The notes: generated by a model not told the origin, from the sequence alone. A stretch of DNA of 64,000 bases from Schmidtea polychroa (GCA_044892525.1 CM097887.1:60884001-60948000); one strand, 5' to 3'; numbered from the stretch's first letter, positions 1 through 64,000 are shown. Made by a program: numbers and translations.

Positions 1-491
1 ATCGTTTCTTAATAAACATTTCTATTGAGTAATTGCCTTTTTAGGTCCTGGCACGACGTCAATGATGCAATAAGTTTCTAATTACAATTTACATTTCAAA
101 ACAATTATGATATTACTAATAAGCTTAAAATTCTTTTTATTATATTCTTGATTTCTTATCGATGTATTTAATATTATACACCACGTTGCAATTGATAATA
201 GTCAAAAAATTATATTATAAGAAACATACAAATTTCCCTGTGTGTTTTTTTAAAATTCATTAGCAGTTATATCTATCAATTGATTATGGGTTTCAAAATA
301 AGATGGAAAAATTAATGAAATATACGAAAATGGCGTATGCATTCTCTATAATAAAAGTGATGGGTTACAGTAAAAATTTAAACATACCACTCATTGTGTT
401 TCAAGCGTAACACAGAATATAATGCTTCCCTACCATTTGGTGATCGTTGTATGAACAACGTTGGTTGATGTACCAAACAGGTAAATGTTAG

Positions 492-1165
492 GAGAGCTGT
501 AGCTAGGGGGTGGCGAATGGGGCGCCGAGTCGAAGGGCGCCAAAACTGTGAAATTATCATTTAAATTTTTTTTGCTTTTCTTTCTTTTTTTCATATTAAA
601 TTTTTATATTCTGCTCTCCATGTTTACTGTTTTCCAAAGTTAAACTAAAACAAAACTGTTTTGGTGGTCTATCTAAAGGTTTTTGCAAACGGGCGACTAA
701 ATCCGAAGGTGGCTGATCATGAAAACAGTTTTGAGCATAGAAAATGCTACTTACTCTGAAAGAAGGAAGGACAATTGATGATAATCTTTAATTTCTTTTA
801 TTTAGAATTCAATGTTAAATGTTAAAGTTGATCACTTGATCTTTTCAAATATATTATAATAGTAACCTTAATAGGAACCTAATGATAAAAACTCTGAACT
901 TAGGTTTAATAAATAGGGAGTAAATAAATTTTCAATATTAATGTATATACTATATACACATGTATAATAAATATTTATAATTAATTGGTTTTCGTTATAA
1001 TATAAGTTTGGTTAAGCATTGTATAGCTTTGCATCTTAATTTGACTCTTCAAGACCAATTCCATTCTTGTAAGTACATAATTATTGGGAGTGGTGGATTC
1101 TTTTGGCACCAGTGGCGCCAAATTTCAATCTCGCCCGGGCGCCATTTTCCCTAGCAACGGCTCTG
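492..1165. mobile_element. Old hAT-type MITE candidate
   Basis: Imperfect TIRs GAGAGCTGTAGCTAGGG (492-508) and CCCTAGCAACGGCTCTG (1149-1165), 14/17 match, with GGCGCC subterminal motifs at both ends. No TSD recovered. Confidence 0.45.
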
Positions 1166-2045
1166 GTTTTGCTTTCACTGAAGTGTGTCGAATTGTCGTT
1201 AAAGACCTGAAAAGTTTATCTAGCATTTCAAGTCGGCTTTTTGATGCCCGAAACAACTCAATTTCTTTTCTTATGATATTTAAAGATTTTGATTTTCTAT
1301 AATTTTCCTCATTATCATTCTCCTGTATATATTGCATTTTCTTGTTTTGCTATTTCTTGTGATTTCTTAAACAAAAAATGTTTCCATACACTAGATTTGC
1401 GCTTCGAGCTAGCGTCCTCAAAAATATTTATTTTAGGAATTGTAAAAAAATAAATTGAAATTAGAATATAAAAATACAAAAATCAAATAATTAAAATTTG
1501 TAATTAACATTGCTAAGCTACACAGCAAAACAAATAAACACATACTGTAGAATTTTGTAATATATCTGAAATATATAATTTAGATTTCCAAATTTATGTT
1601 TTTATCTTCTTTCAGACTTTTTTCTTGACCTTTTTAGATTTCTGTTTTTTATTAGTATTTTTAATTTGTTATAATTTGTAGTAACTAATTTACTTGCTAT
1701 AGGAAATTGATTTTTTTCAAAATTAAGGAATATAATTGGTATTCTACTGTATTAGATAAAAACTAATTCCCCAGGTAAAAGTGAAATCTTTGAAAAAATC
1801 TGGGTCAAAAACCCTAGTTGGCGTTACTCTAAAATTTTGATATATAAAAGTCATCCTGTAAAAATTACACTCTTTATTTTAACAACTTTTTTAAATAACT
1901 AATAATAAAATTTGTATTAAATAATGAAAAAGTGCTCTTTAGTGGAAAAAATTAATAAAATTCTAGAAGAAAACAGATAAAAAGTAAACAAAAGGATGAA
2001 TGTTTTTTTATTGGAAATAGTAACAGTTAATTTCAATTTGATTAG

Positions 2046-5000
2046 ATCCGTTACCCGTCGTCGTGTGCGAAAACAATACTTTGAAGTTATTATGGAATCG
2101 AACTGTTCATCCGACAATTCAACCGGCAGATGTAAACATTGTATACTTAAACACAACTTGTAACAATGTTATGAAATTGAATTTATCAGATACCCTTATA
2201 ATGTCAGTTTCATTGAACGATTGCAACGGTGATGTTAAAGTAAGATTATTAAAAAATATTTCATATTACATTATGAATAAAACTTGTGGGAAATAAAATC
2301 AGATAAAATATACATTTAATTAATTCATATAAATATTAATTTAATAAATATTAATTCATATAAATATTAAATAAATATTCCTATAAATATTAAATTAAAT
2401 AATTAGAAGTATGTATAAGTGAACATTATTGATATTAGTACTAATTATTTAAATTATTTGTCACAATCAATGTTAGAGGATTTAATTTTATTCATAAGAC
2501 GTACTAAATAATGTATTATTTAACCGTTTGCGGACGGTATGCCAGCATTGGTGGCCACGAATTTTGTTACAGACATTCAACAGTGTATAATGAGCAGCTG
2601 TGCTAGCCAAACTTTAAAAAAATCATACCTCGATATCGGGCATTCGTATACTAAAAAATTTCGTATATTTCGTATACTACTTATTAAAATTAATTTCGTC
2701 CGCAAACGGTTAAATAAAATTTCCAAATAATAAGTGGGAAATTTAATAAAATATAAATTTCAACATACCATAAATAATCAAGACAAGATTATTGAGCAAA
2801 TATAAACTCGTTAATTAAAAAAATCTAATTAGGAACGTGATCCCCGGAGCTTGACAGGATTTTAGTCAAGTCAAAACCAAAAAATTAAATTTGAAAAAAT
2901 TTCGGGTTCTCGCAGGTCTATAATTGAATATGATTTGACTGACGAGGATAGAGCCTTATAAAAGAAACCAACAATTATAAAAGGTTTGAGACAAAAAAAG
3001 AAATCACAGAGCTAATGTGAGAAAAGAAATTAAAAAGAGAGTGGAAACAGTTTTTATCAGAATAATTAGATTCATTTCCTTACTTAAGGCAATCTTTCTC
3101 CTAATATTAAGCGAAAGATAATTTGTAAATGCTTGAAATATTTGAAAGAGTGTAATTTGTCGTAATAATAAAAAGTTGTTGTGTTGATTTATTTTGATCA
3201 AGAACATGTTGAGTTAGATTTGTAGTTTTATTCTATTTATAATCTTGTGAATTTAGTTCAAGTGACTATTTAGAGTTAATGAGCCACCGGTGATAAAAGT
3301 AGAAAAAGTTACGAAGTATTATACCTTTGTTTGGGTTTCCAAAAAAGTTTAAAAATACTGACCCATTAAATTGCATTAAATGTTTTTTATTAATTTTATG
3401 ACTTTTATATTATTATATACAATTTCAGAATGAAAGTACAGAACCGATTATTTTATTCTCGTTCTATTTAAATTTATGTTATCATATTTAACAGGGTGAC
3501 TTAACTAACGTTATTTATACATTTGGAGCCAACAGAACATTTCCGAAAATTAATAATATCCAAGCAAAAGATGATCAAATATTTTCAGTGAAGTGTTATA
3601 TCAATAGAAATTATACTGCAGTACAAGGACCTTTTTCTATAAAAGCAACTTCAATAACTGGTGGAACCGGTTCAACGGATGTTCTTGTTCAGTTAGAAAT
3701 GTTTCGTGAAAGCAAGTAAAATTTGAGATTCCTTTTACTTAATTCTATATTTTTAAAAACTTTTAATTAGAATTAATTTTAACAATCAAATGTTATTTTT
3801 CTTCATTTCCACTATATAGAAATGTTTGTAAATAAAATAACACTTGAAAAAGATAGTGTTAAGAAAAAACATTAAAGTCTAAGTTTGTTGAAACGAAGAC
3901 CCTCATTAGGGTGGAAAACTGTTTTACTCAACTTAATAATTTTGTATTTGTATGTGTCATCAAGCAATGTTTTCATGACAAATTGTTTTCTGAGTTTGCA
4001 TTAATTTTTTTTGAAAATATTTTAAAGCTTTTGATAGTTTTAAAATTTTAAAATTTTTAGGTTATTTTTTTTGAAAATAAATTTAGAAATTTAATATTAT
4101 AATTTGAAAAATTTTTGAGTGTTTTTTGTTTTAATTTTAGAAATATTTTAATGGATTACTTAAAAAATGTTATGTTTTGTTTTGATAAAATAATTTTATT
4201 TTCTTTGCAATTTGCTATTTGTGCATAAATTAATTTTGATTATCTTGCAATTTTTAATAAAATCTTAACCCTCATACGATACTTGGGTGAATTTTCATCC
4301 AATTTAATTTTGAAACGTTGTTTCATTTTTCTAGTAATTTAATTTAGAGTAAATGTATATTCAACGTTGAGGCCAAAAGACACCAACCGGAATGATATAT
4401 TTCAACATACGAACAACAAGTATAATATAAAATGCATTGTTTTCTACACACTTCATCCAACGATGCAAGAATTCAAAAAAGTCATTTTGAAAAATATTGA
4501 GCCTTGATTTTTCAAGAAAAGTTCCAAATCCTGTTGCAAATCTGTAGCATTTTGGTAGATTTTCCCTCGCAATGTTTCTTCAAAAGCTTGAAGAGATAAA
4601 AGTTTTTCTAATTTTTCTTGATGAAAATACAAATTTCTACTTTGATAACATTTGATAAAGGCTGTACCGAAAGTGTTTTATATGAACTCATTAAACTGGC
4701 CTTATTCAACTACCGTATATACTCGTGAATAAGCCGAGAAATTTTGGGCAATTTTTTAAGCTAAATTTTTCCATTCTGCTTATATACGGGTCAAAAACAA
4801 GATTTTGTGATTATTTAAATAATTCGTCAGATTTTAGCTATTTTTTTTTACCTCGGCCTATATACGGGTACTTGATTTTGGACAAAAAATTGACTATAAA
4901 AACTCACTTCGGCTTATATACGGATCGGCTTATACACGAGTATATACGGTAGTTTGTATTTATTAGTTTCACAATGTGATTCAAAAAAATATGCTGAAAG

Positions 5001-8000
5001 ACTTATATTACGATATTTTTAGAGTAATATATAAAAGCAAAAAATAAAACGGAAGCATAATAAACATCAAAATAACAAAAGTGCAAAAATTAATAAAAAC
5101 TTTAATGTGAAAATTAATATTGATCGGAGGAAATGGGTATGGTTGGATGCCAAATCATGAGATGAATCAAAAAACTATAATAAAAATTTAGGGAGGGGTC
5201 CCTATAGAAAGTTATAAAAAATAATAAGCTAATTAAAAATTAATTAATCGCTAATTGAAAGCCCGAGTCAATGGGAAACCTGAAAGATGACGAAAACCCG
5301 GAGCGCACTGAGACCCGACTAATTAAACATACATCAAATGAATTTGAAGCGAACTAGGCCGAGTGCCGATTAGGAGTTGGTAAGTTAAATTGATAGTATT
5401 CCAATAATCCCCCAGAAGATTTAAAAATAATGTTTAGCCCATATTAGATAAACGCCTTTCAGAAAAGTTTAAAAGGAAAAGCTGGTTGGTCGAAGGAAAC
5501 GATATCAGATCATATAACGTTTACAAAACTCCAAGAGAAACTAAAGAGAAAATTCAAGTAAAGTTAAAGAGAATTATAAATTATCGTACCAGAAAATCTG
5601 TTATAAATAATAGTGGAAATAATATTGTGGATGTATAAATAATAAATATGGAAATATATTGACTAATTGTAATTGTGGTAAAATTTGAATAAAGTTGTTG
5701 TGTTGGGTCTTAGTTATTTGTTTGGAAAAGGAGTCATAGATAACAAACTTCAATAAATCCCAACCCGAGTTACTTCAAAACTTAATATTGAGATTGAAGG
5801 TCTTGAATGAAAAGGAGGAGTTAAAATATGGCACGCTGTATTATTGCCTTTTTAGAAAATTGCTAGAAGTAATGATTGTTCAGTGGGAACGGTACATTAA
5901 GACAGGCAGGGAAAGGACAGTTGAAAGATTTGCACATTGGATCGAAAGAGAAGCAGAAAAAAACCGTAGAGCAATCAGTGTTTTATTTGGAGAAAGACCA
6001 ACAAAAAGCAGAAACATAAAATCAACAACAAACTTCGGAAATGCGAATAGGCACAATAACTTTGCGGACAGAAGACCAAAGATAGAAGTTAGTGGCGTGC
6101 GAAAAAGGGAACTAATCTGTATTAAATGTGAAGGAAACCATTACTTAAATCAATGTTCCTAAAGCTGAATGTCAATGAACGACATGAGTTTGTGACGAAA
6201 AAGTGACTTTGTTAAAATTGTCTTGCAACAGCTCACATGGTAAGAGAATGGGAAATAAATTATATCTTGATCAAAACCTTTTCTCGAATACAGTATTGTT
6301 GGCGTCGCCACTCGGTTGAAACTAGATAGAATTACCTACTAGGGGATGAAGGTCTCTTATCGAACTTAGAAACACAAAATTGTCGAACCTAAGTAGTGAA
6401 CCAAATTTTATAATTTTATAGAAATATGACAAATTTCCATATCATATTAAAATCTTTTAATAAAAACCGCAAAAGAAAATCAAAAAATGGTGTCGTGAAT
6501 ATTTTTAATTCAAGTGGTGTGTCGTGGCTCTAAAAAGGATTAATAACACTTTTTTAAATAAATTATATATTGAAAATATTCTATAAAAATAGCTAAGATT
6601 TCTTACAGTCAAATAATACTTTATTAACCCAGATAAACCTACTGTCCTGTTAAAAGGACATTAGGTAATCTGTTACAAATTAAAATATTTTCTCACAAGA
6701 GAACATTATTTTTGATACAATTTTTGATTATGGCGACACTAGATGGTATGGCAATGACAATGCATATTTTTTTATTAGTTGCCATTGGGCTTTTGTACCG
6801 ATAGCACGTTTGAATTTGTAAAAATATTATCAAATATAAGAATAAAAAGTTTCAGGAATAACTTGGTTAAATATTTCTTTACTAAATTTCACTATTAACA
6901 ATTTTTTATTTTATTTCAGTTTCCAAACGTTAGTACCCAGCTTGAATCAGGTAAATGTAGGAACAACGATTTTTGTTAGGGTGAAGTTTTTGAATCCTCC
7001 TGCTAATCTCGTGTTAGTTGTTGTCGAATGCTATGTTACTGGTGGCAGCGTAAAAATTTATTTAATTCAAAATAGGTAAGAATTAATATTTTTTGTTACC
7101 ACTTAAGATATTAATTATTTAATTAAAAAATTAAATATCTATGAGAATAAATATTCTAATTGTAAAGTTTTTATGAATTTATTTTATCAAAAATATTAAT
7201 CTAATTAATCGATTAATTCAATAAATTTTATATCTACGTTTAAATTACTTTCATTATATTATTTGGTTTTAAAATGCAAATGATTTCAAATTAAAAAAAA
7301 TAAACTTTTTAAAATCTTTGAGATCCAGTGGCGTAACTAGTGGACGCCGGACCCTGCGTTGCGGGGGCCCAAAATTATTACTAAAAAAATATTTACAATC
7401 ATTTTCTGAAACTTTTTTCCCGCAGTTATATTTGCCTACAAACATAAAACTATCATTGAATAGCGGCTGCTGTGAATAACTATGTATTAAACTTTAACCG
7501 AAAAATTTAAGTGGAAATATTTTACATTGCGCTGGGGGCCCAAATTTTGAAGTTGAGATCTTTCATAACTTCCAAAAATAAGAAAAATTATAACGACTAA
7601 AATTACCATTTAAATGGTCCAGTTGCATCTTAATGAGTTTTGCTGGGGAAAACCTAACCACTGGATTCTGATCTTTTTATTGAATTCCTCAGTAATGTAA
7701 AATGAAGTATTCATGACGAAACGAATTGAAATGTAATAACCAAAAGTTTAATTAATTAAAGTGACTGATTATTTAATTTTTTTGTTGAATTGCTAATGCA
7801 AGGTAGACTAGGTGATATATTGACATCAAAATATTTGTATATATGTTAGACTTATTATTTTTTATATGTATACATGAAAACTTTGAAGCTGAGATACGAT
7901 AAAAGAACTGGAAATACTTTATCATTTGACTAAAATTAATAAAAGGTTGAGCAGTTTTTGCATTATATGAATAGTTTTGAACGTGTGTTTTCATATTCTG

Positions 8001-8331
8001 ATTATTTAAACAAGTGTTTTTTAATACTTTTATTTTCTATATATCTTTTAGTACATTATACAATATAATATAAAAAGTGGAGGCACTACAGTATTGAAAA
8101 GCTAATTTTAATTTTTGAAAATTTGTAAAACTATATTAGAATATTTATAACAAATTTTTAATGTTAATTTTAATTGTTAACTTTAGGATTTAATATAATT
8201 TAATATTTGGTTTTGAATGTTTAATGTTTGTTTACGATGATATGCACTATTTCCACTAAATATACACATTTGTCAATTATTTCTACATTTTCCAAGGACG
8301 TAGACATAATGTATACAGTTGCCTAATTTTG

Positions 8332-8423
<92 letters not shown>

Positions 8424-8637
8424 TGTATAAATTTGGCATTTAAGTTTCGTTTATTGTGAATTTGACTTTTATTTCAGATGTCCTGCCTTATCTACTGTTC
8501 AAATTAATCCAATTAGTGATACCGTTTCTTCGTTTAATTTTGTAAGTTTTATCATTACCGGATCATCAAATCTTGACTTGACCTGTCAAACATCTAAATG
8601 TGGAAAAGACGAAATTGGTTGTGTGACAAAATGTTAA
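2046..8637 (+). CDS. Zona pellucida (ZP) domain protein, 5'-partial; exons 2046-2239, 3495-3715, 6920-7075, 8478-8637
   Basis: All four exons have AG/GT boundaries with consistent phases (in 1; 0; 2; 2). They splice to PLPVVVCENNTLKLLWN...LNTTC...SLNDCNGDVK|GDLTNVIY...FSVKCYINRNY...QLEMFRESN|FQTL...VGTTIFVRV...LVVVECYVT...YLIQNR|CPALS...SFNFVSF...LDLTCQTSKCGKDEIGCVTKC*. The 10 Cys follow the ZP-N (4) plus ZP-C (6) pattern. The signal-peptide exon was not identified. Confidence 0.85.
2524..2709. mobile_element. piggyBac-type MITE (186 bp)
   Basis: TTAA|CCGTTTGCGGACG ... CGTCCGCAAACGG|TTAA: perfect 13-bp TIR with TTAA on both sides (2520-2523, 2710-2713). Lies in ZP intron. Confidence 0.8.
4420..4610 (-). 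pseudogene. mariner transposase C-terminal remnant
   Basis: Minus strand reads LSLQAFEETLRGKIYQNATDLQQDLELFLKNQGSIFFK/(frameshift)LHRWMKCVENNAFYII. This resembles the mariner C-terminus (SLQNFLRGKKF...FF..GI..L..RW.KVVENNG.YII). Confidence 0.6.
4713..4949. mobile_element. pogo/Tigger-like MITE
   Basis: TA|CCGTATATACTCGTGAATAAGCCGA ... TCGGCTTATACACGAGTATATACGG|TA: 25-bp TIR with 1 mismatch and a TA TSD. Confidence 0.85.
4975..5765 (+). mobile_element. BEL/Pao-type LTR-like repeat, copy 1 (boundaries approximate)
   Basis: Shares AATTAATT...GAAAcCCGAG blocks and a 3' AATAAA...TGTTGGGT...GGAGTCA...AAACCCAAC block with 28934-29598, 41880-42003 and 61470-61556. Directly followed by a BEL-type gag remnant. 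Confidence 0.5.
5788..6250 (+). pseudogene. BEL/Pao gag zinc-knuckle remnant
   Basis: ORF 5788-6162 ends ...LICIKCEGNHYLNQCS*. It continues in a shifted frame as LNVNERHEFVTKK*LC*NCLATAHMVRE, the tandem CxxC..H..C / ER..FV....LC.NCL...H pattern of BEL/Pao Gag, with stops. Confidence 0.65.
7326..7552. mobile_element. hAT-like MITE fragment
   Basis: Starts with CAGTGGCGTAACTAG, contains two GGGGGCCCAAA motifs, and is flanked by the 8-bp direct repeat TTGAGATC (7318-7325, 7553-7560). The right TIR is not recognisable. Confidence 0.4.
8335..8420. repeat. (TA)n microsatellite, ~43 units
   Basis: Pure TA run about 57 nt upstream of the last ZP exon acceptor. Confidence 0.95.
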
Positions 8638-9448
8638 ATTCGTTAACTTTTGAAACATTTTATCTGTCCAATTATTTTCATTTCAATTTTTTACATTTAT
8701 ATCATTTTGTCTTTGAGCCTATATTTTAATGAATAATATATAACTCAAATATTTGTTTACATTTAAAATGTATATTTTATGCAAGAATGATATTAAACAT
8801 TGATGCAAATTATTCTAGAAATGCACTTGACTTATTCGCTGAATTTTGTAAACTACACAGAACGAATTTTTCGCTTCATACTCATCTAAAATTGATTCGT
8901 AAAAAGTGCTAATTTATAAAATGTACTGAAGATGTGTTATTTTAAGAATTCATTGATCTCTTGGAGAGCCTTGCTAATGTTTTTGCTCAAAATACCCTAA
9001 ATACTTCCAATTTGTGTAGCAACACCTTGAAATATATTCTTTCGTAAAACAACGAAAAATCAGTTTAATAAAACTCTTTAAAAATCTTTCTGTCCTGGTT
9101 CTCCGCAGTATATGGATTCGTCTTTTGATATATTTTTTTTTCGTAACCTCACTTCATTTCACGTTTAACTTCTTAGACAATATTTTATGAACAAAATGTT
9201 AACTGTAATATAATGATCATTCTATTTCAAAATCTTCTTAACAACTTGTTGATATGTTTCCTTGTCATATTCTGTTTTCTGATAATTTAGCAGATTTTCG
9301 CAGATCTGTTAAATGTTGGTTTTTTACAAAAGCCATATTGATTATTTTCGAAATGTTGTTTTTATTTTAGTCAAAATTGGCCTGAACATTTCATGAACTA
9401 TTGTCAAAACAAACTTTTGAGAAATATGATTTAACTTTTGTCGAATAA

Positions 9449-9595
9449 NNNNNNNNNNNNNNNNNNNNNNNNNNNNNNNNNNNNNNNNNNNNNNNNNNNN
9501 NNNNNNNNNNNNNNNNNNNNNNNNNNNNNNNNNNNNNNNNNNNNNNNNNNNNNNNNNNNNNNNNNNNNNNNNNNNNNNNNNNNNNNNNNNNNNNN
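9449..9595. other. Assembly gap (N run)
   Basis: 147 consecutive N. Confidence 0.98.
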
Positions 9596-10339
9596 CGTTA
9601 ACAATTATTAATCTCATTCCAAAGCGCGCTTTGTTTAACAACAATAACGGACTCCTGATAATGAATTTTTATTGATTAACACAATTTATTACCGATTTTC
9701 AGCGACATCAATAATTCAATATTAATTCAATGACTTGAGTGCTTATTATCTTTTGTGTTTACTATACAACTCGGAATCTATAACCACTCGACCACTGTTC
9801 CCGACTTCAACAATCGGTAGATCCTATCAAGTTGCCTTCTCATCCTCAATCTGAAATTACTTGACACTCACGATTTAGAACTTTATTTTTGTCTCAAACT
9901 GCTTTTTCGATCCGACATTGCTATCCACGTCACTTCGGTTCAACAAATATTGATTATTTTACTTTTTAGGACTTTTAAATCAAGTGTTTAATTGGTTTTG
10001 ATAATTTGTAATTTTTATATTTTCGTTTTATATATTTTGTATAACCTCAACATGTCTCTGATCCATTCTTCTGCTTGTTTTGATTCTTGTCCACCATGTT
10101 GTTAAATGTTTAGTGTGAGCATGTCTTGGGAACGATTCGGTATGGAAAACTCAGCAATATCCACTGAGAATCGGGTAGGCCCGTGCTCCATTATTTGGGC
10201 CAGTTCAAGTACTAAATTCAAAAGTATGATGGAAGAATAAATATTTTCATAGTCATTTTAATAACCGCCGAGCCTAACTCAGATTTTTCTTCTTTGTCAG
10301 TGTCTTGCAAGTACACTGATCACCGGAGGAGCTAGAACC

Positions 10340-10391
10340 GTCGGTGCGATGGCGTTGGTGCGATGGTGTCGGTGCGATGGCGTCGGAGATG
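10340..10391. repeat. 14-bp minisatellite (GTCGGTGCGATGGC) x ~3.5
   Basis: GC-rich tandem units in a repeat-like region (about 10080-12250) that has strong strand skew and no intact ORF. Confidence 0.75.
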
Positions 10392-12559
10392 CTATCGGGT
10401 CAGGCAGAGGATGTATGGGTATGATATTAACCTGCTCGACCGAGATTAAGTTCGAGGTTCAAGCTGTTATAGAGTTGCCTTCAAGATTCATTTATAATAC
10501 TGATAAGTAAGTTGATTTGTATGATAATAATAATGTTTGACGAAAGCAAAAGGACTCTATCCGTCGAAGGTAATCCCTTTCTCTGTCGTCAAAATAGAAT
10601 TAGGTGAAAATCACAAAAATAAGCCGATATTTTCGGTTTATCCTAATGTTGGATTATTGAGATGGTGATCAATTTAAATGTTACTTTGACTCCAAGCGTG
10701 TCTTTATACGATTCACAAATAACACTTGACAACAGAAATCTTTATTGCTAATCACAAATAATCTTTCTCTTTACACTGGCAATAAATCCAACACTCTGCT
10801 TGATGACTATACAATGCTTATTACAACACTCGGTGAGGAATAGCACTTGTGTATAAAGCCGGATTAAAAGATCACAAATTACTGATTGGTTTCTAAACTG
10901 GGATTTTGAGCTGGTTTTCTCCTTTGACTTTTTTCACAACTTTATTCAAATAATCAAATAACTTCTTTTCGTTTTATTATTCAACTAATTCTTTTCTTCA
11001 ACTCTTCTCCAATAATTATTCTCCACAATTATTTCCTTTACAATTATTTTTGACAATCGTTTGTCCAACAACGTTTCTTCCAACGTCTTATTTTCCCCAA
11101 TAATTTTATCTCTCAAATCGTCTTCCAAATCGTTTTCAATTTCGCGTCACTTTGTCTCTAATTTTTCTTCTCTTTTCATGTCCACCAGTTTTCCATTATA
11201 TAGTTCGCTTCTCTTGTGGCACTCCAGATAATCAAGTGTCTTTCCATTTTTCTTCTCCTGCTTTTCTTGACTGTCCCATTTTTATCTCTGACAGCTGTCA
11301 AGTTGTTTTCCCTTTTCCCTTTTTTGTTTGACCGCCTTCTCCTATTAATTTTGTTATCACTGGCTAGCTGTCGAGATAAGGATATTGTTGTTTTCCTTTT
11401 TCCCCGATTTCAAAATTCCTTTTCCTTTTTGTATTAATTAATTAGTACTAACTTTGGTTTTCATTTTCCTGTTTGATTCCTATTATTTCCTTTATCTTTC
11501 TCATTTTTAATTTCTTTTCACTTCCGTTTTCTTTTCTGGGTTCCAATAGATCGTTCCGTTTGTCATGGCGACCTTTCCCCAGGTAATTTTATTTATTTCT
11601 TTATAAATTGCCATTTAGGTATCCTCAACACTAATGAACCAATTTACATTAATTAAGTTATGAAAAGAATAAATTACCTGCAGTAGTTTTAAAATGACGA
11701 TTACGTAAAAATCTCTTTGTAAAATCTTATCGGATTCCTTTCACAAAGTTAACCTACGTGTTAATTAATTGGCACAAATATAGTTATATCAGTCTGTGGG
11801 CAATAAATTCCTTAATGCTTTTCTTTTTAGTATACTGTTTAAACATCTTCGCAATTTTTCGGTAATTAAAAATGCACTTTTAGATTTTTCTAATTTTAGT
11901 TTGATATACGAAATAGTGTACGCCTATTCAATGTCCCATTCAGCCATGTTTAAATGAAAACTAGGTCGTTTTTCTCATTCGCGCATTCACAATTATTAAC
12001 CTAGTACTCAGCGTCAATAATTCCCAACGTTTATTCATAATTTCTTTCCTCTTCTCATCAAATATATTTCTGTTACTATCCGATTTGTTTCAACTATTAT
12101 CATTTCCATTGCTGCTATTGTCATTTTTAGTTCGGTTACTATCACGACAATTTCAATTATCTTTGTGTGTGGTTCAGCTGTTATCAGGTTTATTTTGAAT
12201 AAAACTATCTTTATTGTTGGTATTGGCCTCGCTTTTATCGTCACATTGTTTTATTATCAATGTTGTTAATATTGTTGGGTCGCAGGTAATCCACATTTTA
12301 CTCTTTCATCTCGTTTTCAGCGCAACCCAAGATACAACGGCCAACTTTGTCATTCGACACAGTTGAGAAATCAACGTTGGTAATGTGTCGTATGGGTGAA
12401 TACTCGCGAAAAGTGAGCTTACTTCTGTACATTATAGTCACGGAGCATTTAAATGGGTTCGTAGACTGCAGACATGAGGCAATTTTATAAGTCCGATAAA
12501 TTCGAAATAATTAAAACTGTTGGGGTTCAACAAGAGAGGCACAAAAATGAGGTGAAAAT

Positions 12560-12730
12560 TGACAAAAACACCAAATTCAAAATAAAAATTTAAAGTACAA
12601 AATATTAATTAAAAATCAAAAATTTTAAAAAATGAAAATTTTCTGGGGGAAACTGGTATGGGCGGATGCTAAATAATGAGACGAGTTCAGCTATAATAAA
12701 ATAAAATCAATGGGGGGTCCCTAAAAGGAA
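12560..12730 (+). mobile_element. BEL/Pao-type LTR copy 2, 5' piece (interrupted by the 16.2-kb element)
   Basis: GGTATGG.CGGATGC.AAAT.ATGAGA.GA...CTATAATAAAA...GGGGTCCCTA matches copy 1 at ~5135-5205. The homology resumes at 28934. Confidence 0.6.
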
Positions 12731-14271
12731 TGTTGGTTACTTAGGGGTGTATCATTTTTACATTTTAAAATGCGTTAGGGTAATCATAATCGTTCGACTC
12801 TTTCCTAAGCACCTCCATGACTATTAAAATTTAAACCATTTGTGTACCCATGGTGACGACCATGTTGGTACTGTACACAAAGGCGAAAAAAACAATGAGC
12901 AGGTGAGCTCTATTACTAAAACTACTCCCCATTGTATTTTCTTTTCGGGTTCTAGACTGCCGATAGAAGGTCTTACGTCATTATTCACTGTGTATGCTAT
13001 TTTTGAATCGTTGTTGGTCCTCAATTACGGGTATTTCTAATTGTTCTCTTATAAAATTTTGTGCAGGGATCCGCCCTTATTTTCCAGCTAATAATTATTG
13101 TTCTACACTTCCTACAATATCTAAATTATCCTTTGAAAAATTTGAGCAGGGATTGGCCCTTATTTTCAAGTTAATCCACGCTTCCCATAATATTTACGTT
13201 ATACTTCAAAAAATTTGAGCAGGGATCTGCCTGTATTCTCAGTCCTAACCTACATTTGACCACAGTACTTCCAGCGATAGGACCCGTGAGGAAGCCCCCA
13301 CATTCCGGCCCAATCCAGCTGCGCGATTGAAAAACCAGCATACCCACCAGTCTGAGCATCCCGAAGGTACCTCAAACCATGATATGCTGAATCTCAATTC
13401 AGCGGTACTAACGTTCGTAATCAGTTAGTATAAAAATTGAACACAATAAAAATTATTATTTAATATCTGCAACTAAATGAAATTAAACAATTAAAAGAAA
13501 ATAACAAAAGAAAATTTAACTAAAAATTTTATTGTATATTAAATTTAATCATCTCATAAAATTACTACAACAATAAAAAATAAATTACCAAATCCACGTG
13601 GGCATAAAATCGAAAACTGAGAGCTTCACTGGCTACAACTAAATTTTGATGTTAGAGAAAAAGTAGTCTTAAATGAATTTGTGATCAGTATTTATACTGA
13701 TTTTTCATGCATTTGCTGCCACTCTATCCAATCAGAGTGCGAGAAATTTTTAATTAGTCTTGCATACCTGCATGAGTGTGTGCAATTGTTTATTTGTTTT
13801 AATTCAATAAATTTAATTAATTTCTTATTTAATTTTTATTAATTTTAATTTTATAAATTTTATAATTTAAATAATTTGAGTTATATTAATTTTTATTAAT
13901 TTAAACATTTTTATTCTTTAAATTTAATAAGTTAAATAACCATTTAATTCTATAAACTTTACAATTTATATAATGCTAACTAATTTTATTATTTTTGACG
14001 ATTTAATTTTTATATTGTTTAAATAATTTTCAACTAATTCTATTTTATATTTTATTATTTTTCTATTTAAATTTTTAAGTGTTGAATTTTTGTTAAATTT
14101 ATTTATCTCTTATTCTATTATACGGGGTTTATTGGTTCTTAATGTGTGATGTAATTTATTTCATTTATTTTAAATTAAACCTTGGTCATAAATTTTTCAA
14201 CTTTGCGGTTTTTGTGTTAGGTATTTTCGATCGATTAAAACAAACTCTCAGTTCTCGGCTTCAGCCCAACA
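12731..14271 (-). repeat. 3' LTR (1541 bp)
   Basis: Near-identical to 27392-28933. By eye only a 1-nt G-run indel (~12780) and one T/C substitution (~13534) differ. Contains three internal AAAATTTGAGCAGGGATCtGCCCTTATTTTC-like motifs (~13053, ~13136, ~13208). Confidence 0.95.
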
Positions 14272-15270
14272 AATCACTCCGGGACCCGTTAAAATTGCGT
14301 CCCGCAATTCTGTTAGACATATGAATTTCCCAGGTCATAGTCTATTACATTCCCATTTACCTATAAACATACTATAATAGCTTAAGACATGTTAGAATTC
14401 AATTAGCAGAAAAAGGTCTAAGCTCAAATTCAAGCAGTTGCCACATACAGTGACTGGTCATAATACATATACATACTGATACAGTGTCCAAACTCAAGTA
14501 CGAGTCATATGCAAAAGTTTTATTTCTGGATAAATTCATCAGTCGGTTGTTTCTCTCGCTTCTGGGCTCGGCCTCCGATCTTTCGTCTGGGTTGTGTAGG
14601 CATGTTTGGTCCCTGCTGTTGATTTTCATAGTTAGCTCGTAATATTTACTGAAGATCATAGGATTTTCTCTATCAGGGTTTGACTGTTGTTCCCTGATTC
14701 TCTTTGAATTTTTAGGCTGGGATTCCGGTTTTCTGGATCATTTGATGGTAGTTGACAGTCTTCGGGTGATTTGACACATAGATTTTTCTTTTGGTTTTTC
14801 TCGGTGGTTTTTGTTTACGGTATTGCTCTTATTAAGGAATTTTCTTTCTCTAATGGGTAACTCAAATTATCTTCGATTTGCGTCTTAGTTAGCTTGATTT
14901 GACTAACTTTCCAATGTCACTGGGGCTGTGACTTTGTCTCATTTATCAGGATCTTTTACCGTTCTCCTTAGTTTTGGGTTCCAAATTAGATATTACTTTT
15001 CGATATTCGTTTAACTCATTCTTTCTGGGTTTGTACTTTTATCTTTCTTCTGGATTTATATTCTTTCTTCTCATTTGAGCCTCTGTTCTCCTTTACCATT
15101 GTAAGGGTTCAAATTTAGTATTTTTCCAACTGATTACTTGATCCATTTCTATTTATACATCGATCTTTTGCCACATTATACATCAATTTATACCTATACA
15201 TCTAGTACATTTAATTTGCTATTTATACATCAATTTTTACATATGTTCACTTCCTTTTTACTATTTTCAT

Positions 15271-17832
15271 CTACACTTCCTCTTTAATTTCCGCCACATC
15301 CTTTGGACTACCCTTCTTCTTTTCCTTGGCCGTCACCATTTGTGTCTCTTCTGCCCCATCTTTGCATTTTTTTCGATTACTCGTTATTTCATTGATTCTT
15401 AATTCGGCTGACCTTGCTTCTTCTTTTAGTCGGAGTATCGTTGTCTTAAGTACCTCATTTTCTCTTGTTTTATTTTCTGCAACTTTTCTCCATATCATTA
15501 TCAATTCATCCTGTCTCGTTTCTTTTACAACCAGTTCCATTATTAACCTGCACTGTTCCACACATTGTCTCCTCAATTCCTCGTATGCGTTGGGTTTCAC
15601 CTGTTCCTTCACGTCATTTGTCCGTCTCTGTACATTTGTCGACTGTTGTTTTATTAACATTGGAGATTGATGTTTTCGTATCCCTGACTGACAAATTCTG
15701 TTTTCGACATAGTTTTTATTGTTTTGTTCTGTGGCGTATTCTCGTGACTGATCTCTCACTGGATTGGTCCCATTCGGACAGTTATTGACCAAATGTCCAG
15801 TTCTTTTACATTCGTAACACCTTTTTATGCGGCGACATTTATTTTTTCCGTGCTCATTTTTCTGACAATTCCCATGCGTCTTATCGAAGAACCGATAGCG
15901 CTCATTATGTCCTTGTGGTTGGTATTCGTTCCCGTAATTGTTTGTACTTGCGTCCCATTCGATATCTGGTTCGCACTCGCTTTCAGTTTTTAACGTGTTT
16001 ATGTCATGGTACTTTTCTTGCGTTTTTTCATTATTTCGTTTTTCGTGATTTTCGCCATTCTCCGATTCGCGCTTTTCCGGGATTACTGCAATTCCAACCT
16101 GACTATCGATGCCGGTATAATCTCTCTGATTGTCCTCAAATGGTTTGATGTTTTGATGGTCTAATATTACCTGTTCCAGTTTTTCAATTATTTCGCTTTC
16201 GATCCTTGAGTCCGGAATTTTTTGTAAATCTATTTCGTTGCTCGTTATCATTCTCATCATATTGATTTGTATTACTCTTTTTTGTTCTCTTTCCCACATT
16301 CTTTCTATCTTTTCCTTCTGGTTGTCGTTGGTGGTTAGTCTCATTATATCCATTTTTAAAAGTTCTTCCTTTCTCGTTCTCCAATATTTTTCTTCTCTTC
16401 TTGCCTGAGGTTCTTTTCGTTTACTCCATCTTTCTTCCGCTTCTCGTGCTTCCGCGATCTGTAAGGTATTCCATTCTCGTTGTTGTTTTGTTCGGATATT
16501 TTGAATTTGTAATGTGCCTCCCACACATTGTAATACATTTATTCTTGATTGTTGTTTTCCTTCCGCTTGAAACTGATAATCGATCATGTTACTGCACAGT
16601 CCTGTGAGAATTGTTATTTGATTTTGTATTTCAGCTAGTTGCTTTGCTGACGTATCCCTATTGTCACTCCATTGTTGGTTTCTTTTATTCGTACATGCAA
16701 CTGCTAGATGGTCTCCTTGTCCGCACGAGAAACATTTTTTGGATACTCCACATCTTACTGCGGTATGTCCTTTCTTACCGCAATTCCAACATCTTCTTTG
16801 CCCATGACATTCATCGAGCCAGTGTCCTTGTCTCTTGCAGTCATCACAAAATTTTCCAATGTTTCTATTATTCAACCTCTTGCTTTTGTTGTCATTTTCG
16901 TTTCTTTGATTATTGTTGTTATGACTCCACTGTCTGTGGTGTTGGGGTTGATTATCTGCGATAGGCCTCCTACTTGGTGGTTGTGTTACTTTGTTGTACA
17001 TTTCACATACATTCGCTGCCTCTACTGCCTTGTCCAGCGTCTTGCAGATTTTGCATCCGACTACACCTTTAATGTCATCTCGTCGCAATCCTTTTACAAA
17101 TTGGGTTACTAGTTGTGTTTCCATATCCTTTTCACTGAACAGCGGTTTGGCTAGACGTCTTAGTGCGCTTGCGTAAAGTATATATGATTCATTCACTGCT
17201 TGTCCTCGATTGAAGAATTCTAGAAATTTGTATTGCGCATCTTTTGCTTCTCCAAATGTTTTTATCAGAGCTTCCTTAATTTCTTTCCAGGTTTTTAGTG
17301 GGGTTGTACACTCTTTTATTCCGACGTACCAATTAAACGCGTCGTCTGCTAGATATATTGGGAGTCTTCTCACTATCATTTCGGGTGTCCATTTTAGAGC
17401 ATCGCAATAAGATTCAAAATGTTGGATGAAGTTTGATAGTTTGTTCGGTTTTCCATCGAATTTTTCGCCATTGTATTTTCCTTGAAAATTGAATATCTCC
17501 ATTTCACTGAGTCTCTTGTTGATCGCTTCCATTTGGGCTGCTGTATCTACCATCTCTAATTGTATTCTTTTTCCGTTTGTCTTTTCTTTTATTAGGTTTA
17601 TGTCACTTTTATTATTTCTGTTTTCAGATAGAGTTTTTCCTTCCTGAGGTTCTGATACGCGTATTACGCTTCTTGGCCTATTGTTTTCGAAATCCTTTTC
17701 ACTGCTTCCTTTTATGGATCGACTTTTGGTCTTTGAGATGTCTTTTTGATTTTGCTTTTTGATTTCTTGTGCTTGCGTGGGTTTAATAGTTCGTCTTCCT
17801 TTCTTTGCAACTTTTAATTCTTCTTCTTTCAA
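15271..17832 (-). CDS. gag: Retrotransposon Gag-like polyprotein (853-codon open frame; first ATG at 17553)
   Basis: Capsid-like segment KFDGKPNKLSNFIQHFESYCDALKW...LPIYLADDAFNWY...TWKEIKEALIKTF...YASALRRLA...FVKGL. CCHC knuckles CDDCKRQGHWLDEC, CWNCGKKGHTAVRC, CFSCGQGDHLAVAC and a distal CYECKRTGHLVNNC. Coiled-coil-like tail. Confidence 0.88.
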   Translation of the reverse strand: MKEEELKVAKKGRRTIKPTQAQEIKKQNQKDISKTKSRSIKGSSEKDFENNRPRSVIRVSEPQEGKTLSENRNNKSDINLIKEKTNGKRIQLEMVDTAAQMEAINKRLSEMEIFNFQGKYNGEKFDGKPNKLSNFIQHFESYCDALKWTPEMIVRRLPIYLADDAFNWYVGIKECTTPLKTWKEIKEALIKTFGEAKDAQYKFLEFFNRGQAVNESYILYASALRRLAKPLFSEKDMETQLVTQFVKGLRRDDIKGVVGCKICKTLDKAVEAANVCEMYNKVTQPPSRRPIADNQPQHHRQWSHNNNNQRNENDNKSKRLNNRNIGKFCDDCKRQGHWLDECHGQRRCWNCGKKGHTAVRCGVSKKCFSCGQGDHLAVACTNKRNQQWSDNRDTSAKQLAEIQNQITILTGLCSNMIDYQFQAEGKQQSRINVLQCVGGTLQIQNIRTKQQREWNTLQIAEAREAEERWSKRKEPQARREEKYWRTRKEELLKMDIMRLTTNDNQKEKIERMWEREQKRVIQINMMRMITSNEIDLQKIPDSRIESEIIEKLEQVILDHQNIKPFEDNQRDYTGIDSQVGIAVIPEKRESENGENHEKRNNEKTQEKYHDINTLKTESECEPDIEWDASTNNYGNEYQPQGHNERYRFFDKTHGNCQKNEHGKNKCRRIKRCYECKRTGHLVNNCPNGTNPVRDQSREYATEQNNKNYVENRICQSGIRKHQSPMLIKQQSTNVQRRTNDVKEQVKPNAYEELRRQCVEQCRLIMELVVKETRQDELIMIWRKVAENKTRENEVLKTTILRLKEEARSAELRINEITSNRKKCKDGAEETQMVTAKEKKKGSPKDVAEIKEEV

Positions 17833-18433
17833 TAAACTTGGTTCTATTATTAGCTGTTTTGATCTGGTATGCTTTGTTATTGGTTCAATATTTCTGAACT
17901 TGGCTTAATTATTTGACAATAACTTCTATTTGATTGCTGATACTTGGCTATTGACTTGATTGATTGATTTACCTGAATAGAAAAATATCACTTCTCCCTA
18001 TCGTTTATTATATTTATAAATTATAATATATATATTATATAGTGTAATTGCAATATTTTTACTTTGGTTTCTTTGGGTACCGGCATATCTTAATATTCAT
18101 TTCGTCGTTATTTTTGTTTACGCATTGGTCCTCAAATTATTCTTAACTCGATTCTCCATTATCCATTCTATATCCTCATCTATTCTCCTACATGGTTGTC
18201 TATTTTCAATTCGTTTTTCGTCTTTTTCCTTCACAATCTTATTTATTTTCAGTTATATATCCGTCAATGACTTCGGCCGTATTCTCGTTTATATTCTCGT
18301 CTATGTTTCTTCCAGGTACTCATCTATATTCTCGTTTATCTTTCCTTTTACATTCTCGTCTATATTCACGTCTGTTATTTCCGTTTCTATTCTTAGCCAT
18401 TATTCTCATTTATATTCGTGTCAATTATTCGTG

Positions 18434-19170
18434 TCTATTATTTGCATCTATTATTTGCATCTATTATTCGCATCTATTATTCGCATCTATTATTCGCATC
18501 TATTATTCGCATCTATTATTCGCATCTATTATTCGCATCTATTATTCGCATCTATTATTCGCATCTATTATTCGCATCTATTATTCGCATCTATTATTCG
18601 CATCTATTATTCGCATCTATTATTCGCATCTATTATTCGCATCTATTATTCGCATCTATTATTCGCATCTATTATTCGCATCTATTATTCGCATCTATTA
18701 TTCGCATCTATTATTCGCATCTATTATTCGCATCTATTATTCGCATCTATTATTCGCATCTATTATTCACATTTATTATTCGCATCTATTATTTGCATCT
18801 ATTATTCGCATCTATTATTCGCATCTATTATTCACATTTATTATTCGCATCTATTATTTGCATCTATTATTCGCATCTATTATTCGCATCTATTATTCGC
18901 ATCTATTATTCGCATCTATTATTCGCATCTATTATTCGCATCTATTATTCGCATCTATTATTCGCATCTATTATTCGCATCTATTATTCGCATCTATTAT
19001 TCGCATCTATTATTCGCATCTATTATTCGCATCTATTATTCGCATCTATTATTCGCATCTATTATTCGCATCTATTATTCGCATCTATTATTCGCATCTA
19101 TTATTCGCATCTATTATTCGCATCTATTATTCGCATCTATTATTCGCATCTATTATTCGCATCTATTATT
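18434..19170. repeat. 13-bp tandem array (CTATTATTCGCAT) x ~57 inside the LTR element
   Basis: Highly homogeneous units. A variant block (TTCACATTT...TTTGCAT) recurs 65 bp apart (18766, 18831). Degenerate TATATTCTCGTC-like units precede the array at ~18280-18430. Confidence 0.97.
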
Positions 19171-22100
19171 CATCTACTGGTTATCTTATGAATTTAATCT
19201 TTAAGCTCTAATTGTTTCTCTTTACTTCGCTTTGTCTTTTTCCAGTTACTTGGACTTCCTTTTATTTCTCCTACATGCTTCTTTTTACTACTCTTCCAGG
19301 TTTTCCCCACTCTCCTGACTTCGGATGCGAAACACTCGCACTGGTCGATCTCCGATCGTGTGGTGATCAGTCACACGCAGAGATGTTCCAGTATATGCGA
19401 TGGGCCCTGTTCCACATCTTTCGTCAGAACAGTTGGTACTTTCCTGGGCCTTATCCGCACTACGCTGAGCGTAGCTCATAGGTTGTGGATTTCTTAAACC
19501 CAAAAAAAAATTTTCCTTATTCATTTGCTCTCAATTTTCGTAAGACTTTATTCTCATTTTTACGTCGTGCTCTTACTCTACTTATCTCGATTACCCTTGG
19601 TCCTTCTTCATTATTCTAAATATATCCCCATCTCTTGTCTAGTTAACGTCTTATTGCTATCGCTTTTACTCTTACCGCTTCGGTTGACTTGTTTCTCGTT
19701 AATATGCTCACTATTTCCTCAGGCAGATCCCTCTCGCATTATTTGTTAATATTAGTTTATCCATTTTATTCGTTACCCTTCTATTCGTTAATGATTTATT
19801 TACGAAACATCCCTGCTCAATTTTGTAATTTATCGCTTCCGTATTTGTATATTTTCCTCAGCTTTGATTTTTTATGTTACCTCTCACTGATTTCCCCGTC
19901 ATAATGTTTCTCATTTCGTATATTTTACGTTTTCAAAATTTGTTTGTTGTTTTTCTGTTTATGGGCCTCTTTGTTCCACTCCCTATATTTTAGGTTTTTA
20001 ACTTATTTCCGCGTCTATTTGATATTTTACTTTTGGCGCGTAACTTTGATTGGTCATTTATTTTCATTATCTCATTTAATTGTTTATCTATGTCTACATA
20101 TACACGCATATACTTATACATATACCCTTATCCATAAACATATATTCATATACTCATATCCACCTATATCTGGATATCTACATCTGTACGCATTTCTCCC
20201 TAGCTGTTCGTGGAGTGGTTGATATTATTGCATTTATCGTTTCTGAATTTATTCAATCTCACAATTGCAACTTTTTGTTTTGTAATAAAAGTAGACAGTT
20301 CGTTCGTTTTTCATTATTGTAACTTTTTGTTCCATCGTAAAAGTAGGCAGTATGTTCGTTTTCCATAACTAAAACTTTTGTTCCATGTTTCTAATTGGTC
20401 TCATTTTTGTTAGTATCTCTCGTTATTTTAATTTTCCGTGTCATGATGTTAAGCTTTCACTTTTGTTCTATTATAATGTATCGCGTTTCATTTTATATTT
20501 GTTGTTTCTCGTAATTTTGATTTTTCATTCAAATGTCTTTGCCCTTGCTTTCTTTCTGTGAATTTGTTACTTGTTGTTTTCTGTTTGTTCATTTCGTTTT
20601 GTGTTTTCCTTGTCATTTTTATTGTGTTTATTTGTTCACATTCTATTTTGTTATATGTGCGCTCTTCATTTTCTGTCCATCATGTTTTTGTATAATTTTC
20701 CCGATTGTTCCTATTACTACTCATGTCCATTTTGACTTTCATCTTGATCTGCCGTTTGTTGTTGTCCTAGTTTGATCTCATTTTTCCTCCGCGTCTTCGC
20801 AAAATGTCGTCCCCGACATTCATTATTTTATTTATTATTATGTGTTCTCTCGGTTCTCAGTATTTTGTTCTCGTGTCCTCTCTACCATATTTTCTAAACG
20901 TCCATTTTCTCTGATTAATTTTCCTTATTCTTAAATAAGTGTAGATTTTAATATTTTTGATTTTCGCATTATTTTATCTTTGTTTATGGTGATCGGTCCT
21001 CTACTTTTATTATATATCATTTTTGGTTGGGGTGTATACACTGATATATGCGATTATTTATATACAATTAGTCCTCTTTTTGGCACTCAGTTCTGCCATT
21101 ACCGTCTCTTTTCCATGTTATGACCCTGCTGATAGTTCGTTGTTTTTCCTCCTTTACGCAAAATACGGATACGGTGTTCTTCTGATCAGTCCACCTCCCC
21201 TCGGAATATTTTACTCATCATCTTATAACAATTTTCAATGAATACTATGCTGGATTTGTTATAACTATTTGTACTTCATCTTCAGCTCCCTGCGTTTTCG
21301 TTTTCCCGTTTCCTTTTCCCGTCTGATATTCTCCGTTACATTCTGACCATATCTTTCTCTCTTTGTTTTCCTCAGTTTTCTTAGTAGTTCATTTCTTGCA
21401 TTCGGCTTTATCATTAGAGTCGTTCCATTTCTCTTTACTTTAGTTCAATTTTTCCTCTCTGATCCTTGATTATTCTCTCATGAACAAATTCATTATTCAA
21501 ATTTTCGATTAGATTGTTCCTCCATGAGATTCCTTGCTTCTGTATAGCTAATGTTATTTACTATAATATGACGCTTTTCTGCTTCCATATTTCTCCTGTG
21601 GTGGTATTGGGATTGATTTCCAATGTGATCCGTCTCATTCTATCAATTCACCTACATTGATTCCTAATCTTTTATCTGAATTTTATTTCATTTTACTTCC
21701 CGAAGTTATATACTAATCATACCGCGCTAATATATATACATATATTTTTATATAATCATATATCTTTATATATTCATTGTTCACACTATATATAGTCATA
21801 ACCCTTTCTATGTATGTGGGTTCGTAATTCGTGATACTTTCTAGATCTCTTTTCACTGTTCTTAGTTTAGTGTTCTGTACTCTTTTATTTACTGTATATT
21901 TCACCCGTCTGGTTCTAATTGTGTCCCATTCTCTATTGTTGACGTTGGATAATTTTTCATAGTTCGTTCCGGTCATTAATATGAGTATCGTGCGTATAAC
22001 CGTCTCTTATATTCATATTACTTTGGCTAACCTTGAGCTTCCTGGTTTCTTTCGCTGGATCATTTTCGTTGATATCCATCATGCTATTCTCGTATCTTGT

Positions 22101-25100
22101 ATATTTACTTTCATTGATTTCTCTATATACTTTGTTATTCTCCCGAGTCGTTTACATAAGTTTTAGAATTCATTTTCTACGTACTCTTGGTGTCTGTGAT
22201 GTTCGCCTATTTTGCAAAGTTTTTCACTGCCTTTTAACTTAGCTCCCGTGCCTTTGTCACGGAGATTTTATTTCGATTTATTTTTGCTCCATTTTTATAC
22301 TGTGATTTTATTTTTTAACAGTTACTCTCGATTGTCTTTGGTTCAGATTTATTTTTCGAGTTACCAGCAAGTTTTATCCCTTCATCTATCCTACAGACAA
22401 GTTTAGTTCTTGTGTTTGTTCTTTTACTTAACGCTTTTGTTCATTCTAGGTGTTGATGATATATAGTTATTATTTCTATTCGTGATTTTTCGATGTCATT
22501 TCCATGTCTTCACTTTCTTTTACTTTCAGTAAAATATGTTGATTCGCTCTGTTTCGTCTGGTAAACTCATCTCTTTTATCCTTAATGTCGTTCGTCTCAG
22601 ATTCGCATTTGCAGAAGCTAAGGCATGGTTATCATTTGTTTTATTTATCGTTTGGTGCTTTGTTATTGTCGAGTTTTATCGTATTTTACATTTGAATGTT
22701 TATTCAATCGTTTTTAGGGTTTAATCTTTTCCTTTTACCGACGCTTTCAACATCCTTGGGTACTCTACCCTTGGCTTGGTATGTGTAGAAAGTATTACAG
22801 GTAGAGCATAATTGGTGTAAACATTCCTTATCATATACTGTATGTATCGACAACTCAATACCAGAATCATATGTAGCTTACTTTTTCATAAACCCCCTAA
22901 TCCATACATTCTTATATATCATATGCATATAATCATTCATACTATTAATTCTTCATCTATCAGTGTACCTTCCAAGAAGTTTCCATACTACGAAGACCAT
23001 CACTACATTCATTCACCAATTTGGCAGTATTTGTTCAAAAATTCACATTTCATAGTTTTATAACATAAATATTATCGCGAGTCAGAACAATCATTCCACA
23101 ACAAAACTCAAAACAGACTACTAATTCATCATTCCAATGCAATTTAATCCACGAAGAATATCTCTATTTGTGCCCACAAAAGCAATACATTGATTATCCC
23201 ATTACTGACTAACAGTAATTATTTAAGTGCATATAAATTTATATACAAGTACAAAATGCCATAGTAACATAATTAATAATCATTTTCATGCATGCAAATT
23301 TGACAATTTTCTGTTTTATTTTAACCAATTAGATCAAAAATAGAAAGTCATACATAATTTTATTAGAAACTGAATTTTGAAATACTTATAAAACATACTG
23401 GCTTTAATTAGTAAAGTCCATAAAATCAATAAAAAATATATATAACCATTCCAACTATACTGTACTGAAAAGTCGCTCTCTTGAAAATACAGGAACAATC
23501 TACTGGAATAAATTTATGGTGTAACAGAAGCCGATAAAAATCCATATTTTTAGCTGACACATCAACATACGAACACACTTGATTTTGTATGACCGGGTAT
23601 TGACCGACACATCCACCATACATACAGATGCTGGATCTGCACAGAAAAGCGACATAGAAAGAGCTTTGTTTACCGCCCAGCTTTGTTTCAGCACTGAACC
23701 TCGCGGTGTTATCAATGCCAATCCCTTCGTTAACTTTCTACAACCACTCTGCATTGCAAGGCCGCCCCATACACTGACTGATAACGCAACATTATCACTC
23801 AACCATGGAACAAACACCTCTCATCATTGCGGTAGTGCTCAAATGCGCGTCTGAACACGCCATTGAGTCAAATCACGCGTTGCGCATCACTGCGTCTCCT
23901 CCGATATTTAGGTATCGACACATCAAATGGACCGCCTACTTGATTGGCAGATAAATTGTGGCCTAATGCCACCAGCGCCGCTCTCGAGTGGTCTCTCAAT
24001 CAAAATGAAATATTGATAGCGGCATTTCACAAAGGGAGATAATAAGTTTATTTCGAAGTGAGAATTGACCGACGTTATGTTATGCATACACACAACCCGT
24101 ACATGCATACGTATAGTAAGAGAGAGCGCCAGATTTAGAACCGCACATAGATTGTGCATCATCCTTGGTTACTCCCGCTAATATTTTTAAATCAGATTTG
24201 AATACATTCAATTGAGTATTAAAAACGTCGAAAATATTTTCTCAAGTCGTTGAATCTTGGCACCAAATTTATAAATTCTTCAGTAACGTTAGTTAACGTC
24301 TACACCTCGAATAAATATTATATATTATTTTTGACGTATGCATATATTTGATGCTGGTTTAGTCAATCCGATCCAATGTCGGCCAAATTAACTAATATGT
24401 TACCTTCAAGTTTAAAAATTTGCTTTTAATGTACGTATGAAGATGTTATTTGTTTTTGTAGTAGGAGTATTTGATCCATTTGTTTCATCACTTCCTTATA
24501 ATAATAATTATAATAATAATTCTTATTGACAAAAGTAAGTCTACAATCCCGTGCTCTTAAAAATTATATTTTTTTTTTCTAATTGGTATTTCCAAATTTA
24601 ATAATATGTAATTTGTTAATAATTGTTTATTGCCGTGTTTTACATTTTCTAAACTTCTTATCATGAGTATTGTAGATAGATGTTCTACTCTCTGTAATAT
24701 TGTACGTTTGTATAACCATTTTTCAAACTTTTGAACGTAGATATTACGTTGAAATATTACCGTAAATAAATCATATCTTTATATAACCTTGATAGAAAAT
24801 AATAAATGAATTATGTAATAATAAGAAATATAATTCAATAATCAATATATCATCAGATAATTTAATTGATCTATTTATGGTTATCAAAGCAATGAATATT
24901 GAATAAAAATCAATAATTTCAGTACGTATGTTGATAATTATTAATCTTTATATTTAATTCTTTTATTAATGTATAAATCACATCGGAGTTAAACAGCAAA
25001 ACGTCAAAAATCGACGGTTAATGTCGCAAAGGATTTTGTTATTTGAATTGCACCATTGGCGTTTAATACGACCACCGCTCTGAGATTCATAAATCATCAA

Positions 25101-27366
25101 TCAATGAAATTTATTGAGAAAGACGCTAAACCGATAAGACACAATGTGGATATTTATTTATTATTCATTACCTGAAGTAGCAAGCCTGTTTCGGTTGTGT
25201 TGCTGTTCAAACAGTTCTTTGATATAATTATCTGCCAATCATCCTGCCTGCACTTAACAGACATTTCAATACATCTGTGCCAAGTGTCTGTGTGTTTGTC
25301 CATTGATTTCATGAAAAAATTTAGACTGGCATACATCATAGTCAATTACCAATTGGACTTGTTGTGACAAGTTGTGACATGTCATGTCACCCCAAATTCG
25401 CACACCGGAATTGCCGGTTCTTACACACACAATAAATACGTAACCGGCGGGAGAGCACACAATCCAATCCATCCAAAATTTTCTGCCAGAGAAAAATCTC
25501 AACACTCTGAACATTAAATTTTTGCACACCGGTAAGTTTATGTGTTGCTATTTTTTATCGATTAATTTTTTGATTATGTAGAAACTTTTCTGGATTTAGC
25601 TCATTCATCTGAAAAACCCAACAAGAAGAATGTCAATGGGTGAATGTGCGTAAAACTATGGATCGACCAATCAAATATGGATTTCACAATGATTCACTGA
25701 ATTTCTTACTGAACGAAATATTTATTTTTCAATGTTTCGAGTGGAAGTTATCCATATCTGGATCGCATTTCATCCGACACACGCAAGTCAATCCAATCCA
25801 ACAAGTATCCCCACACTTCTGGTATCGAACATTGAAATGAAGCCTTCGGAAGATTGAGCTGCCTACCAGATATGAAAATATTGCTACTTGGATTATGCTG
25901 TCAAAATCATTTCTAGAACCTCTCCAAGTTCCAAATCTCCCATATAAACTTAATGATTCGTGGGCAGGAGTCGAAAAGCCTTCTTATTCACTCTGCGGCT
26001 TCGCAGTATTGTCACTATATGCCTCAAAGAGAACCAGATTTTGTAAATCACTTCGATGGAATTTATCTCAGACCTATTGGTCCTGAAACAATTTTCTATT
26101 TGCCACATTTGGTGATATAATATGATAATAGAATTGGAGGTATGAGTTTCAACCATTTAACAAATTTATGTGGATTATATGTAAATGATAACATTTTAAT
26201 AAATAAAAAAAAACTTTAATTTTCTATGTTAATAAATCTTATTTTCTATACTTTGGTTTTTAATTTTGGATTTTGATATATCATTTTCTAATTAGGTATT
26301 TAATACCTCAGTAATTTTTTCTATCTTGTATTTTGCTTCGTACGGTTACGAGGTTGCTAACCCCTACTTCAGATCTTACGTTGTGATCGACCTCATTGTT
26401 TCGAATTGTTTTATGATCAATTTTTAGATGAATTTCTGTGGATTTATTTCATTGTAAGGTAAGTCAATTATATTTTCGCTATACTATTTAAATTCGTCCA
26501 ATATTTTTACGCGATTTTCTGGTGATCTCACTTTTATACACTTTACGCGTTCTGATTCTCCTAGATGTATTTGGTTCTAAATAAATCTTTTCGAATTTAA
26601 TTTTTGTATTTTGATTTCTCTTTTGATGCTTTTATAATTTACTTTTTGTGATTTTATCTAAGTTAATTTTTATTTTTAAATTTCTATTTTTATAGTTAAA
26701 TTAAATTTTATTCCAACCTATTTAATTCCTTACTAAAATAATTTTTACTTTTGATTCCCTTTTACCCCAATTAAATTTTTTTTTTTGGATTAACTTATTT
26801 TTATAAATTTTAAATTATAATTTTCCTATTGTTATTTGAGCATGGTTTTTCGGCAGCATCAAATTTCGACTTTATCATTACGAATTTATTATGATTATTT
26901 GGTCGTGGTTTTTCCGATCAAAGAAATGTAAATATATCCTGTTTTTTATTTATTAACCTAAATTTTTCCAAAATTTTATTTTTTGTAGTTGTTAATTAGA
27001 AAATTTTTCTAATCCAAGCAATTCTATTTCCCGAAACAAAAATAATTTTTATTTTTATTCATTTTAATTTTATGTGTTCGTTTGGTTCTTTTGCCTAAAT
27101 AAATTTTATTTCTAGCATAATTCCTAACTTAAGTTTCCCAATTTTCGTTCTAACTAATTTTCCGTTTACCATAATTAAATTTTATTTCTAAAACAGTTTT
27201 TTCTTTAATTAATTTTAATTTCTAATTTTCTTAATTTAATATTTTCCTTTTAGCACAATTTCTCATTTTGATGTTGAAGTTGAATTTTCCGAATAATTGC
27301 CATTTTTGAGTTTGAAAATTTATTATTTATTAATGCTTTTCTGCCAAAAACAATTTATAAACCTAG

Positions 27367-27384
27367 ATCCCGGCTGAGCCCCCA
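27367..27384 (-). promoter_or_regulatory. Primer-binding site, tRNA-Pro-like
   Basis: Minus strand TGGGGGCTCAGCCGGGAT versus the canonical tRNA-Pro PBS TGGGGGCTCGTCCGGGAT (16/18). It starts 7 nt inside the 5' LTR end. Confidence 0.75.
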
Positions 27385-27391
27385 AAAATCA

Positions 27392-28933
27392 TGTTGGTTA
27401 CTTAGGGGTGTATCATTTTTACATTTTAAAATGCGTTAGGGGTAATCATAATCGTTCGACTCTTTCCTAAGCACCTCCATGACTATTAAAATTTAAACCA
27501 TTTGTGTACCCATGGTGACGACCATGTTGGTACTGTACACAAAGGCGAAAAAAACAATGAGCAGGTGAGCTCTATTACTAAAACTACTCCCCATTGTATT
27601 TTCTTTTCGGGTTCTAGACTGCCGATAGAAGGTCTTACGTCATTATTCACTGTGTATGCTATTTTTGAATCGTTGTTGGTCCTCAATTACGGGTATTTCT
27701 AATTGTTCTCTTATAAAATTTTGTGCAGGGATCCGCCCTTATTTTCCAGCTAATAATTATTGTTCTACACTTCCTACAATATCTAAATTATCCTTTGAAA
27801 AATTTGAGCAGGGATTGGCCCTTATTTTCAAGTTAATCCACGCTTCCCATAATATTTACGTTATACTTCAAAAAATTTGAGCAGGGATCTGCCTGTATTC
27901 TCAGTCCTAACCTACATTTGACCACAGTACTTCCAGCGATAGGACCCGTGAGGAAGCCCCCACATTCCGGCCCAATCCAGCTGCGCGATTGAAAAACCAG
28001 CATACCCACCAGTCTGAGCATCCCGAAGGTACCTCAAACCATGATATGCTGAATCTCAATTCAGCGGTACTAACGTTCGTAATCAGTTAGTATAAAAATT
28101 GAACACAATAAAAATTATTATTTAATATCTGCAACTAAATGAAATTAAACAATTAAAAGAAAATAACAAAAGAAAATTTAACTAAAAATTTTATTGCATA
28201 TTAAATTTAATCATCTCATAAAATTACTACAACAATAAAAAATAAATTACCAAATCCACGTGGGCATAAAATCGAAAACTGAGAGCTTCACTGGCTACAA
28301 CTAAATTTTGATGTTAGAGAAAAAGTAGTCTTAAATGAATTTGTGATCAGTATTTATACTGATTTTTCATGCATTTGCTGCCACTCTATCCAATCAGAGT
28401 GCGAGAAATTTTTAATTAGTCTTGCATACCTGCATGAGTGTGTGCAATTGTTTATTTGTTTTAATTCAATAAATTTAATTAATTTCTTATTTAATTTTTA
28501 TTAATTTTAATTTTATAAATTTTATAATTTAAATAATTTGAGTTATATTAATTTTTATTAATTTAAACATTTTTATTCTTTAAATTTAATAAGTTAAATA
28601 ACCATTTAATTCTATAAACTTTACAATTTATATAATGCTAACTAATTTTATTATTTTTGACGATTTAATTTTTATATTGTTTAAATAATTTTCAACTAAT
28701 TCTATTTTATATTTTATTATTTTTCTATTTAAATTTTTAAGTGTTGAATTTTTGTTAAATTTATTTATCTCTTATTCTATTATACGGGGTTTATTGGTTC
28801 TTAATGTGTGATGTAATTTATTTCATTTATTTTAAATTAAACCTTGGTCATAAATTTTTCAACTTTGCGGTTTTTGTGTTAGGTATTTTCGATCGATTAA
28901 AACAAACTCTCAGTTCTCGGCTTCAGCCCAACA
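27392..28933 (-). repeat. 5' LTR (1542 bp)
   Basis: Direct repeat of 12731-14271, bounded by TGTTGG...CCAACA and followed by the GGAA TSD. Confidence 0.95.
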
Positions 28934-29598
28934 GGAATAAATTACAAAAAACAAAAATTAATTAAAAATTAATTAACTAATGGAAAACCCGAGCTAATGG
29001 GAAACCCGAGCTAATGGAGAACCCGAGCTAATGGGAAACCCGATACAATTGAAAACCCGAGCGAATTGAGAAATCCAATTTCGGGAAGGCAATTAATTTA
29101 GCCTGATAAAAAGTAATAAGCGCCGTCAAAGAAAATGAACAAATTCCCTTCAATTAAATTAGATCTCCAAGAGGAAGCCCGGGGGGAAATAAAACCAAAA
29201 ATAATTGGCAAAAATGAAGTCAATTACCAAGCGAGTATAAAAGCAACTGGCAAGAAAACAAAATGCCAGTTGGTCGAAGAAAAGAAAATAGAAGTTTGAC
29301 GAGAGCGAGAAAGGAAATATTAAAGTTAGTAGAAATTAAACCATTTAAAAAAAAATCGAACGTACCAGAAAGGGATATCTCCCGTTGGAAGATCTACCCC
29401 TGCGTGAGATTTGTTGGCAAATTGAAAAGTGCAGACAAAACCTGATTGTATCAAATGTGAGTAGACTAATACAAGTGTAAAAGTTAACTGCATCAGTGTC
29501 AATAAAGATTTTGTGTTGGGTTATTTATTTATTTATTTATTTGGAAAAGAACACAAAGGAGTCAGACCGTAGTACCGACTTGCATTAAAAACCCAACA
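28934..29598 (+). mobile_element. BEL/Pao-type LTR copy 2, 3' piece, with a 17-bp repeat (TGGGAAACCCGAGCTAA x5, 28981-29065)
   Basis: Continues the homology to copy 1 (5205-5765) from the point where 12730 stops, and ends AAACCCAACA. Confidence 0.6.
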
Positions 29599-29735
29599 AA
29601 ACCAAAACGTGTTAATTATTATTTATCTCTTTCGGTGGAAATTGCAACCCGTGAATTTATAATGTATTTATGTATTTCATGATGGTCAGTTCCTGCGGAG
29701 TTCTCTCATTACTTGATACTATACTTCATTATACT

Positions 29736-29940
29736 ATACTTCAAATAATTTGCGCAGGATTCCGCCCTTATTTTCTTGTTTTTTAGTTTTAAGTTTCTTA
29801 TAATACTGATGTTTTTCAATGTTAGCTTTTAAAATTTTTTAACAGGAATCTGCCCTTATTTCCAAGTCATATTAAATCTATCCTAGCTTCGCTATCGAAC
29901 ACTATCTTTCTAAAATTTGGAGAAAGCATCTGCCCTTTTT
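29736..29940. repeat. Diverged relative of the big element's LTR sub-repeat region
   Basis: ATACTTCAAATAATTTGCGCAGGATTCCGCCCTTATTTTC, AACAGGAATCTGCCCTTATTTCCAAG and AAATTTGGAGAAAGCATCTGCCC mirror the three LTR motifs at 13053-13240. Confidence 0.55.
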
Positions 29941-30889
29941 ATTAAATTTTAATGCATTGCTTAACTTAAGCAGTTTAATTAGTAAGAAATTCATTTTTGC
30001 TCTGTCATTGATGTTGTTACGTTAAGTCAATTTGATATTTTATAAACTGGATATTTTAGGTGAACTATGAAATATTTAATGTATATTTAAATAAATAAAT
30101 AAATATCTTAGTTCGTTATTCATTATTTTAACAAAAAACTTAAAATATAACTAAAATCTAAAACAAAGCTCAATTGACATTGCTAAATGAATGTTTCATT
30201 TATGATAATCAAATGCGCTTTGGTGTATTTACTCGCCTCACAAACCTCACTGGACATTAGTGCGACGGGTCTTTAGAGTCTGTGCTGTATGTGATATTCT
30301 TATTTTTGTTATTTGATGATCATTTCAACATGATCTGAATATGCCATTTCAATGTTTGGAAATATATATAAATAATATGCGGTCTGAATTTGGTAATTGT
30401 GATGTTTCGTTATTGGAGTGTGTTGTGATTTTTTTAGTTATAGTCTTTTTATTATAGGGGGAATATTGCAGTTCTAGAAATTAGAAATTAAAAATTTTTA
30501 AAAATAAAATTGAAAAAAAAATTGAAAAAAAATCTATAAACTAAATAAGAATAAAAAAAGAAACACAGAAACCGAAGAGAAAAATTGGAAATATACCTTA
30601 GAAGGAAGTTTTGAAATAAACCATAGCATAGAATTTGAATTAATCAAAGAAGAAAGTAAAAGATTGATAAATATTACAACAAACTTATCTGTGAAATGTC
30701 CTGTCAATAATCCAGTAACGATGTTTATTTTTTCGTTGTTCAATAAACTTTTTAAAAGTTAAATTGGTTCTTTTATATTCGACTTTCATCTAATATTTAT
30801 TTTATTGTTGCTATATATTATTTTTATAAAAACCACACAGACACCCCAGAAGTCCCGAAACAAGTTTTAAAGGAAAATCTTCTGGGTTC

Positions 30890-31231
30890 TCACAAATCTC
30901 TAATAAACTTCTCACTAGTCAATGGGACACAGCTTAAATTCCAATTGATAAATTTTGAAAGGTCAAATTTGAGGATATGATGCAAATCATACCCTCGCAA
31001 ATTATGGAAGACTACCGGCAATGAACGACGGATTTTCCGGGAAAGATTGCACGGTGAGCACGCTGCTCCAAGAAATTTTCCGGAAAAGTGGTCATGGTCC
31101 CTAACTTTTGAAGATAACAATAACTTTTTGCACAAGTAACATCTTGTGCTGACATCGTAAACCTCACGATCAATTTCAGAAAAAATAATATTTTTACTAT
31201 AATTATTATAATAATAAGGAGAAAAATTCAT
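30890..31231 (-). pseudogene. Polinton/Maverick (adintovirus-like) pPolB fragment: endonuclease-VII-like Zn finger plus start of exonuclease
   Basis: CYLCKK...KVRDHDHFSGKFLGAACSPCNL...LPVVFHNLRGYDLHHILK...CVPLTSEKFI matches the C..C...VRDHCH.TGKYRGAAH..CNL...PVVFHNL.GYD motif. Truncated at both ends. Confidence 0.85.
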
Positions 31232-31341
31232 TTCCTAATAAATGTTTTCCAATTCGATTAACCTGAACAGAACTACTGTAATAAAATTAAACAATATCAA
31301 AAAACTTACTCCATGACAACTTTTTGTGTTTCTGTATACAT

Positions 31342-32431
31342 TTATACTAGCACGGTTCTATTTGCAGTAATTTGAACTTCATTTTCAAATACTCCATATA
31401 TAATAACATGTACCGGTTCAGTAACGGCCCTTGCAAACTTTATATTCAGTCGTAAAGTCCCGTTTTGTGGTAGTTGACTCTGATTTAAATCAAAATCGGG
31501 GACTAAAACAAATGTGAAAAATGGGTATCTGGTTTTAAATTCTTCAAGAGTTATTCCACAATTCAAGTTTATATCTAAATACCCCAAATTTCTAACAATA
31601 CTCTGCATATATGTAGCACAGTAATTATCACTTTCGTAATCTTGAGTATTTGTTTCTCTATAATCAGTATTTTTAGACAAAGTCAATGATGTAACACCAA
31701 AGTTTTTGAAAATTGAGCTGGAAGTAGTATATGATTCATTATATTGTGTTTTACTTTGAAATGTTATCAGGATGAAATTAGGCATTCTTCTGTCACCAAA
31801 TATTTGTTCTTTATAGAATGATGAAGCACCTTTAGCAATAGCAAATTGTACAATTTCTTTTGTTTTTAATGGATAAATTGCATGTTTTAAATTAAGACCC
31901 AATTGATGTCCAGCTAATACTGATGGGTCCACTCGAACTCTTCTCACCAGTAATTTTGCATCATATTGGTGCACCTGCACTAGTAAGAAATAATGCAGAA
32001 TCGGACCTTTTCAGTCTAATGTGTACATTAACTCCTGGGAGCAAATATTTCGGTTGATCCATAAAGTCGAGTTGTAATGATGAGCACATGGTGAATAATT
32101 TTGAGCCTTTAACCCACTTTTTTCTTTCATCATCTGTTGCTGCATAACCCATAAGACTAAGACAGGTATTTTTAGTATCAGAATTGTAATTTAAAATAGT
32201 TTCTAACAAGGCCTTGAGAATGAATGTCTTATTTCCGCCCTCAATTTTGATATTATTAAATCCCAACACTGCATCTTTAAACAGAGTATGAAACAGGAAA
32301 TTGTTCGGTATTACATCTGCATTAGCATCCAAAACCTTTCTATCTTTATCTACAACCTTGATCTGAACAGTCAATAAAGTATCGTTCAAATCTAAATATT
32401 CAGTTTGGGATATATGATACTCCCGATTCAC
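31342..32431 (-). pseudogene. Polinton/adintovirus-type major capsid protein (hexon-like), frameshifted
   Basis: Two overlapping ORFs (32431-31961, 31980-31342): EYLDLNDTLL...PNNFLFHTLFKD...LETILNY...QPKYLLPGVNVHIRLKRS, then DAKLLVRRVRVDPS...YP...P..I.I.F....YN.SY...F.NFG.TSLTL...FF.F.L.PD...GTLRLNIKFA......VIIYG.FEN..QI...R.V. One frameshift near 31965. Confidence 0.8.
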
Positions 32432-33485
32432 TCATTACTTCAGATATTGGTATGCTATAATCGAATCAAATATTCTCGTCTTAGGCCTCGTCGGATCTAT
32501 TTCCTTTTCTGGATTTTTAGTGGCTCAAAATTCATCAATATCATTTGTCATCACTCCCTTGAAGCTCTGGGGATCATATGAAGACGTCCAAACAGTATCG
32601 TCGCCGGATCCGTGAAGAGAAAAATCAAATTATGGACATATTCATGATATTTTGACTATGACAATACATAATAAATAAAATTGTTGTAAATATAATAAAA
32701 TACAAAATATAGTTTTACTTTCGATTCCAACACCTTGTTCGAGTTCTAAATAAAATTCGTGGAGCTCTTCGAAGTTAAAGCTGTGAAAATATGAATTCGT
32801 TTACGGAAATCGTAATGCTGTAGCCAATCCTGGTGATCTGGAGTTCGCAATCTGTAACCTGTCGAAAGATTTTAGAAATTTCTGTTTGGAGTTCCCTGTT
32901 TAAGTTTTGAAGTCAATAGTTTCCTCAGTTCGTACCTGTCAAAGTTTTTTAGAAGTTGTTGGAACTAGTCAAGTGTTCGCCTTATATAGAATTTTTCGTC
33001 TAATCAGGACTTAGCTAGGGTGTATTTTTAATATTTTCCTTATTTTTGGGTTTTTATTTGCTTTTCTTATAGTATTTATTTGTTTTACTTTATTATTTTA
33101 TTATTTTATTTTATTTAGTTTTTTCTATATTTTCTCGTATTTTAGTGGGTTTTCGTTGTTAATTCTTCATGTGATTTGCTGTTTCAATTTTCTTTTGTTT
33201 TTATTTAATGTTTTTATGTTAAATTTCATTTTCTTATTTACTTTTAACTTTCTGCTTAATTATGTTTCTTTTATTTGTTTGTTATGGTTACGAGATTTGC
33301 GGTTTGTTTGTTTATTATTCATGGTTTCCTTATTCTGATTTTAGTTGTTTTCTTAATCTATTGTTTTCTCCTTTTATTTTTTAATTTTTCCTCACACTTG
33401 GTAATTTAGCTTGATTTTACTTAATACGGTATTTATTTTTTAAATTATTTTTAAAGAGAATGGTTTTCATGATTCATTACTCCTC

Positions 33486-33552
33486 CCTATTTTCACAGCT
33501 TCAATCCAATTTTCACAACTTCAATCCTATTTTCACAGCTTCGAGCCCAACA
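33486..33552. repeat. 20-bp repeat x3 ending in an LTR-terminus-like CCCAACA
   Basis: CCTATTTTCACAGCTTCAAT units. The end GCTTCGAGCCCAACA resembles the big-LTR end GGCTTCAGCCCAACA. Confidence 0.5.
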
Positions 33553-33952
33553 TTGTGCATATTTAATTATCACGTATTTTATTGAACTTCTTGATGTAGT
33601 AATTTATAATGATTTTCGTTATTTTAATTATTTTATTTATCACACTATAAATTTGTATATCACTATTCCTTCATTATTCATTTTATATTTGAACATTTGA
33701 TTCAATGACAAAATTACATTTTATTTTATGGTTAATTTGTCTTTAACACAAGGGTAAATAATATTGAAAAAATAAATCATTACTATTAAAATTAATATAT
33801 TTTATTTTTAGAATATTTTAATCATGACTTAATATATAATAATGAAAATAAAATAAAAAATCATTACTATAAAAATTAAATTTATTTTACTTTTAGAATA
33901 TATTTTACTTGTAGAATATTTTAATTATGATTTAAAATATACGCACACAATA

Positions 33953-34072
33953 CAGTAAAAACATATAATTAATATTATGTAGTAGAAACATATGGTAACC
34001 TATATTAAGCACGCAATAAATAACACAGTAAAAATACATAATTAATATCATGTAGTAGGAACATATGGTAAA
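33953..34072. repeat. 73-bp-period tandem duplication
   Basis: CAGTAAAAAyAyATAATTAATATyATGTAGTAGrAACATATGGTAA at 33953 and 34026. Confidence 0.75.
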
Positions 34073-35265
34073 AATTAATAAATAATATTATGCACACAAT
34101 AAATAATGAAACTAATAGTTAACGATTCCGTGCGTATAAGCCGGAAATAATTATATTTTATTTTAGTAAGAAAAAATTTAGTATAAATAAGCGCCCTAAA
34201 ATCAGTCAAAGCACCCAAAAATTATTCCAAGAGGCATCTTCAAAGTAAATCTTGCGAAGAAACAAAGTCATAGAACAGACAGAAACGTTCCACATAAACT
34301 TTAATTAATCACGATTAGATAACAGCACTTCATATTTGGCATGGATATTTTTAAATATAATCAATAATTATTTGGTATACGTTTTTGAGTGTAAAGAACC
34401 AAATTTTCTGATGTGATTATCATTGGTAAATTTGATATTTTAATAAACATTTATACAGAGACTTATATTAGTCCCGATCTATATAAGAACCAGTAAAGTT
34501 GAGAATCTCAATTAATTTGGTAAAATATCTAGTGACATAATACAAATAGGTATAAGTTGATTTTGTCAATATAAACTCAGGAAATTCGACGGGAAATTTC
34601 AATTATCTAATCTTAAAATGTTATCTGACTCTTCTAAATTCAGTTAATGAAAGATCTTATATTGAAAGTTTAAAGTAAATGATGTGGAGTGAGAAATTAA
34701 ATACACGGTGAAATTATGAAGGGAGAAGAGAGAAACGAGGCACGACATCTTCTACCCAGCAACTTGTTGGGCTATTAGAAGTTTTCATTGTAGAGTTCAC
34801 CTTTTGCCAAAAGTCACCCAATAAATCGGAGTTCCAATGTCATTTGTGACAGGCATTTAGTGGTTCATTAAATTAATTATGCGCGGTTACAGAAGGAAAT
34901 ACGGAAATAAGAAAAGAGTTTGGAAGTGAAAGATCTTACCCACATGTAACCCACCAGTTTTATGGCTTCGTCTTGACTTACTAACAATTATTTTTGATTT
35001 ATTTTACTAATCTTATTCGCTTATTTAATTTTACGTTACTGGGAAAAAGTTCCAGATTCACACATTTCTTACCCGAACTGATGCTAGATATTTATCTTTC
35101 CATTACCATAAATCTATATTTCAGTTATTTTTTGCCTTCACGAATATCTTATTCAAATCAAATAGATTAATTAAATTGAATGATTTGAATTAATATGCAT
35201 CAAATTAAATTTTTTATTTTTTTATTTAAATATTTGTTTGTTCCTCAATTAATATAACGTATATT

Positions 35266-35624
35266 ACCAAATAGTATCACTACACCTAATAGTATCATTA
35301 ATACTATATTTAGTGATACTATTTAAATAATATCACCATATTAAAACATTGTATATGGAGTGTATATGGAGTGGAGTTCTGTAAGGCGTGGATTTCTTCA
35401 AACACCGAATCCCGATTAAATAACGAGTCTATACTTGATGAAAATGATTATTATGAGGACGTTGAGTATTTGGATGATGATGATGAATAAATTTTTGATA
35501 ATTATCTAAACTTATTTTTTATTAAAATGACCAAAGCACTGAATAATATCACTATACTAACTCTAATATCTAATATATTTTTTTTGGTGATATTATTTTT
35601 ATAGTATCACTGATACTATTCGGT
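35266..35624. mobile_element. Small TIR element candidate upstream of RCC1
   Basis: ACCAAATAGTATC ... GATACTATTCGGT (12/13 inverted) with repeated AATAGTATCAC/GTGATATTATT motifs and an acidic ORF tail (DENDYYEDVEYLDDDDE*). TSD unclear. Confidence 0.35.
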
Positions 35625-35955
35625 GATATCCGTTATTTAATTCAGTTATTTGGAAATAGATCAGTTTAATAAGATTTATTCAAGTAAAAGTTTTTCTTCA
35701 TAATTAGACAATTAAATCAGTTGTATAAAATTTATTGAAATAGAATCAAAAATGTGGCATTTATCAATATTTATTAAAAAATAATTTTCTACATGGAAAC
35801 GTGCTTACTTAATGTTTAATGATAAATAGTACATTTAGCCATATTCTTACAAAGAAAATAAAATGATGTAAATGCATTAAGAGTCATTTAATATTACGGG
35901 ATAAAGTGTTTTTAAAATTTGTTTTTAAAATATTCATTTAATAATATTTTTAGAT

Positions 35956-38046
35956 ATGGTTATCAAACGTAAGAATTGGTCATATTATTTATTTTTATAT
36001 TTGCATTTGTTTCTATATTAATTAATTTGTTATTTTTTGAATTATTTAAAAATTATGGAAAATAGTAAGATGATTTTTATACGTTATGCTTACTAAAAAT
36101 AAATATTATACAACCTTATTTAATGTTGATATGACAAATTTTAAACTTATATTAGGAACTAGATCATCGGTTGTTAAATCAACACCAACTAGATCTACTC
36201 CGCAGAAACGAAGACAAGATTCTGTTGGTGGCATACAGAAAAAAGCTAAATGTAAAATACAGAAAATGTTTTTTATTTAATTTTGATTTAGTTGATTTGT
36301 CATACGTTGAGGAGGAATGTAAAAGAACATTTATTACGCATATTCCTTCTTTTGTTATGTCAATGGGTAGTGGTGATACTGGTCAATTAGGTCTCGGCGA
36401 AGACGTTATGGAGAAGAAACGACCCACTCTTATTTCAAATTTAAATGATATAGTTGAAGTTCGTGCCGGTGGAATGCATTCAATTTGTTTGTCAAAAAGT
36501 GGGAAAGTATATACATTTGGTTGTAATGATGAAGAAGCGTTGGGTAGAAAAATAGTCGAAGATGAAGAAGCAACAGTTCCAGGTGAAGTTAAATTACCAG
36601 ATGATATTAAAGTTATTGATGTGAGTTTTTATTTTAAAATTAATTTTTATACGTGGATTATTTGATATATTATTAAATTTTCAGATAACTGCTGGTGATA
36701 ATCACAGTTCCATTTTAACCGATGATGGCAAAGTTTATATTTGGGGTAGTTTCAGAGATAATAACGGTCTAATCGGACTATTGAAACCGTTTGAGAAGTT
36801 ACCAACAGCAACACTAGTTCCGGTTGATAAGAAAATCATCAAAATTGCATCGGGAGAGAATCATTTTGCTATGCTTTCGGATAATGGGGAAATTTTTACA
36901 TTTGGTTGTGCGGAACAAGGTCAACTTGGTCGAGTAAGTCCGAATAATTTAGTGCGAGGCGGTCGAGGGGGGTTGTCACCGTTATTGATTCCTGGGTTAG
37001 TCAGAGTTCGCCATTCGGTAAAATTCTGTGATTTATGGGCGGGTTCTTTTTGCACCATCGCCAAATCGACCACTGGGGAAATATATGGATGCGGATTGAA
37101 TAATTACAAGCAATTAGGAGTCGAGGAAGATCTCGTTCAGTTAATGATGACGAGTTTGGGAGAATTCAATAATCTGAAAGAAGATTGGAAGAAATTTGCA
37201 TTCGGTCAACATCATACAGTTGCGCTTAGTGCGTCTAATCGAATTTACGTCATCGGTAGAGGAGAATATGGCAATCTCGGACAGGGTGACAATGAGCACA
37301 GAACAAAAGCTACCGAAGTGAAGTTGGATTCTAACGACGTTTTAACAGTCGCAGCTTGTAATCGAACTTCTTATGCATTGATGAACGATGGAACGGTTTA
37401 TTCCTGGGGTATGGGTAGTAGTTACCAATTGGGTCACGGTGATGACGAGGACGTCAATGTGCCAACGAAAATGGTTGGTAAACAGGTCTCGGAGAAGAAA
37501 ATCATTGAAATAAGCCCCGGCTTCCAGCATGTACTATTCAGGGCTATTGATAGGGACACGGTTCAATATGATGGCAAAATCGATGATGTTGCTGAAAACT
37601 CGAACGAAAAATTGGAGCCGGCTAAGCATCAAAATCTGGAATCATCAAACCAAATGGAAGTTGAAATTACTGTAACGGAACCTGAAATTTCTCCCATTCC
37701 AATAGAAACAGAAATTCTCGATGAAACAATCAACCCAGAAGATAAAGAAGAAAAATCAATAATTATTGAAGAATCAACGCCGTTGTTGATGGAAACTGTT
37801 CCAGAAGTACCAGTCACAGATCCTAAAGAAAAATTGGAAACAGTTCCCGAAGAGGAAGCAACATTAATTTTCACAGAAGAGGAGAAATCGCTAACTGCCG
37901 AGGAACCGAAGCCGGTGGAATTGGAAGCGTTTCCTGAAACCGTACAAGCAGTTACCGAAGAAAAAGAATCGGATAAAAGTGAAATAAATGATACAAACAA
38001 CAATGACCTTGATCAGATGGAAGTTGACGGGAACCAAGAGAGCTGA
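35956..38046 (+). CDS. RCC1: Regulator of chromosome condensation 1 (RanGEF); exons 35956-35968, 36156-36251, 36292-36620, 36685-38046; 599 aa
   Basis: GT/AG introns of consistent phase. Basic NLS-like N-terminus (MVIKRTRSS...QKRRQD...KKAK), then RCC1 repeats GSGDTGQLGLG, AGGMHSICL, GCNDEEALGR, TAGDNHS...WGSFRDNNG, SGENHF, GCAEQGQLGR, GLNNYKQLG, FGQHHT, GRGEYGNLG, WGMGSSYQLG, PGFQHVL, then a ~160-aa acidic tail. Confidence 0.92.
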
Positions 38047-40289
38047 ATTCGACCTTTTACCTTGGCTGCAAATAAAAATTTATTGTGAAATCTTTATTTA
38101 ATTATCTAAATAAAATTAACAATTTAATTTGATCTTTCAAATGAATTTTATTCGTATAATTTGCTGTTGGATTGTTTGTGGCTTTTATGTTTACATTTCA
38201 ACCAATTGTATCTTAGATTGTCAATCAACATTTGTAATTTTATTTAAAATATTACTAGGAAAACAATTCTGAATGTCTGATAAATATGAAACAAAATATT
38301 GATCCATAACTTTGAAAAAATCAATATAAGAGAAATCGAAAAAATCAATAGTGAAATTTTTAGTTATAGAATTTTACTTTTAAAAAAGTTATGCTTGAAA
38401 ATTATTGATTAAGTAAATTTCTGTAAAATTTAATGGACTCTTAATTTCTATTGGTCAGCTTGAGTTTTACTAAAAACAAAGATCTTGTATTTAGTAGTAG
38501 CAATTCCACCATGTTTATTTCTTATATATTGTACTGTAGTTGATTTCATTGGCATATTGAATGCGCCACTAGTTAAATACAAGTTGCATGTACAATGCGC
38601 TTAGGTTACATAACTGCTATTTTTATACGGCTCTCAGATGGATATTAAAACATACATTCGAACAAGTAAGAGAGTGACACAAGTAATCAAATGTTCTAGT
38701 AACAATTTGTAATAAACATTATTTACAGTTATTTTATATAATTTTAAAGCTACAAAGCACAAAAAAGTGGTGTAACCTCGTAACAACTTTACCAAATTTT
38801 GATGTGGCAGCTAACGTGTTAGGTTAAAAAAAATTGTAATAACACGTTAAACACTAATTCTTATTTATTTGAACTTCATTATCGATTATGTCCCAATTTA
38901 AACAAGCTGGTTAAAACCTCAACCAAAAGCGTCACAATTCTGTGATATAATACATTTATCAGCAAAGTTACTATTAATTTTAAGTTAATAAATAAAATTT
39001 TAAGGTCTTCTCTGTCAGCTGAATATTTTCAAATAAAACACGTTTCGAAATGATTTAAGCAAATTTAAATTAATATAAATATGCTTGTATAAGAAATAAA
39101 ATACAATTTAAAACTAGCTTTGTTTTATTAATTACATTTTATATTTATTATATAAATTTTAACATTTGCAAGCATTTATAAAATGTTTTATCTATTGGTG
39201 TATCAATTTCGAATTAAGCTGAATATAGGGTATTTTAGATAAATTTAATTGTTCATTGAATATTTTTATATGAAAAGTGTCTCAAAGTATTGCTTGTTTT
39301 TACCTTAACTGTTACACTGCTGAAATTCATAAGGATTTTTCAATACAGTTCATTAAATGCTACTCATTTTTTGGTGATTTTGTTCGCACGAGTTGTTTCC
39401 AACCAGAAACAATTTCTACCACTTCCAAAAATTTTGCTCCAATTCGAGTAATACGGCTGACTGAAACATCTCACAACAGATGCTTTTCTTGCTCGGTTTT
39501 AATTTTTTAGTACTCTTCTGTGTTTGCAAGGTAAATTTGTATTGAATTTAATATCACTCTTCTGTAGCTATGACAAAATTCTCTTATAATTGAGACGAGT
39601 TTCATTTAATTTAAGTTATAAGTCTTCAAGTATAGATAACCATTATCGAATTTTTCAATTAGAATTTGTAAATCTTTTCCTATAGATTTGGAGGATTAGA
39701 TACTTAAAAATCACCATCCTAACGTTTCTATTGTTGGATTTATGATTTTTCGAAAGCATCATAAACCAATTGTTCTAATTCAAATATTTAAAATGTAAAC
39801 ATTTATTAAATTACAAACATTTCATAATTTTGATTTAAATTTTAACGGAAGTCACCTTTCAAATATTTTAGTGGAACATCAATCTTCATATAGAAAATTT
39901 ACTTATTTTGCAATAAACTATTAGATAATCGAATTTTCTTAAATGCGATACTACGAAGATCATGGCATATTTATTCCAAAATGTTGAATCTGGAATTAAT
40001 TTTCACAGAAAGAGAAATGAATTAAATGGCGGCTTTATCTGACAATATAATCTTTACTTGTTAATATTTGAACTTTCATTTTAATCAAAATGATTGACTT
40101 ATTTATATTTTGGAATTCATGCATCCTAAGCTTTCCACATCATCTTAGCATTAATAGATTTGTTTAGGTTGTTTAAATTAAAATTATTATAATTTTCATA
40201 TAATTAAAAAGGTGAATATTGAAAAATTCGAAATCAAGAGATCAGTAAATCATTGAATATAAATTTGAAAAAAGGTCAGATGCAAATGA

Positions 40290-42003
40290 GATGTTGTGGA
40301 AGATCATGTTGAGGATGGATTTATCACAACATGTTCAGAGAGGGTCGAAATGCAAGCAAAAGTACAAAAACAGAAAATCGTTAATTAATTAAAGGAAACC
40401 CGAGCTAAGTAAACAAAGTTATTTGGGAAAACCATTATCATGACATTATGAGTACCGTATTTTAGCGGATATAGCGCGCCCCCGCGTAAAACGCGTATCC
40501 CTGTATACCGCGCGGATTTTATTGTATGTGTAAATACAAATTTGTATAACGCGCCCTGGCCTATAGCGCGCACCTACCTGATGCTGGTAAATTTCCAAAA
40601 ATGCGGTTTAGTATACTTATTAATTATTCTCCATAAATTTTGTTTGTAAAATAATTCATAATCTCAATATTAAACAGCGTTACATTCCTTGTTTGTTTAT
40701 TGTTGCTGTTTGCATCACGTATTATTAATCACAAGACTCCGCGACAAAACAAGCCGAGTCATAAATTTAAAGTTCAGCGATGTAACAAACCACATGTGAA
40801 ATTCGTTTAATTTTATTGTCTGGGTTGTCGGCGTGTGATGACGTCATCAGCCTGATAAATTGCCACGTGGTTAGATCCGTTTAAAACTATTGGTCTTACT
40901 CCAACGGCTGACAAAATAATACAACGAATTCTCTGTTCTCATAGCACAATATAAACTCATGATATTTTAAAACCCATCATAAATTATTCGATATGCCTAA
41001 AAGAAAGTCTTACACAGCTTATTTTAAGCTTCAGGTGATTAAGTATGCGAAGGAGAAGGGAAATAGAGCTTGAGGATGGCGGAGATTAAAACAGCAACAA
41101 GTTACTGAAATGACATGTGGGATCAAAAATAAATAAAAAAACATCGAAGTTTTATTTATTATATCTATAAAAAAAATTTAATATAAGATAACGTGAACAT
41201 TAAAATTTATAATTTCTTTATTTCTATTTGTTTTCCTGACGTGTCAATACGAACAATGCAACTCCGGCTGGCGCCATTCGATCCATATTAAACACAAACT
41301 CGGTATCTGAAACATTGCTACATAACAGAAATAAATAGCAAATTATTATTTAATATTATAAAAATAAAATAATTTGTTTAACTAAAAGTAAATCTGGTTG
41401 CAATCAAACGTAACATTAAAACCGATGGTAGGGTTACTGTCACATCATAAAAATATTTCCACTGGCAATGCCGCCACGTGTAAAATATAAATCATAGAGC
41501 GCGCACCCACAGATACCGCGCATGGGGGGTCCGCGGTTTGTAAAAATGCGTATAACGCGCGCTAGGCAAAAATTGTCAAATAGAAATGACTTAGTAAAAC
41601 GCAATAAATCAATATAGATTATTTCAATTGTTTGAAGGAACCCAAAATTAGAAATAAAAGGCATATTACCTCAAGTAAGGACGAACAATTGACAGTAGGA
41701 TTAAAAGGAATATTTAAGTCAGAAGATATAATTAATGAAAGAGAAAATAAAATAATCAAATTAAGTCAAAGAATTAAAGAATTGATGTGATTATTATTGC
41801 AGGACGCGTGGAACCAAAGCCGTCGCAACGAGACCTATCGAATAATCATTTTTATTGCTATATTCGGGGTTTTGTGGATTATAGATTGTACTTTAGGATT
41901 TAAATATAAATATACGTTGGGTATTGTTTGTCTAATTGCTTCTTATAGAACATGTGAAGTCAGAGACACCGAGTAAAATATTTACTTAATTGAAAACCCA
42001 AAA
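40290..42003 (+). mobile_element. BEL/Pao-type LTR copy 3, split by a pogo-like insertion (approximate ends)
   Basis: TTAATTAATTAAAGGAAACCCGAGC at ~40381 and AAATATACGTTGGGTA...GTCAGAG...GAAAACCCAA at ~41908-42003 match copy 4 (60900-61556). Confidence 0.45.
40455..41555 (+). mobile_element. Internally deleted pogo-like (POGK/Brinker-DBD type) transposon
   Basis: Left end TA|CCGTATTTTAGCGGATATAGCGCGC with repeated TATAGCGCGC subterminal motifs. At 40993 the frame reads MPKRKSYTAYFKLQVIKYAKEKGNRA* (Brinker-type DNA-binding start). Right TIR truncated. Confidence 0.65.
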
Positions 42004-42179
42004 GATTCATATATTTTTTTTCAAATTCCATCTGTTTCCACACTCCCCTCGAAATATCTTGATTTTTACTCTCGCGATTCAATCAATTAATTTACAAAAC
42101 CCTAAAATTTTAATTTCATTCCTATTTTAAATTTGGTCTTATTTACAGTGGTTTGGAGTTTACAGACTACATTAATTAA

Positions 42180-42500
42180 CATTCGATAAGGTGTAATTTG
42201 TTATTCAACTCCAGTTTTTTTGGCGTTTAGGTAGAAGATAAGCAGACTAATTGAAGGGTTTTGGCTCTTTAAACAAACGCCCATGACTTGCGAACTTTCG
42301 ACCAGTGTATCCATGACTACTGTAATGTTGGTACTGTACACTGTCGTTGAAAAACAGTGGGCAGGTGAGCTGCTGTCTTACAACTGCTGTCCCTCGATTT
42401 CAAGTGGGTTCACGACGGCCGTTAGATGTCTTAAGTCCAGTTGATCGTCTTTTTTTGATCTCAAGGTGGTAATATTCGTCACGTTACTCATAATTCTAAG
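42180..42500. repeat. Diverged homolog of the U5-side end of the big element's LTR
   Basis: ATGTTGGTACTGTACAC (42325-42341) is identical to 12862-12878 and GCAGGTGAGCT (42361-42371) to 12899-12909. Patchy collinear similarity flanks both motifs. Confidence 0.6.
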
Positions 42501-42932
42501 GAGTACCCCTGTCGTTCCAGTTTCATTTTAATTACCTTTATTAAAATGAAATTACTAAGTCAGAAAATTATATTAACAAGACATCAAGGAAAAGAAAAAT
42601 GGTAGCCACAAATACAAGCCAAGATGGAACAGATACACTTGGATTGTCCCAAATGAGCGAGAGCACTTCACCAGTCATTTCCTTTTTATATTGACCAGCA
42701 GGCGTCTAACTCGAATTTAATGTCCTCTGTCGATAGTAGATACACCTCTTCAGACAGTTCCAAAGTAAGCTCCGGAAGGTTGATGATGGTACACAATAGG
42801 TTTAGCTCGGAGGCTTTTCTTGCTCGCTTCTCCGCATTTCTTTCTGTTTTAGATAAATTGCGCCTCTTAGGCTTGTGTACCGAAGGTGCCCAAGTGGGAC
42901 AATCAAATCTATGAGTGGTGCCACCATGAGAG

Positions 42933-43269
42933 CAATGTTCCCTCTAAGCCATAAGCAGCAGTGCGCGCAAAGTCAGCTGCGCTGAGCAGCCTTTAAATAC
43001 AAATGAGCGTCAAAATGCTATAACGTGGTTGTAAGAGTTTTAAAACGACACTGTATTCTATAACTGTAGCGACTATGTTGAAAACTAAGTAGATAACCGG
43101 TCTTCGCTGCTGGTGGTCCATTTACATCGACAATTTCCGAGTGCTTTTACTAGGAACAACTGCCATGAAACGGTTGAATTAAATATACTGCGCTGAAAAT
43201 AATTTTGCTGTGCTGGGGAGTTGGAGGTGCTGCGCGCGCACACACACGCGCAGCTTAGAGGGAACGTTG
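42933..43269. mobile_element. hAT MITE (337 bp)
   Basis: TIR CAATGTTCCCTCTAAGC / GCTTAGAGGGAACGTTG with a perfect 8-bp TSD CATGAGAG (42925-42932, 43270-43277). Confidence 0.92.
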
Positions 43270-44134
43270 CATGAGAGTTATGCTTGCTTTGGCCAGGGTT
43301 GGAACAGAAGAAGAGGTCGCCAACGAAGAACAACCGGTACAAGATATTTGGAGCATTAGTTCGGACATCAGTTAATGGACTGTGGTGACGTTGTCTGTTG
43401 AGATTGCTCCTGTATCAAGGTTCTTTGGGCTCTGTTCTCTGTGTTCAAGCTATCACGGCAGTGCTTTAGTCAATGGATCTTCTTATCACTTTCCTTTATC
43501 ACGAGGGGGTTGAACCGGGTTTCATCCAGATGGTAAATTTTAGCTTCGAAGAGCCGGATCTTTTCCTGCCTCATGCGGATGACCTCGTTCTTGTCAGAAC
43601 ACAAGAAGCACCACCTTAAAGGTTGTGTTTGATTGTGCATTGAATTCTATAATAAATACAAGATAAAATTTTATTGGAATAGTTAACTTTCATGAAAACT
43701 ATCAATATTTATTGAGAGGACTGAATCAATAAGTAAACCTAGTTGGGTCGAGATTACAAGAAGGGAACAGCCGAGTTCGGTGACGATGACGAGAAAATCT
43801 GTACTTCTTCTATTTACTTTAAAAGTCGCGCTCGTTTAATAAGTAATACATGGGAAATGTCTTCGCAAAATAAATGATGTACGGGCCACTGGGTTGGTTT
43901 GCCCCAAGTCACGATAAAAACTAAAATCCGTGTTGAATTTGTTCAATTAAACGAGGATCGACGCAACACAATTGGCAAACGTGATTAAGTGACACTTCCT
44001 GAATAATAGGTTAGGGATTTGTGAAATCTTGTAGTACAAATTTGGAAGATTTGCATTTCGAATTTGTTAGAAGATTTAATACTTTTCATTAATTGAAAGA
44101 GATTTCTAACTGTTAACTAATCATTTCGACTTCG

Positions 44135-44658
44135 TTGTCGATGAGGCTGCCCTGAGATCAGCTTGAAATTATCGAACTTTCAACCAATTCTCAGCATTCA
44201 GATTATTTTTTAAACTGTTCTCATTGATGAATTCTATGCTTTTCTAAATGATGAGAAATATCCACAGCTAAAGCATTTCGCTAAAAAGTTATTGATGCAC
44301 TTTGGCTCTATTTATATTTGTGAACAGACATTTTCAAATCTAAATTAAGAAGTGCCATATCAGATGAAAACCTTGAAACAGTACTTAGAATTGCGACCTC
44401 AAAGATATCCTGATTACAATTTACTTACAGCTCAAATTCAATTACATAGTTCTCAGTAAATGAACAATTAAAAGGTAATTATAAGTAGTATCATATTAAT
44501 TAAAAGTATTACTGAATTCTTAGGTTTATAATAATAAAGTGTTTTCATAGTTACCTGTTCTTTTAAAGCTTTAACGCTAATAGTTGGTATATGGCTCCAA
44601 ATAGTTTTTTTCTAAAGTCAAAAAGTACCCCACTAGGTCTCAAATTTGGCCACCTCTG
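44135..44658 (+). pseudogene. hAT (Charlie/SPIN, GTF2IRD2-like) transposase 3' remnant with right TIR
   Basis: QLEIIELSTN...EFYAFLNDEKYPQLKHFAKKLLMHFGSIYICEQTFS...RSAISDENLETVLRIATS with frameshifts. Ends in TTTGGCCACCTCTG. Confidence 0.75.
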
Positions 44659-44819
44659 TTATAAAATTTAACATTATAATCATTATTATTATAAACCTTA
44701 TTATTATATTTATTGTGATTATAGATATTGTTGTTAAGATTAGTATTGATGTAATTATACTTATTATAATTATTTTTATTCCAATTATTAATATGATAAC
44801 TTTTTATTATGATCGTTAT

Positions 44820-45245
44820 CAGTGCTCGAAGTGAGGCGGGATAGCCGGGATATTATCCCGGCATTGATTATGTAGGCGGAATTGCATCCCGGCACTTCAT
44901 TTCATATAATCTATAGGTTTATCCCGGTACTTATTTCATTTTATAGGCACACAAATACTGCAATTAAGGTCACACATAGTACATCCATATATGTATGTAT
45001 ATATATATTCTTTATTCTCTATTCTCTATTCAATTAAGAATTTCCCAAGCAGCAGTAATGGATAGGTAGGTATATTCTGAAACTTATGATTAAATGGGTG
45101 GACACCCCCCCCAAAAAAAAAATTTGTTGGACACCCCCAAAAGTTTTGCAACACCCCCAACTGAAAATTTCTGCATAAAAGCCTGGAATCCCGGGTGCCA
45201 CAGCATGCCTATCCCGGCACATATTTTGTTCCACTTCGAGCACTG
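44820..45245. mobile_element. hAT MITE (426 bp)
   Basis: Perfect 14-bp TIR CAGTGCTCGAAGTG / CACTTCGAGCACTG with an 8-bp TSD ATCGTTAT (44812-44819, 45246-45253) and ATCCCGGCA subterminal repeats. Confidence 0.92.
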
Positions 45246-45404
45246 ATCGTTATTATTATTATTATTACATCTACAATTGGTATAATTATTATTGTGATGA
45301 TTATTGACATTATGGTTCTTATTAAATAATTTGTCTGGACATGATGATGCCCACAATGTTATTGAATTACTATTTTGTCACATCACAAATCCAGCTAGGT
45401 TGCG

Positions 45405-48400
45405 TAGGGTGGGTCGAATGTTAATAAATTTTGAGTTCAAGAAAGGAAACATGGTTAAAAAGTTGTATTTTGGTATAGAAAAATCGAATCAAACCATTTT
45501 ACTTAGATTTATGGACATTTACTGCTCCCAACTTTTCTCCGAAAATGCAGTTCAACATAAGTGTGAAAACAATGTAATTTGGCTAGTGTCGGAATGTGTT
45601 TTGCGCCTTTGTCCATATTTAGATGTAGATTTCTTAAGAGCTTATAAGTATATTATTTACTCTCTTGGGCTGAGATAGTATATTCTGTGTCCTCATCCCG
45701 CATTGAAATATATCCTGACAACGTCAGTGATTAGGAAGGGCCAAATTTGAATTATCCTTTTCAAAGACAAAAATCAACTTTCGAAATTATTTTTTATTAA
45801 AAACATCCAGCCAAAAGTTTAGAAATGTATTAGCGAGGGCATAAAAAGAAGTCACATGAAATCAGCTTTGCTTTGCACCTTGGGCAATTCCTTCCTTGAT
45901 TTTTTACACAGTAGTACCATACCATGTCTGGACTTGTGACCAAACACTTTGCAACTGGCAGAAGAAACATCTTTGATGGCTCTTTCAACGGCTTGAGAAT
46001 GACAGGGAAATTGTTCTAATGTAATTTTCTTATTCATCTTCAATTCATGATCCAATATATGAGATAAAAGAGGGGGAGGCGTCAAATTACATTTTGTCCA
46101 GTCAATCATGTCAACATATGATGTAGCAGACGACTGAAGAAAGACAGTATTCTTGTCCATAGTGCGAATCACTTCGGAAGGGAGAAAATTTTGTCTTGCA
46201 GTTATGATTTTTTCTGTTGCAAACTTTCTGATTTCTTCATCATCATCACCAACAGCAGCTAGGAGTATATTTTCTGGATGTGAGAAGTAATTGTTGTTCT
46301 GAATGACAGGAAAGATGATTTCTTGGTCTGATGGATCCAAATCCTGCAGAAGTTGGAGCATATAAAAAATATTTCTTGCACCATCTTGGCATGACGAGTG
46401 AGTCTTTATATAAAACCATGACGGTCCATAAAAATTGACAATAAATTTCACTATTCGCATGAGAGGTTCAGATGGAGCAGTTTCGGACATATATAGTCGC
46501 AGAATTCTATTAGCTTTCGTTAGCCAGCGACTGTGATTCAAATTTCCTGGTTATGCCATTTGTAGAAAAGGGACATCCTTGTTGTTGTGGTACCCTTTCT
46601 GGACTGCCAAGCATACTCTGAGGAAATACAATTGATCAGTGTTCAATTCTTTCTTGACATTTTCACTAATATCTACGACCTTTCCAGGAAGGGACATAAA
46701 GGCTACTACGGGCTTGTCTTTTGGATCAAAATCAAGAACGCTTCCTATTTCACCACATGACGTTTTTGGACCTTTTGTTTCTCCACCATCGACGACTGAA
46801 AAATACTTCCTGAATGGCAATTCATTTGCATGCAACAAGCATATCAGCCATTGTAGAGGTCGCCCTAGGCTTTTTTCGAGTCTTCTGATTATTCCATTAT
46901 TTTTTCCGGTGTTTGTATTGGTTCCATCGCACACAATTGCTTGAAGGGTCAGTGAGGACTGCGTGCTAACGATGATTGACATGATTTCTTTGCCAATATC
47001 CACAGCTTTACTACTTTGAGGTACAACATGATCGATATATGTATCCCCTGGAAAGGCGACAATCACATAATGCTCCTCTTTTAGGATCCTTCTATGAAGT
47101 AAGGTGGAATCTTGTTTCCCGTCGAAACCGAGGCAAATCAAGTTTTTCGCTTCTGCTGAATGCTGTTCAATTTCTCTCTCCCTCCAGTACTTTCTCTGAC
47201 GCCGTAATTTTGCGGGATCGATGATTGTTTGAGAGGATAACAGTTCCATATCTTTCAGAAAAGCGTTTACTAGCAAACACGTGTCTCTGTTGCTCACACC
47301 ACATCTGTCAACAGCTTTACTTAATTTAGGATAATGTCTTCTATTTTGAAATTCATCACATTCTTCTACGCTTGACTCTGAGCTTTCTGTTGAATTGTCT
47401 AACTTATCTTTACTTTCATCACTAGCGGCTTCACTCTCCGTGTCACTTCTTGAGGTCGGATGTAGATCGTTAACTTCAGTGTCCATTATTTCATTTTTCA
47501 TTTGTTTTCCTTTTCCTGTAGGGCTGCTTTTCGTTTGTTTCTCTTCAATTTTGAGGTTTCCTGTCTGTCCGTATTTCCGATTTTCATGTTTCTGGTAGTT
47601 TGTTGGTCAATCCAGAACTCCCACTCTAAGGTAGGAATTTTCAAGGCCAATCGGCATGTACACTGACTTCTTCCACGAGCACCATCATTAAAACATTTGC
47701 AGCAACATATGTCAAACAATTTGGAAAACGAGCTTAACTTATCTTGAAATTTGGCAGATGACCTCTTGCATTCTGGATACTTCTCTAATTCACGCACTTT
47801 TGATATTAGTCGCTTGACACAAACCACAATACTACTGAACTCAACAGTTGGGATACTTGCCTTCATATAAATTTCCTTCACCTTATTTGCGAGAAGAGTT
47901 GCTTGTTCGTTAAAGCCAGTATGAAATTGCGTACATTTCTCATTGTAACAGTAATCACGAAACACATCTTCACAAGTAGGTAATTGGTTTCTGGGTAGTT
48001 CACAAGTTTGACCAAACAGACAATGACGTGATTTACTTCTTGTTTTGCGAAATTGCTTATTTCTCTGTCCCTTCATAACTGCTCTTCTGTACTCAGCTCT
48101 GGCAAAATAAAAGTGAATCATCAAGTTAACTTTTTTAATTAGGTCCAGCAAACACTTGACATCCAATCGAAACAAATTAAATTATCTGAGTTTAGATTGA
48201 CTAGTAGTATCCATGTGGATTATGTGTTGACTGTAGTGTGTGTGTTAGTATTGTTCAGAAGAAATTGTCTTTGTGAGTGCTTGTGTGAAGGTGCTTCCGT
48301 GAATTAACCTCTCTATACATGCACGCGTTAGCTTGGACTTGTGAATAGAGCATGTCAAAAATGGTCTTTCTGCAAGCGTGTGACTGCTTGCAGGATGAAT

Positions 48401-48575
48401 TTACAATGGCATGTGTGCGAGCATTTTTACTGGGATAGTACTAATACATACAAACAAAAGTTGGGACCTGTAAACCCTTTTAAACAGCAGTCTTTTGCAG
48501 GGATATTTCATTTTCTAGCATAAGCACAACTTTTTAGGCATGTTTGGAGAAAAAAAAAATTTTCGACCCACCCTA
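45405..48575 (-). mobile_element. hATm-like DNA transposon (~3.2 kb)
   Basis: Perfect 14-bp TIR TAGGGTGGGTCGAA (45405-45418) / TTCGACCCACCCTA (48562-48575) enclosing a transposase pseudogene. TSD not evident. Confidence 0.75.
45852..48076 (-). pseudogene. hATm-type transposase with one frameshift (~47500) and one in-frame stop (46551-46553)
   Basis: QLPTCEDV...YMKASIPTV...LFDICCCKC...IPTLEWEFWIDQ; ICLGFDGKQDSTL...EEHY...IVCDGTNTNTGKNNGIIRRLE..LGRPLQWLICLLHANELPFR; MA*PGNLNHSRWLTKANRILRLY...FPCHSQAVERAIKDVS. Confidence 0.85.
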
Positions 48576-49791
48576 ATGCACGCTTATATCTTAGGGTCGG
48601 CGATCGCTATGTTTACTGTATACTGGAGCGTATTGCGAGTATTGATTTTTTGCTACTGTTCTTATAACCCAAGAAAAATTTAGCAACTGCAATTGGATAC
48701 TAATGTAATTATGATATATGCATCAACTTTACCCATAATGTATGAAAGTCATTCATTAAATTGTTTTATTCATTTTCAAAACTTGTTTTTCTTTTTTATC
48801 GTGCAATATACATACTTGTTCAAATATTATCGCCCACTAAAGTTTTGGAGGAGATATATAAAACTTTAGAAATTCCAGTCCTAGGTCACTTGTTAGTAAA
48901 GATCAACCCCTCAGGTATTGAACTATTACGACCACCACTCATTGAGAAAATTACTTTGTGATTATTACTGTAAGGTGTTTTTAGCTGAGATTTAAATATT
49001 TCAATGATTTATTAAGATAATTTTTTTATTGTGTTCACAAATATTAATCAATCATTTCAGACGACAGTGATCAAGAATTTGAGTGCGGAGATGAATGCTA
49101 GTAGTTTCCACATATGTCACATTTTTAGTGTGACATTTTTATAAAAATAAAAAAGACCCCCTGAAAAAAAGCTTATATAAATAGTTAACAAATGAATAGA
49201 TATTTAATTTTAAATAATTAAAACTTTTAATAAAACTATAAACTAACGAGAAAAGCAAAAAACATATTTGAAACAACCAAATCGAATTATAATAAATCAT
49301 TTCCCGTATTTTTTTTATAAAAAATTGAAAATTTTAATCTTTAAAGCCTTATTTATGTTGGTAAGTTAGAGATCAGTTAAAATCATTTGAATGGAAGACC
49401 GAACAACATTAGACAATAAAACAGAGAAAATAGAATCGAGAGATTTATGCATTATAGACAGGGCTCTGTGTAGCATCTAAAAGATTCTTTTGCATTTCTC
49501 TATCCTTCCTAATGATTGGTGAGTTTACCTTGCAGCTGGTCCACATAAATTCTCACCCCAGTCTGTCAGAGAAAATGCGACAGTGTGTTTTGTAGCTATG
49601 TCAAAGAGCAGTTCATTTTTCGAGAATTTATTTCCCTAGCTATTATTTTTTTTTACAATATTGTAAAACAACCAATAAAACTATGTAATTGATTGATGAT
49701 TTATTGTCTTGTCCATGATATGCACAATTGTCTCTCCCGTAAAATCCATCGTTTTTGATTTTCGTGTTTTTTGTCGGTACATATTGACATA

Positions 49792-50920
49792 ATGACTTTG
49801 GTTTTGTTTGATTATGGACGCTTTGAAAATCTCTCACGGATCTTTGATAGAAAACTCCATTATCGACAGAGAAATTTTAGCATTGACATTAACAACAGTT
49901 CCGAAGTTCAATTGAATTCTGAAGCCCCATCAAAAGACGAAGAGGCCGATGATGTTGTGTCTCCAATTTCAACGGTTTGTCAAGGTCATGTCATGTCAAG
50001 ATCTACGAATTCCGATCGGCGAATGTCAGTTCCGCAATTGTCGAGAAACAAATCGATCGTTAAAGCAAGAGAACAGAGAATCGCATCAGTTGTTGGGGTA
50101 CCCCATCGACATCATATCACTATTGCTGTCAACGATGAGCCGGTTGATATAATTAAAACTACATGTACAGGACCTTGTTTGCAATCTTGTCACATTAACT
50201 CGTCAACTAAAACCAATTCCTCACTGCCAACAGGTGGAATAAAATTTGAGAACAAAACCTACATAGCGAATGAATCCCGAAGCGCGAATCAATCGACAAA
50301 TATCATTTTGATGACTTTGATATATGTCATTAGCACTTTATCCGTTCGATCTATTATCAACTTATATATTATTTTGAATGACATCTCAAACACCCAAAGG
50401 AAAATCACTTTAGCATTCCTGTATTTCTTTTCCGCTATGATAACTTTGACAATGAGTCTCAACTGCTTTTCCAAACCAATCAAATCTATTACTGTCCGTG
50501 TTGAGCTGGTTGTTTCAATTGTTATGATATTAATCTGGTCCGGATTGCACTTGATACCGATTTCTTCGTGGCCGTGGTTGATTTTTACTGCTGTTTTACT
50601 TGGAATTGGAAGTAGTCTGTTATGGGACAGTCAAATAACAATGCTCTCTAAATGGAGTATATCGTCCTCTAGTAGATCCCAAATCCATACATTTAATGAT
50701 ATCATGTCTCATGCAAATATCATTCCGACAACTTCGGTAATTGGCCATTCTCTGCATATCTGGTCTAGCATACTTATTTTCATCCTTTTGGAAACAATGT
50801 CGTCCAGCATTCATAGTAAATCGCTTAATCTTTCGTCATTTCCATTGGAAATTACCGACAAATACAATGGCAGTAAATTTAAATCAAATTTTACGGATTT
50901 ATGCGGAATAAATTTTAAAG
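49792..50920 (+). CDS. UNC-93-like MFS membrane protein, first coding exon (3'-partial)
   Basis: Long hydrophilic N-terminus, then hydrophobic helices including WPWLIFTAVLLGIGSSLLWDSQITMLS (UNC-93 motif W..LIPT..LLG.G...LW..Q.TYL) and LCGINF. Ends at an AAAG|GTAAG donor in phase 1. Downstream exons not resolved. Confidence 0.7.
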
Positions 50921-51259
50921 GTAAGATATAATAAAATTAACGATAAGTATATTTCTACGAAAAGCGGTTTTATAATTGGGTCTTTTTTGATTAAAGAAAT
51001 AAGGTAATAAAAATAATTATTAAATAATTTACTAAATTTTAAGTGTAATATTTAAATGACTAGTCAAAATATCCGTCGTAAGGCTGTCTGATTGCGGCCT
51101 AAATTTTAATAATAAAACTTTGGTATATATAGCCTGTAATAAAAACTTATTATTAGAATCCTTTAAATAATAATAATAATAAAACATAATAATAATACAA
51201 GAAATAAATATTAATAATAATAGTAATAATAATAATATAAATTCACCACATGATTTCTG

Positions 51260-51683
51260 CAGTGGCGTAATCAGGGAGATTAAGGGGGTTTAACCCCCCC
51301 CCCCCCCATTGAATTTTTCATGTACCAATATTTGTCGAAGTCAAGTGCTTAAAAGATCATCCACCTAAATAAGAAAAAAACAAGACACTATTTTCCTTTA
51401 TTTTATTTACTGTAAATGTAATACTGTGACATATAGCTGTCTATAATGCTACATTGCAACCAAATGTCAGAAATCTTCTGCAAATCTTAGCCACACTACC
51501 CATATCCATAAGCGTTCATTCTCAACTCTCCGACGTTTTAAAACGTATCTACGAAACACTACTAGCGAAACACGACTCAATGAACTGGTCCTTTTGAATA
51601 TCCATCGAAAACATACCCCATCTACAGATGAAGTAATCAATGAATTTATCAAACAGAAAAGGCATTTGTACTTTGCATTATAG
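51260..51683 (+). pseudogene. Deleted hAT element (ZMYM1-like): left end plus dimerisation-domain remnant
   Basis: CAGTGGCGTAATCAGG terminus, then PNVRNLLQILATLPIS/KRSFSTLRRFKTYLRNTTSETRLNELVLLNIHR...DEVINEF..QKRHL. Confidence 0.8.
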
Positions 51684-51748
51684 CCTAAATTGTTGTTTGG
51701 TGATAAAGCGATAGTAATTATTAGGCTTATAATTCCCTTCTGTTTTAA

Positions 51749-53626
51749 GATCTATTTGCAGATGCGCCGGTAATTGGTAAGTTTAACATAATTTTCAGAA
51801 TAGTAACAAAATTTGGATACAATTTAAATAAATTATTTTTCAATAAATATTGTAATATTTGTAATATTGTGATCCTAGAAAGCAAAACTCAGCAACAAAT
51901 TTTGATTTCATTAAATAAATTAACGCAATCAATATCGTTTTGCAAAATGCGTCAAACTTGTTGATATGACTCGTGGTCCTTGTTCTACATTACGTCAAAG
52001 TAGTCATGTCAAAAATATCGATGACTCATCATTTTTATAATAAAGAAATTTTAGTACTCTCCTAAATTTTTTTAATTTTTCCAGAAATTGAATAAAAAAT
52101 TTGCGCTGAAAGCGATGTGAGTCTAGTTATAGTAAAAGACTCGACAGGAAAAAGGTTATCAGCGCAAATTGGAAATTGAAAGTGTATTAGAAAAGGAGGA
52201 ATTAGATTTAGTAAACTGTCAAAACAAAGGTGCAATAAGAAATTTATATAAAGATGTGTAAGCACTTATTCTGTAAAAGAATTCCAAAGTACAGTATATG
52301 CCCTGTGGAAGTAACAATATGAATGTAATACTTGGAAGCATCTCAAAATCATTTTCTATAGCAAATTCATTTTTAGGGACTACAAACATATAATATTTTT
52401 GCAAGTCCTGTGATACATAGGGATATTTTAAAAATGCATATCAAACGTAATTATACAAGATCACTATCAGAAACGAGATGAGAATGTCTCCCCAAAATTG
52501 TTAAGTCTGTTAGATTCCAAGTATATAATTTTCATAAATTTTGAAATACCCCCATAAACATCATCAGACACTGAATGAAGGGAATATTGTGAGCAAGATA
52601 TTTCAAAATTAAAATATACATATTGTAATTGCTTCACATTTTAAATGGCATTTTAAAAAAGTTTGTGAAAAGTATCGTTAACACTAGATTTACGGGTAAA
52701 AATAGCCGTAAAAATAGGTATATCTAATTCGATATGCGAAATGAGGGAGTCGGTCGAGGAGAGTAATTAATATTTCCATATATTTCATGAATTATTTAAA
52801 AACCAACATATGTATTCAAAAAATAATAAATCAGTATTATATATATGTAGCAATAGAATTTTTAATGAGCCAAATTGGCTCAGTCCGTAAATATAGTATT
52901 AATCGAATTTTAAATCTTCTTTAATAATTGCAATGAAATAATACACCTGAATTTAAGAATCAAAAAAACTGGACAATAAACAAAAAAATATTGTTATGAA
53001 GGAACCGATAAGCAGATTTCATCTGGCGAAGAATATGTTTTCAATATTTTCTAGTCATAATGGATGGTCTATTTATTTTTTAAGAATATATTCGAAATAT
53101 AATTACGAACATGAGACATCATATTGTTATTTATATATTTCGGATAAAATTCAAAAACTGACTGATTGAGTCTTTGGTTAAAAATTTTTTTAAAAAAATT
53201 TTAAGTCCTACACACTTTGAAAAATTTTCGAAAAAATTATGAGTCACAATAGAACAAAGAGTCATACAGCGCAAATTTTTTATTCAATTTCTGGAAAAAT
53301 TAAAAAAATTTAGGAGAGTACTAAAATTTCTTTATTATAAAAATGATGAGTCATCGATATTTTTGACATGACTACTTTGACGTAATGTAGAACAAGGACC
53401 ACGAGTCATATCAACAAGTTTGACGCATTTTGCAAAACGATATTGATTGCGTTAATTTATTTAATGAAATCAAAATTTGTTGCTGAGTTTTGCTTTCTAG
53501 GATCACAATATTACAAATATTACAATATTTATTGAAAAATAATTTATTTAAATTGTATCCAAATTTTGTTACTATTCTGAAAATTATGTTAAACTTACCA
53601 ATTACCGTCGCATCTGCAAATAGATC
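51749..53626. mobile_element. Non-autonomous TIR element with 360-bp inverted repeats and TTAA TSD (Kolobok-like)
   Basis: 51749-52108 is the reverse complement of 53267-53626 (one mismatch seen). Termini GA...TC, with TTAA at 51745-51748 and 53627-53630. The Kolobok assignment is inferred from the TTAA TSD plus 5'-RR ends. Confidence 0.8.
52682..52898. mobile_element. piggyBac-type MITE nested in the spacer of the long-TIR element
   Basis: TTAA|CACTAGATTTACGG ... CCGTAAATATAGTA|TTAA (12/14 TIR). Confidence 0.6.
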
Positions 53627-53679
53627 TTAAGATTTAAAATAATAAAACACTAGTTGAAATCTAGCATTAATCAAGAACC

Positions 53680-53775
53680 TACTTAGACTTTTTATCTACC
53701 GAATCCGAATAAGCCACAAAACTGAATTATGGTGATATTATCAACGAATTTGCTATAAACCATGTAAGAAATTAA
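53680..53775 (+). pseudogene. Second hAT dimerisation-domain tail remnant
   Basis: FLSTESE*ATKLNYGDIINEFAINHVRN* resembles LSIE......L.Y.DII.EFA..K.RK. Confidence 0.4.
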
Positions 53776-56184
53776 AACAAAATAATGAATTATAACTTAA
53801 TTCTAGTGAGTTACATCCCACTTGTATTTTATAAGTATATGAATCTATTATTTTTGTTATTTAATTTATTAACGATAACACATGCTGCAGAAAACGACTG
53901 GTCTTTCACAATTTCGAATCATAAATAAAATAAACAAAAATGTAATTTGCAATTTTTAATTAAAAAATCAAAATATTTTATATTCAGATTTTTCAAAATG
54001 AAACTTAGAAATTCTTTCTGAAAATTAGTTACGACCCCAAATTTGGTATGAGATTAGGAAGTTATGGAAAACATACAAAGACCCATTTTGTCTAGTGCAC
54101 TTTTGTCAGGTCCCTATATGAAAAGAAATAAATAATAAATTACAAGTATTACATTCAAGTGGAAAATAATAAATCAAACTGACTATTTGGTAATTGAAAT
54201 AGACATTATTAAATCCAAATGGGGTTTAAATTGTTTAAATTGTCATGTATTTATTTAGCAAATAATATTTCTCAATTATAAATTATTTCATCGGGTAAAT
54301 TTAAATTTTTTATCTAAATAATTATAATAAATATGTATAGAAATGCTCTATAAATTATATTCTATAATTAATTGTTTTTTATAAATTTTTTTAACATTAA
54401 AATGAAATAATGAAAATGTTAGAATAATTAAAAATCTAATGAAAAAAGAATAATTGTATTTATTAAATCTCTCAATGAATTCAAGCTATAGGGGAATAAA
54501 TAATATAACACGCATAAGGTGTTTCAGGTAAATGTTAAAAAAATATTAAAATATCCTTAACAGAAAATATTGAAATAAATTTGTAGGATGAATTAAATGT
54601 AGTAATGAAGTATTTTCCTAATTTTTTAATCCAAATGCAAAATTTGTGTCTAAATTTAAAATTCCATTATCTTCCAAATTGATATTATTGAAATTCCATG
54701 GCAGTGAATTCCTATTCCCTTGTAAGCATTTCAATATATGGATCAACTAACTTAATTCCCTTACAATAATTCAGGATTATGAAAAGAAATTATCATAATT
54801 CTAACAGTTTTAGTTTTATACCTCGATCTCATTGCAACGATTCATTTCAACGTAAATTCAATTATTATTTTAAATTAAAACAGGACAGAAACTTCTGAAG
54901 TAATTTGAAAAATCTAAATTATAAGATTGTGTCTAATTCGTGTAAAATACGCATTATGTTTAATAATAAGTCTAAAATCCCAGTTGGTTTGTATTGAGAT
55001 CTCGTTAATCACTTTACATGTAATGGGTAAGTCTGATTTTAAAATTTCATTAATATTTTTTTAATAATTTTTGGTAACGTGATATGTGAGATTTTGTTGA
55101 TCTGATCATTTGATCCAAAAATTAGTTTGTAAAAGGGTGTGAATACTTGTATTTTGAATGTTTTTAAGTAGTTTGGATGGTAAATTGAGTGAACGTGGAT
55201 TGTAGTCGTTTCGAATGTATTGAATAGTTAATTTATTAAGTTATATAATTTTGTATTTATTAAAAAATTGACTATGAATCAGAAAAGATATCGATGTTTG
55301 TTTTTTGATATTCACGAATTTTCGGCAGAGCCTTTTGTTTTTAAAATTTTCAGTGATTTATTGGTAATATATAAATTTAAAACGCATAAATAAAATACCA
55401 TTTAAAAAACTTTGAAATAAATTTTAAAAAATTAGTTTAATTTGAATTTAATTTATTGAAATAATAAAATTTTGTAATGTGTTTATTAAATATATAACAT
55501 ATATAATTTTTTCTATACTACCTAACGATGAAAGGAAACTGTCGAAAAATATAGTAAAATGTATGTTTGAGTTCAAATCTGTGTGTTTTACTTAAATAAA
55601 CAAAGTTAAAAGTGATGCAAAAGTACAAATGCTCAACAAAATTTCGTTTTTTCAGTACAAAATACTGATTTTTATTTATTATTATTTTAAATATTAAAAT
55701 ATATTTTTAGTGTTCTATAAAAGCGTTAAACATATTTACTTCTAAATTCATTTTTCATCATTTTAAATTCTATTAAATTCTATGTTAATTCTATGTTAAA
55801 TTTATAAATTAATATTTTTTAATATTTTTGAAATTAAAAAATTTAGGTTTTACATCTCATAGGTATCAGTGTCAAATTTATTGCCACAAAACGAAAGAAA
55901 ATGTTAGTAAAACTTTACAAATAGGACCCAAATTCTGTGCTAACCATTAAAAAACGAATCTTGATGATGGCATTAAATCTGTCAAAATGTTTCTATTCTT
56001 ATTCTTAATTACGTTAAAATAAGTATTCACAATTACATTTTTTTAAATGTTAACAAATCGTCCAATCCATCCATGGATTTGTAAATATTTACGTGTTTAT
56101 CATAGGTGTTTATGAAGAATTACGAAAACGTTACGCTCGATCTTATAGGGTTAAATTGGCTCCAAGCTTAGGTTTATATTATTA

Positions 56185-56757
56185 CAGTAAACCCTCTAAC
56201 TGCGCGGTTTTGCAATTGCACGGCCAAGTTTTAAATACCAAAATTTCTATCTGCGCGGTAAAAATTTCGTAGCTGGGCGTTTTTTGCTGTTTTTGACAAA
56301 AATAATCATGTTAATTCAAATCGGTGAATCATACAATAGTGATTCCACGTATTTCGATGCATATATACTTTTTATTTAAAAAAAAATATTGAAAGTTTCA
56401 TTTTTCTAGTGATCGCGTTAGAATGAGGATCTGAAATTACATAATTATAAGTGTTTGTTTAATTAAAAATATATATGTATTAAATTATATTTAAATTATA
56501 TTTAATTTTTATTTATGTTTATATTCGTTATGTATAAGTCGTTGAATTGAGACTGTTTTCTATAATTTTTATGTTTATATTAATGTAAATATGTATATTA
56601 GTCGTTGAATAAAGACTTTTTATTATATATTTTGCAGTTTTTCTAATATCTGGAACCTAACCCCATAATTACATATAAATCGGGTTCACAGTGCGCGGTT
56701 TCGGTTTGCACGTTGTTTTTGTGGAACCTATCTACCGCGCAGTTGGAGGGTTTTAAT
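56185..56757. mobile_element. Tigger/pogo-like MITE
   Basis: TA|CAGTAAACCCTCTAACTGCGCGG ... CCGCGCAGTTGGAGGGTTTTAA: inverted repeat with a degenerate right terminus. Confidence 0.7.
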
Positions 56758-57320
56758 AATATAAATATACTGTATTTAATAATATAAAGTTTAACATTAT
56801 TTATTATTGTTTATTGTTGTTAATATTAAAGCACTCAATGTGAATTTCAAAATACAGCACTTGAAATAGTCAAAATAAAAAAAATATAATAACAAAACAC
56901 TGAAAATGTTCAAAAATAAATCAATTTAGTTACAAATAATTGTAATGCAATAATTATAATATAATAAATAAAATTAATTAATTAATTATTTTAATAATTC
57001 GCTGAAATTAAATTACATATTTAATCTTCTTAAATTAAGTTTGCTAAAACCTAAAAATCTTTTTTGCTTCTATATTTTTAAACATTGAGTTACAATTTTG
57101 ATTATTGTCAATTTTTCATCAGCATAAAAATATTTGTATATAATATTTAAAAAATCGTAATTATGCATAATAATTATACATAATAATTATATATAATAAT
57201 CATATATTATGATCTTACAGATTGTCAGGAAGAATAAATAAATTATAATTGAAACATAATATCAAAATAAATTGTTGCAAATTGGCTTCATATCTGGACC
57301 AGGTAGAATCTGAAATTGTT

Positions 57321-57364
57321 TATAACCTACATATAACCTACATATAACCTACATATAACCTACA
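57321..57364. repeat. 11-bp minisatellite (TATAACCTACA) x4
   Basis: Four exact tandem units. Confidence 0.85.
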
Positions 57365-60300
57365 TCTATTTTTCTCTATCCTATAATATTTATTTATTTT
57401 GAAAACATCTACAAGTCTGCCATTATCCAACATATTCATAAACAAATCCCACCGAATGCTTGAAACCTCAGCATTGCCAGTGACATCATTTGATTCATCT
57501 TGTTGAATAGAAAAGTATTTTTTAGATTATAAAAGCATTCTTTATTTACTTCAATTTATATTTTCATTTCTTAATTTTACATGAAACGCGGTGATTTTTT
57601 GTCACTAAATATAAATCTAAAAAGATAAATAATCTCCATCTTAATTGTGAAAAATAGTTTTTGATTTAGCATTGAAGAATTAGTGCAAATTAAGGGACGA
57701 GTAGAAGTATCAGAAGATGAGAAGTGGGCAAAAAACTTTTTTTATAATTAGGAAACTTTATTATTTAAATTTAACTCATTTACTCTTAAAAATCAATGAA
57801 AATACAAATATTAAAAGAAATACATTTTTTCCCACTTGTTAAAATGGCAGAACCAAACTTTAAATTCCTGGATATGAAACAATACAGCGACGGATTTAAC
57901 AGTGTAACAACCATAGGCCAAGATTTCTATGCCACCCTCTCCAAAATAAATATTGCATATTGACTTCCAGATATGTTAACATAAGTTATATTGGAAAGAG
58001 AAATTCAGCACCAATCTATTTCTATTATAAAATTAAAGTAATTAAAGTATTAGTAACTTCAAGAGATTATTAGTTTAAACTTTAATTACAATGATTAAAA
58101 CTTTCTTCAATTGTCTTTCTTAGTCCTTGCTTGTACAAGTTACAACTCGTAATGCCGCTCTTGAAATGGGTCACCCTTACCCGAGGCTATGCTGGTCTAG
58201 TGTTGAATAAGGCACCGATACAATGGGAACCACTTCAGTAATCACAAGGTTGTGTGTACAGATAAAACACTTTATTTAAAATCATTTAAAAATTTAAAAT
58301 CATGTACACCACAGCTCGAATGGCATTCTATTGAAATCAAACTGTTATCATCTAGTTGTAAAACCAAATTTCTCTTTATCAACTTCTCTAGCTCAGTGTT
58401 GTGTGATAAGACCGTGAAACTACGAAACTAAAAGGTTTGACGCAGCTACCAATCTTCATATCTAAATTTATCTTGCCCGTAGCGTTAAGCGAATACCCGA
58501 CTTACCTGTTGTGAACATGGCATGAACACGCAGAGGCGTACCAAACGTAGACACCACGGAATTAAGTACGTTTTTGCCGTTCACTAGCCATGGTCTACAC
58601 AGGCCACAAGGAAATTACCTGATAGGTCAATATAGTTTTTAATGGTTGTTGTGGATCGAAAAAATTTTAGCGATTTTAGTGTATATAAGTGAATTCATCG
58701 TTTGAAAACAACAAAAGAAAACAGAAATTCAATTCAAAGCTTTATTTGTATAATGAAAATTCTAGACTATATAGACATAGTACTAATACAAATTCTTACT
58801 TATTCAAGCTGGCACAAATTCAGAAAAATTTAGTCTAACCAAAATTTCAGCATTAAATTATGATTGAAATGGGTCAGTATTTATAGTTTGATTTTGGTGT
58901 GCGAGTATATATATGCACTGATTCAGTAAAACAAATTCGAATTATTTTAATTCTGATTAATTTTGAATTTTAATTTTATCAATTTTGATTGCGATATTTT
59001 ATAATTTATTGTTTATTTTATTTTCTGATTTTTATATTTTATTTAATTTTAATTAATTTCGCCGCCGTGATGGATATGGCCATTTTCTAGAATATTCTAT
59101 GATACTTTAATGATTTTTTTATAATTCCTATTTCTTTTAGTTTTACGTTATTTTATTTTAGTTTTTTGGCGATTTAAATTTTTACATTTTAGTTAACTTC
59201 AACTAGTTGTGGAGGTCATGATGGATTTCACCATTTTCATAGAACATTCTAGCATTTCTTATCATCTCTATTATAATTTTGACTTCTAATTCATTTTTAA
59301 TGATATTCTGTGGAAATCTTTTCCATTTCCATTCTTAATTTCTCTTATCACCATTAACTTGCATTTGTTTACTTTCTGTTATTTATCAATACTATGTTTG
59401 AGTTTGTTTCATTCAATATTTCTTGTTCTTGTTTTATCTAATTTTTGTGTTTTGTCATTTTGGCGTCGTGTAAGTTCTTTTTATTTTGTTTACTTGAAGT
59501 TTTAGTTGTTTTTATTTTAACTTAATTTTAACGTTACTGCTACGTTGGCTTAAATTCAGTTTTTGCTCAACATTTCGTAACTTATTAAAAAGGATCATCA
59601 AAGACTTTTAGATTATTAAACTATACGGCAACAACTGCTTTTTTTTATTCAATCACTGCAAAAAAAATATTTTTCATTTTCGTTCTAAGGTTTCTTTTCA
59701 AATTAATTATACTCAGTTAACTTATAAATTCCGTTAAGTATAGATCATCCCGATTAATTCCAAACAAATCAAAAGTTAAGGTAATTTGTGTTTCTCATCT
59801 TATATAACCTTAAAAAAAAATTTAATTTATTTTTAAACTATTGCCTAACCTGGTTATGACACGAGCTCTATCCTAGTGTTTTTTTCTAAAGACTTTAACA
59901 AATTTCAAACTTTCCCCTCGTCTGTTGAAATTTAACTCTATTAATTCTATTATTCTTTTGAGATCTGTAATACGTACGCTTCGATGGATATTCACCAATA
60001 TAAAACACCTTTTTATTTAAAAATTTAATCATTCCTTGAAGAAAGTAATCAAACCCTGTTGTACAAAAACTAAAAGTAAGCTTAATTAATTAATTAACAA
60101 TTAAATTCCTCGTTTTTAATATTAATTAAATAAAGAATTTCTACAATTGGTTAAAATTAATTTACTTCTTTAAAATGATCAAGTTCAACACTTAAATAAA
60201 TTTATTAAATTAATATTAAGTTATTTTAACAAACAGAATTAAGGCAAAATTAAATTATAAGAACAAAAACAATATTTTTTAAACCAAATTTCAAAGAACA

Positions 60301-60623
60301 ATTTCTTAAAAATCATTTAAAATAATATCTTTTCTTTGTTTATTCACGTAGAATAAATCAATTTTATCTGTTCAAACAAAATATAAAGGAAAATCCAAAA
60401 TTTCTTAAATAAAATTTTATTTCTACAAATATTTTCGAAAAATAAACAAAATTTATAAAATTATACTGTAAACCCGAAATTAGTCAATTCATTTTTTTAA
60501 TTACGAAAAGTGAAAGCAATTCACATTAAAATAATGGTTAACTCGTGGACATTCGTTCTGAATATAAAATATGATAGACATGTTGAGGTAAACAAATAAT
60601 TACAAATAAAATAAAATTATATT

Positions 60624-61556
60624 TGTAATGAGAGAGGTGCAAAACTGGTTAAGGAGAGAAGTGTCAATGAGAAGAAATAAAATGGGTAGAATGGCTCGAG
60701 AAGGTGCATTAGTATATGGGAAAAGCACAAAAAAGGTGAATCGAGAAAAAATCGATAAAAGATTCATAAATTTGATTTAAAGTCTGGAAAATTGGTCATG
60801 GGTGGAGCAGGTAGCGAGGAATAACATGGTGATAACGGAATTTTCAGAAAGCGCTAAGAAGAGTGCGAAAAGGTTTGTAAAAGATGAAAAACAAGAAAAT
60901 AAAATTAATTAATTAATTAGCTAGTAGAAAGAAATCCCGAGTTGGGTAAACAAAAAGAAAAGTAAACAAAAGGAAAATTTAGGCCCATTATCTTGTCACA
61001 ATGATTAATGGGAGAAAACCAAGAAAAATATAGTGCGTGCAGAAAGGATTATTCTGGATAACAGCCGAAGCGAATATGTGGAGTCAAATGTCAGGAGAGA
61101 GATTGGCTCGACAATAACCATTTATCATCCAGATTTCGAATAGTATATAAGAAATGGAAAAATCAGAGCAAACCGGCATCCTGCCTCAGCTAGGGACGCG
61201 AAGAAACTGATCTTAGAACAATCAGGAAGTTAAGGAAACGAACGGATAGAGTTAGGAGATATTCGAGACGTGAAAAGAAAATTGAATTGGAAGCGAACCA
61301 GATCAAATAGTAAAAATTCGTTTAAAAGGAAGTTAGTGGATATTGATAGGTGAATATCGATAAAGATTTTGACAAAGTATCAACGCTGAGTGCAGAACCG
61401 ATTAAACTGGGGAAACTCTGTCGTTGATTGTATCTTTGGATTTTGAGAGATTTTTGTGATTCAAATATACGTTGGGTAGTTTATTGTTTTGTTAATTACG
61501 ATTAAAGGGACACGTGGAGTCAGAGGTTACCAACTTGAATTAATAAAACCCAACAG
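60624..61556 (+). mobile_element. BEL/Pao-type LTR copy 4 (solo-like; start approximate)
   Basis: AATTAATTAATTAATTAGC...GAAATCCCGAG and the 3' block AAATATACGTTGGGTA...GGAGTCAGAG...AAAACCCAACA are shared with copies 1-3. No TSD found. Confidence 0.5.
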
Positions 61557-63523
61557 ACATTACAAAAAATATTAAAATAATTAATAGGTTGTTTTAATAA
61601 TATTTCTGTAATTTAATATAATTTGAAAATCTATTATGACCACACTTAAAACGGATCTATTAATACAATTACAAGGTAGCAGCAAACGATGTTAAATTTA
61701 AATTCTTTTATCTAGACAGACTAAAGGTATTTTAAATTTTAGTATGAGAACAATTAATGGAAGAAAAGTTTCAAAAGCTAAAAAATTGTTAAAGGACACC
61801 GAGTATTTATTAGGAACAAAATATTTAGACCTAATTGGAAAATTTGATTTTCTGCTAACAGAAGAAGGCTATATTGCTTGGCAAAATTAGAATAAAATGG
61901 GCATTGCTGATGAAGATGCAAGAAGCCGGTTTTTCAAAATTTTCAGGTCATAGAAATAAATTGTAGATAAAATTTATGTATCACCTCATGTGAAATAAGA
62001 GTAAAATGAGTGCTTTGCAACGTTTGAATTAAAAGTGTAAAAGCGGTCACATTATGTTCTTGATTTAGAAATTTCAAGAGAGAAAATAATATGTTTATAA
62101 ATTGTGTTTACAACATTATACGGATATACAAATAATGGAACACCCGAGGGAATAATTAATGAAAATGATGTAGATAAATGGTCTAAGTTAAAAATAAGTT
62201 AAATAAATTTAAACAACCGAATTTATTTGAATATAAACATTTTTCGATAAAATTCATAAGAATGTCGTAACAAAGCTTCTATTAATTTGCAAGCAAATAA
62301 AAATGTCTACACAAAAATAATTTGAAGTTAGGTTTTAATTTGTTAGCCAATTGCGATTTTAATTGTTGGATAAGTTGGTTAAATTCCAATATCTGTGGGG
62401 CCGCAAAATACAACACTTTTAGTTTCACTGAAACAAATTGTCAGAAAGTTGTATAATCAATGCTGTGAATTATTAAATCATAAAGATGAATGAATGAAAT
62501 GAGGTCTCTCATATAATTATGAAAATGACCATTTACGGTATCAATACTCATTAAAGGATAGATGGCTCATTTACGGTAAGTTAAATTATTTATTTAGAAA
62601 TTGCTATTAGATAAAATTAGTAACGAGTGAAATAATGAACATGAAAATCAGGACTCTTCAAAAACAACAATAAAACCAATAATGCATGAAATGGACACAC
62701 ATTTCTTCAATAAGGTCACAAGCGAAATATTATTGAGAAAGATAATTGTATAGTGATATTGATAACCAATGTATTTAGAAAATAAAATTTAGAAATTGAA
62801 AATTTCTTGAAGGAAAAATTATCAGATTGCGCCAGAGCCCATTAATTTTTCATTTCTTATATGTCTAGATTTTATAATACTAAATACAGTCACAGAAATA
62901 TTTTCATTTCCGATGCTAAATATGGAATTATTACTATTAGACTTTTTTAGAAGATGAAAAAGATTTTCAATAAACGATTTAGAACAAGCAAATTATCAAG
63001 TTTAATTTGAAAATAAATTCACCGAATAAAACAACTTACTGTACAAAAGAAGGATAAAGTTCAAAGGCATATTTTTAACAAAAACATCTATGGGTTTTTT
63101 AAATTTCGAACTTTAAACGTCAATTTATTCTAAATGACTTGGATTAAATCAAAATAAATTGTTTATATGAAACATAAAACAAGGTCAAAAAATACTAATT
63201 GCTGTAAAAATCTTTGTCAGAAAATTGTAACATATTCCTCAAAATTGGGAATTCAAGTAATTACTCAAATATTAAGAAAGAAATAATTTCAAAACTCTCG
63301 GAAGTAAAATAATATTTTATATTAAAAATTTTTTTTCTAACAATTAATGAAAAAAGATAAAATTCAAATTCAAATGTTTTAAACAATTTATAAAAAAATC
63401 TGATAATCTGCTAAGTGTAATTAGAAAATTTTAATTAAAACTTATTTTACGAAAATTTTCTTGGAATTGTTTTTCATAAAGTTTATATTGATAAAAGTTA
63501 AAAAAAAGTATTATGTTCATCTA

Positions 63524-64000
63524 CACTAAAACCTCGATTTGCGTCGTTAATTGGGCCCCAAGAAAGACGACGTAAATCGAAATTAAATTTTCCATATAAA
63601 AATGTATTTTGTTAATTAGTACTAAAACAAAAAATCCCTTGAATTAAAAACTATTTTTATTTCAATTATTATGTATATATGTAATACATAAACCAGCATT
63701 AAATATAAAGCATAATTCATTATATAAACAAAATATAAAATTCATTGCACCTTCTTTTTTTAATTCTAATTTGATGAACATGACGATTCTAAATCGATTA
63801 CCGTTTCTGTAGACTGTTTCTGGTTTGGTTCTCGTAATGTTACAGTTAAAAACTTGTCTAAAGTTTCCTGAACTTCTGCAGCTTTTTTCCCATATAAATT
63901 TCTTTATAGCAATTGATAGCGTTATCAATAGTTCGCTTAATTGTTAAGCATAGATTTTCGTCAAGGTCATTATCTACAAAAATGTCCATTGCTGTGAAGT
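63524..64000 (-). mobile_element. Tigger-like transposon 3' end (runs off the window)
   Basis: TA|CACTAAAACCTCGATTT terminus at 63524. The minus strand encodes FTAMDIFVDNDLDENLCLTIKRTIDNAINCYKE/LYGKKAAEVQETLDKFLT..., the Tigger transposase C-terminus pattern, with a frameshift. Confidence 0.65.

Follow-up and report, generated by a model that had tools for sequence, protein, structure and literature searches.

A young and abundant LTR retrotransposon family of Schmidtea polychroa that keeps Gag, lacks pol and likely uses the enzymes of co-active Burro1-like elements

INTRODUCTION

Why some non-autonomous LTR elements retain gag yet drop pol is an unresolved question. It is raised by an element of 16.2 kb that lies in a 64,000-nt stretch of the planarian Schmidtea polychroa genome (GCA_044892525.1 CM097887.1:60884001-60948000), the whole of which is referred to here as the window. 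Schmidtea is the host of Burro1/GYPSM1, which the passages of PMC6431247 on it describe as a giant Gypsy-like element of more than 30 kb with a gag-env-pol ORF of about 4,800-4,870 aa, in which Env lies between gag and pol and in which ankyrin, retrotrans_gag and three CCHC knuckles are found. In this study, we asked how an element that codes for Gag and seemingly nothing else could have moved recently, and which element could have supplied the missing enzymes.

RESULTS

The element is oriented on the minus strand (28933 to 12731) and is bounded by two LTRs of 1,541 and 1,542 bp, with a single substitution and a single 1-bp indel between them; the LTRs have the ends TG...CA and are flanked at either side by the TSD GGAA. 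A spacer of 7 nt separates the 5' LTR from a PBS that is complementary at 18/18 positions to the 3' end (with CCA) of the tRNA-Pro(TGG) of the same genome. The sole long non-repeat ORF (15271-17904) has 877 codons from stop to stop with its first Met at residue 118; it starts 9.46 kb behind the PBS and ends 1.0 kb before the 3' LTR, and its product is laid out as a capsid, three CCHC knuckles, a charged region, a fourth knuckle and a predicted coiled tail. The first-pass annotation of the window had described near-identical LTRs with about two differences, a perfect GGAA TSD, a PBS and an uninterrupted Gag frame at the 3' end behind a leader of about 9.5 kb, and all of these points were reproduced. 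Two traits went beyond its observations, namely a 13-bp tandem array, of which between 4 and 55 exact units were counted among the fetched stretches, and the lack of a polypurine tract before the 3' LTR, where 11/20 nucleotides are purines. The features are as follows.

12727-12730, no strand: left TSD GGAA, from the flanking sequence
12731-14271, minus strand: 3' LTR of 1,541 bp, from the LTR alignment; at least 40 near-identical LTRs in the genome
14272-14310, minus strand: 3' junction motif where a polypurine tract would be expected; 49/51 nt as in the Burro1-like candidate helper, LTR start included
14311-15270, minus strand: 3' untranslated stretch of about 1 kb, the last ~200 bp Burro1-like (E 1e-13)
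15271-17904, minus strand: Gag ORF of 877 codons, the product likely ~760 aa from Met118 (17553)
16685-17574, minus strand: capsid and knuckle block, absent from the capsid-less subfamily
17971-17985, minus strand: candidate splice acceptor before gag, by motif only
18280-19171, no strand: 13-bp tandem array of ~60 units
19197-19410, minus strand: piece of ~210 bp like the Burro1 5'UTR (nhmmer E 1e-9 to 2e-9)
19411-23534, minus strand: A-rich non-coding leader, common to both subfamilies at 85-98% identity
21380-21861, minus strand: decayed counterpart of the sequence that directly follows pol in Burro1, with an accessory ORF
23535-27363, minus strand: variable non-coding block, a mosaic among subfamilies
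27367-27384, minus strand: PBS, 18/18 to tRNA-Pro(TGG); junction 31/31 nt as in the Burro1-like candidate helper
27392-28933, minus strand: 5' LTR of 1,542 bp, from the LTR alignment
28348-28361, minus strand: TATA-like motif in the 5' LTR, by motif only
28934-28937, no strand: right TSD GGAA, from the flanking sequence

The window element belongs to an abundant LTR family without pol, of which it is a young copy. In the genome searched (781 Mb, mostly in four large contigs) a junction of LTR end and PBS of the shared type occurs 656 times, and at least 350 of these junctions have the exact LTR end of the family. The best 40 of 3,593 candidates in the LTR search were all full length and 99-100% identical, and the best 136 of 6,583 candidates in the gag search were all at least 94% identical; by hand count, the full 877-codon frame is unbroken in about 75 of these 136. 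A typical copy measures 14.4-16.7 kb, larger ones containing insertions or tandem expansions, and tandem units with a common LTR also exist in the genome. Substitutions within LTR pairs number 0-4 in 20/21 cases and 25 in the remaining one, and the TSDs are exact 4-mers in 11/13 pairs, the misses being L045/46, which abuts another unit, and L058/59. The first-pass reading of the locus as a recently mobile Gag-only lineage without pol thus gains from the number of copies, the youth of their LTR pairs and the lack of pol in them. The other reading that it had to face, a one-off deletion in a Burro copy after insertion or a misassembly of such a copy, has a negligible probability: the same layout is found at dozens of loci with different TSDs, Gag is 31-35% and not ~99% identical to Burro Gags, Logan contigs from four runs cover the leader of the element, and no support for either event was found. 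The contigs of two runs that we guess to be RNA touch 29/30 and 24/30 bins of the leader and LTR.

No PR, RT, RH or IN was found in the six frames of 14272-27391 by a Pfam scan with stops read as X, a scan of low sensitivity on long frames, in which zf-CCHC itself dropped to E 0.09. When three pol-bearing polyproteins of the same genome were used in tblastn, no pol match with E <0.2 was obtained in the element, and only Gag and its knuckles were matched. Pol remnants in the leader, or pol in the other copies, would have spoken against a Gag-only lineage; none of the former was found by these Pfam and tblastn searches, and the latter was seen inside 0 of ~54 copies. Specifically, 17 units picked by their LTR gave Gag matches only, pol was absent inside 8 copies picked by gag, and no pol was present inside family sequence at 29 family junctions picked by the PBS. 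The PBS-picked sample was designed against bias toward the type of the window element: its junctions, on contig C1 and without a match among the listed gag matches, were chosen by eye and read 5-15 kb behind the PBS, and they comprised 12 capsid-keeping, 13 capsid-less and 4 truncated or interrupted copies. RT or IN matches with 31-47% identity occurred in 3/29 of these stretches but never within family sequence: in L144 and L157 they lie past the 3' LTR, and in L146 they are next to an interrupted copy. The longest frame among the 136 scored gag matches has 884 aa, as against 4,791-4,811 aa in the autonomous families. LTRs with a TSD, a PBS, a single Gag ORF and recent multi-copy spread, by which a Gag-only non-autonomous LTR element is recognized, are thus all present, and the lack of pol was seen in the ~54 copies read (mostly on contig C1) and in 136 gag frames, of 350+ copies.

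The capsid part of Gag scores 29.5 bits with Pfam Retrotrans_gag (cut-off 24.1) and is joined by zf-CCHC, while a scan of the whole ORF gave zf-CCHC alone. In a structure model based on a 7-row alignment (mean pLDDT 69, pTM 0.36), the fold matches the capsids of dArc, Arc, PNMA2 and Ty3 with a best E of 4e-5, and as modelled Gag has the Ty3/Arc capsid fold. A placement in Ty3/Gypsy of this element, which has no RT, would be tentative; the modelled capsid is nearest to dArc/Ty3, and its candidate helper has the order PR-RT-RH-IN. Gag is 31-33% identical to that of the Burro1-like helper and 35% identical to that of a second Burro family (45% in the capsid core); the protein collections gave one match at 23%, and among the 150 representatives listed those that span the capsid are 23-37% identical. 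A tree joins it with both ~4,800-aa families (96/94), with the inner order open and long branches, and sets it apart from a 3,334-aa family. On account of these identities and of the grouping with both Burro families, it represents a third Burro-type Gag lineage for which no pol-bearing parent was found and whose cis ends track Burro1.

Selection on Gag was assessed with 20 copies that have the full frame. For shared changes, the uncorrected omega in the capsid was 0.28. With a transition correction (kappa 3.3, from the non-coding parts) omega was 0.66 overall (82 synonymous and 150 non-synonymous changes; p 0.002), 0.44 in the capsid (p 0.007), 0.60 around the knuckles (p 0.06) and 0.71 in the tail (p 0.05). 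These values suggest moderate purifying selection, for which the evidence is itself moderate since the copies are related and were picked for open frames. The pattern points to a likely protein of ~760 aa from Met118; the 117 codons that precede this Met have a corrected omega of 1.18, which gives no support for their translation.

RNase H matches lie ~12 kb behind some of the shared-type junctions, several of them in frames of up to 4,811 aa. Two Burro1-like elements of 30.5 and 30.6 kb are flanked by 4-bp TSDs, and the identity of their 4.18-kb LTRs is 99.97-100%. The one considered here as helper (30,509 bp, identical LTRs of 4,184 bp, 4-bp TSD) contains a frame of 4,811 aa with the order Gag-Env-PR-RT-RH-IN-Ank, including an Env-like fusion domain, and a separate TRAF/MATH ORF downstream of it. 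The label 'Burro1-like' refers to the architecture as described rather than to a direct comparison with published Burro sequences. This architecture, a GC content of 30% and the contig structure also point to a planarian host. The 5' junctions of helper and window element are identical at 31/31 nt including the tRNA-Pro PBS, and their 3' junctions, both without a polypurine tract, at 49/51 nt; the core of the 3' motif has 519 matches in the genome. Between their LTRs, likeness is limited to 131 bp of U5 (69%), and the LTR bodies are otherwise unrelated. An autonomous partner sharing LTR and PBS, as envisaged in the first-pass annotation, was therefore found in part: a Burro-like element has the same PBS and junctions, but the LTR body is not shared. 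As the junctions are shared but the Gags are just 31-33% identical, the family is an old separate Gag lineage and not a fresh deletion. A simple deletion derivative of Burro1 is ruled out by this Gag identity together with the unrelated LTR bodies.

The second Burro family, with a ~4,790-aa frame, BIR and TRAF accessory ORFs and 381 junctions, has the same PBS but differs in the spacer, and at the 3' junction it matches the window element less well. The RTs of the two autonomous Burro families are 92% identical and their Gags ~36%. The second family could also serve as helper; as a closer autonomous parent it was rejected, as its Gag is 35% identical over the whole length and 45% in the capsid core. 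Two further candidate parents were dismissed, the 3,334-aa family, in which Gag is 22-23% identical, the PBS is another and a true polypurine tract exists, and an older LTR type whose U5 is 75-77% alike, of which 34/35 occurrences are solo or 3' LTR ends and the one internal region is decayed Burro1-like sequence. No Gag closer than 45% was found at 11 odd-ended junctions or in this older LTR family.

It could be argued that a rare or unassembled autonomous master with the same Gag and LTR supplies Pol, and that the Burro1-like ends reflect common ancestry. Such a master would fit with a Gag that is equally distant from both Burro1 (31-33%) and the second Burro family (35%), and it could have escaped genome searches that score top candidates and a reading of ~54 of 350+ copies; a master of this kind is also considered for zebrafish Bik-1 in the passages of PMC12067270 on that family. 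However, none of the copies read has pol inside, no long frame occurs in the 136 scored gag matches, the odd-ended junctions and the older LTR family gave no closer Gag, and the family junctions are near-identical to those of Burro1, whereas those of the second Burro family differ. We therefore regard a hidden master as quite improbable, and the co-active Burro1-like element as the likely helper of the family.

The leader between 19.4 and 23.5 kb is A-rich and common to all subfamilies. Within it, the copy of the region behind Burro1 pol is 66% identical to its counterpart over 450 nt and holds an accessory ORF of 128 codons with 43% aa identity to the Burro post-pol ORF and six stops (E 2e-11); the approach that gave no pol remnants did detect this decayed ORF, which in the family copies listed is interrupted by stops or truncated. 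The order is permuted, with post-pol sequence followed by the 5'UTR-like piece, the 13-bp array and gag. This order could have arisen in two ways, by insertion of a UTR-gag cassette into the tail of a Burro that had lost pol, or by trimming of two elements in tandem. The block at 23.5-27.4 kb is built as a mosaic from non-coding modules, and these vary from one subfamily to another; just 3 of the listed places contain 23540-26600 in full. All 24/24 examined loci that match the variable block also carry family-type sequence, and no source outside family-like sequence was seen among the best 40 of 1,166 candidates. At one locus (L191) modules of the variable block stand alone, and this could be a relic or a source. 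A Pfam scan found no host gene in the leader and an Rfam scan gave one sub-threshold match and no structured RNA or ribozyme family; with this single match a structured RNA or ribozyme was discarded as content of the leader, and so was host-gene cargo, for which the same 40 candidates provide no outside source. The first-pass annotation had pictured large cargo; in the sense of captured host genes, this is not supported. As neither a host gene nor an Rfam family was found and all block-matching loci examined carry family-type sequence, the cargo reading is unproven, and the leader seems to be mostly rearranged, decayed Burro-type sequence with non-coding modules.

Many copies lack the sequence corresponding to 17574-16685 of the window, that is the capsid and the three knuckles. 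The gag that remains in them is 69-85% identical to that of the window element, with many stops and frameshifts, and has no blastn match to Burro1. Their LTR pairs are equally young, with 0-2 differences, and Gag is therefore not needed in cis for every member of the family. Burro1 5'UTR sequence is found in 25/25 capsid-less copies, as a piece of 0.4-1.1 kb that is at most 87% identical and stands directly before the gag remnant, versus 1/29 capsid-keeping copies, the single exception having a frameshifted gag. This contrast persists with the non-repeat part of the piece alone and may represent a single inherited event. Since the gag remnant does not match Burro1, later recombination is the likely source of the UTR piece, and this would imply shared particles.

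These data also bear on the view that the family is a LARD-type passenger packaged wholly by helper Gag, with its own Gag otherwise kept or not yet decayed; a Gag kept in this way might compete with Burro assembly or restrict it, act as an RNA chaperone or be of use to the host. The youth of the capsid-less subfamily and omega values of just 0.44-0.71 are consistent with this view, as are the host roles reported for Gag-only Bik elements in the passages of PMC12067270. It does not readily explain why capsid-keeping copies, with one exception in 29, do without the Burro1 5'UTR piece present in all capsid-less copies, nor why ~75 of 136 scored gag matches are full-frame while the accessory ORF of the same elements is broken or shortened. 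We consider a mere passenger unlikely, if less so than a hidden master.

DISCUSSION

In this study, we describe a pol-less family that keeps Gag and likely transposes with the RT and integrase of co-active 30-kb Burro1-like elements, a reading to which we give a probability of roughly 80% on the basis of genomic sequence. According to this model, a full-length RNA starting in the 5' LTR would be primed by tRNA-Pro, copied by the helper RT and inserted by the helper integrase, which is very probable; that the helper RT uses the shared 3' motif and the helper integrase acts on the shared ends seems probable to the same high degree. As gag lies more than 9 kb behind the PBS, Gag would probably be translated from a spliced or internally started RNA. 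We lean slightly towards the idea that Gag helps to package the RNA of the element itself, in its own or in mixed particles that take up the helper polyprotein. The first-pass annotation had likewise proposed a particle of the element's own and Pol borrowed in trans; the former is suggested by the capsid fold and the selection on Gag, but a subfamily without the capsid moves as well. The Pol of the helper is fused to the helper's own Gag and its entry into a family particle thus needs a route; with an identity of 33-45% to the Gags of the helpers, the family capsid may fail to co-assemble with them. For the capsid-less subfamily, it is fairly probable that it swapped to helper packaging by gaining the Burro1 5'UTR via recombination. 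A chain of three tiers, in which an enveloped Burro is used by a satellite with its own capsid that takes helper enzymes, and in which a capsid-less offshoot uses the helper capsid, is put forward only tentatively. If true, the capsid/UTR swap would amount to a natural experiment that locates a Gypsy packaging signal.

Here, a single genome harbours a candidate helper, a family with Gag and an offshoot without it, each of them young and abundant, and the host is likely RNAi-tractable, so that helper dependence, the cis-preference of Gag and the location of the packaging signal are testable. With 350 copies of ~15 kb, an upper-side figure, the family may occupy about 5 Mb or ~0.7% of the 781 Mb, and it has more junction copies than the Burro1-type helper class; an annotation relying on RT domains would miss or misfile such a family.

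When compared with Burro1/GYPSM1, the helper fits the description in its size of >30 kb, its single gag-env-pol ORF of ~4,800 aa, its Env, ankyrin and TRAF/MATH, and BIR occurs in the second family; the helpers differ from it in carrying MATH/BIR as separate downstream ORFs. The window element likewise has retrotrans_gag and three CCHC knuckles and a Burro-type related Gag, but is half the size, contains neither env nor pol, has its own 1.5-kb LTR and is 31-35% identical in Gag, and it is thus not itself an element of >30 kb with a single gag-env-pol ORF. Full-text searches, seen as listings apart from the papers named here, showed no report of a Gag-only Burro derivative, and the passages of PMC8532177 and PMC11410931 that mention Burro name none; the Grohme 2018 library and Repbase may hold a relative.

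Plant TR-GAG elements are small and have a polypurine tract. The window element, with 16.2 kb, an animal host and 11/20 purines before the 3' LTR, does not belong to TR-GAG in the strict sense. Plants contain both 'semi-autonomous' TR-GAG elements and LARDs, as set out in the passages of PMC13570524 on them. As far as these go, the capsid-keeping subfamily resembles TR-GAG in keeping Gag without the enzymes, and the capsid-less subfamily resembles LARDs, being >4 kb, non-autonomous and non-coding, which the window copy with its coding Gag is not; animal host, Burro ancestry, lack of a polypurine tract and permuted order set the window element apart from both.

Mammalian MaLR elements are short. 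Abundant ERVL-MaLR elements without pol and env show gag homology to autonomous ERV-L, and, in contrast to the planarian family, are described in the passages of PMC11359688 as the product of ancient amplification waves in an ERV lineage. A parallel in animals comes from the zebrafish BHIKHARI families Bik-1 and Bik-2, relatives of lokiretroviruses, which the passages of PMC12067270 present as recently active, non-autonomous and Gag-only, with 5-7 intact Gag copies and no pol-bearing copy. The novelty of an animal Gag-only lineage implied by the first-pass annotation was overstated, as Bik-1/2 and MaLR precede it in these sources. The planarian family shares with Bik its recent activity, animal host and Gag-only, non-autonomous nature, but differs from what is described there in its dozens of intact Gags, its length of 14-17 kb and a gag behind a leader of >9 kb, and it has a candidate helper, whereas those passages name none. 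Hyperparasitism among transposons is the subject of a review (PMC13269885). In the three-tier chain put forward tentatively above, the family, with a long-diverged capsid and packaging region of its own, would resemble a satellite virus with its own shell. Among these systems, the interest of the planarian family lies in its size, its permuted build, a candidate helper that can be named and the contrast between capsid loss and UTR gain.

Polinton-like insertions in family copies, and features of the window

Two young copies of the pol-less, Gag-keeping family are interrupted by large elements which, from their ORF motifs, we take to be Polinton-like, one in L063-L066 (C1:33.93-33.97 Mb) and the other in L155/L214 (C1:74.93-74.95 Mb; L-numbers denote stretches of the same genome read for comparison, and C1 and C3 are large contigs). 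Because the LTRs of the family copy in L063-L066 are 1 base apart, we regard the insertion that it carries as very recent. Frames related to an ORF of this insertion were found by sequence identity in the window, whose further features include an RCC1-like gene.

Further features of the window (position, strand, description)
5740-6162, +, 140-codon frame with a CCHC-like knuckle at its end
31342-32431, -, two frames related to the Polinton-like ORF
36156-38046, +, RCC1-like gene, two frames
45852-48181, -, broken DNA-transposase-like gene, three adjoining frames
51745-53630, MITE-like element of 1.9 kb, bounded by 364-bp inverted repeats (99.7% identical)

The front frame of the related pair is 66% identical to the ORF in L063-L066; the pair is presumably Polinton capsid-like, and Pfam gave no match. 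The two RCC1-like frames are likely parts of one gene split by a short intron. The DNA-transposase-like label is our assumption from motifs, with nothing above the Pfam cut-off for these frames, and the 140-codon frame is possibly a BEL/Pao gag fragment.

Arrays, primer tRNA genes and Burro-type families

Family copies also occur as head-to-tail arrays with common LTRs, of three units in L051-L055 (C3:4.35-4.39 Mb) and five at C1:77.26-77.32 Mb, and in the copy in L060-L061 (C1:149.27 Mb) a leader segment of ~840 bp is tandemly repeated about 14 times.

The predicted primer tRNA of this family and of both Burro families is tRNA-Pro(TGG), whose 3' motif has 2,164 matches genome-wide; its genes form tandem arrays with a period of ~475 bp (L195-L198, C1:130.90-130.95 Mb, and elsewhere). 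The LTR of the Burro1-like helper itself contains a 254-codon ORF (L091:8097-8858; also L213), for which Pfam gave no match. Between two active Burro-type families (L093 versus L080/L112), RT is 92% and IN 80% identical, whereas Gag is only ~36% identical, a contrast that would reflect either very fast change of Gag or module swapping.
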